A stretch of DNA of 37,790 nt, taken from NCBI GenBank assembly GCA_017459225.1, contig JAFUDL010000137.1:1-37790 (forward strand), read 5' to 3'. Under the pieces are notes generated by a model. That model searched no databases. It was not told where the DNA came from and worked only from the letters and a program-made list of their open reading frames with translations. The translations under genes and the position numbers were made by a program. The number at the start of each line of letters is the position of its first letter. Position 1 is the stretch's first letter. Positions 1-37,790 of this stretch are shown piece by piece. This stretch comes from Kiritimatiellia bacterium. Lineage in GTDB: Bacteria; Verrucomicrobiota; Kiritimatiellia; RFP12; UBA1067.

Positions 1-361
1 CCGCAAGCTCCTTGAAGCACGCCGCGGCAGTCTGCATGTTGGCGGCCACCCTGATCTGCGTGAGCGCGTTCGACCACATGAGCTTCTGGCGCGTGTAGTT
101 TTCGGCGTTGCGCGCCTGCATGCGCGAGAACTGGAAGAACTGGCGCGCCTCGACGTCGCGCCCCACGGCGAGCTTCTGCTTGCCCTGCTGGTAGAACTTC
201 TCCTGCTCGCGCGCCGCCTGGCGCTGGCCTTCGCCGAGCGCGTCGATTGACTTCTCGATGCCGCGCTCGAGGTTGCGCTTCTGCCGGCGTCTTTCCGCCT
301 CAATTTCCTCTGTTGTCTTGAAGATGTTGCCGAGGTTCTTGATAATGCTTCCAAATGACAT
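1..361 (-). CDS. ESCRT-III/Snf7-like (PspA/IM30 superfamily) coiled-coil protein, paralog 2; N-terminus complete, C-terminus beyond the window edge
   Basis: Not in the ORF track because it is open at the window edge. My own minus-strand translation from ATG 361-359 gives MSFGSIIKNLGNIFKTTEEIEAERRRQKRNLERGIEKSIDALGEGQRQAAREQEKFYQQGKQKLAVGRDVEARQFFQFSRMQARNAENYTRQKLMWSNALTQIRVAANMQTAAACFKELA, with no stop down to nt 2. A purine-rich SD-like tract (AAAGAAAGAGAGAG on the minus strand, about 366-379) lies upstream. The N-terminus parallels the neighbouring 228-aa protein. The basic helix 1 and the G(R/K)D..A..(F/L)...R......Y......M......Q..V......Q......(F/M)K layout recalls CHMP/Vps24-type ESCRT-III. 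The family call is by eye only. Confidence 0.55.
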   Translation of the reverse strand, partial: MSFGSIIKNLGNIFKTTEEIEAERRRQKRNLERGIEKSIDALGEGQRQAAREQEKFYQQGKQKLAVGRDVEARQFFQFSRMQARNAENYTRQKLMWSNALTQIRVAANMQTAAACFKELA

Positions 362-415
362 GGGGCTCTCTCTTTCTTTTCAGATAGTTTCCATGAAGGT
401 CCATTCTGACAACGC

Positions 416-1102
416 TCAACCAACTGCAGGCGTTGCGGGGGCGGGTGCCGGCTCGGCAGGAGCTGGCGTTTCGGTGGCCGGTTCAGGAACCGGAGCGGCA
501 GGCGCTTCTGTTTGCGGCGCGCTCGGCGAACTCGCCCTACCGGCGTCGGCCGCTGGAGCAGGAGTGCCAAGCATCGCGGCCCTTCTCGCAGCGCGCGCGG
601 CGTCTTCGCTTCTCGTATCCTTTGCCGCACGCTTCTTCTTGCCCATGTCGTCGAGTTTACCAACCTTCTCAGCCGTCTCGTTGCGCTCCCCGAGCATGTC
701 CTCCACCTGCTCCATGAGAATCTCGACCTCGGCAGGGTCGGCGGCGTGGCGCGCCTGTTCGAGAAGCTGCTCGCACTTGGCGCGTATTGCGCGCTGGGCG
801 GTGATGTTCTCGCCCATCTGCTGCGCGAGAGACCGCTTGCGTTCGAACTCCTTCTCTAGCTCGTCCACCTGGTCCATGAGCAGATCCTGGTTGTTCGGAT
901 TCGTCTCCACCTGGAGCTGGCGCTTGAGCTCGGCGATCTTGTCGCCAATCGCCTTGTTGGCGCGCATGATCGTGTTGCGGTTCTCCTCCATCTCCGCGAT
1001 CTTCTGCTTCACGGAGTCGATCCGCGCGATGAGCTGTCGCTGCCTGGCGGGCTTGACCCCGAAGATGCCTAGGATTTTTTCGATGATGTCACCGAGTGTC
1101 AT
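416..1102 (-). CDS. ESCRT-III/Snf7-like (PspA/IM30 superfamily) coiled-coil protein, paralog 1, with a Pro/Ala-rich C-terminal tail
   Basis: 228-aa ORF. ATG 1102-1100 overlaps the TGA 1101-1099 of the upstream helicase gene (ATGA coupling). N-terminus is MTLGDIIEKILGIFG, followed by long charged heptad-like helices. The segment DPAEVEILMEQVEDMLGERNETAEKV resembles the Snf7 alpha5 pattern D.vD..mD.I.E......EI. A KKKR patch follows, then a tail of about 50 aa (GTPAPAADAG...PAPAPATPAVG). Confidence 0.6.
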   Translation of the reverse strand: MTLGDIIEKILGIFGVKPARQRQLIARIDSVKQKIAEMEENRNTIMRANKAIGDKIAELKRQLQVETNPNNQDLLMDQVDELEKEFERKRSLAQQMGENITAQRAIRAKCEQLLEQARHAADPAEVEILMEQVEDMLGERNETAEKVGKLDDMGKKKRAAKDTRSEDAARAARRAAMLGTPAPAADAGRASSPSAPQTEAPAAPVPEPATETPAPAEPAPAPATPAVG

Positions 1103-4100
1103 GTTGTTTCCTTTCTCTTTGTCGCTTTTTCAAATGCTTCAAGAAGACGCTTCTCCGCACGAGCGCGATCGTATGCCCAATCCTCAACCCAGGCATGAAC
1201 GATGTTCCATCCGAGCGAAGCGAGAACGGAGTCGCGCAGACTGTCGCGGTCGCGCGCGGTGCGCGCGCCGGCGTAGTCGATGCCGTCGCATATCACGCCC
1301 AGCACGTAGCGCGAACCGTCCTCGGGATCGCGCACCGCCACGTCCACTCTGCTGCCGCCGCATCCAACGGCGCGCGCCACCTTTGCGCCGGCATGCTCCA
1401 GAACGGACGCCACCTCCTCCGCGAAGCGGTCCTTCTCGAGATCCCTCTGCGGAAGCGCGATGCGGTATCCCTTCTCCGCGTATTCGAGGAAGGCCCGCAG
1501 GTCGGCCGGACCCTGACGCGAGATGCGGTCTACGTCGATCTGGTGGCCGTGTATACTCGACACCACCACGATCTTCTCCTTCGCGCGCGTGATCGCCACG
1601 TTCAGTCGGCGCTCGCCGCCCTGGTTGCTCAAGGGGCCGAACACCATGTTGAACTTTCCGTTCGCGTCCGGCGCGTATCCAACCGAGAAAACAATCGCGT
1701 CGCGCTCGTCGCCCTGCACGTTCTCGAGGTTCTTCACGAAGAACGGTTCGTTCTCCTGTTCCGCAAAGCGCGGCTCGAGCTCTGGATGCTCGCTGCGCCT
1801 CTCGTCCACAAGGTCCTCAATGAGGTCGCGCTGCGCCTCGCTGAACGTGACGACTCCGATTGACTTCCCGGCGCACTCCGGATCCGCCATCCACTTCATC
1901 ACGAAGTCGGCCACCGTCTCGGCCTCGCGCTTGTTTGTGCGGCTGCCGCTCGCCTCGTACACGCCGTCCGGCACGTACACGAAGCTGACGCCAAGACGGT
2001 CGGTGAGAGACGCCGCGGGGAATATCTGCAGCCCGCCCTCGTAGTAGCGCTGGTTCGAGAACGCGATCAGCGACTCGTGGCGGCTGCGGTAGTGCCAGCC
2101 GAGGAAGCTGGAAGGCACTCCCGCGTGCAGGCATTCGTCCAGAATGCTCTCGAGGTCCTCCACCTCCGCCTCTTCGTCCGCGCCTTTCTGGAAGAAGCTA
2201 GTGGGCGGCATCTGTTTCGGGTCGCCCACAACGATCAGCTGCTTTCCGCGCGCGATCACGCCGATGGCGTCCCACACCGGAATCTGCGAGGCCTCGTCGA
2301 ACACCACGAGATCGAACGCGGCGTCCACGGGCAGATACTGCGCCACTGAGAGCGGACTCATCAGGAAGCATGGCTTGATGGCGGGCGTGAGGGTAGGCGT
2401 TTCGGCGAGGATCTGGCGCACTGGCTTCTGGCGCATCTTCTTGCCGCATTCGTGCATCAGGAGGCCGAGCTCGCTCGTGTCGCCGCGGCGCGCGCGGCCG
2501 TCGTTTCGCGGAATGCGCGCGGAGAGCGTTGCCACGAGGCTCTTCTGCGCGAGGCTGGCGCAACGTTCATCGAGCTCGCGGAAGCGCTCGATCTGGTTTT
2601 CGCGCTTCATCCCCTGGAAGAATCCGAACTCCGGCTCGCCGTCCATGATCTCGTCGAGAAGCTTGAACTGGAACGCCTTGGAGAAACGGTCCGCCAGTGC
2701 GGCTCCGTTCGGCGCGTCGTCGGCATCGATCGCCGCGGCTGCACTCCCTGCGATCGCGGGAATCTTCCTGCGTGCCTCGAAGTACATGAACGCCTGGCGC
2801 AGATTGCCCTTTGCATGCGCCGCTATCTTTCCCGCCTCCTCGGCAAGCGCACCCGCCTTCTCGGGAGCGAGCTCGCCCTTCTCCGCGGCGATGATCTCTC
2901 CCGCTGCGGCACAGGCCTTATCGATGCGCAGCTCGGCCCTCGCACGCGCCTCCATCCAGCCTTCGGGATCTGCCTTCGCCGGCTCGAAGCCCGCGTTCAG
3001 CAGCTCCTTCGCGCGAGGCTCGAGCTTCGCGAGCTCCTCGTCGGCTGCCTGCAGGTTCGCGGCCATCTTCATCGCCTCGCGCAGGCGAACGCGGTCAAGC
3101 GCGCCGTCCTTGGCTATCGATGCGTACGAGCGCACGAGCGCACGCTCCTTGAAGATGCGCGTCAGTATGAACGAGCCGTCTATCTCCGCGACACGCCGGC
3201 GCAGCTCGCGCAGCGGCATCTCCCTGAGAGCCTGAATGTCGTACTCCGTCCCGACGTTCCGCTCGAACGTGCGGGACTCCTTGAGAAAATTGAAATACCT
3301 CTTCAGGAAACGCGCGGCTTCATCTGCCGGACCTCCCACGGCGGCAAGTTCCGCCACAGCCGCGCGAAGCTCCTCGGCGACGTGCGAGGCGTTCTCCGCG
3401 AGGCGGGCTTCAGATCCCGGACTCCACGCGAACGGCTTCACGCGCGCAAGCGCCTTCACCGCGTCTGCGGAAATTCCCTCCCTCATCTCGGCCGCCGCCG
3501 CAATCGCGCGCAGAGCCTGCTCATAGTCGGCGGCAGTCGTCTCTCGCGCGCTTCCCTTCACCGCGAACGATGCATCCTCGCCGATCTCGCCGCGCACTAG
3601 GCGGGAGAAGAGCTCATACGGCGTGAAGCCGCTCACCGTCTCTCTGTGAAGCGCCTTTACGTAGCCGTCGAGCTGGCGGCGCATCGACTCCATCTCGCCC
3701 ACCACCGCGCTTCTGTCGCCGGGCGGCGAGGAAGCGCCTACCTTCAGCGCCTCGGAAAACTGGGCGTACACGTCCCCCTTGCCGGTCTTGTTCGAATGCA
3801 GCTGCAGGCAGAACGGAGCAAGCCCAATGCGCGCAAGGCGGTTGTACACGACGTCGAGCGCGGCCTTCTTCTCGGAGACGAACAGCACGCGCCGTCCGAG
3901 CGAGAGGTTGTGCGCGATGAGGTTTGTGATCGTCTGCGACTTTCCGGTGCCGGGCGGACCATGCAGCACGAACGTCTTGCCCAGCGCCGAGTAGAGGATG
4001 GCCGCGAGCTGCGAAGAGTCCGCGCTCATCGGGCAGCACAGATGCGAATAGTCGAGATGGCGGTCCACCTCCTTCGCCGGGAAGATCTCCACTCCGTCGT

Positions 4101-6018
4101 CGAACGTTCCGGCCCTGTTGATCAGGTGGGCGATGAGAGGATGCGAGCGGATCGCCTCGCTGCGCGAAGTGAGATCCTTCCACATCACGAACTTGCCGAA
4201 GGAGAACTGCCCGAGGATGCACTCCTCCGTCACCGCGAGGCCCGGCAGATCGCGCACGGCCGCGCGGAAGATGCCGAACACCTTCGCCACGTCCACGCCG
4301 GAGTCGTCGGTAGGCAGCGGATCGAGTCCAGGCACCGAAAGCTGGTACTCCACGCGCAGCATCTCGAGGAGCGTGGTGTTGACGATCGTCTCCTCGTCGA
4401 TTCTGTGAATGCGGTATCCCTCCGCCACGCTGCGCCGCTCAATTCTCACCGGCATCAGCAGAATCGGCGCGCGGTATGCCGAGCTCGACTTGGCACCACC
4501 CGCCTCTCGCCATTCAAGCGCGCCGAACGCGAGGAACAGAGTGTTGACGCCGCTCTCCTCAAGGTCCACGCGGGCCGCACGGTATAGCTCTTTCATCCGC
4601 CGTTCGGTCTCGCGCTTCGGCAGCGCGCTCCACAGGTCGCACTCGCGAAGCGACTTCACGAGAGTGTCGCGGTACTGCTCGATCGCCGCGGCGGGCGGAA
4701 GGCGCTGAAAGGCGCGCCCTGCATCTTCGTCCAGGAAGTTCTCGTACGACTTCACGCGGAATCCGCTGTCCGCCGCAAGCGCGTCTTCTAGCTTCGCGGG
4801 CTCGGGGCAGAGAATCGGCACCACCTTCGCGGTGCCGCGCACGTTCAGAAGCCGGTTGGCCTTGGAGAGATCGAGAAGACGCTGCGCCCAGCCGTCCATG
4901 CGCGCCTGGGCGGAGTCCTTCGCGCCGCGGTCATTTCCAAGCTCGTCGAGGTCGATGTCCTCCTTCAGCGCGCGCGTTGCATCGTCGCGTGCGTTGACAT
5001 CGCGCCCATCGACCTCGCCGAATCCTCCGCCCGGCGCGACGGGAAGCGAGCGAACGCCCATGCCGCGCGCGAGCGCCACGTCAACCGCCGAACGGAATGC
5101 GGGCTGGTGCAGCAGATGCTTCTTGGCGGCGCTCTCCGCTTCGGCGAAGGATGAGTTGCCGCCGACAAGCGTGGTCTCGATCACGATGAACGTGTCGTCG
5201 TCCATCGCCTTGCGCAGCGTTTCCACATCCGTCACCACGGGATCGTGGAAGCTCTTGTCCAGCAGATGGCATCCAACGAAGGCGTGGTTCTCTATCAGCA
5301 CCACGACGGGCCTCAGCCCGCACAGTTCGAACATCGAGGCGAAGAGCAACGTGGTGTCGAGGCAGCAGCCGGTCTTGTACTTGAGGATCTCGTCCGGCAG
5401 ACGTACCTTCTGCCCGGGCTGGCCGAACGTCGCGGGCGCCACGGCATAGGAGATTCCGAGGTTCTGCACCGCGCGGTAAACTGCCTTGCAGATGTCGTAC
5501 ACGGCCGCCTTGCCCTGGAGATAGCCCACGATCGCCGCGGAGCCCGTCGTCTCCTCGAGGATCTTCGCGACGTCGGCCTGAATGCGGCGCGTGGCGTCGC
5601 AGCTGGGGATGACGAAACTCGCGTAGTAGATGGGGCGCCCGCAGCCAAGCGTCTGGTCGGGCGGGTAGGCGGTCTGGCGGGCGGACGCGAACGCGAGCTC
5701 GTTGCCGTCGGCGTCCTGCACCGCCGCACGCACCTCGCCCTCCTTCACGTCGGCAAGCTCGGAGAGGAACGCATAGTCCAGCCTGGGCTCGCCTTCCGGA
5801 ATCGGCACGCACACCGTCTCGCCAGGCTGCACCGCGGCGAGCGCCATCTCAAGCGGACGAAACAGGCCGATGTCCGAAGACACCACAAGCCTCGCGCCCA
5901 CGAGAGTCTCCTCGCCGGCGTTCTTCACGCGCACCTCTCGCAGCACGGACTGCCCCGCCTGCTGAAGCACCAATCCGCTCTCCGCGGCCACATCCACTTC
6001 TACCGTCAGATTGTTCAT
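1099..6018 (-). CDS. Giant SF1 helicase-nuclease (Hhe-like: DUF4011-like + Upf1-like helicase + Vsr/DUF559-type endonuclease fold) with an N-terminal transglutaminase-like Cys-protease domain
   Basis: 1639-aa ORF. Domains by eye: aa 1-120 beta-rich. Aa ~130-300 transglutaminase-like core (KTGCCLDTTLLFASMF, ENHAFVGCHL, HDP). Aa ~375-650 DUF4011-like (RLLDLSKANRLLNVRG, NTLFLAFGALEW, APILLMPV). Helicase motifs: GPPGTGKSQT (Walker A, nt about 3937-3966), VVFDEASQI, VVGDPKQMPPTSFF, WHYRSRHESLI, VVTFSEAQ, VQGDERDAIVFSVGY, GERRLNVAITRAKEKIVVV, with a coiled-coil insert of roughly 300 aa between the helicase lobes. C-terminus: GCGGSRVDVAV...YVLGVICDG..Y, a PD-(D/E)xK-like fold. Confidence 0.9.
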   Translation of the reverse strand: MNNLTVEVDVAAESGLVLQQAGQSVLREVRVKNAGEETLVGARLVVSSDIGLFRPLEMALAAVQPGETVCVPIPEGEPRLDYAFLSELADVKEGEVRAAVQDADGNELAFASARQTAYPPDQTLGCGRPIYYASFVIPSCDATRRIQADVAKILEETTGSAAIVGYLQGKAAVYDICKAVYRAVQNLGISYAVAPATFGQPGQKVRLPDEILKYKTGCCLDTTLLFASMFELCGLRPVVVLIENHAFVGCHLLDKSFHDPVVTDVETLRKAMDDDTFIVIETTLVGGNSSFAEAESAAKKHLLHQPAFRSAVDVALARGMGVRSLPVAPGGGFGEVDGRDVNARDDATRALKEDIDLDELGNDRGAKDSAQARMDGWAQRLLDLSKANRLLNVRGTAKVVPILCPEPAKLEDALAADSGFRVKSYENFLDEDAGRAFQRLPPAAAIEQYRDTLVKSLRECDLWSALPKRETERRMKELYRAARVDLEESGVNTLFLAFGALEWREAGGAKSSSAYRAPILLMPVRIERRSVAEGYRIHRIDEETIVNTTLLEMLRVEYQLSVPGLDPLPTDDSGVDVAKVFGIFRAAVRDLPGLAVTEECILGQFSFGKFVMWKDLTSRSEAIRSHPLIAHLINRAGTFDDGVEIFPAKEVDRHLDYSHLCCPMSADSSQLAAILYSALGKTFVLHGPPGTGKSQTITNLIAHNLSLGRRVLFVSEKKAALDVVYNRLARIGLAPFCLQLHSNKTGKGDVYAQFSEALKVGASSPPGDRSAVVGEMESMRRQLDGYVKALHRETVSGFTPYELFSRLVRGEIGEDASFAVKGSARETTAADYEQALRAIAAAAEMREGISADAVKALARVKPFAWSPGSEARLAENASHVAEELRAAVAELAAVGGPADEAARFLKRYFNFLKESRTFERNVGTEYDIQALREMPLRELRRRVAEIDGSFILTRIFKERALVRSYASIAKDGALDRVRLREAMKMAANLQAADEELAKLEPRAKELLNAGFEPAKADPEGWMEARARAELRIDKACAAAGEIIAAEKGELAPEKAGALAEEAGKIAAHAKGNLRQAFMYFEARRKIPAIAGSAAAAIDADDAPNGAALADRFSKAFQFKLLDEIMDGEPEFGFFQGMKRENQIERFRELDERCASLAQKSLVATLSARIPRNDGRARRGDTSELGLLMHECGKKMRQKPVRQILAETPTLTPAIKPCFLMSPLSVAQYLPVDAAFDLVVFDEASQIPVWDAIGVIARGKQLIVVGDPKQMPPTSFFQKGADEEAEVEDLESILDECLHAGVPSSFLGWHYRSRHESLIAFSNQRYYEGGLQIFPAASLTDRLGVSFVYVPDGVYEASGSRTNKREAETVADFVMKWMADPECAGKSIGVVTFSEAQRDLIEDLVDERRSEHPELEPRFAEQENEPFFVKNLENVQGDERDAIVFSVGYAPDANGKFNMVFGPLSNQGGERRLNVAITRAKEKIVVVSSIHGHQIDVDRISRQGPADLRAFLEYAEKGYRIALPQRDLEKDRFAEEVASVLEHAGAKVARAVGCGGSRVDVAVRDPEDGSRYVLGVICDGIDYAGARTARDRDSLRDSVLASLGWNIVHAWVEDWAYDRARAEKRLLEAFEKATKRKETT

Positions 6019-6051
6019 AGGTCGTTTTTGAACTACTCCGCCAAAATAATA

Positions 6052-6075
6052 ATGAACATTATATCAAAAGTTCAT
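6052..6075 (-). promoter_or_regulatory. Candidate promoter of the helicase operon (extended -10 TGaTATAAT, minus strand, 6058-6066) embedded in the palindrome ATGAAC-N12-GTTCAT
   Basis: The minus strand reads cttTTGaTATAATgttcat about 40 nt upstream of ATG 6018. The 6-bp inverted arms at 6052-6057 and 6070-6075 bracket the -10 box. A weak -35 (TGGCAA) lies 17 nt upstream. Confidence 0.35.
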
Positions 6076-6113
6076 CGACTTTGCCATGCGCGGATTGCAC
6101 GCCTCACGTCATT

Positions 6114-6147
6114 TTGGTATCATAGTCTCATTGGTATCATAGTCTCA
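6114..6147 (+). repeat. Perfect 17-bp tandem duplication (ttggtatcatagtctca x2), each copy carrying an extended -10-like TGgTATCAT; candidate twin promoters for the DPP-IV gene
   Basis: Copies at 6114-6130 and 6131-6147 are identical. TGGTATCAT occurs at 6115-6123 and 6132-6140, which is 35-52 nt upstream of ATG 6175. The repeat itself is certain. The promoter role is inferred. Confidence 0.6.
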
Positions 6148-6174
6148 CTTCCAACGCAACACTTTCACCAGGCC

Positions 6175-8241
6175 ATGGACAGAATGAAAATTCCCGCTAC
6201 TATCGCAGCCGCCACGTTCGCGCTCATCGCGGCGGCGGATGCCTCGTTCGACGACCTCAAGCCCGCCCGGCGCACGGCGCGCGCAGCGTTCGATGCGAGC
6301 GCGCACGTGCTTGAATGCCCAAGCCGCATAGCGTGGGACGGCGACGACGCCTTCGTCTATTCCACGCGCTCGGCCTCCGGCAACGTGCTGCGCCGCTTCG
6401 AGGTGCCGTCGTCGAATCTCGTGGACATCGCCCAGCGCCGCTTCGACGCCGTGCAGCTCCGCTCCGGCAGGTCTCACGAACCTCCAGCCCACCATTTCAT
6501 CGGTCCGTCGGGGGGAGGTCCGCTCGCCTCGCCAGACGGCAAGTGGACCGCATTCGTGCGCGACCACAACGTGTGGATCCGCTCCGATGCCGGCGAATCG
6601 CAGCTTAGCTGGGACGGCTGCGCCGATGACCGCTACATGAGACTTATGTGGAGCCCAGACTCGCGCAAGCTAGCCGCCCTGCGCATCCAGCTCATCAACT
6701 CACGCCAGATCACGCTCGTCGAGAGCCGCCCCTCCGACTCCGTGCATCCCGCAACGCGCAAAATCACATACGAGAAGCCAGGCGATGCCCGTCCTCAGGC
6801 GACGCCCGTTCTCTTCATTCCCTCCGAACGCCGCGCTGTCCCGATCGACCTATCCGACTACGGCAGCCAGTACGAGCTCCATCTCGACTGCTGGTCGCCC
6901 GACTCCTCGTTCTTCACTTTCCTGTACACGCGCCGCGGCTACCAGCTGCACCGCTACTCGGCCGTGGACGCCTCCACAGGACGCGTGCGCACCATCGCCG
7001 AAGAGTCGTCCGACAAATTCGTATTCGTCAACAACCTCCGCCGCTGGTGGTTCGCCGACGGCACGCGCCTTCTCTGGATATCGAGCCGCGACGGCTGGCG
7101 CCACCTCTACATGGTGAACGCGAAGGACGGCTCCGTTACCCAGCTCACCAAGGGCGAATGGAACGTGCGCGAGATGCATCACATCGACGAGGCAGCCGGA
7201 CGCATCTTCTTCTACGCGAACGGCTATGCCGCGGCAAGCGGAGAAGATCCCTACAACAGGCACCTTATGAGCCTCGACCTCGCAACGCGCGCCGTCACGG
7301 ACCTCACCCCCTCCAACGCCGACCACCGAGTGCGCCTCAACCCGTCCGCAACGCGCTTCACCGACTACTGGAGCCGCCCCGACCTGCCGCCGCAATTCGC
7401 CGTGCGCGACGCCGCCGATGGCCATGTAATCGCGAATCTGCCGCCCGTCAACGTATCGTCGCTCAATACGCCCGCATATCCAAAGGGCGAAGTGTTCCAT
7501 GCCAAGGGACGCGACGGCGCCACCGATATCTGGGGCGTCATCTGGCGCCCGTGCAACTTCAATCCGTCAAACCGCTATCCCGTCGTCGAATTCATATACG
7601 CCGGCCCGCACGACTCGCACGTGCCAAAAGATTTCCCCGTGAATCCTCCGCGCGGCATCGAGATGCTTGCGGACGGCTTCGTGGTGGTGCAGATCGACGG
7701 CATGGGCACAGCCAACCGCTCGCGCGCGTTCCACGAGGTGTGCTGGCGAAACCTCAAGGACGCCGGCTTCCCGGACCGCATTCTCTGGATGCACGCTGCC
7801 GCCGAGTCACGTCCGTGGATGGACCTCTCGCGCGTCGGCATCTACGGCTACTCGGCCGGCGGACAGAACGCGCTCGGCGCACTTCTCTTCCATGGCGATT
7901 TCTACCGCTCTGCGGTTGCGCTATGCGGATGCCACGACAACCGCGTGGACAAGATGTGGTGGAACGAGCAGTGGATGGGCTACCCGATCGGACCCTGGTA
8001 CGCCGAGAACTCGAACGTGACGAACGCGCACCGCCTCAAGGGCGACCTGCTGCTCATCAACGGTGAACTGGACGAGAATGTGGATCCCGTTTCGACACTG
8101 CAGGTGGTGGGCGCCCTCGTGAAGGCCAACAAGCGCTTCGAGCAGCTCTATCTGCCCGGCTTTGGCCACAACCTCGGCGACCACTACATCGGCGGCAGAA
8201 TACTCGACTTCTTCCGCCGCACGCTCAAGAAGCAGCGCTAG
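6175..8241 (+). CDS. Secreted dipeptidyl-peptidase IV / prolyl oligopeptidase family S9B serine peptidase
   Basis: In-frame ATG at 6175 within track ORF 5245-8241 gives the signal peptide MDRMKIPATIAAATFALIAAADA. DPPIV_N-like propeller motifs: WSPDSRKLA, WISSRDGWRHLYMV, LTKGEWNV. S9 catalytic triad context: GIYGYSAGGQNA (Ser), NGELDENVD (Asp), GFGHNL (His). Confidence 0.9.
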   Translation: MDRMKIPATIAAATFALIAAADASFDDLKPARRTARAAFDASAHVLECPSRIAWDGDDAFVYSTRSASGNVLRRFEVPSSNLVDIAQRRFDAVQLRSGRSHEPPAHHFIGPSGGGPLASPDGKWTAFVRDHNVWIRSDAGESQLSWDGCADDRYMRLMWSPDSRKLAALRIQLINSRQITLVESRPSDSVHPATRKITYEKPGDARPQATPVLFIPSERRAVPIDLSDYGSQYELHLDCWSPDSSFFTFLYTRRGYQLHRYSAVDASTGRVRTIAEESSDKFVFVNNLRRWWFADGTRLLWISSRDGWRHLYMVNAKDGSVTQLTKGEWNVREMHHIDEAAGRIFFYANGYAAASGEDPYNRHLMSLDLATRAVTDLTPSNADHRVRLNPSATRFTDYWSRPDLPPQFAVRDAADGHVIANLPPVNVSSLNTPAYPKGEVFHAKGRDGATDIWGVIWRPCNFNPSNRYPVVEFIYAGPHDSHVPKDFPVNPPRGIEMLADGFVVVQIDGMGTANRSRAFHEVCWRNLKDAGFPDRILWMHAAAESRPWMDLSRVGIYGYSAGGQNALGALLFHGDFYRSAVALCGCHDNRVDKMWWNEQWMGYPIGPWYAENSNVTNAHRLKGDLLLINGELDENVDPVSTLQVVGALVKANKRFEQLYLPGFGHNLGDHYIGGRILDFFRRTLKKQR

Positions 8242-9134
8242 TCCTTCACAGGCAAGACCGTCATCGTGGAGAGTCGCTTCCCCGCCGGCGAGTAGCTCCA
8301 CACAATCTTCTTGTCGCGCGTAACCTCGAACGCGGTCGCACGGTCGCCCTTCTCCGTGCCATTTGCATATGTGCCAATCACGAGATTTCCGTTCGGCCTC
8401 TCGAATATGCCGCAGAGGTTTGCAAGCTTCAGCGCGGGAGCGTCCTCGCACGAGAAGCGCCACACCACCTTGTGGTCGGGCGTGTACTCGGTCACAGCGC
8501 CGAGATGGGAGATGAGCGTGTTGCCGTTCACGCGCCGGAACGCCTCGAAGGCGAGTGCAGGCGTGGGCTGCTCCCAGATGAGTTTGCCCGAGGCATCGTA
8601 CTCGCGCACGATGTTCGCGCCCGAGCAACACACAAGATAAGTGCCCGCCGCGGTGCGGCTCACCATGCGGTAGTGGTGATGCGGCGACGGCATCTTGCCG
8701 TCAGCGCCTCGCGGATCGCCCTTGAACTTCGCCACAACATCCTTCGTGTCGATCTTCATCTCGGTGATGTAGTCTGTGCCGTTCTCCGCAACCACGATGT
8801 TGCCGTTTGAGGCGATGTCGAACCCGTACGTTCCCTCGCGCGGCGCGGGCTTGTAGTAGAGCTCAGTCTTGCCGGTGGCGATCTCGGTGACCCACACATT
8901 GCCGTTGGACCAATACACCTTGCCGCCGCACTTCACCGCGCGGTGGATGTTGCCGCACTTATCCTTCTTCCACGTTACCTTTCCGTCAGGATCGACCATC
9001 CACACGCTTCCTCCACCGCACACGAGCAGCGTCTCGGGTGGACGCCCCCTCAACCGCTCTCCGCCAATCTCCAACGCCTGCGCGGTGATCGCAAGCGCAA
9101 TGCACGCCGCCGATGCCAGAATCATCTTCTTCAT
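8238..9134 (-). CDS. Secreted beta-propeller-like protein of unknown function
   Basis: 298-aa ORF with signal peptide MKKMILASAACIALAITAQA. Repeated short beta-strand blocks (GKVTW, GKVYW, GNIVV, GKLIW, HKVVW, KKIVW) are typical of propeller blades. Its ATG (9134-9132) overlaps the rpoN stop (ATGA). Confidence 0.7.
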   Translation of the reverse strand: MKKMILASAACIALAITAQALEIGGERLRGRPPETLLVCGGGSVWMVDPDGKVTWKKDKCGNIHRAVKCGGKVYWSNGNVWVTEIATGKTELYYKPAPREGTYGFDIASNGNIVVAENGTDYITEMKIDTKDVVAKFKGDPRGADGKMPSPHHHYRMVSRTAAGTYLVCCSGANIVREYDASGKLIWEQPTPALAFEAFRRVNGNTLISHLGAVTEYTPDHKVVWRFSCEDAPALKLANLCGIFERPNGNLVIGTYANGTEKGDRATAFEVTRDKKIVWSYSPAGKRLSTMTVLPVKD

Positions 9135-10630
9135 TGAATCTTCTCCTTTCGTCTTTCCCTTGTGCCGGGGATCTTAAGCTCCTCGCGGTATTTCGCCACG
9201 GTGCGCCGGGCCACCACCACATGCTCCTTCTTGAGAATCTCCACGATGCTCTGGTCTGAGAGAGGCTTTGCGGGATCCTCGCCTTCGATGATGCTGCGGA
9301 TGCGGTTTATCACCGCGGTCTTCGCCACCTCTTCATCGCCGCCTTCGGTAGCCACACCGCGCAAGAAGAACTTGCGCATCTCGATGATTCCCATCGGCGT
9401 GGCCATGTACTTGCCGTTGACGGCGCGAGACACCGTGGAGCTGTGCAGGCCGGTTGCTTCGGCCACCTGGTCCATCGTGAGCGGACGCAGCGCCGAGAGC
9501 GACCTGGCGTCGAAGGCTCGGCTCTGCTCGTTGACGATTGCCTGCGCGATGCGGCGTATGGTCTCCTGACGCTCGGCCATCGAATCCAGTAGACTCTCCG
9601 CCTCGTCAACTGATTTTCTGGCATAGCTGCGTGCCTCCGCGTCTAAGCGGCGGTCGTTCTGCATGCGCCTGTAGTCGCGCGATATCACCACCTTCGGCAG
9701 ATAGCCTTCGGGCACGCGCACCTTCCACGCGCCCGATGCAGTCTGCACCACGTACACCTCGGGCTCAATGTAGATGGAGAGATCCTCGCGCGGCTGGAAT
9801 CCTCGCCCGGGATGGCGTGTTAGCTTGCGAAGTTCGGCAAGAACGTTCGGAAAATCAGCGGCGTCGATTTTCAAGTCCTTCAAGATCGGCTCCATGCGCT
9901 TCGCCATGAGGTCCGGGATGTGACGGTCCACAAGCGCGCGCACCTCGTCCTCCCATGGGGAGTCGTCGAGTTTCTCCATCTGCATGAGCAGGCATTCGCG
10001 CAGGTTGCGTCCGCCGCAGCCAAGCGGATCGAAACGCCCGATCTGCGCGAGAATCGCAAGCACGTGCGCCTCAGTCACCATGCCGCTCGTCATCTGGATG
10101 TCGGGAATCGAGCCGGTGAAATAGCCGTCGTCGTTGATGTTGTACACCAGCGTCTCGGCGAGACGGCGGTCTTCCGTCTTTATGTCCGAAAGCGGTATCT
10201 GCGCAAGAAGATGATCCTGCAGCGTCTCCGTCTTCACCTGGCGGTCGAAGAAGGCCTGGCGGCGCGTCTGCGCGTCGGGATCGACCGCGCCGTTCTCGGA
10301 CGAAGGCTCGAAGTTCTCCATGTTCTTGAGGAACTGGTCGCGGTCCGAATCGTCGGTGGAAAGCGTCTCAATGCCCTGCGGAGTGGAGGGATTGAATTCC
10401 AGCTCCTTCTCCGAGACGCTTCCGCTCACATGCGCCTCGGGAAGCGCGGCGGACATCGGCACCTCCGCCCTCCACTCGATGGACTCAATCGCAGGGTTGA
10501 GGCTCATCTGCCTCTGCAGCTCCGCCCGCAGTTCCGTGATCGGCCTCTGCAGAATCGCCAGCCCCTGCTGCATTTTGGGCGACAGGGTCTGCGTCTGCGT
10601 CTGCCTGGGGAGTAGCTGCTGCTCTAGCAT
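9131..10630 (-). CDS. rpoN: RNA polymerase sigma-54 factor RpoN
   Basis: 499 aa. The N-terminal region I is Gln/Leu-rich (LSPKMQQGLAILQRPITELRAELQ). The core-binding and DNA-binding regions are present, including the C-terminal RpoN box (ARRTVAKYREELKIPGTRERR). Confidence 0.95.
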   Translation of the reverse strand: MLEQQLLPRQTQTQTLSPKMQQGLAILQRPITELRAELQRQMSLNPAIESIEWRAEVPMSAALPEAHVSGSVSEKELEFNPSTPQGIETLSTDDSDRDQFLKNMENFEPSSENGAVDPDAQTRRQAFFDRQVKTETLQDHLLAQIPLSDIKTEDRRLAETLVYNINDDGYFTGSIPDIQMTSGMVTEAHVLAILAQIGRFDPLGCGGRNLRECLLMQMEKLDDSPWEDEVRALVDRHIPDLMAKRMEPILKDLKIDAADFPNVLAELRKLTRHPGRGFQPREDLSIYIEPEVYVVQTASGAWKVRVPEGYLPKVVISRDYRRMQNDRRLDAEARSYARKSVDEAESLLDSMAERQETIRRIAQAIVNEQSRAFDARSLSALRPLTMDQVAEATGLHSSTVSRAVNGKYMATPMGIIEMRKFFLRGVATEGGDEEVAKTAVINRIRSIIEGEDPAKPLSDQSIVEILKKEHVVVARRTVAKYREELKIPGTRERRKEKIQ

Positions 10631-10645
10631 TCGCTTCCGTAAGTG

Positions 10646-13600
10646 CTACTTGATTACGATCCGCGCCATCACGGCGTCGTGGTCGCTCGGATGGACGCCG
10701 TCCGGACGCTCATGGCAAGTGACGTGGCGCAGGACGCGCACGTTGCCCGTGGCGAATACGAAGTCGATAAGGCAGACGTTGCTCGGCCTGTATCCGCTGA
10801 ACGTGTTGACCGGCCCCTCGTGCGGAGTCTCGCTTCTGAGGCGCGTGTCGTAGAGAGTGTGGAGAGCGGCGGATATCGGGTCGGCTATCGTCAGCGGATC
10901 GTCGATGACGGGTCCACCGCCAGCCTCCAGCCGAGCCCTGTCCTCCGCCGGAACATTCTTGTAGTGCGCGTTCATGTCGCCCGTCAGGAAGACTGTCTCG
11001 CCCTGCGAGAGACGACGCATCTCAGCGAGGATCACTCTCATGCCCATCACGCGAGCCTCGTTGCTTATGTGATCGAGATGCGTGTTGTAGTAGCGAAATC
11101 TGCGGCCAGTGCGCTTGTCGCGGAAGAGGCCCCAGGTACAATTGCGCTCGCAGGCGGAGTCCCACGACTTCGAGCCGGGCACGCGGGGCGTCTCGGAGAG
11201 CCAGAACGTGTCCGTGGCGAGGCACTCGAAGCGCGCCTTGCGGTAGTAGATGGACATCGACTCTCCAGCGTCCTCCGGCAGACGCCCGATCCCGACGCGC
11301 CCCCACCCGTCGCCGAGGGCCTCGTCGAGCCACGTCCTCTGGACTGTCGTAAGCTCCTGCATTCCAACGATGTCGAAGGCGCGGTCTCTGATCACCTTCA
11401 GCACGTACGGGAAGCGGTTCGTCCAGAAATGCACGCCCGCGTCGGCCTTGGTGGCACAGCGGACGTTGAACGAAGCGAGGTTGAATGCGTCTTCGCTGTC
11501 GCACTTCTCTGCGATGCCATAGTCGATGTACTGTCCACCGTAGTCCTGATGCGTTGTGGACGCGATCACGTTGTCGCCCTTCTTGAGCGCCTTCGCGGCG
11601 GCGTCAGAGACATTCTGCATCTCGTAGTCGCATGAATATCCGCTGAACGTTCCAGCGAGAACGCCGTTGAACCACACCTTCGTGTCGTCGTCATGGTGCA
11701 ACGAGAGAAGCGGTTCGCCCGGCACGGCGTCTAAAGTCACGTGGCGGCGCAGCCAGATGTTCTTCGTATTCCACTTCGTGCAGACCGCTGCACCGGGCGT
11801 GCCGGACGTACCGAATCCACCCGCGCCCGTCTGCCACCCTGAATCATCGAACTCCGGCTTCTCCCATCCATAGGGCGGATTGGCGAACGTATACTTCCAA
11901 ACGATGTCTGCGGACTTACGCCCCTCCGGCGCGATGACCCTGTATCTCGCCTGCTCTTTGAGCGGCGCATAGAGGCCGGTCTTCGCCTTGTCGCGAGAGG
12001 CGTACTTGCGCCAGATCGCGCCGTCGCGGAGCATGGGCATGAACACGCCGCCGATCACGCTGCGGCCGATGAAGTGAACGTACTTGGAACTGTCGGTCCA
12101 ATACCAGTCGGAGAACGCCACGCGGCTCGGAGTCTCGTTGGCGAAGCGGTAGACGCGGTCGACGATGGCGTCGAAGCACTCGCGGCGGTCGGTGAACGCG
12201 GCGCACCACAGCTCCCAGTCGGTCTTCGTGTAGGGCTTGCGGTTGTCGAGAGGGAGTCCGTACGCATGGGCGAGGCGGCAGTAGGCGTTGGCCTCCGCAT
12301 CAAAGACGGACTCGGGGAAGAGCCCAAGGCCCAGCACCTTGTCCCACACGATGTTGTACTTCATCGACCACGTGCCTGGACGGTCGTAGGCGAGGCGGTA
12401 CGCGCCTTCCGCGCCGCCCTTCGCGGCCTCCATCCACTTCGGCACCATGTCCTTGGCCATCGCCGCGTACTTGGCGGCGACTTCATCGTGGCCGAGCGCC
12501 TTCGCGAGGCGGGCGTAGCAAGCGAGCGCCACAATTGACTTCGCGGCGAGGTTCGCGTTGTGCGCGAGGTGTCCGGCGAAGTCGTCCGTGCAGAGCTGAT
12601 TGCCTGGATCGAAGCCGAACTTCGCGAGATACTCCGCCCACTTCGTGATCGTGGGCCACCAGTACGACGCGAACTCGGCCGTGCCTTCGATCTGCGCGAG
12701 CGCGGCGAGGCAGATGATCATGTTGCCGCTCTCCTCGACCGGCATCAGAAGCGATTCGTCCTTCGACTTCTCGCCGCCGCCGTAGCGCTGCTGGTTGGCG
12801 AGGGGATACTGGCCGAGGTCGTGCGGGGCGAAGGGCCATGGCCAGCGCGGATGCGAGGCGTACACGAGAACGGGCGCGAGCATGGCGCGCATGAGCGTGG
12901 GGCTTGCAAGAAGCATCTGAGGCGACTGCGGATAGAGGATGTCGACGGTGCCGATGCAGCCGTTGGAGTCCTGCTCCTTGGAGAAGTAGAGCGGCTGGTT
13001 GTTGCAGTCCGCCGCAAGCTTGCAGGCGGCGAACGTCTGGCGGTAGGCGAGGCTCGCGAGCTTAGCGTACTTCTCGCCGCCCACCTTCACGAGGTCGGCG
13101 TAGAATTCGGCGTCGAAGGCGTCGAGCCGCTTCATGATCGAGGCGCGTTCGGCCTCGGCCTTCTCGAGCATGGCGGTGAAGGAGAGCCCGTCGCGCCGCC
13201 ACCAGGCAGGAAGGTCTTCGCCGAAGAACTGTATGGCCTTCACGTCATCGTAGGCGAGAAGGAAGTGCGCTTCGCCGGCATTCGCCGCGCTTGGGCCGAC
13301 GAGCCACGCATAGCCCCAGTCGCAGCGGACGTGGTCGCCGCTGTACGAGAGCGGACGCTGCTCGACGCGCCCGATGGACATCGCGGGAAGTCCGGCCACC
13401 GTGCAGCGGTTGGTGACCATCTGCGCCCTGTCGTTGTTCGTCGCGAGGGCGGGGGAGATGGCGGCGTTGAGCTTCCACTTCTTCGCGCCCTCCACGTATG
13501 CGGTCACGTATGTGACGGGACGCGAAAAGACGTCAAGGTCGTCCGTGAGCTTCGCCGTGGAGAAGACGAGCTTCGCCTTGAGCGCGCCTTCGGCGAAGGT

Positions 13601-13891
13601 GCAGATGGTCTGGAGCGGACGCACCTCCACGCCAGTCTGCGGAAGCGCGGGCACGGACTGCGGTTCCAGTCCGCACAGCCGCCACGTCTTCCCATCCGCC
13701 TCGAGCGTCACGGAGATCGGCTGCTTCGCGCCGGTCCAATGCGTCGTCTCCCTCTCCGTGAGCGTATCCGCCGCGCTCCACACGCTGAAGAACGGGTCGC
13801 ACGACACCAGCGGCACGGCCGGCGGACGAAACGCCGCCACCGCGGGAAGCGCCACCACCATTGCCATCTTGACTAAGTTGAGTCTGTTCAT
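10646..13891 (-). CDS. Secreted fusion protein: glutaminase-A-like (DUF5127/DUF4965/DUF1793-type (alpha/alpha)6 glycoside-hydrolase-like) + galactose-binding-like jelly roll + C-terminal endonuclease/exonuclease/phosphatase (EEP) domain
   Basis: Start chosen at ATG 13891 (MNRLNLVKMAMVVALPAVAA signal peptide, GGAA..AGAGAAA upstream) within track ORF 10646-13960. Glutaminase-like motifs: FRPPAVPLVSCDPFFSVWS, LAYDDVKAIQFFGEDL, GTVDILYPQSP, LMPVEESGNMI, DDFAGHLAHNANLA. EEP motifs: FNLASFNVR, IVGMQELT, YNTHLDH, FLTGDMNA, HPSDHDAVMARI. Confidence 0.85.
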   Translation of the reverse strand: MNRLNLVKMAMVVALPAVAAFRPPAVPLVSCDPFFSVWSAADTLTERETTHWTGAKQPISVTLEADGKTWRLCGLEPQSVPALPQTGVEVRPLQTICTFAEGALKAKLVFSTAKLTDDLDVFSRPVTYVTAYVEGAKKWKLNAAISPALATNNDRAQMVTNRCTVAGLPAMSIGRVEQRPLSYSGDHVRCDWGYAWLVGPSAANAGEAHFLLAYDDVKAIQFFGEDLPAWWRRDGLSFTAMLEKAEAERASIMKRLDAFDAEFYADLVKVGGEKYAKLASLAYRQTFAACKLAADCNNQPLYFSKEQDSNGCIGTVDILYPQSPQMLLASPTLMRAMLAPVLVYASHPRWPWPFAPHDLGQYPLANQQRYGGGEKSKDESLLMPVEESGNMIICLAALAQIEGTAEFASYWWPTITKWAEYLAKFGFDPGNQLCTDDFAGHLAHNANLAAKSIVALACYARLAKALGHDEVAAKYAAMAKDMVPKWMEAAKGGAEGAYRLAYDRPGTWSMKYNIVWDKVLGLGLFPESVFDAEANAYCRLAHAYGLPLDNRKPYTKTDWELWCAAFTDRRECFDAIVDRVYRFANETPSRVAFSDWYWTDSSKYVHFIGRSVIGGVFMPMLRDGAIWRKYASRDKAKTGLYAPLKEQARYRVIAPEGRKSADIVWKYTFANPPYGWEKPEFDDSGWQTGAGGFGTSGTPGAAVCTKWNTKNIWLRRHVTLDAVPGEPLLSLHHDDDTKVWFNGVLAGTFSGYSCDYEMQNVSDAAAKALKKGDNVIASTTHQDYGGQYIDYGIAEKCDSEDAFNLASFNVRCATKADAGVHFWTNRFPYVLKVIRDRAFDIVGMQELTTVQRTWLDEALGDGWGRVGIGRLPEDAGESMSIYYRKARFECLATDTFWLSETPRVPGSKSWDSACERNCTWGLFRDKRTGRRFRYYNTHLDHISNEARVMGMRVILAEMRRLSQGETVFLTGDMNAHYKNVPAEDRARLEAGGGPVIDDPLTIADPISAALHTLYDTRLRSETPHEGPVNTFSGYRPSNVCLIDFVFATGNVRVLRHVTCHERPDGVHPSDHDAVMARIVIK

Positions 13892-13927
13892 TTTCTCTAT
13901 TCCTTCGTTGTTGAAACATTGGCGTAT

Positions 13928-13936
13928 ATTATACCA
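13928..13936 (-). promoter_or_regulatory. Extended -10 element TGgTATAAT upstream of the glutaminase-like/EEP gene
   Basis: The minus strand reads gtaTGgTATAATatacgcc, 37 nt upstream of ATG 13891, inside the 99-nt intergenic gap. The -35 is poor. Confidence 0.35.
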
Positions 13937-13990
13937 TACAAAACGCCAACAGTGGCGCATGCGAGAGAGAAGTGGAGCTAGAACACGGCA

Positions 13991-15778
13991 CTAGAACACG
14001 GCGATTTCCGAAAGACCGACGTGGCATCCGCCCTTGTTCACCTTCTCCACCGTGAACATCACCCAGCGGACGGTCTTCGGCGGAAACTCAAACGCCACGC
14101 CCTTCTTCGCGTCGTCCGGCAGCGCGCCCGTGCGGATCGTCGTGCCGTCGCTGAACACAAGAAGCCCGTCTTCGATGCGCACGATGTCGTTCGGACGGTC
14201 GAAGAGCCACACGCTGCGGATTGTCTGCGGCTTCTCCCAGTCGAGGCGGATGAACGCCGTGCAGGTCTCGTCCTTGGCGGCCCACTCGTCGGAGATTTCG
14301 TTGGGGTAGCCGCCGATCACGCCGTCAACCGCGCCGTATCCGCTGTAGTTTGGAAAGTCCGAGCTTGTGCGCACTCTCGCCTTCTGCGCGAGGTTCTGCG
14401 TGGAGAGTAGCGGATTCGGCGCGGGCGCTACGGCGGGGCGCTTCTCGTCAGGCGTCACGAGGCGGAACTCCTGCAGACACATTCCATAGCGGCTCCCGAA
14501 TGGCATGGGCTTCAGGTTGGCGTCCTTCCGCCTCCACCAGTTCGCCGCGTAGCAGAGCCACATCGTACGGCCGTCCTTACCGTCGATGAACTTGGAGGGG
14601 ATGTTCACGAAGTACGCCTGTTCGCCGAAGTCCCGCATGTATGTGACGAGCCGCCACGGCCCGGTTATTTCATCCGCCTCCAGGATATACGTGTTGTACT
14701 TCGAGATCGTCGTGCGCCCGTCCGTCACGCACATGAAGTACTTCCTGAGCGCGGGATTGTACGTGGCCGAGACGCGACCCATGCGGTCGCGCCATTCAAG
14801 GAGCGGCTTCATCTTTGCGAAGTCGCGCGTCCACTGCGCCTTGCCGTCCGCGCCGTACCCCGCGAAGAACTCGTACTTCGAGGCGTCGTTCATGTTGGCG
14901 ATGGACGGCGTGACGCGAATGAGGTACGTCTGGTCGGAGTTGATCCAGCTGTTGTAGGCATAGCGACGGCTCTTCCCGTCGCTCGACCCCTGCACGACGA
15001 GATACGCCTTGCCGTCCGGCGAATGCTCCATGTTCTTTCCAAAATCAACGAAGCACGGACACCCGATCTTCACCGGCTCGCCATTGAGTCCATTCTCCCC
15101 GAAAAGCGGCTTTTCGGGTGTGCAGTGCGTCTGAGTCCAGGTCTTGCCGAAGTCCGTGGACCAGCGGAAACCGACGAACGGGCCGAGCCACACCCACGGA
15201 TAGCCCTCTTCGTTCCCCTTTGTTTTCCCGAGTGGATTCAGGCAGTATGTGCCGTAGTACCACACGCCGTTGTGGACAAGGCTGCCGCAGGGGTAGCGTC
15301 CCTCGTAGGGATGAGGATCGCTTTTGAAGAGGCCTGCATCGACGATCTTCAGGTTGAGCGGATCGTCGCCGACGATCTTCGCGTGGCCCGTCGTTGCGGC
15401 GCGTTTGCCAGACCAGCTGCGGAGACGGTTGTTCTTGCCGTCGCTACCTGTCCACTCAACGACGCCATCCGTCCATGGCGAGTACATGTCTCCGTCCGAC
15501 GCCCACGACGGATACCACGTGTCGGCCGCCGTGTACTCCGCATGCCGTCCCGTGAACTCCACACCGCAGAACGCCGCCGACTGCGGGAACGGACAATCCT
15601 CAGGCGGCGTGGACGGCCATACGCCAAATCCATCCCGCACCGCCGGCGCATCGACCAGGCGCCGCACGACGTTCCCCGTCGGGCAACCATCCTCGCCCAT
15701 CGCCGCCATCGCGCAGATGGCGATAACCAACATAACTACATTACGTACCATCACCATCTCCTTCATGCAACTTTTCAA
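13991..15778 (-). CDS. Secreted protein, beta-propeller/sialidase-fold-like N-terminal region with a C-terminal DUF7402-like (galactose-binding-like) domain
   Basis: 595-aa ORF with a signal-like N-terminus (VVMLVIAICAMAAMG). The C-terminal ~130 aa (NLAQKARVRTSSDF..AVDGVIGGYPNEISDEWAA..IRLDWEKPQTIRSVWLFDRPN..VFSDGTTIRTGALPDD..VRWVMFTV..GLSEIAVF) matches my recollection of the DUF7402 pattern. The family of the N-terminal part is not resolved by eye. Confidence 0.75.
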   Translation of the reverse strand: MKSCMKEMVMVRNVVMLVIAICAMAAMGEDGCPTGNVVRRLVDAPAVRDGFGVWPSTPPEDCPFPQSAAFCGVEFTGRHAEYTAADTWYPSWASDGDMYSPWTDGVVEWTGSDGKNNRLRSWSGKRAATTGHAKIVGDDPLNLKIVDAGLFKSDPHPYEGRYPCGSLVHNGVWYYGTYCLNPLGKTKGNEEGYPWVWLGPFVGFRWSTDFGKTWTQTHCTPEKPLFGENGLNGEPVKIGCPCFVDFGKNMEHSPDGKAYLVVQGSSDGKSRRYAYNSWINSDQTYLIRVTPSIANMNDASKYEFFAGYGADGKAQWTRDFAKMKPLLEWRDRMGRVSATYNPALRKYFMCVTDGRTTISKYNTYILEADEITGPWRLVTYMRDFGEQAYFVNIPSKFIDGKDGRTMWLCYAANWWRRKDANLKPMPFGSRYGMCLQEFRLVTPDEKRPAVAPAPNPLLSTQNLAQKARVRTSSDFPNYSGYGAVDGVIGGYPNEISDEWAAKDETCTAFIRLDWEKPQTIRSVWLFDRPNDIVRIEDGLLVFSDGTTIRTGALPDDAKKGVAFEFPPKTVRWVMFTVEKVNKGGCHVGLSEIAVF

Positions 15779-15809
15779 TCCTTTCGGCTACGACAAGCGC
15801 GAACATTGT

Positions 15810-18800
15810 TCAGCCAGCCGGCGCAGACGGCGCGTCGATGCTGTCGAGATACTGGCCGTATCCATCCGTCTTATAGGTCAGCTTATAGTTTATCGGCATG
15901 CCGAGGCTGAAGGACCATATCGTGAGGTAGCGCGTTGAAGCTCCTTCGTCGCCCACGTACCAGATCACCGCCGATTCGCTGAATGCCTTTCCGTTCAAAG
16001 TGCCTGCCAGTTTCGCGACGCCCGTTCCATTAATGGTGATCGTCGCGCTGCCGCCTGCGAACGAGACCGATGCGGTCTTGTGGAGAAGTGTCGCGAGATC
16101 CAGCGCTTCCTGCGCCACGTCAGCCCCCTCGAAGAGTAGTCCCCCATTCGCGTTGTAGCCGAACACGTTCCTGCGCCCTACGATGTCGTGTTGCGCGAGA
16201 AGGACTTCCGTTATGCCGCTGCTTGTCTTCTTCGTGTAGTCTTCGAAGTATCGGCCATCAAGCGAATTCTCGTAGTAGGCCGCGGTTGGATCGAAGTCGA
16301 GGACGAGGGTATGATTGTAGGTCACATTCTTCTTTTTGTCCTTGCTGCTAGATTTCATGTTGGCTCTGAACGTGTTGTTGTACAGGTCGTAGGTGAGTCC
16401 GTTGCAGGAGAAGCTACGGCTGCCCATCTTAGCCGTCACCTTGCCGTCCTTAGCGACGGAGGCCGTCACCTTCAGCGACTTGCTGCCGAACGAGTCGCTG
16501 TATGAGGTGGCCCAGGTGTAGCCGTAGAACGTGCCCAGGACCTTAGCCGGCAAAGTCTTCACCTGGAACGTCGCGGTGGCCACGTACGACGTACTGCCCT
16601 TCGCGACGGTGAACGCGAAGGTGTACGATCCCGTCTTCTTCGTGTATCCCTTCAGCGTCTGGCTCTTCGCGTCCCACGTGATGCCGGTAGGAAGCCCGCC
16701 GATCTTCGTGATCTTCCACCCGCTCGTCACGGATACGCCCAAGTCGGCAAGCCGGTGCTTGACGCCTGCGTACATCACGCCGGGCGACTGCGCGGACGTG
16801 CCGTAGGTCATGGTGAGCGCGCCCGCGTCGACAGCCTGCGTCCTATTCCGGCCCCACACGACGAAACTCTTCGTCGCCTTCTTGCCGGAGCGGTTCTTCG
16901 CCGTCACCTTCACGACATGCCGCCCGGCTGGCACCTTTTCGGGTGCAACGACCTGGAGAGCGTAGAAGTAGATGTTTTCGGAGTTGGAATAGAGACTGAA
17001 CGTGACGCCGGCCGGAAGTTTGCTCGTCGTCACCGTCGGATAGGATTCAGACGTGGCGATGACTAATGTCGCGAGCGCGCTGCTCTCGGCGTAGAGCGTG
17101 GTGTAAGGGAGTGCGCCCAGGGCGATCGCGTCGGCCGACTTCTTGATGAAATGCGCCTTGTAGGAAACGTTCGAAGTCTTCGGCACCGTGATCGTGGGCG
17201 AGGCGCTCTTGCGGTTCTGCGTGTCGTATTTCGGGAAGGCGGCCTTGGACGCCGCGTCCACCGCCTCCCAGCGCTGGAACACGTATCCGTACGCCGGCGT
17301 CGCCTTGAGCTTCACCTTCGTTCCCCATGCATACGTGCCGGATCCCGTCACCTTCTTTACGCCGGGCGCCACGCCCACTGCCTTCACCTTGAATTTCCTC
17401 TTCGACCAACGCGCGTAGAGCTTCGTCGACTTCGCGAACTTCGTCTTCGCCGTCACTTTCGTGCCGCCGGACTTCGCCGTGTACCAGCCTGCGAACGAAT
17501 AATACGTCTTCACAGGCGCGGGAAGCGTGCCCACGGCGACATTCTTCGGAACGGTAAACTTCGCGGGCACGTCCACGCCGGACAACGCGCCGCCGTTCGA
17601 GTCGAGCGTCAGCGTGACAGGCGTGCCCATGCGCCAGGAGAGCGGGTATTCGCCGCGTTCACCGTTCGCTCCGCCAACGCAGATGTAATACTCCACGCCC
17701 GCCTCCGCCTTGAACGACACGCGGCTAGCGCCACTCTTCGCGAAGTCGTTGTTCTTCGCAACCTCGGCATTTGTGTCGGCCCGGTAGACATACAGCAAAG
17801 TATCGAACACGCTGCCGATCGTGTCGAACCACACCGTTCCCGACTTCGGCGCCTCCCACTTGTACCACATCGTTGCGCAGTCGCCATGCTCGGCCATGAT
17901 CGACGCCCATGCCTCGTCCGAATCGACGCCTGCGAGGAAGTTGCCGCCGGACATCTTGCCCGATGCGCCGCCGATGTATCCGTAGGACACAATGGAATCA
18001 TTGAGAAGATTCCAATGCACAAGAATCATCGTCCCCTCAAACACCTTCCTGAAATCGCTCGTCGGCGGGAACGTGTCTTTGAAGGTCACCTTCAAGAGGC
18101 TCGTGCAGTCCTTGAACGCATAGTCGCCGATCGACTTCAGACCGGCCGGAATGGTGGCGCCCTTCAGGAGCGTGCAGCCGTACAGGGCCTTCGGCGCAAT
18201 TGCCTTGACCTTGTACGGTTTGCCCTCCCGGTACACGGTCGCAGGGAGGACGACGGTCCCCTTGTACAGCGCCTTGTCTGCGGCAGAAGGCTCCGCGCCG
18301 GTGCCGATCGTCGCGGTGCCATCGTCCTGCCAGACGAACGTCCACCAGATTCCGGATGCGTCCTTCCATCTCGCTACGCCGCCGTTCTCCACTTCCATTT
18401 CCATGTTGAGCTTAATGGTCCCGTCCACGTTGTCCGCTCCATAGCCCGAGGCGCAGATGCGGTATGTCTGCCCGGCGACGGCATGGAAAGAGAGCCGGCT
18501 CCAGTATTTGTACGAGAGGCTTGTATCGTCGTCGTTCTCAACCACTTTCGTCAGCGCCGACACGGACGTGCCCGTATAGACTCCGAGAACTGTGTCCATA
18601 TTTTCTCCGTTGGGTAGGCATGAGCCGACGGTGTCGAAGGTCGCGGTGCCGTCTATCGGCGCGGTCCATGTCCACCAGACCGTGTTCGTGGCGGCAATTC
18701 TGTACGACTTCAACGGTTCGCCGCTCTCCGACGAGGAATACCTGACCGACGCCGAAACTGTCCCTTCCACGCCAGAAATCTCGCCCGCATGGGCGAAGTC

Positions 18801-21800
18801 GTCGTTCGCTGGACGGGCCATCCACTGCGCGGCGTACGTGACGTTGCCGTATACGACCGTCGTCGGGTACAGCCTGGTCCCCGACTTCCACCAGCCCGAG
18901 AAGGCGTAGCCCGGACGCGACGCCGTCGGCAAGGTGCCGACCGGCTGGCCCATTTCACGCGACAAGACGTAGCTTGGCGAACCTCCGTTGGCGTTCAGCG
19001 ACACAGTGACCTTGGAGAGGTAGCTCCAGTTGACCTTCACCGCGCCGACATTGCTGTTGCCATAGCCCGCCACGCAGATGCGGTACGCGTTCCCCAGCAC
19101 AACGTCGAACGCGTTCGAGCTGATGTAGCAGCCAGATATGGCGTCGTCGTTCTCCGCGATCTTCGTCAGCGCGGATAAGGAGGTTCCCCTGTAGACGCCC
19201 ATCACGGTGTCGTCTATTCCGGACCCGGCGGTGTTGAACTGGACCTTTCCCGTGGCTGGGGCGGTCCATACCCACCACACCGTGTTCGTGGCTGCCGTCT
19301 TGAAGGCCGGCAGCGGATCGCCGGTTTCCCGCGTGGCGTATGCCGTCGTGCCTGATGCGGAGCCGTAGTAGCCTGTGATCTTGGCCGCTTTCGCGAAGTT
19401 GTCGTTAGCCGGTCCTCCAGGGCGCCAATGCGCGTAGAAGTGCTTGTTGGACCTGCTCTGGATCGTGAACGGACTGACCCTCCTGCCGCCGCTTGAGGCG
19501 GTGTACCATCCGTCGAACACATAGCCGCTGCGGACAGGTGTAGGCATGTAGTTGTAAATGACGGCGCCGATGTTCACGGAATTGGTCTTCACCGTCCCCA
19601 TGTCGTTGTTGTAGTGGAAATAGGCGCTTCGATACGTCCTATATGCGCGGCCGCCGTTCACGACTAGCGAATAGCGCGTCGCGTTCTTAGTGCCGCCAGT
19701 GAGAGATGTGTCCATGCCCGTCTTGATGCTGCTGGACGCCGTCCAGACCCGCGCCGTGAAGACGTGGTATGATGTCATGTCGCTTGTGGGGATGCGCACG
19801 CCAAGGGCGGTCGCCCCGGATATGCTGCCGGAGTTCATGGTGTACGTCTTGCCATCGTCGCGCGTCACGCTGAAGTTGAGGGCGTTGACGCGCTTGGTGG
19901 CGGTGGTTGACGCAGACGGATCGCCTGGCGCGTCCGTCCATGCCAGCATGAACGTGACGGGCCGTCCCGCCGGAGCCTCGATAACCCAGTTCGCAGAGGA
20001 GTTGTTGCCGATGACCTGCGCATTCTCCACATACACTCCTGTCACATTGGCGAGCGAATTGCTGAGGTTGAGCTGCCCCCAGCCCTCGGCGTTGTTTGGG
20101 TATGTCGAGGGGATTTCCCTGGTGGCGCCGGTGCCGTACTGCCCGGGCGCTAGGCTCCGCGCGCCCGCGAGGAGGATCGCCTTGACCGTGGCGGCGTCGG
20201 GGCTGGAGATTCCGTACTGCTCTTTCATCCACTGCCTGACGAGCGCCGCTGAGCCGGCGACGATCGGCGCGGCCATGCTCGTGCCCTGCATGTAGCAGTA
20301 GTGGTCGTTGTACAGCCAGTACCCTGTTTCCTTCTGCGCGAGAGACGACTGCATGGAGACGATGCCCGTGCCGGGCGCGACGATGTCCGGCCGAATGCGG
20401 CCGTCGCTCGTCGGCCCGCGGCTGGAAAACGCCGCCAGTCCCTGGTGGACGCCATCCTGCGGCAGGGAGTACGAGTCGCCGTTGATGGGCGTTGCCGAAG
20501 TGAACTTGCTGGCATACGTGTAGTTCGAATAGTGATTGGTCTGGAAGTTCTCGGACGCGCCCACGACGATGCTGTTCTTCGCTGCGGCGTAGCCGTTCAG
20601 CGTGGACGTGTCGACGACGCCGTTCGTTGGCGAGATGTCCACCCCGTTGTTCCCCGCCGAGAATACGATCGTCATGTCCGGATGCTCGAAGATGAAGTTG
20701 TCGACACCCTCGCACTTGGCGGTGTAGTTGTTGACAGGGGAGCCCTTCTCTCCTTGTCCGTAGCTGTTGTTGTGCACGCGCGCGCCCAGATTGTAAGCGG
20801 ACTGGAACATCGTCTCGATGTCGGAGGGGATGGAGATGCCGCTTTTGGCGGTGTTGTTTTGCAACGTGGACTGCATGACAAGGCGCGCTTCGTAGGCGGG
20901 ACCGCGGATGCCGCCGCTCGACCGACGGCCGTTGCCCATCGCGCATCCGACCACATGTGTGCCGTGTCCATTCTGGTCGTGCCACCTGCCGCGCTCCGAG
21001 ACGGAAGCGGAAGAGACGAGCCGATTCCGAATGTCAAGGTGGAGCGTGCCGTTTGTGCCCGTGTCGAGGCCCGTGTCGGCTACGCCGATGATCTGGTTCG
21101 TGCCAGTCAACCCGAGGAGCGTGGCTCCGCCCTCCCACACGGATTCGACGTTGGCGCGTTCCGCCTTCAAGGCCATGTCGAGCGTCAGGACGCTTTTGCG
21201 GAAGCGCTCGATCCAGTGGACGTCAGGCCATGAGGCGACTTCCCTCACTGCGGCGGCGGTGAGGACGGCCCGGACGCCTCGTCCGGTCGCCTCCTCCACA
21301 GTGCATCCGTCGAGCGCTGCGATCTTCTGCGCCACCGCGTCCGCCGTTCCCTTCTCGAAGAGGAGAATGTCGAAACGTGCGGAATCCGCCCCTGCGCCAC
21401 CCGCAGGCGCCGGCGTGGCCGCGAGCAGGCGCACCGGCTGCCCGCCGGCCGTCGGTGCGGCCGGTTCTGGGGGAAGCTCCGAAGCGTCATAGCGGTAGTC
21501 GGGCCTAAATTCGCCTAGATATGCGTGCGGCAGGTTCGCCGCGAGGTCGGCATAGCGTTCGCCCGGGATTTCGACGAGATAGGTGTCGTCGGGTATATAG
21601 GAACGTATCTTCGCGCCCAGCGACTCCAATCTGTCGCGCCATTCGTCGGTAACCTCGCCGTTCACGGGCTGCACAAGATACAGACCGCGCGCTGGTGCGG
21701 GGACGCCGGCGCCGAGGAGCGTCGCACCTCGGGCGGCCTGCGCAGGCGGGTTGATGGTCGTCGATCTCAGGCGGATGGGCGAGGCGTGCGCGGCAACAAA

Positions 21801-21845
21801 AACTGCTGCGGCCACGGCGAAGGTAGTTGCAACGTATTTGTTCAT
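15810..21845 (-). CDS. Giant secreted modular subtilisin-like serine protease (peptidase S8) with PPC-like, Listeria-Bacteroides (B-)repeat, BspA-type LRR and Ig-like modules
   Basis: Start chosen at ATG 21845 (MNKYVATTFAVAAAVFVAAHA signal peptide). The track ORF begins at an upstream TTG. S8 triad contexts: GVADTGLD, HGTHVVGC, GTSMAAPIVAG. Three PPC-like units have the pattern ND(N/D)FA...NTVWW.WTAP..G...F.T.GS..DTV.GVY.G.S.SALTK..ENDD. Four units of GY.F.GW(Y/W)T..SGG are present. There is one LRR segment (LYGCTLLKGATIPAGLKSIGDYAFKDCTSL). Ig-like segments include LPAGVTFS and GGLPTGITWDAKSQTLKG. Confidence 0.9.
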   Translation of the reverse strand: MNKYVATTFAVAAAVFVAAHASPIRLRSTTINPPAQAARGATLLGAGVPAPARGLYLVQPVNGEVTDEWRDRLESLGAKIRSYIPDDTYLVEIPGERYADLAANLPHAYLGEFRPDYRYDASELPPEPAAPTAGGQPVRLLAATPAPAGGAGADSARFDILLFEKGTADAVAQKIAALDGCTVEEATGRGVRAVLTAAAVREVASWPDVHWIERFRKSVLTLDMALKAERANVESVWEGGATLLGLTGTNQIIGVADTGLDTGTNGTLHLDIRNRLVSSASVSERGRWHDQNGHGTHVVGCAMGNGRRSSGGIRGPAYEARLVMQSTLQNNTAKSGISIPSDIETMFQSAYNLGARVHNNSYGQGEKGSPVNNYTAKCEGVDNFIFEHPDMTIVFSAGNNGVDISPTNGVVDTSTLNGYAAAKNSIVVGASENFQTNHYSNYTYASKFTSATPINGDSYSLPQDGVHQGLAAFSSRGPTSDGRIRPDIVAPGTGIVSMQSSLAQKETGYWLYNDHYCYMQGTSMAAPIVAGSAALVRQWMKEQYGISSPDAATVKAILLAGARSLAPGQYGTGATREIPSTYPNNAEGWGQLNLSNSLANVTGVYVENAQVIGNNSSANWVIEAPAGRPVTFMLAWTDAPGDPSASTTATKRVNALNFSVTRDDGKTYTMNSGSISGATALGVRIPTSDMTSYHVFTARVWTASSSIKTGMDTSLTGGTKNATRYSLVVNGGRAYRTYRSAYFHYNNDMGTVKTNSVNIGAVIYNYMPTPVRSGYVFDGWYTASSGGRRVSPFTIQSRSNKHFYAHWRPGGPANDNFAKAAKITGYYGSASGTTAYATRETGDPLPAFKTAATNTVWWVWTAPATGKVQFNTAGSGIDDTVMGVYRGTSLSALTKIAENDDAISGCYISSNAFDVVLGNAYRICVAGYGNSNVGAVKVNWSYLSKVTVSLNANGGSPSYVLSREMGQPVGTLPTASRPGYAFSGWWKSGTRLYPTTVVYGNVTYAAQWMARPANDDFAHAGEISGVEGTVSASVRYSSSESGEPLKSYRIAATNTVWWTWTAPIDGTATFDTVGSCLPNGENMDTVLGVYTGTSVSALTKVVENDDDTSLSYKYWSRLSFHAVAGQTYRICASGYGADNVDGTIKLNMEMEVENGGVARWKDASGIWWTFVWQDDGTATIGTGAEPSAADKALYKGTVVLPATVYREGKPYKVKAIAPKALYGCTLLKGATIPAGLKSIGDYAFKDCTSLLKVTFKDTFPPTSDFRKVFEGTMILVHWNLLNDSIVSYGYIGGASGKMSGGNFLAGVDSDEAWASIMAEHGDCATMWYKWEAPKSGTVWFDTIGSVFDTLLYVYRADTNAEVAKNNDFAKSGASRVSFKAEAGVEYYICVGGANGERGEYPLSWRMGTPVTLTLDSNGGALSGVDVPAKFTVPKNVAVGTLPAPVKTYYSFAGWYTAKSGGTKVTAKTKFAKSTKLYARWSKRKFKVKAVGVAPGVKKVTGSGTYAWGTKVKLKATPAYGYVFQRWEAVDAASKAAFPKYDTQNRKSASPTITVPKTSNVSYKAHFIKKSADAIALGALPYTTLYAESSALATLVIATSESYPTVTTSKLPAGVTFSLYSNSENIYFYALQVVAPEKVPAGRHVVKVTAKNRSGKKATKSFVVWGRNRTQAVDAGALTMTYGTSAQSPGVMYAGVKHRLADLGVSVTSGWKITKIGGLPTGITWDAKSQTLKGYTKKTGSYTFAFTVAKGSTSYVATATFQVKTLPAKVLGTFYGYTWATSYSDSFGSKSLKVTASVAKDGKVTAKMGSRSFSCNGLTYDLYNNTFRANMKSSSKDKKKNVTYNHTLVLDFDPTAAYYENSLDGRYFEDYTKKTSSGITEVLLAQHDIVGRRNVFGYNANGGLLFEGADVAQEALDLATLLHKTASVSFAGGSATITINGTGVAKLAGTLNGKAFSESAVIWYVGDEGASTRYLTIWSFSLGMPINYKLTYKTDGYGQYLDSIDAPSAPAG

Positions 21846-21851
21846 GCCTGA

Positions 21852-21881
21852 ATTGTACCACACGTCCCATTCGAATGTCAA
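21852..21881 (-). promoter_or_regulatory. Sigma-70-type promoter TTGACA-N18-TGgTACAAT immediately upstream of the subtilase ATG
   Basis: On the minus strand, TTGACA is at 21881-21876, followed by an 18-nt spacer and TGgTACAAT at 21860-21852. Only 6 nt (tcaggc) separate the -10 hexamer from ATG 21845. Confidence 0.4.
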
Positions 21882-21954
21882 TTAAACCCGCGCGAACTGC
21901 AAAAAAATTCCGGCCGCCCGCATCACCTGGACGCGCACGTTTCAGGAACATGGC

Positions 21955-22221
21955 CTACCTGCCCACGGAAAACTTCTCCGCCACCCACACGCCATCGGAC
22001 TTGGCAATTCCAGAAAGCCCTTCAAACTTCCACCCTGGACAGGAGAACCCATTGCTGTCCCAGTACCCGCCCCACTTATGCTGCGTCGCCGTCCCTTCGA
22101 ACGTGCCGTTCTGGATTAAATTCGCCCCCGCAAAAACCTGCACCGATACGGCTGCAACCGCCGTGAGGCAAATCCCCTTGAATTGATATGATATTTTTCT
22201 CATGGATATGTAGCCTTTCAT
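21955..22221 (-). CDS. Small secreted protein; looks like the N-terminal stub of a DUF642/CBM-like protein (possibly a gene fragment)
   Basis: 88-aa ORF. The likely start is the second Met (MRKISYQFKGICLTAVAAVSVQVFAGA, ATG 22203), preceded by AAAGG. The mature N-terminus NLIQNGTFEG...GW is typical of carbohydrate-binding jelly rolls, which are normally much longer. Confidence 0.4.
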   Translation of the reverse strand: MKGYISMRKISYQFKGICLTAVAAVSVQVFAGANLIQNGTFEGTATQHKWGGYWDSNGFSCPGWKFEGLSGIAKSDGVWVAEKFSVGR

Positions 22222-22229
22222 GTGCGGTT

Positions 22230-22238
22230 ATCATATCA
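22230..22238 (-). promoter_or_regulatory. Extended -10 element TGaTATGAT (within the 12-mer TTTGATATGATA, which is shared with 36476-36487)
   Basis: The minus strand reads ggggTTTGATATGATAaccgcacATG. The element lies directly upstream of ORF 21955-22221. Confidence 0.3.
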
Positions 22239-22346
22239 AACCCCGATGTAACCCGGCAACAGAGAATCGCGATTCAGAACGCAAGCGAGTTAGGGGCCAA
22301 CTAAACTTGATTTTCCGTTTTAGTTGCACCCAAAGTCTTGTCTGAT

Positions 22347-23792
22347 TTAGATCCCAAGCAAGTCCTTGAACCTGATGATCGCGTCAAAGAATCCATCGGC
22401 CTCCACTGACGGTGCCAGTTCGCCCTCGTACACAAGCGCGGTGCGGACAGACACGCTCTTCGGGTGCGGCAGCAGCCGACGCTTCCGCTCGACTTCGTAG
22501 ATGACCTCGCGGCCGATGTTCGCCTTGCGCTTGACCTCGACGACGCAATAGGACATTTTCGTCTGGAGAAGCAGATCAACCTGGACGCCCTCCTTGCCCG
22601 AACTTTCGGACGCCTTCCGAAAATACGGCGCGGCCGACAGGACGAGCGTGCGATCCATGTGCAGCGGCGAAAGAAGCTCTGCGGCATTGTTCACGACGAG
22701 ATTTTCGAACTGAAGCCCCTTGATCGCATCCCAACCTGAAAACTGTTCAATGCCAGCGAACTTGAACAACCCCGTGTCGATGACACGCTTGACCGGCGCA
22801 ACGTACTTCAGGTAAAATCTCGCATAGTTGTCCCTGAGCCTGTATTTCTTTTCCCTGATGTCCGCGCCTGTCTCTGGATTCTTTCCGGCATCGTCCGAAA
22901 CGAATCCCGATTCCGCAAGGCGCGCGAGCGCGGCCGACAACCGTCCTCCTTTCCCCTCTTCCAGCATTTCCGCGATGTCCGTCACGCTGCGCGACCCGTC
23001 GACAAGGCAGTTCAAGACCCTTGCCGTGAAGGCCGGTTGATGCGTGATGACGTCCGTGAACATCTCGTCGAAATCCGTCCGCAGGATGCTGTTGGGCAGA
23101 AAACACATCTGCCTGATGTTCTCATCGGCGGAAAGGGACGGATTGACCTCCTCCAGATAGCGCGGAACGCCGCCTGTCACGGAGAGCACGTCGATTATCT
23201 CCCTGGGATTGACGCGCTCCGCCGCCCGTCCCCAGAACTTGACGCATTCCTTAAGAGGCAGTTCTCCGACCACGAGATCGAGCGAACGGCGTCCCATGTA
23301 GGACGAATTGTCGATGAAGTTCTCTTTGATCCAGGAGGATACGCTCCCGCACAACACCAGAATCAGCCGATCATGGTCCTTCCAATAATTCTCCCACGCG
23401 ATTCTGACCGTGTTTGCGAACATCGGGTCGTAGTAGCCCATCCATGAAATTTCGTCCAGTAGGACAACGGTCTTCTGTCCATTCTTGACCTCGTGGTCAA
23501 GACGAATAAACGCCTCCAGCCAGTTTTGCGGTACCGTCCGCGCGCAACCCGTCTGGGCCGCCAGTTGCTCGACAAATGCGCGAAGCTCGTCTGCATTTGA
23601 GAAGCCCTCTTCGGGATGCACCCCCTCGATCTTCAAGAAGCGAACACCTGTCTTTTTCGCAAATTCCTTGATGAGCGTACTTTTGCCAATGCGACGGCGC
23701 CCCCTGCATGTAACCAAAGAGGATGTTCTCTTGCCCCATAATGAGGCAAGCTGCTCAATCTGATCTTGTCGTCCAACGAACATGAAAGACAC
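22347..23792 (-). CDS. AAA-type ATPase of the Arch_ATPase (PF01637-like) family with a DUF234-like C-terminal region
   Basis: 481-aa ORF. The N-terminus FVGRQDQIEQL...LVTCRGRRRIGKSTLIKEF carries the Walker A motif. VVLLDEISWM is Walker B-like. A winged-helix-like middle region and a C-terminal nuclease-fold-like region (VVEVKRK) follow. Confidence 0.85.
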   Translation of the reverse strand: MSFMFVGRQDQIEQLASLWGKRTSSLVTCRGRRRIGKSTLIKEFAKKTGVRFLKIEGVHPEEGFSNADELRAFVEQLAAQTGCARTVPQNWLEAFIRLDHEVKNGQKTVVLLDEISWMGYYDPMFANTVRIAWENYWKDHDRLILVLCGSVSSWIKENFIDNSSYMGRRSLDLVVGELPLKECVKFWGRAAERVNPREIIDVLSVTGGVPRYLEEVNPSLSADENIRQMCFLPNSILRTDFDEMFTDVITHQPAFTARVLNCLVDGSRSVTDIAEMLEEGKGGRLSAALARLAESGFVSDDAGKNPETGADIREKKYRLRDNYARFYLKYVAPVKRVIDTGLFKFAGIEQFSGWDAIKGLQFENLVVNNAAELLSPLHMDRTLVLSAAPYFRKASESSGKEGVQVDLLLQTKMSYCVVEVKRKANIGREVIYEVERKRRLLPHPKSVSVRTALVYEGELAPSVEADGFFDAIIRFKDLLGI

Positions 23793-23814
23793 CTTTCCCT
23801 AAAAAGATGTCGAT

Positions 23815-23843
23815 ATGGTAGCATTCTTCGCACATCTAGTCAA
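23815..23843 (-). promoter_or_regulatory. Candidate promoter TTGACT-N17-(TGc)TACCAT for the ATPase gene
   Basis: On the minus strand, TTGACT is at 23843-23838, followed by a 17-nt spacer and TGcTACCAT at 23823-23815. A GGGAAAGG SD-like tract lies about 8 nt before ATG 23792. Confidence 0.35.
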
Positions 23844-23850
23844 ACGGAAA

Positions 23851-23888
23851 AGTTCACCTATTTCCACTTTCATGAAATAGGTGAACTT
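23851..23888. terminator. Perfect 14-bp inverted repeat hairpin (AGTTCACCTATTTC-N10-GAAATAGGTGAACT); candidate bidirectional intrinsic terminator
   Basis: Arms at 23851-23864 and 23875-23888 with a 10-nt loop. On the minus strand it is followed by TTTCCGTTTG, and on the plus strand by TCGACTTTTG. It lies between the decayed genes and the ATPase promoter. Confidence 0.5.
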
Positions 23889-23973
23889 CGACTTTTGCCT
23901 TCGCTCGCTACCAATCGACACCCATGAGCATGAACCCGCAGCCAGCCGCCGCCATCGTGATGTTCGTCATTCC

Positions 23974-24443
23974 TCACTTTTTGTTAGACGTGGCATTGAC
24001 CTTGTGCGTGCGGTCTTCACGCCTCTGTGCCGCTGCGCTAAAAGCCGCATCATATTTCATTGACACCGGGCCGAGGAGACCGGAAGGCAGGAGCTTGTCC
24101 GTCTTCGTCCAGTGCTTCCACGTCGTGAAAGTGTGGCGTCCGGTCGGGGAAGTCCTGCCGTCCTTCACCCACTGCGGAATCTCCTTTATTCCCGGCTCGT
24201 TGAGCTTCTGCCAGCCGTGCCCGTCTCCTTGTAGATGCAAAGAATGTTCGGCACGTCGCAACCGGACGGACGAAAGAGCCATTCCGTGCAGATTATCGGT
24301 CGCCCCGCAACGGACATTTCCGCGATCTTCTTGCGAGTACCGGCGGCGTTTCCGTAGAAATGGAACGTGATGATGTCGCTTTCAGCCATTGCGATCTTGT
24401 CGAACACCGGGTCGACAGGGCGAAAGCATGCGACGGTGAGAGG
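23974..24443 (-). pseudogene. Frameshifted C-terminal remnant of a TIM-barrel glycoside hydrolase (the family often annotated as 1,4-beta-xylanase or GH5-like)
   Basis: Two overlapping minus-strand ORF pieces in different frames (24186-24407 and 23974-24282). The first piece reads ..PVDPVFDKIAMAESDIITFHFYGNAAGTRKKIAEMSVAGRPIICTEW, which fits the SDIISFHNYG....RPIICTE(Y/W) pattern I recall for this family. There is no N-terminal half, no signal peptide, and a frame change near 24270. Confidence 0.45.
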
Positions 24444-25160
24444 TTACGACGGGGCAATTTCGCGCGCCCGCGCAAGCGACCAGCGCCTGCCACGGGGAGG
24501 TTGATCGCCCGGCGCGAGGAACGCGCCCTTGCCGGCATTGGCGAAGAAACGCTTCGTCACGCGGTCATAGAGGCCAACGGCCTTGTCGTTCATGCGGCGC
24601 GCGGGCACGAAGTCGCGCAGCGTCTCGCCCGCGTCCGTGGCGATTTTCATCGCATAGAGACGGAACTGCCCGAACTCGGCATGTGGGCAATCGCACGCAA
24701 AGAGCCACAGCGTATGGTGCGAAGCGGTGGAACGATCGGTCGCGAGCGCGCACAGTTCCCTGCCGTCCGCGCCGAACAGACGCGCCGTGTTGTCCGCGCC
24801 GAGCGTGAAGCGGTAGTCGCGTTCCTCCGTCTCGTCCTTCGCAATCAGATTCCACGCCTCGCCTGGCTCCTTCCCCTTCGCGCCGAAGAAACGGAACTTG
24901 CCTTGCTGGAGGATGAAGAGGAATCCCCGCGGATCCCAAACGTCCTTGCCGAACAGCGTGCTTCCGTTTCCATAGACGCAATGCCCGAACGACATGTCGA
25001 TCGTCGTGTTCGCGCCGGCATCAACGCCCGTGTCGATGTACTGGAGCCACGGCGAAACCGTCGGCCACGACGTATCCCTTGGACTTTGCAGGCAGCAGCT
25101 TGAGCGTGGCGCCGGGCGCGAGATCGAACTCGCCGAGTTTCCTCCATGTGCCGTCGGCAA
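24444..25160 (-). pseudogene. Orphan copy of the ~190-aa (E/Q)YI..DG...YIDTG module found twice in the 27222-30608 protein; no usable start codon, likely a remnant
   Basis: The ORF reads ..WLQYIDTGVDAGANTTIDMSF...FRFFGAKG...HTLWLFACDC...FRLYAMKI...LRDFVPARRMNDKAVGLYDRVTKRFFANAGKGAFLAPG. This aligns by eye with both internal modules of the giant protein. The conserved start of the module lies inside the overlap with the FAD-oxidoreductase 3' end (25021-25160). There is no ATG, GTG or TTG in frame between 25100 and the motif. Confidence 0.5.
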
Positions 25161-27219
25161 TGGCCTGGTCGATTGTGAACGTCTTCACGCGCCCTCCGCT
25201 CGTCAGCTCGCACACCGTCTTGGAGCCGGGTTTCGCCCCCCAGCTGAACGGAACGCGCCCCATCAGCGCGTAGCGTCCCTCCTTGTCCACCGGCAGCGGA
25301 TAGACGGCTGGCTCGGCTTTCTTGCCAGGGAAATGGGCATACTCGCCCACCTGGTCGCCGTAGTGGACATGGCGCTTCTGCCAGCCTTTTCCGAACTTCA
25401 CGCCTTCCGACTCGTCATCCACAATGCGCCAGTCCGCGAGCTTCGGGTCTGGCACCCCCGGGAACTCGCCGCCCAGACGTCCCTGAAGCTTCCGTATGTG
25501 GCCGTGGGCGTATATGCCGCGCGGCGTTTCGCCGAGCTCGCGGCACATCGCAGCCGCCTCGCCTGCAGCGACGCCGAGCTGCGCGAGAGTGTTCATCACG
25601 CGCGGTCCGCCAAGGCCCACGTGCGTGCAGCTGAAGCAGCGTCCGACCATGAAGAGGTTCGCCACGTTGCGCGAATAGATGCTGCGGTATGGAATCCAGT
25701 AGCGTCCGTACGTTTCGCCGTGGTCTGTCGTGCCGTGGCATGTGGTGAGGAAGTCGACGCCGGGCTTGTAGTTGTCGAAGTGGAGGTCGATGCCCCACGA
25801 ACCGGAGGCGATGGCGTCGGCAAACGGACGGCGGCTCGTGACGTCCTTCTCGGAGTACACCCAGTCTCCGAGCAGGCGGCGCGACTCGCGCTTGCCAAGC
25901 AGGAATGGACAGAGGTTCAGCGCGTGGTTCGTGTTCTTCGGACGCCTCTTCGCGAGCGAGAACGCGCCGTATGTCGCGAGCAGCAGCCTGTCGCGTATCG
26001 CCTCTCCCTCTGCGATCATGTCGCGGTGGATGCCATACTCCCAGTTCCACCATCCGTTCACCGCCTCAACGCCCTGCGCGTGCGGCTCGGCCCAGGGAGC
26101 GGAGAAATCCATCGGCGCATTCGCGACCACGCTCGTCCACATGAGCGACGCGCCAAGGGTGTCGCCATCCGCCTTCTCGGGAGCAAGCGACTCGCCGTAC
26201 TCGCTCTTTGCCTCGCGGCCCATTCGCCAGTCCGCGCCCGCCCAGTAGCCAACCCATCCGTCGCCCGTCGCGTCGCAGAAGAGCGGCGCCTCGAAGCGCA
26301 CCACGCGGTTGCGCTTCAGGTCGAGCGCCTTCACCGCCGCAATCGTGCCGTCCGCATGCTTCTCCACGCCGAAGGCGCGCGTGTTCACGCGCAGCGCGAT
26401 GTTCGTCTCGTCCGCCACGACGCGCATGCGCCGCGCGTCGCACAGGGCGAGGTTGGCGTCGCTGTTCGTGAAGCGTCCGCGCAGCTCGCGCACGAGATCG
26501 TAGCGCGCCTCGCCGCCGCTCCACACGCGGATTTCGGAAGATGCGTTGCCGCCGAGCATCGGACGGTCCTGCACAAGCGCCACCTTGATTCCCATTCGCG
26601 CCGCCGCCACGGCCGCGCACGTTCCCGGCAGACCTCCGCCCACCACAACGAAGTCGGCCCTCACAGTCTCCGCCACAGGTTGCGTCTCCGGTGAGAGCGC
26701 TCCCTTCGGCGGCGTGGCTTCCTGCGTCAGCACCACGCCCGCACAGCGTCCGTCGAAGCCGTCGAGGTCCGTCAGGCGCACCTCGACCTCGCCCTTCTCA
26801 AGGCGCACTGCGCCGCCGCTCTCCCAATTCCATTCCGGCGCGCTCCAGCCGAACACCGTCGGCAGCGTCTTTCCGCCAAGCGAAACATTGAAGGCGCCCG
26901 CGCCGTCAACCCATTTGCGCGTGCGCACCCATACGCGCCATTCGCCGGACTCCGGCACGTCCACGCGCGCGGTCGCGTCCATCACGCGCACGCCCAGGCC
27001 ATGCGCGAGCAGGTAGGGCGAGCCCATCACGTCCATAAACTGCGGGTCGAGCGACCATCCGCCAGGCTCGAAGCACTGCGGATGCACATCCACGCGCGCC
27101 GCCGCGCAGACTTGAAGCATCATGCCTGCCGCAACCACCGCGCATAAGACAACCTTCAGCAAATCTCTCGTCACGAGCATCTTGACATCCTTGATCTTGT
27201 TCATAAGTTGCAGACCCAT
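25021..27219 (-). CDS. Secreted FAD-dependent oxidoreductase (FAD_oxidored/PF12831-like) with an N-terminal beta-sandwich and a C-terminal golvesin-C-like binding domain
   Basis: 732-aa ORF with a signal-like N-terminus (LLKVVLCAVVAAGMMLQVCAA). Dinucleotide-binding motif: DFVVVGGGLPGTCAAVAAARMGIKVALVQDRPMLGGNASSE. The C-terminus TWRKLGEFDLAPGATLKLL...GYVVADGFAV resembles the G.W..LG.F.......G.V.ADAV ending that I recall for this family. Confidence 0.85.
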   Translation of the reverse strand: MGLQLMNKIKDVKMLVTRDLLKVVLCAVVAAGMMLQVCAAARVDVHPQCFEPGGWSLDPQFMDVMGSPYLLAHGLGVRVMDATARVDVPESGEWRVWVRTRKWVDGAGAFNVSLGGKTLPTVFGWSAPEWNWESGGAVRLEKGEVEVRLTDLDGFDGRCAGVVLTQEATPPKGALSPETQPVAETVRADFVVVGGGLPGTCAAVAAARMGIKVALVQDRPMLGGNASSEIRVWSGGEARYDLVRELRGRFTNSDANLALCDARRMRVVADETNIALRVNTRAFGVEKHADGTIAAVKALDLKRNRVVRFEAPLFCDATGDGWVGYWAGADWRMGREAKSEYGESLAPEKADGDTLGASLMWTSVVANAPMDFSAPWAEPHAQGVEAVNGWWNWEYGIHRDMIAEGEAIRDRLLLATYGAFSLAKRRPKNTNHALNLCPFLLGKRESRRLLGDWVYSEKDVTSRRPFADAIASGSWGIDLHFDNYKPGVDFLTTCHGTTDHGETYGRYWIPYRSIYSRNVANLFMVGRCFSCTHVGLGGPRVMNTLAQLGVAAGEAAAMCRELGETPRGIYAHGHIRKLQGRLGGEFPGVPDPKLADWRIVDDESEGVKFGKGWQKRHVHYGDQVGEYAHFPGKKAEPAVYPLPVDKEGRYALMGRVPFSWGAKPGSKTVCELTSGGRVKTFTIDQAIADGTWRKLGEFDLAPGATLKLLPAKSKGYVVADGFAVAPVHRHGR

Positions 27220-27221
27220 CG

Positions 27222-30200
27222 CTACTTCACGATGATCATGAAGCCAGAGGGGTGATAGTAGAGTCCGTCGTCCTTAACTTCAACGTAGAAGTTGCGCTCT
27301 CCGACGGCGCGCTTGAACTTGACTGTGCCGATGTTCTCTGGAGGCGTAGTCCAGCTTACGAGCGGGTCGCCATTACTAAGCGGACGCTCGCCCACCTTCA
27401 CGTAAACCGTCGCGTTCTCGGCGAACTTGAGCGGGAAGCTGGAACATTCGGGCGAGACGGACGGCAACGCAACTTCCATCGCCGAAAGGTCGAGCGTGGA
27501 GCCGTCCTCCATCGTGAGTCCGCGATAGGTCGTTGAATGAGGCGTGAACACGCCCCAGACATGCAGTCCATCGTTTCCTTCGTTCGTCTCTTTCGTATCG
27601 TGCGAATCGTAGTTCAGCAGATCGATCCTCGTCGTTCCACCGATGGGGAGGAACCGACCACTGTTCCTCCACGTCACATTGTTCGTGGCCACAACAGAAT
27701 ATCTTGGTATGATCGTCGAGTAGCCATTGTATCCGTTGACGACCATCGTGCCGTTTTCAACGTCTGCGCTGATGATGTCAAAATAAGCACTGTCACTGCC
27801 AGCGTCGCCAAGATCGAACGTGAGCGTGTGGCCTCCAAGGTCGATCGCCGTGCGCGACCTTCCATTGCACACGCCGTATCTGCACTTCGCCGGAATGCTG
27901 ACCGTAGAATTGGCCGTAAGCGTCAGGCTTGCGATTCCCACATGTCCTGCATACCCTTCATTGTCATGAAAACTATATGCGTACAAGGCGCTGCTGGCGA
28001 GCGTGCCGCCGGCAAGGACAAAATCAAAAACGCCGAAGTTCATCTTGCCGCACATGTCAAGCGTCGCACCTTCCCCGACCGTCACCGTGCCAGACGGACC
28101 AATGATGCCGGCATCGCCATTCGCGCCCACCGCGAATACGCCGTTTGAAATCGCGGTACCGCCGGAGTAGGTCTGACCGGACTTCGCGGCGACGAACCCG
28201 CCCTCGCCCGTTTTTACAAGTATGAGGTTCCCGCGAAGCGAAATGAAGTCATTCGTGACGACTGCGTCTGCAGGGACATCAATCGTCAACGCTCCTGTCG
28301 TCGCGGCAACGGAGTTCGTCACGGTGAACGCAAGGCCGGAATCGCGCATCGCCGCTGGAAGAATGAAGGAATGGCCCGCAAGGTCTATCGTGGCTTCGTG
28401 GAAGACCAATCCGTCAAAACCAGCGATAGTTTCACCGTCCGACATAACTGTGAAGGAGAAGATTCTGTATCCGCCCGCCGTCCAGCCGTTGGCCGCACGG
28501 TCTGCAACGACCGCCGCGATTTCTGCAGATGATCCGAGGATAACCGCCATCGTGGCATCTGGCAAGGAAACGGACGGATTGGCAATTTCCTGCCTTTCGG
28601 AATTGTAGAAACGCCATGAGTACGATCCAGCGCCTGCGTTGACCATCCGTGCATACGCCAGGTCGTTAGGATTACGCGTGTCGGAACAGGGCGCGGATGT
28701 CATAAACACATCCATGCCGTAGCGCTGCGAGACCCTCGGGCCGACGGCGAACGTGCCGTGGTTCGCCATCAGAGCGTCCGTCACCTTGTCGTAGAGATAC
28801 GCCGTGCCGTCCTTGACGACGGGTATCATGTCGCGTCTCGCCTCACCCGACCACAAACAAAGTCTGAGCCAGTAGAGCCAGCAGTTCGCAGGATTGGTCA
28901 TACTGCCGTTGTTGTTCATTGCGAAGAGATAAAGTCTACTGCCGGGGGTGAAATAGCCGCCGTTCTCGATCAATCCGGACGTCGCGCCGTTTATCGCGCC
29001 CTTCACGCCAAATATGCGCGTCTTGTAGTCTGCGGCCAACTCATAATCGCTGTTGAGCGTGAACGTGCCGGACGCAGCCGAGTACGCGGTGTTGCGATCG
29101 AAGCGGAACGCGCCACCGGTCGTCGCCAGGCAGGAAAACGTCTGACTGTTGTACAATTTTCGTGCGGACCAGATGCCTCCATTGTTCTTGGCCCTGATAT
29201 TCAATCCCGCGGCGACGGAATCGGTGGAGTTCGGCACAATGCCGGTGTCGATGTACTTCACATTGGCGGTAGTGCCGTCAGCGACGATGTATTCTGCCTG
29301 ATAGTCAAACGGCGTGTTCTTTTCCGTCGCATGCGCCAACACGAAGCGCATGGTCTTGTAGGTATATGCGTCGCTCCCGCCGGCGAGTTCGTTCATGTAA
29401 AATGTCGCGCTCGTTGCGCCTGCGGAGACATTCGCGACCTTTGCATAGTGCCCCCATCCGTTCGGCGAGAACGCACCCGCATCCGTGTCCGTCGAATAGA
29501 CCGCCCAAACGTCCGCATCTGCGTCTAACTGCGGGAACGAGAGCGTGACGCCGCCGGTAGAGTAGTTCACTTCGGCCGACAGCGTGCCGAAGCGGCACGT
29601 CTGCGAAGAGGCGACGGCAACGGAAAGTTCAGGTCCGGCGATGAACGCTCCGCCCGCCTTGCCCTTGCGCGGCAGCACATTGCCGCTCACCCTGTCGTAC
29701 ATGCACGGCGAGCCGCCAACGATGACAGGGATGATGTCAAGGTCTAGATTGCCGGTGACGGTGTTGGTCAGCTTGAACCAGTACATTCTTCCCTTGAATG
29801 GGAAAGCCGAGTCCATGTCGTCGGGCACGGTGTAGGCATGCTTGTGACTGGTGAAGAGCGTAAGCTTTCCGCCTGCCGTGTAGGCATCTGCCGAATCCGT
29901 GATCAAATCGCTAGCCGCCAAAAGATTAGTGGTGACGGCACCAGACGATTTGGAATAGTCAATGAAGAGCGTATAGCATGTCAACGTTGGGACTGGAAGA
30001 GTATTTGACTGCTGTCCGAGGCTGTCCTTCCTGTCAATGCGAAGATTGCCATCTATCATGATTCCCATGAAGGAGGACGTCATGTCCTCGCTGCGCGCGC
30101 AGTAGAAGGTCTCATAGCGACTAGTTCCGTTCCCCTTGTCATCAAGGTACACCTTTGTCTCCACACTGTTGGCGGAGGAAGGCACGAACTGCGTGTTGAT

Positions 30201-30608
30201 CCAGGATTTGCCGTCGCCCTGAATGTACTCCAGCTCGGCGTCGTAGGGCGAGTCGCCCACGAAGAAGCGGTAATAGACGCCCGTCGTGATTTCGGGTGGG
30301 AGCGTGTACGTCATCGCCGCCGCGTCCGTCGCGATCGTACCGATATTCACGTAGCTAGGCCACTTGCGGAAGTGTCCGCCGCAGTCAACGGAGCCATAGG
30401 CGAGATAAACGTTCTCGGCGACGCCCGATGTCCCGCCGAACGCGAGCGACACTTCGCGCGTCGCATCATCATAAGCGACGATATTGACGGTCCTCTGCGC
30501 CACCGCCGCACTTGCCATCAGAACAGCAACCGCAAGGAGAGCAGCTTGAACCCTTACCAAAGAGTGAGACACGATGTATGCTCCTTTTGTCATTTTTGCA
30601 TTTGTCAT
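27222..30608 (-). CDS. Giant secreted beta-helix surface protein (autotransporter-associated beta-strand/PATR-like repeats) carrying two copies of an uncharacterised ~190-aa module
   Basis: 1128-aa ORF. The probable true start is GTG 30572 (AAGGAG 8 nt upstream), giving the signal peptide VSHSLVRVQAALLAVAVLMASAAVAQ. The modules begin at ELEYIQGDGKSWINTQF and AEYIVADGTTANVKYIDTGI. A PATR-like stretch reads LILVKTGEGGFVAAKSGQTYSGGTAISNGVFAVGANGD..GTVTVGEGATLDMCG. The stop lies 2 nt before the FAD-oxidoreductase ATG. Confidence 0.85.
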   Translation of the reverse strand: MTNAKMTKGAYIVSHSLVRVQAALLAVAVLMASAAVAQRTVNIVAYDDATREVSLAFGGTSGVAENVYLAYGSVDCGGHFRKWPSYVNIGTIATDAAAMTYTLPPEITTGVYYRFFVGDSPYDAELEYIQGDGKSWINTQFVPSSANSVETKVYLDDKGNGTSRYETFYCARSEDMTSSFMGIMIDGNLRIDRKDSLGQQSNTLPVPTLTCYTLFIDYSKSSGAVTTNLLAASDLITDSADAYTAGGKLTLFTSHKHAYTVPDDMDSAFPFKGRMYWFKLTNTVTGNLDLDIIPVIVGGSPCMYDRVSGNVLPRKGKAGGAFIAGPELSVAVASSQTCRFGTLSAEVNYSTGGVTLSFPQLDADADVWAVYSTDTDAGAFSPNGWGHYAKVANVSAGATSATFYMNELAGGSDAYTYKTMRFVLAHATEKNTPFDYQAEYIVADGTTANVKYIDTGIVPNSTDSVAAGLNIRAKNNGGIWSARKLYNSQTFSCLATTGGAFRFDRNTAYSAASGTFTLNSDYELAADYKTRIFGVKGAINGATSGLIENGGYFTPGSRLYLFAMNNNGSMTNPANCWLYWLRLCLWSGEARRDMIPVVKDGTAYLYDKVTDALMANHGTFAVGPRVSQRYGMDVFMTSAPCSDTRNPNDLAYARMVNAGAGSYSWRFYNSERQEIANPSVSLPDATMAVILGSSAEIAAVVADRAANGWTAGGYRIFSFTVMSDGETIAGFDGLVFHEATIDLAGHSFILPAAMRDSGLAFTVTNSVAATTGALTIDVPADAVVTNDFISLRGNLILVKTGEGGFVAAKSGQTYSGGTAISNGVFAVGANGDAGIIGPSGTVTVGEGATLDMCGKMNFGVFDFVLAGGTLASSALYAYSFHDNEGYAGHVGIASLTLTANSTVSIPAKCRYGVCNGRSRTAIDLGGHTLTFDLGDAGSDSAYFDIISADVENGTMVVNGYNGYSTIIPRYSVVATNNVTWRNSGRFLPIGGTTRIDLLNYDSHDTKETNEGNDGLHVWGVFTPHSTTYRGLTMEDGSTLDLSAMEVALPSVSPECSSFPLKFAENATVYVKVGERPLSNGDPLVSWTTPPENIGTVKFKRAVGERNFYVEVKDDGLYYHPSGFMIIVK

Positions 30609-30647
30609 TTTTGCATCTCCTGTTGATTGTTGTTAGATTCAAAACTC

Positions 30648-30663
30648 TCTGCTGCATAGCAGA
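30648..30663 (-). terminator. Weak hairpin (TCTGCT-N4-AGCAGA) followed by GAGTTTTGA on the minus strand, downstream of the GH gene
   Basis: 6-bp stem and 4-nt loop. The T4 tract (30641-30644 as A on the plus strand) is separated from the stem by 3 nt. This is a poor intrinsic terminator at best. Confidence 0.25.
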
Positions 30664-30672
30664 TCGAAAATC

Positions 30673-33162
30673 CTACGGTGCGAGGCACACATGCACCTTG
30701 GAAAGCGTGGGGCTGTGCGCGGCCTCGCGTCCGTCGACCTTCACGGTGAGCCCGCGCCCGCGGTGCCAGCGGATGGAAACATCGTGGCCGCGGTAGCAGA
30801 GGTTGTCAAGAATGAAGTAGTCCCACGTCGCGGGGCAGAGCGGATCGACCGAGAAGCCGTCCGCGCCCTCCGGCATGAAGCCGACGAGTCCCGAGATAAC
30901 CAGGTCGCAAAACGTCGAGTGGTTGTAGTCCTTGCCGCGCTCGCGGGGCTTCTGCTTGCGCTGAAGGAGGAGCGTGCGGGCGATCCAGTCCGCCGTGTCG
31001 GGATTCATGTTCTCATCGATCCAGGGCACCGTCGGGTCGAACCTGCGTCCGATGGGATTGGTGGGCGTGCGGTGCAGCTTGTGCGCGAATGCGTACTGCC
31101 ACATCAGGAACGTGAAGCGTTCGCTTTCGCCGGGCTTGCGCGCGCGGGAGTGGAGACCGTTGATGTATGCCGTGAGCGCGACTGAGGTTGCGAACGGCCA
31201 GCTCGGCCCGTTCCACTGGCACTCGTGCCCCTTGTAGGCGATCGTGAAGCCCTTCGCGCGGCGCTCTGGGAACGTGAGCCCGTATTGGGCGGCGAAGCCC
31301 TTTTCGTCGAAGAGCTGCTCCCAGTCGGGCGCGACGTCAAGCGGCATCCCAAAATACCACGGCGCGTAGCCGTGAAGCTCGCGCACCGCTGTCAAGGCTC
31401 CATCCCGATGACGCGTGGTGAAGAACTTGAGGTCGCCGTTCCAGCATTGCGCCATCAGCGCCTTGCGGACGCCCTCGGCTTTCGCCTCGAACTGCGCGGC
31501 TAGATCCGCCTTCCCGACACGGCGCGCGACGGCTGCAATGCTCTTCGCCTCGCTCCACATCGCCGAGTTGAAGAGCGGCTTCCATCCGCTGCCGCCGAGC
31601 GAGATCTCCGTGCCCTCGTGTCCGTCCAAGGACATGAACCCGCCCTTGCCGTCGCCGCCCATGATGAACTTGCCCCCCTGCTTCGGAACGCCCTTCTCCC
31701 AACGCGTATAGTAATTCACGGCGTCGTCGAGCAATGAGGCGGGCAGGTCGTCCAGGCCCGAGACTTCGGCAAGCTGACACGTCCCCGTGTAGAGCCAGCT
31801 TGAATAGCCCCACCGGTGGCCGGCGTCCTTGCCGGCGAGCCAGAAACGGGCATTGTCTGCAAGATACTGCGGATCACGCAGCCAGCGTCCTTCGCGGAAG
31901 TGGTGCCCCGCCGCGCACACGATCGTGTTGTCGGTGCCGCTCCAGCCCACCTTCGGCAGGAACTCCGTGATGCGCCATCCGCCGCGCGCGCCCTTGCGGA
32001 TGTGCTTGCGGAAGGTCCACCAGCGGAAATAGTAGGTGCGCTCGATCTCGCGATCGGGGCACGCGAAGAACGGGACGTTCTCCGCGAGGAACTTCTCGGC
32101 GGCGGCATTCGGGATGGCGTTCGTGACGGTCTCCTCGTCGCAGGCGTTGAAGCGGCGCACGTACGTCGAGAGAAGTTTCTTGGGATCTGGCAGCTTCTCG
32201 GGCGGCGCCTCGAGGTCGAGCCCCTCGTGCACGGCGCACCCCACGTACTCAGGGCCGCCGCTGCGGCCGTTGTACCACAGCATCCAGCGGTTGTTCTTCT
32301 CGTCGCGGAAGACGGACGGCTTGTAGCATGCGCTCGAATCCCAGGTGCCGGGATCGGGAATGACGAGCGGAGACTGGTCGATCACCTTCCAGTCTTTGAC
32401 GCCGTCAGGCGAGATCGCGCAGCCGATGTGGGCGGTGTCCAAATCGGGATAACCGATGAAGAACATCGCGTAGCGCCCGTCGGGCAGCTTGTGCACCTCG
32501 CAGCCCGCCACGCGGTCGCGATACCACGATTCGCGCGGGCCGTGCGTGAGCACCACGCCCTTCTTCACCCAGTTGACGCCGTCTTTCGATTCCGCGTAGC
32601 AGTTGCGGTCCGGCTCGTACGTGCCGCCGCCCGAATACCACATGCGCCAGACCTGGCGCTGCTCGTCCCACATCACGGTGGGGCACATCACGGACGGCTT
32701 CTCGTACGTCTCCGTCGCCTCAAGGACCGGCTCCTTCCTCACGCGCTCGAAGTGGACGCCGTCCTTCGACACCGCATAGCCGATTCGGCCCCTCCACTTT
32801 TCCTTCGCGCACTGGCCGGTGTACCACATGTGCCACACGCCGTCCTTCTTGACGGTGCAGGAGCGGTTGACGATATCCTCCCAGCCGCTCGCGGGGTTCT
32901 CGCGCAGGCAGATCTCCGGGCTTTGCGTCCACGTGAGCGCGTCGTTGCTCCTCACGAACGCGATGGACTTCCTCGGTCGCCACGAGAAGTACATCGTGTA
33001 AGGCGCGGGGCCGTTCGTGACGACGTTGATGTCGAAGCATGTGCCGAGTTTCTTGTTCCCGAGCACAGGCCCGTCGCCGTACTTCACCCACGGTCCCGCA
33101 AGCGCGACGCCCGTGGCCAGGACGAGCCCTGCCGAAATGACCAGTCTTTTTGCGTTCTTCAT
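30673..33162 (-). CDS. Secreted two-domain glycoside hydrolase: N-terminal five-bladed beta-propeller (GH43/GH130-like) + C-terminal (alpha/alpha)6 barrel (GH63/MGH1/trehalase-like)
   Basis: Start chosen at ATG 33162 (MKNAKRLVISAGLVLATGVALA, GAGGAATTGAGG upstream) within track ORF 30673-33261. Propeller blade signatures are repeated: VWHMWYTG, VWRMWYSGG, YAMFFIGY, RWMLWYNG. Barrel motifs: GHECQWNGPSWPFATSVALTAY and DYNHSTFCDLVISGLVGF. Confidence 0.85.
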   Translation of the reverse strand: MKNAKRLVISAGLVLATGVALAGPWVKYGDGPVLGNKKLGTCFDINVVTNGPAPYTMYFSWRPRKSIAFVRSNDALTWTQSPEICLRENPASGWEDIVNRSCTVKKDGVWHMWYTGQCAKEKWRGRIGYAVSKDGVHFERVRKEPVLEATETYEKPSVMCPTVMWDEQRQVWRMWYSGGGTYEPDRNCYAESKDGVNWVKKGVVLTHGPRESWYRDRVAGCEVHKLPDGRYAMFFIGYPDLDTAHIGCAISPDGVKDWKVIDQSPLVIPDPGTWDSSACYKPSVFRDEKNNRWMLWYNGRSGGPEYVGCAVHEGLDLEAPPEKLPDPKKLLSTYVRRFNACDEETVTNAIPNAAAEKFLAENVPFFACPDREIERTYYFRWWTFRKHIRKGARGGWRITEFLPKVGWSGTDNTIVCAAGHHFREGRWLRDPQYLADNARFWLAGKDAGHRWGYSSWLYTGTCQLAEVSGLDDLPASLLDDAVNYYTRWEKGVPKQGGKFIMGGDGKGGFMSLDGHEGTEISLGGSGWKPLFNSAMWSEAKSIAAVARRVGKADLAAQFEAKAEGVRKALMAQCWNGDLKFFTTRHRDGALTAVRELHGYAPWYFGMPLDVAPDWEQLFDEKGFAAQYGLTFPERRAKGFTIAYKGHECQWNGPSWPFATSVALTAYINGLHSRARKPGESERFTFLMWQYAFAHKLHRTPTNPIGRRFDPTVPWIDENMNPDTADWIARTLLLQRKQKPRERGKDYNHSTFCDLVISGLVGFMPEGADGFSVDPLCPATWDYFILDNLCYRGHDVSIRWHRGRGLTVKVDGREAAHSPTLSKVHVCLAP

Positions 33163-33283
33163 CCTCAATTCCTCTGTTGTAGAATCCGCGCGACCCGTTT
33201 CCCGTGCCTTCTGCGGCTCAAGCCGAACGGCCTGAACACCCGTCGCAGAACGCTCCCGCACGCTAAACTGGCCCTGCGCATTT

Positions 33284-33312
33284 ATTATGCCAAAATCAGG
33301 GCGCTGTCACAA
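33284..33312 (-). promoter_or_regulatory. Candidate promoter TTGTGA-N17-(TGg)CATAAT upstream of the two-domain GH gene
   Basis: On the minus strand, TTGTGA is at 33312-33307, followed by a 17-nt spacer and TGgCATAAT at 33292-33284. This implies a leader of about 115 nt before ATG 33162. Confidence 0.35.
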
Positions 33313-33410
33313 GGGCAAAATTTGAAACGTCCGGCATTGATTTCCGCGTCGCCAATAGAATCGCCCTTCTCCGTTGTGAGCCTGTCCACTATCCGGCGCT
33401 CGATTTTACG

Positions 33411-34550
33411 TCATACTTTCATAAACGCCTTCTTGCTTCTTAGCCAAAGCAGGAAAGCCCAGAGGATCAGGTAGAGACCGAGTCCGCTCACGACTTCTGC
33501 CCATGCGCCGCAGTGCTTGCTGATACCGGAAAGATAGAACTTCCAGACAACATGCAGGATTCCGGTCATGTGGAGCGAATAGGCGAGTATGGCGTTCTTC
33601 CCCACGGAATCGAAAATCTCCGCCCACCGTAGAAACTTGAGCACGTCGATGATGACATGGAAAAGGCACAGCATTGCGAACGAGTAGGCCGACGTGACGA
33701 GGATGAACGACGTGGTGGAGAGGTTCTTGATCACGGGATCGCCGAAGCAGCCAGCGAACAGCCAGCCGACAAGGCCGCACCCCGCCGCGTATGCGGCAAG
33801 CATGGCGGGCGTGTGCCACACAGGACGCTCCGCGCGATTTTTGAGAAACGCGCCGGCGATGATGCCAAAGAGCGCAAGGACTGTGGACGACGGTATCTGG
33901 AAGATCGACTGCGGCTCGGTTTTCCATCCCTTGATCATGTAGTTCGGATAAAGGGCCCTGTCCCAGTATCCGATGATGTTCCACTCCGGCGCGTAGGTGC
34001 TGGCACCGGCCGGAGCGTTGGGCGCGATGCTGAAATGCAGAAGCGCATAGTATCCCACAAGCAGAACCGCCGCCACGGAAACGAGCGCCCACTTCTTGCG
34101 CACGAACACATACAGCGTCGCGGCAAGTCCCCAGCTCAACGCCAGGAACTGAAGTACGCCCATCACCCTGAAATACGGTTTGAAGTTCAAGATGCCGTAG
34201 AACGACAGCCCGATAAGAAACAGGATGGCGGTCCGGATGAATATCTTCAACAGAATGCGCCACGTGGGGCGGCCCTTCGCCTCCTGCGATGCGAGGGAGA
34301 ACGGCCAAGTGACACCCATCATGAAAAGGAAGAGCGGCAGAATGGTGTCGTGCTGCGTTAACCCCTCCCACCGCACATGACGCATCTGCGCCGCGAGCCA
34401 GCCTTTGGGACTGCCAAACACCTCGCAAAATCCCAGGATCATCGCCGAGCCACCGGTGATGAAGAACATGTCAAAGCCCCTCAGCGCATCAAGCGACGCA
34501 AGCCGCTCCGTACGCGGAACTTCATTGGTTGCTGCTTCCTTACTCACCAT
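33411..34550 (-). CDS. Integral-membrane acyltransferase-like protein (DUF5009/DUF1624, heparan-alpha-glucosaminide N-acetyltransferase-like)
   Basis: 379-aa ORF. The N-terminal RLASLDALRGFDMFFITGG motif is characteristic of this family. About 10-11 hydrophobic helices are visible by eye. The alternate-frame ORF 33406-34428 is rejected. Confidence 0.8.
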   Translation of the reverse strand: MVSKEAATNEVPRTERLASLDALRGFDMFFITGGSAMILGFCEVFGSPKGWLAAQMRHVRWEGLTQHDTILPLFLFMMGVTWPFSLASQEAKGRPTWRILLKIFIRTAILFLIGLSFYGILNFKPYFRVMGVLQFLALSWGLAATLYVFVRKKWALVSVAAVLLVGYYALLHFSIAPNAPAGASTYAPEWNIIGYWDRALYPNYMIKGWKTEPQSIFQIPSSTVLALFGIIAGAFLKNRAERPVWHTPAMLAAYAAGCGLVGWLFAGCFGDPVIKNLSTTSFILVTSAYSFAMLCLFHVIIDVLKFLRWAEIFDSVGKNAILAYSLHMTGILHVVWKFYLSGISKHCGAWAEVVSGLGLYLILWAFLLWLRSKKAFMKV

Positions 34551-34618
34551 TGCTGCCTAATTTTACTCCGCCGTCTAGTGGACACAAGCATTCCAGAAGA
34601 ATGATGGATGTCTGCTGG

Positions 34619-36001
34619 TCATTGAGGTTTCTGGTAGTACTCGTCAACAAGCCTACGCTCCTCTTCGGTCAGCGCGGAAAGCGGAATCGGCGAGTCCTGC
34701 GGACGCCGCCCCTTCTGGTTGATGCGGTTGACGAGGCTCCAGTTGCGCGTGGGCTTCTTGACCGAGGCGTCCGGCGGCTCCTTAGCGGGAAGGTCGTAGC
34801 GCGTGAAGTCGATCACCTTCTCGGGCTCGTTCTTCGTCCAGTCGCGCAGCGTCGCAAGGCGGAACTTGCGGTTCATGTACCAGCGGATTTCAAGGTTCGC
34901 ATCCGAGTAGATCTTTGGCAGGCCGGTGCCTCGCTGGACGAAACGATAGTCCAGCTTGTCGTTGTTCGGGTTATCGCGCCGCCACGCCTCGCCGAACTCG
35001 CTCATCAGCGGCACGATCGCATCAGGGAATTCCTTGCGTATCTCCTTCAGCCACGTCGTCATCATGGCGGTGACCTCCGGCTTGAATTGCTTCACGAGGC
35101 AGATTTCCCAGTTGACGATGATCCAGCCGAAGCCGTTGCGCTTGAAGTTGTCGCCGAAGTGCGAGCGGACTACCGCGAGCGACTCCTTGAGCCCGTTCTC
35201 GAGACCCATCCTGGCGTACGTTTCGATGGGGCCCACACCCGTGCGGCTGTTACCGCCGAACTTGCGCGCGGAAAGGAAGTCGCACGTCCAGCCGTCGAGG
35301 TTCACGCAGTCGATGAAGTCCGCCTTCCCCTGCGCGGGCTTGCAGGCGTGCTCGCGGCTCGGGTAGTACGGATAGCTGATAGAACCGTCACCGTCGCCGT
35401 TGTCGATTCCGTACTGGCTCCAGATCGTGCCCTGCGCCACGTGTATGCCCTCCTCTTCCGCAAGGAAACGAAGATTGTCCGCCGCGAGGAATCCCGCGAC
35501 TATGCTGCGTGGACGATACCCGCCGCCGACCATCTCGCTCACGAGCTTCAGTCCGTCGTGGATGTCGCGGTTCGTCTGCGCGCGCGAGTTGTACATCGGC
35601 GCGAAGTACGCGCCGGGGATGAACGTGATCTCGTCGCCGTACTGGTGGTGGTATTCCACCACGCGCTTGCGGATGGCGACGTAGTTGGGCCGCTGATCAT
35701 GCAACGCCCGCCACGAGAACGACCACGTGACCTTCGCTTCGGGAATCGCATCCGCCACCGCCTTGCGGAACGTCTCGACGTCCTCCACGGAGTGATCGCG
35801 CGCCTCGTCCTTGCCCCTGTTGGCGTTGCGCGACACCTCGATCTGGTTCACGCGCACCACGGTGTTGATGTTGATCACCCGCTTGCCCTTGACCGGCCAG
35901 TTGGAGTTGAACTCCGCTCCGCCTGCCGCCGTTCCGGCCAACGACGGCAATACCGCCGCTACGCAGATTGACGCGAGTTTCATCAGTTTGTTAACGTTCA
36001 T
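34619..36001 (-). CDS. Secreted hypothetical protein, possibly a (beta/alpha)-barrel carbohydrate-active enzyme (DUF3863-like?); family not resolvable by eye
   Basis: Start chosen at ATG 36001 (MNVNKLMKLASICVAAVLPSLAG signal peptide, AAGGAG 11 nt upstream) within track ORF 34619-36025. Codon usage is uniform across a long ORF, and the gene sits in a cluster of CAZyme-like genes. Confidence 0.7.
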   Translation of the reverse strand: MNVNKLMKLASICVAAVLPSLAGTAAGGAEFNSNWPVKGKRVININTVVRVNQIEVSRNANRGKDEARDHSVEDVETFRKAVADAIPEAKVTWSFSWRALHDQRPNYVAIRKRVVEYHHQYGDEITFIPGAYFAPMYNSRAQTNRDIHDGLKLVSEMVGGGYRPRSIVAGFLAADNLRFLAEEEGIHVAQGTIWSQYGIDNGDGDGSISYPYYPSREHACKPAQGKADFIDCVNLDGWTCDFLSARKFGGNSRTGVGPIETYARMGLENGLKESLAVVRSHFGDNFKRNGFGWIIVNWEICLVKQFKPEVTAMMTTWLKEIRKEFPDAIVPLMSEFGEAWRRDNPNNDKLDYRFVQRGTGLPKIYSDANLEIRWYMNRKFRLATLRDWTKNEPEKVIDFTRYDLPAKEPPDASVKKPTRNWSLVNRINQKGRRPQDSPIPLSALTEEERRLVDEYYQKPQ

Positions 36002-36021
36002 TTTGGTTTGTTCTCCTTTTG

Positions 36022-36264
36022 TCATTCGAGCATTTTGGAAAGGTCGTCACGGGCGTAGTAGGACGGGCAGTCAGCATACCCCTGTGCCATGAGCGACTTT
36101 CGGAACCTTGCCAGCTGAATGGCCCTGCCGCCATTCTTTACCCCCGAATGCTGAAAAGAGAACCTGTTGAAAGACTCGCGAATCAAAAAGGTTTTGCCAA
36201 CACGTCTCCGCCCATATACGGCAACAAACTCCGAATAGTCAGATGAAAAAGCGTCAAGAAGCAC
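36022..36264 (-). pseudogene. Remnant (about 80 codons) of a second Arch_ATPase-family ATPase gene
   Basis: The GTG-initiated ORF reads VLLDAFSSDYSEFVAVYGRRRVGKTFLIRESF.. (Walker A) and stops after 80 aa. The intact paralog at 22347-23792 is 481 aa. The N-terminal leader of the family is missing. An A8 homopolymer lies at the 5' edge (T8 on the plus strand, 36266-36273). Confidence 0.6.
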
Positions 36265-36290
36265 CTTTTTTTTCCTTTTCTCTGAGGTAA

Positions 36291-36407
36291 TTGCAAAACC
36301 TCCAAAAACATCTCACGCCAAGTTCGCAAAGTACGCGAAGTTCTGTTTCATGGATGACTTTGCGAACTTAGCGGACTTTGCGTGAAACTAAAAAGCAGGT
36401 TTTGCAA
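36291..36407. repeat. 117-bp nested perfect inverted-repeat element (MITE-like, or a structured leader RNA)
   Basis: Outer arms: TTGCAAAACCT at 36291-36301 and AGGTTTTGCAA at 36397-36407 (11 bp, perfect). Inner arms: AAGTTCGCAAAGT at 36320-36332 and ACTTTGCGAACTT at 36357-36369 (13 bp, perfect). An extra ACTTTGCG lies at 36375-36382. Confidence 0.9.
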
Positions 36408-36476
36408 CTGGCTCCTCTTCCTATCATGGTCAATCCTTTCTGTAAACCCTGACTCGACTTTCGGTTTCGTGTCTAT

Positions 36477-36505
36477 ATCATATCAAAATGATGTGATTTA
36501 GACAA
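36477..36505 (-). promoter_or_regulatory. Candidate promoter TTGTCT-N17-(TGa)TATGAT reading into the palindromic element, the ATPase remnant and the CAZyme cluster
   Basis: On the minus strand, TTGTCT is at 36505-36500, followed by a 17-nt spacer and TGaTATGAT at 36485-36477. The 12-mer TTTGATATGATA is identical to the one at 22229-22240. The -35 overlaps one GATTTAGACA repeat copy. Confidence 0.35.
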
Positions 36506-36525
36506 GAAACAAATGTCAAGAAACT

Positions 36526-36702
36526 CTATTTTGCGGAAATCTGTCTAAATCTCGTTTTCAGGATCTGATTTAGACAGATTCTTGCCGTTCGCGCTGAGGT
36601 AAGCCTGCCGTCGCCATTCGGGAGCCGGCGATACGCGAATTCAAGCTCCGCCAGCGCGGCCTTGAGTTCATTGATCGCTTCTTCTTGCTTCGTGCTTTCC
36701 AT
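36526..36702 (-). CDS. Possible small ORF (58 aa), unknown function
   Basis: Below the ORF-track size cutoff. My own translation gives MESTKQEEAINELKAALAELEFAYRRLPNGDGRLTSARTARICLNQILKTRFRQISAK. The ATG at 36702 is preceded by AAAGAGAGAGAAAC, 25 nt after the stop of the upstream gene. Its 3' third is encoded by the 14-bp inverted repeat, so it may be fortuitous. Confidence 0.25.
   Translation of the reverse strand: MESTKQEEAINELKAALAELEFAYRRLPNGDGRLTSARTARICLNQILKTRFRQISAK
36538..36580. promoter_or_regulatory. Perfect 14-bp inverted repeat AATCTGTCTAAATC-N15-GATTTAGACAGATT; operator-like site or hairpin
   Basis: Arms at 36538-36551 and 36567-36580. A third half-site, GATTTAGACAA, lies at 36495-36505. 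No U-tract follows on either strand, so it is not a canonical terminator. Confidence 0.5.
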
Positions 36703-36727
36703 GTTTCTCTCTCTTTTGTCTTAACCT

Positions 36728-37249
36728 TTACCGCCCGAGTGCCTTTCGTTCGGCGGGGGTGATCACGCCCTCTTTTACTTGCTTGTCCAGATAGCTTTTG
36801 AGCGCGGCCTCGGACTTCGCGCAGAAGTCATCGCTCTCCTCCTTCGTGCAGAGCCCCTTCTCCGCGCGCTTGCGCGAACGCGCCATCGCCTTCTCCGCCC
36901 CGGCGATCGCCCGCTTCACGGCCACCGGCACGCGCGGCTCGCCGAAATCCGCCGCGATGCGCCGCCGCTCCGATTCAGGGAAGATGGAAAGAGGATAGGT
37001 GTTTGTAGTTGAAAAGTTGAAAAGTTGAAAGGTTGAAAAGTTATTGTCGCTAGTCGTTAGTCGACAGTCGTTAGTCGATAGTTGGCAGCAGTTAGTGACT
37101 ACGCCCTCGGCCAAGGAGACCTGCTTCTGGGTGAGCTTGACCGGCCAGCCCGCCACGACGTTCCCCGCGTGGTTCGTGTAGCCGGGCTGTGCGCCGGCGA
37201 TGGCGGAAAGCGCAAGGAACGAAAACGACAGAATGAATTCAACTTTCAA
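36728..37249 (-). CDS. Secreted hypothetical protein (173 aa) with an internal low-complexity segment encoded by AT-rich tandem repeats
   Basis: Signal peptide MKVEFILSFSFLALSAIAGA. The C-terminal half is charged and helical (FPESERRRIAADFGEPRVPVAVKRAIAGAEKAMARSRKRAEKG...). The start lies 12 nt downstream of the RadC-like gene stop. Confidence 0.6.
   Translation of the reverse strand: MKVEFILSFSFLALSAIAGAQPGYTNHAGNVVAGWPVKLTQKQVSLAEGVVTNCCQLSTNDCRLTTSDNNFSTFQLFNFSTTNTYPLSIFPESERRRIAADFGEPRVPVAVKRAIAGAEKAMARSRKRAEKGLCTKEESDDFCAKSEAALKSYLDKQVKEGVITPAERKALGR
37001..37100. repeat. AT-rich tandem-repeat island inside the 173-aa CDS: four GTTGAAA(A/G) units (period 8-9) plus AGTCGTTAGTCGA x2 (period 14)
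   Basis: The plus strand reads tagttgaaaagttgaaaagttgaaaggttgaaaagtt at 37006-37042. AGTCGTTAGTCGA occurs at 37052-37064 and 37066-37078. Composition contrasts sharply with the flanking GC-rich coding sequence. Confidence 0.85.
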
Positions 37250-37261
37250 TTTTTCACCCTT

Positions 37262-37657
37262 TCAGCAAAACTGCATTTCGGCAAGAGAGCAAAACCTCTC
37301 GCCGTTTCCGATTATCAGATGGTCGATGAGCTTCAGCCCCACCAGTTCAGCGCCGTCTTGAAGCCTGGCAGTCGCCGCGATGTCTGCCCTGCTCGGTGTC
37401 GGGTTCCCCGACGGATGGTTGTGCGCGACGATGATCTCCTCCGCGCCTGCTTTCAACGCTTCCCGGAAAATCGCGCCCGCGTCAATTGCAACAGTTCCAT
37501 CAACGTGCCCCACAGCAACGAGAATCGGCTTGGCAAGAACCCTGCCCTGCGCATCAAGCGGCAGCACGAACACTCGCTCTTCCTTCTGCTCTTTGGGCAA
37601 CACCGCGCGAATCATCGCGGCGGCGTCAGCGGGAGTTTGGACGACTATGCAATTCAT
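37262..37657 (-). CDS. RadC-like JAB/MPN domain protein (UPF0758 family)
   Basis: 131-aa ORF with the JAMM-type motif IIVAHNHPSGNPTPSRADI, followed by LVGLKLIDHLIIG. It is short, lacking the N-terminal HhH region of canonical RadC. Confidence 0.9.
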   Translation of the reverse strand: MNCIVVQTPADAAAMIRAVLPKEQKEERVFVLPLDAQGRVLAKPILVAVGHVDGTVAIDAGAIFREALKAGAEEIIVAHNHPSGNPTPSRADIAATARLQDGAELVGLKLIDHLIIGNGERFCSLAEMQFC

Positions 37658-37790
37658 CTGGCCCCTATTTCAATCTTTAATGACGGATCAGTTTCACAGT
37701 CGTCAATGATTTTGTTGTAGGCATCAACTAAACGTGAAGCCATATCCTTTCGTCCAGCTTGGCAGAATAATCCCCGTTCGTTTAAGTTCA
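37654..37790 (-). CDS. Partial ORF (C-terminal 45 codons or more) translationally coupled to the RadC-like gene; unknown function
   Basis: My own translation gives ..NLNERGLFCQAGRKDMASRLVDAYNKIIDDCETDPSLKIEIGAR, with the stop TGA at 37656-37654 overlapping the RadC-like ATG 37657-37655 (ATGA). The frame is open to the window end. It could alternatively start at ATG 37743 (29 aa). Confidence 0.35.
   Translation of the reverse strand, partial: NLNERGLFCQAGRKDMASRLVDAYNKIIDDCETDPSLKIEIGAR

What the first reader, a model, noticed from the sequence alone, without database searches (positions are those of the whole stretch)
1..6075. Translationally coupled operon linking an Hhe-like helicase-nuclease giant to two ESCRT-III/Snf7-like proteins: candidate undescribed defence or membrane-remodelling system
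Seen in the sequence:
- The 1639-aa helicase-nuclease gene ends in TGA 1101-1099, which overlaps the ATG 1102-1100 of a 228-aa coiled-coil gene.
- A paralogous coiled-coil gene starts 54 nt after that gene's stop, behind a purine-rich SD, and runs off the window.
- I see no promoter or terminator between the three genes. The only promoter-like element is the TGaTATAAT at 6058-6066, upstream of the helicase.

Established knowledge:
- DUF4011 + SF1 helicase + Vsr-like nuclease in a single polypeptide is the architecture of the single-gene anti-phage system Hhe (Gao et al. 2020; Gao_Hhe in DefenseFinder).
- The ESCRT-III superfamily (Snf7/CHMP, and bacterial PspA/Vipp1) forms membrane-remodelling or membrane-repair polymers.

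Inference:
- I know of no described system that pairs a nucleic-acid-sensing or -degrading helicase-nuclease with ESCRT-III-like proteins.
- The tight coupling argues for stoichiometric co-function. Possibilities include a membrane-directed effector or repair arm, or membrane tethering of the helicase.
- The operon is cut at the left edge, so further partners (for example a Vps4-like AAA ATPase) may lie beyond position 1.
Basis: partly seen in the sequence, partly recalled or inferred. Interest (0 to 1): 0.85.

Follow-up and report, generated by a model that had tools for sequence, protein, structure and literature searches.

The report
Bacterial ESCRT-III operon with helicase-nuclease
A gut/rumen bacterium (Kiritimatiellae) carries a mobile operon that joins an anti-phage-type helicase-nuclease to Snf7-type ESCRT-III proteins and an AAA ATPase resembling Vps4, a machinery that recent reviews describe as absent from bacteria.

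Summary

- **Helicase.** The 1639-aa gene (1099-6018, minus strand) belongs to NCBIfam "anti-phage protein ProA" and PADLOC PDC-S37. It is related to Hhe but fails the Hhe cut-off. Its TGA overlaps the ATG of a 228-aa gene (B), and this overlap is kept in every related locus.
- **Protein C.** The next gene (206 aa when complete) is a divergent Snf7-clade ESCRT-III protein. 49 of 65 relatives hit Pfam Snf7, and the family profile hits yeast Snf7 at 7e-11.
- **Protein B.** B is probably a second, more divergent ESCRT-III-like protein (profile-profile probability 91%).
- **Beyond the window edge.** Its N-terminal domain is probably MIT-like. After it come a conserved polytopic membrane protein, two membrane-anchored proteins and a Ser/Thr kinase. 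DO-GTPase-like proteins with variable C-termini flank the operon.
- **Wider distribution.** The B-Snf7-AAA core, in most sampled loci with the membrane protein, occurs in other metagenomic lineages. There the slot upstream of B holds papain-like, Lit-like or caspase-like peptidases instead of the helicase.

A swappable enzyme on a conserved ESCRT core, moving as a unit between genomic contexts, suggests a conflict (defence) system. A pure envelope-repair role is not excluded. No description was found in the literature searched.

The parts
6058..6087 (-). Promoter-like element: ATGGCA, 18-nt spacer, TG-extended TATAAT, upstream of the helicase gene
   Evidence: It matches 10 of 12 positions and is the best site in 1-6400. 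TGnTATAAT recurs upstream of the orthologous helicases in L017, L018 and L019.
1099..6018 (-). ProA/PDC-S37-type helicase-nuclease, 1639 aa, related to Hhe. First gene of the operon.
   Evidence: NCBIfam NF058533 ProA scores 1571 bits (cut-off 1500). The Hhe model scores 726 bits (cut-off 2000). PADLOC gives PDC-S37 1068 bits. Pfam domains are listed.
4357..4881 (-). DUF4011 domain of the helicase (aa 380-554)
   Evidence: PF13195, E = 1.3e-39.
1555..4020 (-). SF1 helicase core (AAA_11 from aa 667, AAA_12 to aa 1488), with Walker A sequence GPPGTGKS
   Evidence: PF13086 E = 1.7e-15 and PF13087 E = 2.1e-19. Translation.
1135..1425 (-). MTES_1575 restriction-endonuclease-like nuclease domain (aa 1532-1628)
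   Evidence: PF18741, E = 1.7e-24.
1099..1102 (-). ATGA stop/start overlap coupling the helicase to gene B
   Evidence: Conserved in L001, L003, L007, L011, L014 and L017-L020.
416..1102 (-). Protein B, 228 aa, a probable divergent ESCRT-III-like protein. Predicted layout: N-terminal helix 3-13, hairpin 19-65/69-118, helix 123-155, conserved C-terminal helix 167-178 (DAARAARRAAMLG), then a Pro/Ala-rich tail.
   Evidence: AF2 model, pLDDT 73.9. Foldseek hits are mixed: BAR domains, CT398, CdvB2, PspA. Family profile against the Snf7-like family: hhalign probability 90.7%, E = 1.2e-6. B-like genes precede Snf7-like genes in L023, L025, L027, L029 and L031 and, by position only, in L040.
362..415 (-). 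54-nt spacer with a purine-rich ribosome-binding run (380-366)
1..361 (-). First 120 codons of protein C (206 aa in full), a divergent Snf7-clade ESCRT-III protein. The gene and the rest of the operon continue beyond the window edge.
   Evidence: The full gene is L001:10742-11362, and L001 is 99.97% identical to the window over 6.1 kb. Homology to Snf7 rests.

Best explanation
**Shown**

The region is the 5' third of an operon of about 12 kb. The gene order is: ProA-type helicase-nuclease, B, C, AAA ATPase, polytopic membrane protein (297 aa), membrane-anchored 284-aa protein, Hanks-type Ser/Thr kinase, membrane protein (402 aa). DO-GTPase-like P-loop proteins flank the operon.

- The operon is conserved in rumen and gut Kiritimatiellae and sits in different genomic contexts in different species, so it moves as a unit.
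- C is an Snf7-clade ESCRT-III protein.
- B is probably a second, more divergent ESCRT-III-like subunit.
- The ATPase N-terminal domain, about 70 aa, is homologous across all versions of the system. Its best match among solved structures is the MIT domain of VPS4B.
- Many relatives of C end in DINAGxxRLxxLL, which resembles the MIM1 motif that MIT domains bind.
- The core B-Snf7-AAA, in most sampled loci followed by the membrane protein, is older and broader than the helicase link. In other lineages the gene upstream of B is a membrane-anchored papain-like peptidase (C1). Nearby upstream genes encode a Lit-like peptidase (U49) in one locus and a caspase-like fragment plus an LRR protein in another. 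Some loci add a sigma/anti-sigma-like pair, a Band-7 protein or an FHA protein.

**Inferred**

- B and C co-polymerise on the inner membrane through their N-terminal amphipathic helices, probably nucleated by the conserved membrane protein.
- The MIT-AAA ATPase remodels or disassembles the polymer, as Vps4 does.
- The kinase and the GTPases, with their variable C-terminal domains (FGE-sulfatase, vWA, Sel1, DUF805), act as sensors or regulators.
- The enzyme in the upstream slot is the effector. Here it is a nuclease-helicase that attacks invading DNA.
- Overall I read this as a membrane-associated conflict (anti-phage or anti-mobile-element) system. In it, ESCRT-III-mediated membrane sealing, scission or tethering is coupled to destruction of foreign nucleic acid.
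For: **Operon anatomy and extension.**. Intergenic gaps are -4, 54, 10, 17, 13, 20, 17 and -4 nt.

**Conservation at low identity**
- L011 keeps the same order with B 42%, helicase 65% and kinase 41% identical.
- L014 and L017-L020 also keep it.
- None of the L001 flanking genes (sigma-54, DPP-IV, EamA) occurs in the flanks of L017-L020.
- In L011 a GTPase-FGE gene is wedged between two ProA-like helicases, with overlapping stop and start codons.

**C is Snf7-clade.**

**B.**

**AAA ATPase**
- PF00004 plus AAA_lid_6. It resembles CbbX (1.8e-64), SpoVK and EccA.
- Its N-terminal domain is homologous to that of the Cdc48-like ATPases in the distant loci (hhalign probability 96.9%, E = 1.8e-10).
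- The combined N-terminal profile has VPS4B/SKD1 MIT domains as its top three PDB hits (E = 0.019-0.05, full length).

**Variable upstream slot.** Peptidase_C1 in L023, L025, L029, L031 and L040. Peptidase_U49/Lit in L027. Peptidase_C14 plus LRR in L039.

**Shared accessory genes**
- The 297-aa membrane protein is 33% identical in L023 (E = 2e-42).
- The DO-GTPase-like proteins, the kinase and the 402-aa protein are shared by their N-terminal sequences between the Kiritimatiellae loci and L027.

**Defence flavour**
- ProA/PDC-S37 assignment of the helicase.
- The kinase matches PD-T4-6 and MAD6 models.
- L023 lies among Schlafen/AlbA_2, PRiA4 and AEP-DEAD genes.
- The family is rare: 5 species out of 185,579 in the genome scan.
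Against: - No experiment exists, and the defence role is inferred from context only.
- The window itself is not a defence island. Its other genes are glycoside hydrolases, peptidases and sigma-54.
- ProA homologues on proteobacterial plasmids stand alone. The helicase can therefore work without an ESCRT module.
- Several distant loci begin with a sigma-70-r4-like and zinc-finger anti-sigma-like pair and contain lipoproteins. That is the signature of an envelope-stress regulon rather than of immunity.
- No PADLOC model matches B, C, the membrane protein or the GTPases.
- The MIT assignment is marginal (E about 0.02). It disappears when either sub-profile is used alone.
- The Kiritimatiellae C protein lacks the MIM1-like tail seen in its relatives.
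- The ATPase here is of the CbbX/SpoVK type, not the Vps4 type.
- One strain (L002) has the helicase split into two ORFs.
Confidence: 0.55

Rival explanations
1. This is an envelope-stress, membrane-repair or vesicle-forming ESCRT-III system, a functional analogue of Psp/Lia. The ProA helicase-nuclease is an independent single-gene defence element that inserted in front of it in Kiritimatiellae and is merely co-transcribed. There is no mechanistic interplay.
For: - ProA homologues scoring 1978-2225 bits are solitary genes on Klebsiella, Pseudomonas and Falsirhodobacter plasmids.
- Distant versions of the core start with sigma/anti-sigma-like genes and include lipoproteins, Band-7 and FHA proteins. 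Band-7 is a known PspA partner (PMC11237479, PMC7619361).
- PADLOC has no hits for the ESCRT genes.
- The window's neighbourhood is housekeeping.
Against: - The 4-nt stop/start overlap between helicase and B persists while B diverges to 42% identity.
- In L011 a system GTPase gene is interleaved between two helicase genes with overlapping codons.
- The whole cluster, helicase included, changes genomic context as a block.
- In other lineages the same position or its immediate surroundings hold other degradative enzymes (C1, Lit-like U49, caspase-like C14 plus LRR). That is the pattern of effector swapping, not of random insertion.
Confidence: 0.3
2. B and C are generic coiled-coil proteins, and the ESCRT-III resemblance is an artefact of helical, charged composition.
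For: - The window proteins have no direct Pfam or PDB sequence hit.
- Foldseek E-values are weak, 0.02-1.
- B's top Foldseek hits include BAR domains and other helical hairpins.
- The B family has no Pfam hits, and its PDB hits are ordinary coiled coils.
Against: For C:
- hhalign to relatives gives 99.9% probability and E = 5e-32 over 187 columns.
- 49 of 65 relatives hit Pfam Snf7 individually, best 5e-11.
- The family profile hits Snf7 at 7e-11 and Asgard ESCRT-IIIB at 3e-8 over most of its length.
- The MIM1-like tail and the AAA partner are specific features.

For B:
- It has the same topology and N-terminal motif as C.
- It aligns to the Snf7-like family through the conserved 'DP..(I/V)E' turn.
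- It is syntenic with Snf7-like genes in the unrelated loci examined.

The rival is essentially excluded for C. It remains possible for B alone, at roughly 0.25.
Confidence: 0.04
3. The ESCRT-III/AAA module is a housekeeping cell-division or compartment-forming machine of PVC bacteria, analogous to archaeal Cdv.
For: - Snf7-clade ESCRT-III with an ATPase drives division in Crenarchaeota (PMC10936438, PMC7619361).
- The host belongs to the PVC superphylum, some of whose members have unusual division and endomembranes (my own background knowledge).
Against: - The family was found in only 5 species representatives in the genome scan, all Kiritimatiellae-like MAGs.
- It sits in different genomic contexts in different species.
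- It shows gene decay: a truncated GTPase and a split helicase in L002.
- It is accompanied by nuclease, protease and kinase genes. These are the traits of an accessory element.
Confidence: 0.04

Closest known systems
Archaeal and eukaryotic ESCRT-III with Vps4 (CdvB/CdvC; Snf7/CHMP with VPS4)
   Same: - C belongs to the Snf7 branch. Profile hits go to yeast Snf7 and Asgard ESCRT-IIIB, not to PspA or Vipp1.
- There are two ESCRT-III-like subunits in tandem.
- An AAA ATPase follows immediately, with an N-terminal three-helix domain whose best PDB match is the VPS4B MIT domain.
- Relatives of C carry a C-terminal MIM1-like motif.
- B and C share a short N-terminal helix resembling helix 0.
   Different: - The host is bacterial.
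- The ATPase core here is of the CbbX/SpoVK/EccA type with AAA_lid_6. In other lineages it is Cdc48-like. Neither has a Vps4_C domain.
- No ESCRT-I, ESCRT-II or CdvA was seen.
- The partners are a nuclease-helicase or peptidases, a Ser/Thr kinase, DO-GTPase-like proteins and a dedicated polytopic membrane protein.
Bacterial PspA / Vipp1 / LiaH systems (ESCRT-III superfamily)
   Same: - Bacterial, membrane-associated ESCRT-III superfamily polymers with operon partners.
- Band-7 and DO-GTPase partners have been noted for PspA (PMC11237479).
- Ravi et al. also noted some bacterial Snf7-clade proteins next to AAA+ ATPases (PMC11237479).
   Different: - There is no PF04012 match, and the profile hits go to Snf7 rather than PspA.
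- No PspB, PspC, PspF or Lia partners are present.
- A dedicated classical AAA ATPase with an MIT-like domain is present. A 2025 review says a Vps4-like ATPase appears absent in bacteria (PMC7619361).
ProA (NCBIfam NF058533) / PADLOC PDC-S37 / Hhe (Gao et al. 2020) single-gene helicase-nucleases
   Same: - The architecture DUF4011 + SF1 helicase + MTES_1575 nuclease.
- The score is above the ProA cut-off.
   Different: - The match covers ProA profile positions up to about 1711 of 1903, so the C-terminal DUF3320 part is missing.
- It fails the Hhe cut-off.
- Unlike the solitary plasmid copies, it is translationally coupled to an ESCRT-III operon.
- I could not find the source publication for 'ProA' in the library.
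NTP-dependent conflict systems with DO-GTPases, kinases and variable sensor domains (Kaur, Burroughs, Iyer and Aravind 2020; recalled from memory, not read here)
   Same: - P-loop GTPase-like proteins with swappable C-terminal domains (FGE-sulfatase, vWA, Sel1/TPR, DUF805).
- Swappable protease or nuclease effectors.
- A Ser/Thr kinase.
   Different: - The DO-GTPase matches are below Pfam thresholds (E = 1.5e-5 to 6e-3).
- An ESCRT-III/AAA core has not, to my knowledge, been described as part of such systems.

Membership tests
Snf7 / ESCRT-III (PF03357), protein C | Sequence match to the Snf7 family profile | tested here: met
   The window's C has no direct hit. It is homologous to relatives (99.9%, E = 5e-32). 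49 of 65 of those hit PF03357, best 5.1e-11. The joint profile hits yeast Snf7 at 7.3e-11.
Snf7 / ESCRT-III (PF03357), protein C | Helical hairpin (alpha1-alpha2/3) followed by alpha4 and alpha5, with a short N-terminal helix | tested here: met
   The AF2 model (pLDDT 77.5) has helices 3-13, 17-65, 69-105, 109-123, 137-164 and 174-189. Foldseek top hits are CdvB (probability 1.0), IST1, CHMP1B, Vipp1, CdvB2 and Snf7, but E-values are only 0.05-1 and TM-scores 0.4-0.5.
Snf7 / ESCRT-III (PF03357), protein C | C-terminal MIT-interacting motif | tested here: inconclusive
   Relatives end in DINAGxxRLxxLL, which is MIM1-like. The Kiritimatiellae C ends in a Pro/Ala/Gly tail without it. Binding was not testable.
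Snf7 / ESCRT-III (PF03357), protein C | Polymerisation on membranes and membrane remodelling | not testable with these tools
   This needs liposome and EM assays.
ESCRT-III superfamily, protein B | Sequence or profile relationship to ESCRT-III | tested here: inconclusive
   No Pfam or PDB sequence hit. hhalign of the B family against the Snf7-like family gives probability 90.7% and E = 1.2e-6 over 104 columns.
ESCRT-III superfamily, protein B | ESCRT-III fold | tested here: inconclusive
   The AF2 topology matches that of C. Foldseek hits mix BAR domains, CT398, CdvB2 and PspA.
Vps4 (ESCRT-IV), the AAA ATPase at L001:11373-12470 | N-terminal MIT domain | tested here: inconclusive
   The combined N-terminal profile has VPS4B/SKD1 MIT as its top three PDB hits (E = 0.019-0.05, full length). 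The sub-profiles alone give nothing or a TPR protein. There is no Pfam MIT hit.
Vps4 (ESCRT-IV), the AAA ATPase at L001:11373-12470 | Vps4-type AAA core with the Vps4_C oligomerisation domain | tested here: not met
   Best matches are CbbX (1.8e-64), SpoVK and EccA, with AAA_lid_6. It is not a Vps4 orthologue but may work like one.
Hhe (Gao et al. 2020; NF042953) | Score above the equivalog cut-off | tested here: not met
   726 bits against a cut-off of 2000. In PADLOC the Hhe score (536 bits) is below PDC-S37 (1068 bits).
ProA (NF058533) / PDC-S37 | Score above the equivalog cut-off, with DUF4011 + SF1 helicase + nuclease architecture | tested here: met
   1571 bits against a cut-off of 1500. 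The C-terminal ~190 profile positions (DUF3320 region) are absent.
PspA / Vipp1 (PF04012) | Match to the PspA_IM30 profile | tested here: not met
   No hit for B or C. Among 65 relatives of C, PspA_IM30 is not among the matched families listed.
Anti-phage defence system (generic) | Location in a defence island or on a mobile element | tested here: inconclusive
   The window's neighbours are housekeeping genes and CAZymes. However, the cluster changes context between species, and L023 lies among defence-like genes. It was not found on viral contigs.
Anti-phage defence system (generic) | Protection against phage or plasmid on expression | not testable with these tools
   This needs an experiment.

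The most novel reading that the evidence does not exclude
Bacteria possess a genuine Snf7-type ESCRT-III machine with an MIT-AAA (Vps4-like) partner, and it has been recruited as the chassis of an immune system. Sensors (Ser/Thr kinase, DO-GTPase-like proteins with variable domains) trigger ESCRT-III assembly at the inner membrane. That assembly seals, sheds or tethers the site of phage attack. Meanwhile an exchangeable effector destroys the invader or the cell: a ProA helicase-nuclease here, and papain-, Lit- or caspase-like peptidases elsewhere. This would be the first link between ESCRT-III membrane remodelling and prokaryotic immunity. It would also be a bacterial counterpart, or a horizontal relative, of the archaeal and eukaryotic ESCRT-III/Vps4 pair.
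Probability: 0.35. Interest if true: 0.9.

Novelty: new variant of a known kind. Interest (0 to 1): 0.8.

Why it matters
**1. It bears on the origin and distribution of ESCRT.**
- Current syntheses state that ESCRT-III proper is confined to archaea and eukaryotes (PMC10936438).
- They also state that a Vps4-like ATPase appears absent in bacteria (PMC7619361).
- This locus pairs a bacterial Snf7-clade protein with a dedicated AAA ATPase carrying an MIT-like domain, and relatives carry MIM-like tails. The question becomes directly testable with soluble proteins of about 200 aa.

**2. It would add a new principle to prokaryotic immunity.** The repeated coupling of this core to nucleases and proteases, kinases and variable-domain GTPases points to a conflict system that uses membrane remodelling.

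**3. It gives a context-dependent variant of ProA/PDC-S37.** The family is otherwise known as a stand-alone defence gene. This may help explain how such helicase-nucleases are targeted or restrained.

Tried and rejected
**Searches that found nothing**
- Direct hmmscan of B and C against Pfam, NCBIfam and PADLOC gave only sub-threshold coiled-coil noise.
- Narrow Kiritimatiellae-only profiles of B and C against PDB sequences found no ESCRT-III.
- The Kiritimatiellae-only and non-Kiritimatiellae-only profiles of the ATPase N-domain against PDB found no MIT. Only the merged profile did.
- A scan of viral contigs found none, so there is no sign of a phage-borne version.
- The metagenome scan added only near-identical loci.
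'PDC-S37', 'ProA + DUF4011', 'ProA/ProB anti-phage', 'ProA + Hhe', 'ESCRT-III + anti-phage' and 'Snf7 + defense system' gave nothing relevant.

**Ideas tested and rejected**
- BLASTP and narrow hhalign of B against C showed no paralogy beyond the first 17 residues.
- I tested whether B derives from the DUF3320 tail that this helicase lacks. hhalign gave probability 0.2%, so I rejected the idea.

**Tool limitations**
I used P0001 (97% identical) instead.
Full report
**1. The observation**

- The minus strand of 1-6100 carries a 1639-aa ORF (1099..6018).
- Its TGA (1101-1099) overlaps the ATG (1102-1100) of a 228-aa ORF (416..1102), here called B.
- 54 nt after B's stop, behind the purine run AAAAGAAAGAGAGAG (380-366), an ATG at 361-359 opens a third ORF, here called C. 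It leaves the window after 120 codons.
- The consensus scan finds no terminator-like site in 1-6400, where shuffles gave a mean of 4.2.
- The best promoter-like site is ATGGCA-18-TATAAT with a TG extension at 6087..6058 on the minus strand.
- A TGnTATAAT element recurs upstream of the orthologous helicases in three other loci.
- The description is therefore accurate.

**2. Extending the locus**

- An exact-protein look-up of B found 23 contigs.
- L001 is a 59-kb contig that is 99.97% identical to the window over 6.1 kb. It continues past position 1.
- The gene order, with intergenic gaps in nt, is:
  - helicase (-4) B
  - B (54) C, 206 aa
  - C (10) AAA ATPase, 365 aa
  - AAA (17) 297-aa protein with four predicted TM segments
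  - (13) 284-aa protein with a C-terminal TM anchor
  - (20) Ser/Thr kinase, 581 aa
  - (17) 402-aa protein with one TM segment
  - (-4) a 58-aa P-loop fragment

**3. The helicase**

- Pfam finds DUF4011, AAA_11/AAA_12 (SF1 helicase) and the MTES_1575 nuclease.
- PADLOC's best model is the candidate single-gene system PDC-S37 (1068 bits). Hhe scores 536 bits.
- NCBIfam's equivalog 'anti-phage protein ProA' scores 1571 bits (cut-off 1500). The Hhe equivalog scores 726 bits (cut-off 2000).
- It is therefore a ProA/PDC-S37 member and a relative of Hhe, not Hhe itself.
- ProA homologues of 38-40% identity are common on proteobacterial plasmids (604 records). The three I inspected are solitary genes, in two cases among IS elements and toxin-antitoxin pairs, with no ESCRT-like neighbours.
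- I could not find a paper that defines 'ProA'.

**4. Protein C is an Snf7-clade ESCRT-III protein**

- Direct searches fail.
- The word-indexed search finds only relatives of 57-97% identity.
- An exhaustive HMMER search with their profile finds 73 cluster representatives, almost all 197-223 aa and matched end to end.
- Scanned one by one, 49 of 65 of these hit Pfam Snf7, best 5.1e-11.
- The joint profile hits yeast Snf7 (7.3e-11), Heimdallarchaeota ESCRT-IIIB (2.8e-8) and other ESCRT-III proteins in the PDB. It does not hit PspA or Vipp1.
- The Kiritimatiellae profile aligns to those relatives at 99.9% probability and E = 5e-32 over 187 columns.
- The AF2 model (pLDDT 77.5) has a short N-terminal helix, a long hairpin and three to four further helices.
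- Its Foldseek hits are almost exclusively ESCRT-III: CdvB closed form, IST1, CHMP1B, Vipp1, CdvB2, Snf7, CHMP2A/3 and Asgard ESCRT-IIIB. E-values are weak.
- Many relatives end in DINAGxxRLxxLL, which resembles the MIM1 motif (D/E)xxLxxRLxxL(K/R). I recalled that consensus from memory. The motif is visible. The Kiritimatiellae C lacks this tail.

**5. Protein B**

- B has the same predicted topology as C and the same kind of N-terminus (MTLGDIIEKILGIFG against MSFGSIIKNLGNIFK).
- It carries a conserved C-terminal helix, DAARAARRAAMLG, after a variable linker.
- Its Foldseek hits are mixed: BAR domains, CT398, CdvB2 and PspA.
- B-like genes sit directly upstream of the Snf7-like gene in the unrelated loci.
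- A 36-member B-family profile aligns to the Snf7-like family at 90.7% probability and E = 1.2e-6. The alignment includes the 'DP..(I/V)E..' turn that in Snf7 precedes alpha4.
- It has no Pfam or PDB sequence hit.
- I rate B as a probable divergent ESCRT-III-like subunit, at about 0.7-0.75.

**6. The ATPase**

- Its core is of the CbbX/SpoVK/EccA type with AAA_lid_6.
- In the distant loci the ATPase is Cdc48-like.
- The first ~70 residues are nevertheless homologous between the two kinds (hhalign probability 96.9%, E = 1.8e-10).
- The merged profile of that domain has the VPS4B/SKD1 MIT domain as its three best matches in the whole PDB. These cover the full length, but E is only 0.019-0.05. 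Neither sub-profile finds it alone.
- This is suggestive, not proven.
- By family membership the ATPase is not a Vps4 orthologue. By position and N-domain it looks like a functional analogue.

**7. Conservation and mobility**

- *Taxonomy.* Genome and metagenome scans place the family in Kiritimatiellae MAGs from ruminant and other gut samples.
- *Gene order.* The order helicase-B-C-AAA-TM-284/345-kinase-402 and the 4-nt helicase/B overlap hold in every locus with enough sequence. L011 keeps them with B 42%, helicase 65% and kinase 41% identical.
- *L011.* A GTPase-FGE-sulfatase gene lies between two ProA-like helicase genes, with overlapping codons.
- *Flanks.* None of L001's flanking genes occurs in the flanks of L017-L020, even though L017's helicase is 93% identical. 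The cluster is therefore an accessory unit that relocates.
- *GTPases.* Paralogous DO-GTPase-like P-loop proteins with different C-terminal domains (FGE-sulfatase, vWA, Sel1, DUF805) flank the operon in each locus. In the window's strain one copy is reduced to 58 aa.

**8. The wider family**

Seven distinct distant loci were sampled.

| Loci | Genes upstream of B and Snf7 | Genes downstream |
|---|---|---|
| L023, L025, L029, L031, L040 | Peptidase_C1 directly upstream of the B-like gene, mostly with predicted TM segments; preceded in L023, L029 and L031 by a sigma-70-r4-like and zinc-finger anti-sigma-like pair | AAA ATPase; in L023 and L029 a homologue of the 297-aa membrane protein (33% identical in L023) |
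| L027 | Band-7, FHA, a Lit-like U49 peptidase and a 474-aa protein | AAA, a TM protein, a 1046-aa DO-GTPase-like protein, a Ser/Thr kinase, a homologue of the 402-aa protein, and a DO-GTPase |
| L039 | A caspase-like C14 fragment and an LRR protein | A 366-aa gene cut by the contig end |

- Sources.
- The invariant core is B + Snf7 + MIT-like AAA, in most loci with the membrane protein. The enzyme upstream is exchangeable.
- I did not determine the taxonomy of these loci.

**9. Interpretation**

- *Conflict system.* A conserved chassis with swappable degradative enzymes points to a conflict system. So do the variable-domain NTPases, the kinase matching PD-T4-6/MAD6 models, the patchy distribution and the relocation as a block.
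- *Proposed mechanism.* This part is inferred. ESCRT-III polymer assembles at the inner membrane and is turned over by the ATPase. The polymer repairs or seals phage-inflicted lesions, sheds membrane, or holds the ProA nuclease-helicase at the site of DNA entry.
- *Main rival (0.3).* The module could be an envelope-stress or repair system that ProA has merely joined. The sigma/anti-sigma pair, the lipoproteins and Band-7 in distant loci favour this. So do the solitary ProA copies elsewhere and the housekeeping surroundings in the window.

**10. Novelty**

- Ravi et al. (PMC11237479) noted that some bacterial Snf7-clade proteins lie next to AAA+ ATPases and that DO-GTPases accompany some Psp loci.
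- Makarova et al. (PMC10936438) treat ESCRT-III proper as confined to archaea and eukaryotes.
- A 2025 review (PMC7619361) states that a Vps4-like ATPase appears absent in bacteria.
- I found no paper linking Snf7 or ESCRT-III to a helicase-nuclease, to these peptidases, or to phage defence.
- I file it as a new variant of a known kind: an ESCRT-III/AAA system in a new host domain with new partners.

Noticed in passing
window 6114-6147: A perfect tandem duplication of a 17-nt unit (TTGGTATCATAGTCTCA x2) lies about 30-60 nt upstream of the promoter-like -35. It is absent from the corresponding region of L017. It could be an operator or a recent duplication.
   Followed up: partly
L001:17238-17414 (beyond the window edge); L001:19318-20502: The 58-aa ORF ending the operon is a truncated copy of a DO-GTPase-like P-loop protein. 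It is 81-100% identical over 26-28 aa to full-length genes in L011 and L018-L020. The gene annotated only as DUF805 about 2 kb downstream is an intact paralogue (GTPase domain + DUF805). Paralogues in other loci carry FGE-sulfatase, vWA or Sel1 domains instead.
   Followed up: partly
L001:11373-12470 compared with L023:10672-11799: The ATPase cores belong to different AAA subfamilies: CbbX/SpoVK-like in Kiritimatiellae and Cdc48-like elsewhere. The ~70-aa N-terminal domains are nevertheless homologous (96.9%, E = 1.8e-10). This looks like displacement of the ATPase module behind a retained adaptor domain.
   Followed up: partly
L002:5089-10004: In one strain the helicase is called as two ORFs (1315 + 293 aa). 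This could be a frameshift or pseudogene, or an assembly error.
   Followed up: no
window ~5240-5500 (helicase aa ~173-260): The N-terminal region of the ProA-type helicase contains a transglutaminase-like (papain-fold) core motif, GCCLDTTLLFASMFELCGLRP...HAFVGCHL. The Pfam hit is weak (DUF553, E = 0.1). It is curious that the slot upstream of B holds papain-like C1 peptidases in other lineages.
   Followed up: no
L001:14270-14320 and L001:12488-12540: The N-termini of the kinase (MGFLDVLYRFLGRKG) and of the 297-aa membrane protein (MRFGGLFHGFSFG) resemble the N-terminal helix motif of B and C. The kinase motif is not kept in L011 (MFGLFEKKK...). Its meaning is unknown.
   Followed up: no
window 22347-23792 (-): A 481-aa ATPase_2/AAA_16-type NTPase lies in the lowest-GC stretch of the window (0.53-0.55 against about 0.62). 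It may be a separately acquired gene.
   Followed up: no
window 27222-30608 (-) and 33411-34550 (-): Large ORFs of 1128 and 379 aa have no Pfam match at E <= 1e-5, in a region of lower GC (0.56-0.58).
   Followed up: no
L001:20555-20687: A second gene with MTES_1575/DUF559 nuclease domains starts just downstream of the GTPase-DUF805 gene and runs off the locus.
   Followed up: no
L031:7301-8611 and 8625-10037: This distant locus has two B-like and two Snf7-like genes in tandem. Its ATPase appears to contain two AAA modules.
   Followed up: no

Follow-up and report, generated by a model that had tools for sequence, protein, structure and literature searches.

A putative Snf7-type protein and a probable partner subunit encoded in an AAA ATPase operon of Kiritimatiellia

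The gene pair and its operon

The window, a stretch of 37,790 nucleotides from a gut bacterium of the Kiritimatiellia (assembly GCA_017459225.1, contig JAFUDL010000137.1), begins inside an operon. Two adjacent genes, here called P1 and P2, lie on the minus strand behind a helicase gene:

1099-6018, minus strand: DUF4011 SF1 helicase, first gene of the operon; 1639 aa, with a C-terminal MTES_1575 nuclease-like domain (ProA/Hhe type)
416-1102, minus strand: P1, a 228-aa soluble helical protein, probable ESCRT-III-like partner subunit (open reading frame, AF2 model and locus position of orthologs)
362-415, minus strand: spacer between P1 and P2, 54 nt; a purine-rich ribosome-binding stretch, AAGAAAGAGAGAG, is read from the sequence ahead of the P2 ATG
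2-361, minus strand: P2, N-terminal 120 of the 206 residues of a putative diverged Snf7/ESCRT-IIIB-type protein; the window start cuts the gene

Full-length P2 (206 aa) was recovered from L001 (positions 10742-11362). The ATG of P1 overlaps the stop codon of the helicase gene in the sequence ATGA at 1099-1102, and relatives whose P1 is as little as about 40% identical still have the helicase-P1 junction. The order of the operon is helicase-nuclease, P1, P2, AAA ATPase and a 4-TM protein, the last two lying beyond the window. Genes for two membrane proteins with a single transmembrane pass and for a Ser/Thr kinase of the Hanks type lie further downstream in the Kiritimatiellae operon.

P1 and P2 are real coding genes, because homologous Kiritimatiellae copies vary mainly at third codon positions: P2 differs from the other copies at 62-76 third positions and at 12-22 of positions 1 and 2, P1 at 103 and 52-53, respectively. 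The peptides quoted from the two minus-strand genes in a first-pass annotation of this DNA are all present in the sequence.

The helicase contains the Pfam domains DUF4011, AAA_11, AAA_12 and MTES_1575. It scored 1571.2 bits against the NCBIfam anti-phage model ProA (NF058533), above the cutoff of 1500, and PADLOC gave matches to PDC-S37 (1068 bits) and to Hhe, the latter with the C-terminal half of the protein. Searches of the literature on PDC-S37, and on where the name ProA comes from, gave no useful result. Apart from the operon the window encodes ordinary metabolism, rpoN, peptidases, glycoside hydrolases and a subtilase. With such genes surrounding the operon, the idea that the window is a defence island was rejected.

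P2 and the Snf7 family

Direct scans of P2 against Pfam, NCBIfam, PADLOC and the PDB sequences returned no Snf7 or ESCRT-III match, only coiled-coil noise (SMC, JetC, LmuB and GCN4 in the scans of P1 and P2), and P2 scores under the Pfam Snf7 (PF03357) threshold. Searched against 1.84e9 representatives, the profile of the P2 family alone found 77 proteins at E<=1e-3. Nearly all of these relatives are 205-222 aa long and were matched end to end, with E-values down to 1e-52. When 68 of them were scanned, Pfam Snf7 was found at E<=0.01 in 42 (best 5e-11) and PspA_IM30 in none. Membership of the PspA/Vipp1 family (PF04012) was rejected, P1 and P2 being likewise free of a PspA_IM30 match.

A stringent profile (A10), consisting of P2 and only the first-step relatives at E<=1e-10, was compared with the PDB. 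It matched yeast Snf7 (E=1.7e-7 and 1.2e-6) and Heimdall ESCRT-IIIB (E=9.4e-5); the five best matches were all Snf7 or ESCRT-IIIB, and there was none to any other family at E<0.01. This two-step profile chain and the predicted fold together place P2 in the Snf7 (ESCRT-IIIB / Vps20-32-60) family, as a diverged member. As measured by the profiles, its similarity to Snf7 / ESCRT-III is significant only transitively, through intermediate sequences, and not directly.

The AF2 model of P2 was built on P0065, a family member 97% identical to P2. The model (pLDDT 79) has the layout alpha0, hairpin, alpha3, alpha4, alpha5, with helices at residues 17-65, 69-105, 109-122, 137-165 and 167-189 behind alpha0. 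The following elements fall within the window:

323-352, minus strand: P2 amphipathic helix alpha0, residues 4-13 (AF2); aligns with the yeast Snf7 N-terminus in the profile match
47-313, minus strand: P2 alpha1-alpha2 hairpin, residues 17-65 and 69-105 (AF2, pLDDT about 90); aligned to the Snf7 core
2-37, minus strand: start of P2 alpha3, from residue 109 (AF2)

In a fold search with this model the ESCRT-III superfamily accounted for 30 of the best 40 PDB matches, which were led by CdvB (closed), Vipp1, CHMP1B, IST1 and PspA. Foldseek E-values were above 0.01 throughout, with no match at E<=1e-3 for the P2 or the P1 model; the best match of the predicted P2 model, closed CdvB, had E=0.028, probability 1.0 and TM 0.44/0.52. 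As modelled, P2 appears to fit the ESCRT-III fold, in which an alpha1-alpha2 hairpin is followed by alpha3, alpha4 and alpha5, the E-values being weak.

Amphipathic N-termini had been noted for both proteins in the first-pass annotation, and the hydrophobic moments bear this out: 0.65 for alpha0 of P2 and 0.61 for alpha0 of P1, values reached by 0.1% and 0.5% of the shuffles, respectively. An N-terminal amphipathic helix is also a feature of the ESCRT-III superfamily, and membrane binding by these helices is predicted. The succession of basic and then acidic helices described for both proteins is clear in P2, with a charge of +8 across residues 1-106 and -12 across residues 107-190, and weaker in P1.

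P1 and its relation to P2

P1 has 64 homologs, none with a name. Its AF2 model (pLDDT 76.7) contains helices at residues 3-13, 19-65, 69-118, 123-155 and 166-178, that is, an alpha0, a hairpin of 47+50 residues, a 33-residue helix and a short helix:

1064-1096, minus strand: P1 amphipathic helix alpha0, residues 3-13, LGDIIEKILGIF (AF2)
749-1048, minus strand: predicted long helical hairpin of P1, alpha1 residues 19-65 and alpha2 residues 69-118 (AF2, pLDDT 90-96)
638-736, minus strand: P1 helix 123-155, starting with DPAEVEILMEQVEDM; the sole stretch aligning with the Snf7-like family (alpha3/alpha4 region; hhalign)
569-607, minus strand: short basic helix of P1, residues 166-178, EDAARAARRAAML; candidate ATPase-binding element (AF2)
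419-568, minus strand: Pro/Ala-rich disordered tail of P1, residues 179-228 (pLDDT <50), ending in a conserved ..(P/T)xV(G/AxG)

The motif M-x-(I/L)-(N/G)-D-I-(I/L) is kept through the P1 family at alpha0. Around the short basic helix A171, A172, A175 and G179 are invariant among 26 homologs. In the alignment this helix occupies the place of the C-terminal xLxALL / RLxxL helices found in the orthologs, and it may serve in ATPase binding. The Pro/Ala-rich tail of about 50 aa, correctly recognised in the first pass, contains 16 Ala and 14 Pro in residues 181-228; its sequence is variable and the terminal V227 is invariant.

Searches of Pfam, NCBIfam, PADLOC and the PDB sequences with P1 gave no ESCRT-III match and coiled-coil noise only. 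In the PDB the P1-family profile found coiled coils of leucine zippers and of hemagglutinin, and no ESCRT-III protein. In the fold search a BAR domain and the coiled-coil protein CT398 led the list, in which CdvB2 and PspA were also present; the ESCRT-III superfamily made up 8 of the best 50 matches. When the same genomes were compared, P1 was found to evolve much faster than P2 (44-58% versus 83-86% identity).

The two proteins had been called paralogous. BLASTP between them gave E=0.48, and the profile-profile comparison aligned the first 17 residues only, with a probability of 2.6%. With wider families, hhalign found one local stretch (32-119 columns) at a probability of 35-52% and E=1.5e-4 to 4e-4, corresponding to the Snf7 alpha3/alpha4 region. 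P1 and P2 are alike in helix order and in the amphipathic N-terminal motif. As far as sequence comparison goes, the paralogy is unproven. The segment beginning DPAEVEILMEQVEDM, which had been likened to Snf7 alpha5, belongs instead to the alpha3/alpha4 region.

From its topology, position and motifs P1 is probably an ESCRT-III-like partner subunit. The description of the pair as tandem ESCRT-III-like genes is supported for P2, through the profile chain and the fold matches; P1 has no significant link by sequence or fold. Structure prediction placed P2 mostly among ESCRT-III folds and gave a mixture of BAR, coiled-coil and CdvB2 matches for P1, and in the PDB the P1 profiles found only coiled coils, those of P2 Snf7 / ESCRT-IIIB. 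The core ESCRT-III idea is partly supported, and only partly because P1 has no significant ESCRT-III link, the paralogy is unproven, the ATPase is SpoVK/CbbX-like and the canonical MIM helix is missing.

The AAA ATPase and the proposed membrane-remodelling module

The gene directly downstream of P2 encodes an AAA ATPase in 26 of 26 distinct loci, commonly with a 4-nt overlap. In 20 of 27 distinct loci the gene immediately ahead of the P2 ortholog is a P1 ortholog, and in six of the 27 P2 and the ATPase occur without P1 upstream. The gene of the 4-TM protein comes next after that of the ATPase in 13 of 19 loci. The host lineages are bacterial; they include Kiritimatiellae MAGs, a Planctomycetota MAG and a locus with LptF/LptG neighbours.

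Walker A, Walker B and the aromatic residue of the pore loop are all present in the ATPase. Its N-domain (~75 aa, three helices, MIT-like) is conserved and is homologous between the lineage of the window and the others (hhalign probability 93%, E=2.6e-7). When the N-domain profile was compared with the PDB, the only natural full-length matches were three VPS4B MIT-domain sequences, at E=0.66-1.8, short of significance and beneath Sel1/TPR fragments; the Pfam scan of the domain gave no MIT match. A single-sequence PDB search returned only an ArsR protein, which was dismissed as a chance match.

In the window lineage the ATPase domain resembles those of SpoVK, CbbX and EccA and carries AAA_lid_6, its best scores being 3e-90 for SpoVK, 5e-76 for CbbX and 5e-73 for EccA, all under the curated cutoffs; it falls outside the classical Cdc48/Vps4 clade. 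The ATPases of sister lineages (Planctomycetota and others) are Cdc48/Vps4-like, with p97 and VAT at 1e-97, AAA_lid_3 and a faint Vps4_C match. The MIT-like N-domain, common to these sister ATPases, sets the window-lineage enzyme apart from the SpoVK/CbbX/EccA group, in which EccA has TPR and CbbX none. By motif reading, the P1 and P2 orthologs of the sister lineages end in phi-x-x-R-L-x-x-L helices like MIM1. P2 of the window has no terminal RLxxL helix, and its P1 carries EDAARAARRAAML and the Pro/Ala tail where the orthologs have the C-terminal MIM-like helix.

According to reviews, bacteria have only the PspA/Vipp1 branch, as a rule in a single copy and with no Vps4-like ATPase, and Snf7-type ESCRT-III with Vps4 is confined to archaea and eukaryotes (PMC7615534, PMC7619361, PMC10936438). 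The genes described here resemble archaeal and eukaryotic Snf7-type ESCRT-III with Vps4/CdvC in the profile link of P2 to yeast Snf7 and Asgard ESCRT-IIIB, in the size and layout of P2 (about 200-220 aa, alpha0, hairpin, alpha3-5), in the tandem of two different putative subunits adjoining an AAA unfoldase with a three-helix N-domain, and in the MIM1-like terminal helices found in relatives of P1 and P2. Ser/Thr kinases likewise occur in archaeal ESCRT loci (PMC10936438). The differences are the bacterial host, the sub-threshold Pfam Snf7 score of P2, an operon with a helicase-nuclease and without ESCRT-I/II, winged-helix or CdvA genes, the SpoVK-like ATPase domain of the window lineage, and the lack of a canonical MIM.

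With PspA, Vipp1 (IM30) and LiaH, P2 shares the predicted ESCRT-III superfamily fold, and both proteins share the N-terminal amphipathic helix, predicted to bind membranes; PspA and Vipp1 are both among the fold matches of P1/P2. Those proteins act in membrane stress and repair, at times with an AAA+ partner (PspF) and small membrane proteins. However, none of the 68 P2 relatives scanned matched PspA_IM30 and 42 matched Snf7, there are two different putative subunits here against the usual single copy, and PspF is a transcription activator, whereas the ATPase of the operon is of the classical unfoldase type with a substrate pore loop.

Popp et al. 2024 reported occasional bacterial Snf7 homologs, and Snf7 or PspA associated with AAA+ ATPases (PMC11237479). 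They also described the transfer of Vps4-like ATPases into bacteria, where snf7 was displaced by an unrelated TPR/6TM gene (PMC11237479). Compared by description, the present loci differ from these transfers in that a diverged Snf7-like gene precedes the ATPase in 26 of 26. The rare bacterial Snf7/Vps4-like cases may represent the same or a related system. Neither a core of P1, P2, ATPase and 4-TM protein nor its helicase, kinase, caspase or papain partners were found described in the literature searched, and a conflict-systems paper of the Aravind group does not mention ESCRT, Vps4 or PspA.

Taken together, we think it fairly probable that P1, P2, the ATPase and the 4-TM protein form a bacterial ESCRT-III-like membrane-remodelling module with P1 and P2 as the polymer subunits, possibly tied to defence or stress. 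P1 would be a second, faster-evolving subunit that co-assembles with P2. The ATPase would bind the C-terminal tails of both and extract subunits as Vps4 does, with the 4-TM protein probably serving as receptor or nucleator at the membrane. P1 and P2 are predicted to polymerise and to bind membranes, and the ATPase to drive their disassembly. In Kiritimatiellae the module appears transcriptionally fused to the helicase-nuclease, the single-pass membrane proteins and the Ser/Thr kinase. Phage infection, envelope damage or another signal of the nucleic-acid or stress kind could be relayed by phosphorylation, so that the polymer is assembled or turned over at the cytoplasmic membrane, and the outcome may be repair, or controlled remodelling or disruption of the membrane.

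If such a module exists, bacteria would have a conserved operon for a Snf7-type protein, a similar second subunit, a dedicated MIT-like unfoldase and a membrane partner, and the picture given in the reviews would change. The operon would offer a compact bacterial system for ESCRT-III mechanics and would bear on the question of an ancient origin of the machinery versus its exchange between archaea and PVC bacteria. The link to defence is suggested by the gene neighbourhood: the repeated association with a helicase-nuclease, caspase-like or papain-like proteases and kinases points to membrane remodelling tied to bacterial immunity or stress signalling. A bolder version, which we hold tentatively and at somewhat less than even chances, is that PVC bacteria (Kiritimatiellota, Planctomycetota and relatives) have a genuine Snf7-type ESCRT-III heteropolymer with an MIT-domain unfoldase and MIM-MIT recognition, wired to these immune-like modules. 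It would then mirror the way in which eukaryotic ESCRT-III counters or executes membrane damage in regulated cell death.

It is possible, if rather doubtful, that the operon is chiefly an anti-phage system built on the ProA/Hhe-type helicase-nuclease, in which the P1-P2-ATPase-membrane module would be a membrane effector or safeguard under the control of the kinase, either killing or permeabilising infected cells (abortive infection) or repairing damage. The ProA score, the PDC-S37 and Hhe matches and the conserved overlap of the helicase stop with the P1 start are consistent with this, as are a second DUF4011 helicase upstream in L050 and the neighbours in sister lineages, namely caspase-like C14 and papain-like C1 peptidases, Sel1/TPR-sensor and WD40 proteins, kinases and a PP2C phosphatase, which are typical of conflict systems. 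However, curated defence models did not match P1, P2, the ATPase or the kinase, and the remaining window is ordinary metabolism. ProA-type helicases are catalogued as stand-alone, single-gene candidates (PDC-S), whereas the one described here is translationally coupled to the ESCRT-III-like operon, and some sister loci instead carry a DO-GTPase or an ECF sigma/anti-sigma pair, a sign of envelope stress. Pepco and EACC1, protease-activated effectors considered in connection with the protease neighbours, are small beta-rich pore formers (PMC12642450) and were set aside.

We regard it as unlikely that P2 alone is ESCRT-III. In that case P1, an adaptor or regulator of unrelated coiled-coil type comparable in function to CdvA, PspB/C or a scaffold, would recruit or cap the P2 polymer or connect it with the helicase, and would not co-polymerise with P2 as a second ESCRT-III subunit. 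The generic coiled coils found by the P1 profiles, the BAR domain and CT398 at the top of its fold matches, the short and improbable P1-P2 profile alignments, the six loci without P1 upstream and the fast evolution of P1 would all suit such a role. Against it, the order and lengths of the P1 helices match those of P2, the alpha0 motif is common to both, CdvB2 and PspA are among the P1 fold matches, the terminal RLxxL helix of P1 orthologs is of the P2-ortholog kind, and the sole aligned stretch is the Snf7 alpha3/alpha4 hallmark.

That P1 and P2 are ordinary lineage-specific coiled coils, made to look like ESCRT-III by helical composition and profile drift, would accord with the negative direct searches, the Foldseek E-values and the tendency of long helical hairpins to attract spurious matches, but is very improbable, and disfavoured for P2, whose first-step relatives are full-length and of equal size, match Pfam Snf7 independently and lead the A10 profile to Snf7 and ESCRT-IIIB before any other family; nor would random coiled coils be expected to have a constant AAA partner and conserved helices at their ends.

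Organization of the P1-P2 locus

P1 and P2 lie side by side at the start of the window:

416-1102, minus strand: P1, 228 aa
start at 361, minus strand: P2, 120 residues inside the window, the remainder beyond the window start

The first-pass annotation had described the two genes as tandem paralogs. All peptides that it quoted were found in the sequence and the tandem arrangement exists, but the genes are on the minus strand, P2 is truncated by the window edge, and paralogy is unproven. The stop codon of the 1639-aa gene (1099-6018) overlaps the P1 start codon (ATGA), and the 54-nt gap between P1 and P2 contains a purine-rich ribosome-binding stretch. Contigs reaching past the window were found through exact-sequence look-up of P1. 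In one of these, L001, the operon has the following order:

helicase (1639 aa), P1 (228 aa), P2 (206 aa), AAA ATPase (365 aa)
297-aa protein, 284-aa protein, Ser/Thr kinase (581 aa), 402-aa protein, 58-aa ORF

The kinase is of the Hanks type. Four transmembrane segments were predicted in the 297-aa protein, one each in the 284-aa and 402-aa proteins, and none in P1, P2, the ATPase or the kinase. Five species-level genomes of ruminant-gut Kiritimatiellae carry the same eight-gene block; among them P2 and the ATPase are 83-95%, P1 and the kinase 44-92% identical. Copies of P1 and P2 differ mainly at third codon positions, thus both genes are under purifying selection.

The helicase comprises DUF4011, SF1 helicase and MTES_1575 domains. 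In NCBIfam it passes the cutoff of "anti-phage protein ProA", and PADLOC matches it to PDC-S37 and Hhe. In the window's Kiritimatiellae lineage the partner 5′ of P1 is always a DUF4011 helicase-nuclease, and the 4-nt overlap is kept down to ~40% P1 identity. A reading of the window as a defence island was dropped, because outside the operon it holds ordinary Kiritimatiellae gene content. In contig L050 (1-10004) the helicase-P1-P2 operon is preceded by another DUF4011 helicase, larger than the first (2283 aa), and by an FGE-sulfatase-like gene; all genes are co-directional and their stops and starts overlap. In the metagenome contig L002 (5089-10004) gene calling splits the helicase in two (1315 and 293 aa) across an 86-nt gap, through either disruption of this copy or misassembly; P1 of this contig is 100% and the genes 3′ are 91-99.7% identical to the reference.

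Assignment of P2 to the Snf7 family

Neither P2 nor P1 gave anything significant against Pfam, NCBIfam, PADLOC or PDB sequences, only coiled-coil noise, and close-homolog searches returned ~60 unnamed relatives for each. Scoring 1.84 billion representative proteins with a profile of only the P2 family (A3) yielded 77 matches at E≤1e-3, of which 29 reach E≤1e-10; nearly all of the 77 are 205-222 aa long and aligned end to end. Snf7 (PF03357) was matched by 42 of the 68 P2 relatives scanned against Pfam at E≤0.01, the best at 5e-11; in this set PspA_IM30 was absent, and no family besides Snf7 recurred. Several P2 relatives bear precomputed Snf7 annotations. To guard against drift, profile A10 was built from P2 and only the matches at E≤1e-10. 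Its five best PDB matches were to yeast Snf7 (1.7e-7, 1.2e-6, 6e-5) and Heimdallarchaeota ESCRT-IIIB (9.4e-5). In the strongest of these matches the alignment begins at the N-terminal helix. With the wider profile A5 the Snf7 match reached 4.8e-12.

The AlphaFold2 model of a 97%-identical family member (pLDDT 79) shows alpha0 (4-13), the hairpin of alpha1 (17-65) and alpha2 (69-105), and then alpha3 (109-122), alpha4 (137-165) and alpha5 (167-189). Its PDB fold matches have weak E-values, none ≤1e-3, but thirty of the 40 top ones belong to the ESCRT-III superfamily, among them closed CdvB (probability 1.0), Vipp1, CHMP1B, IST1, Asgard ESCRT-IIIB, PspA, CHMP2A/3 and CdvB2. The N-terminal 12-mer is strongly amphipathic, and the net charge is +8 for residues 1-106 and -12 for residues 107-190. 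The chain of Snf7 profile matches and the fold matches identify P2 as a diverged member of the Snf7 family, in agreement with the ESCRT-III-like identity first proposed.

The P1 model (pLDDT 76.7) consists of alpha0 (3-13), a hairpin (19-65 and 69-118), a helix (123-155), a short helix (166-178) and the previously noted Pro/Ala tail, which is disordered. The order of elements is that of P2. The fold matches of P1 are mixed: a BAR domain and a coiled coil of chlamydial origin come first, and CdvB2 and PspA are scattered among the rest. The P1 profiles A1 (narrow) and A9 (including other-lineage orthologs) gave no ESCRT-III match, only leucine zippers and similar.

The likeness of the amphipathic N-termini of P1 and P2 was confirmed, both proteins having the same N-terminal motif. 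BLASTP between P1 and P2 gave E=0.48, narrow profiles aligned only over the first 17 residues, and wider profiles matched with 35-52% probability (E ~1e-4). This last match is centred on "h-x-DPxEIExLMExVEDM" of P1 and "nIDPdxIxxxLdxV" of the P2 family, corresponding to the alpha3/alpha4 region of Snf7; the earlier "alpha5" label for the P1 segment has to be abandoned. P1 and P2 have the N-terminal motif and the layout in common, their paralogy is unproven, and P1 is a plausible, probable ESCRT-III-like subunit.

Gene neighbourhood and the partner ATPase

The strongest argument for the ESCRT-III reading is the neighbourhood. Remote P2 relatives sit in loci with the same core. Of 57 pooled loci, 37 were distinct at 90% identity. 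In 26/26 loci with enough sequence the P2 homolog has an AAA ATPase gene next to it on the 3′ side, frequently with a 4-nt overlap. A P1 homolog is immediately 5′ of P2 in 20 of 27 loci, and in one more with a WD40 gene between; P1 orthologs were identified by the P1 profile (E=4e-9 and 1e-8). In 13 of 19 loci a homolog of the 4-TM protein (33% identity across lineages) lies 3′ of the ATPase. The gene order is invariant, and the ATPase partner greatly strengthens the ESCRT-III interpretation. In six loci no P1 homolog was found 5′ of P2, so the minimal core is P2 plus the ATPase. In five of these a different gene stands 5′ (L036 255-1439, L040 3-524, L044 166-1221, L047 1296-2453, L054 3-1247), with Sel1-like repeats or, by eye, Cys-rich, zinc-ribbon-like C-termini; in the sixth, L041, a low-complexity ORF of 151 aa is all that stands there.

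The ATPase of the window's lineage has PF00004 and AAA_lid_6 and is nearest to SpoVK, CbbX and EccA. Outside the Kiritimatiellae it is a classical single-domain AAA protein with a YVG pore loop, second region of homology and AAA_lid_3, nearest to the Cdc48/p97/VAT D2 domain (E ~1e-97); that of the Planctomycetota MAG has a faint Vps4_C match. All these ATPases, the SpoVK-like one included, have in common a ~75-aa three-helix N-domain (hhalign between the window's lineage and the others: probability 93%, E=2.6e-7). Pfam MIT did not match this domain. Its profile found Sel1/TPR fragments on top, and the only natural full-length matches were three VPS4B MIT-domain sequences (E=0.66-1.8). The VPS4B match is below significance; we regard it as suggestive of an MIT-like domain, a hypothesis that was set before the profile search.

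Vps4 MIT domains bind the MIM1 motif, (D/E)xxLxxRLxxL(K/R). In other lineages P2 homologs end in "I-x-x-G-x-x-R-L-x-x-L-L", and P1 homologs in "phi-x-x-R-L-x-x-L" or "L-x-A-L-L" preceded by an acidic linker; we take these terminal helices to resemble MIM1. In the window's lineage P2 ends short of this helix, and in P1 a basic helix, EDAARAARRAAML, is conserved; after it comes the Pro/Ala tail, at whose end Val-Gly is conserved.

The hosts are bacteria: Kiritimatiellae MAGs and one Planctomycetota MAG. Among further bacterial loci one is flanked by LptF/LptG and an LpxA-like gene, others occur with XseA, ArgJ and PgpA. Many loci of other lineages have separate cytoplasmic papain-like C1 peptidases immediately 5′ of P1. 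Within the N-terminal region of the window's helicase (5300-5500, residues ~173-242) there is a weak transglutaminase-like match to the papain-fold DUF553 (E=0.1; KTGCCLD...NHAFVGCH), so a papain-fold domain beside P1 may be common to both groups. In environmental relatives the genes 3′ of the module encode caspase-like C14 peptidases that are fused to Sel1 repeats or a TMEM43-like domain, and L046 has the gene of a 7-blade WD40 protein between its P1 and P2 homologs. Other relatives have, beside the core, a sigma-70-like/anti-sigma-like gene pair (weak Pfam matches, Cys/His-rich N-terminus), a PP2C phosphatase, or a Ser/Thr kinase with a DO-GTPase2 protein, which points to varied signalling inputs.

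C14/WD40 loci: L032 5014-9557; L035 7210-8910; L046 5833-7938 and 9678-11873
Signalling-gene loci: L014 5750-6995; L017 6938-7744; L056 12193-16110

Reviews of 2023-2025 describe PspA/Vipp1 in bacteria, as a rule as a single copy, and state that a Vps4-like ATPase is lacking there (PMC7615534, PMC7619361, PMC10936438). The closest precedent found, Popp et al. 2024 (PMC11237479), describes occasional bacterial Snf7-clade proteins, some PspA or Snf7 associated with AAA+ ATPases, and cases where bacteria acquired Vps4-like ATPases by transfer and snf7 "is displaced by an unrelated gene". Compared by description only, these cases may overlap with the P1-P2-ATPase system. In the part of the literature that was covered, neither the P1-P2-ATPase-4TM core nor its partners (helicase, kinase, proteases) turned up as already described, and an earlier description is possible.

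Proposed function and other features

From sequence and gene context we infer the following function. P1 and P2 would bind the cytoplasmic membrane through alpha0 and co-polymerise, localised or nucleated by the 4-TM protein. The ATPase would dock on their C-terminal elements by its MIT-like domain and thread subunits through its pore, thus remodelling or recycling the polymer. Gating might be by the kinase in the window's lineage, and by proteases, phosphatase or sigma factor in others. The helicase-nuclease fused to the operon suggests a nucleic-acid-based trigger or co-effector in Kiritimatiellae, most simply phage infection; such a trigger and a role in membrane stress are equally open.

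Further features of the window include:

15810-21881, minus strand: subtilase (Peptidase_S8), 2023 aa, with Listeria-Bacteroides repeats and BspA-type LRRs
22347-23792, minus strand: 481-aa protein with an ATPase_2 / AAA_16 domain ("ATPase domain predominantly from Archaea")
27222-30608, minus strand: 1128-aa ORF, no Pfam match at E≤1e-4
33411-34550, minus strand: 379-aa ORF, no Pfam match at E≤1e-4

The subtilase, probably a surface protease, is unrelated to P1/P2. The 481-aa protein, which stands apart from the adjoining metabolic genes, could be a STAND-like or ORC-like NTPase. Outside the window, just beyond the operon in L001 (17400-18160), a 7-nt tandem repeat (CACGAAC and variants) is reiterated ~25 times over 17969-18144. 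Two 101-nt direct repeats (97% identical, 374 nt apart) lie 3′ of the 58-aa ORF. Part of this ORF, 28 residues long, recurs elsewhere in L011-L013, suggesting a small repeated element.
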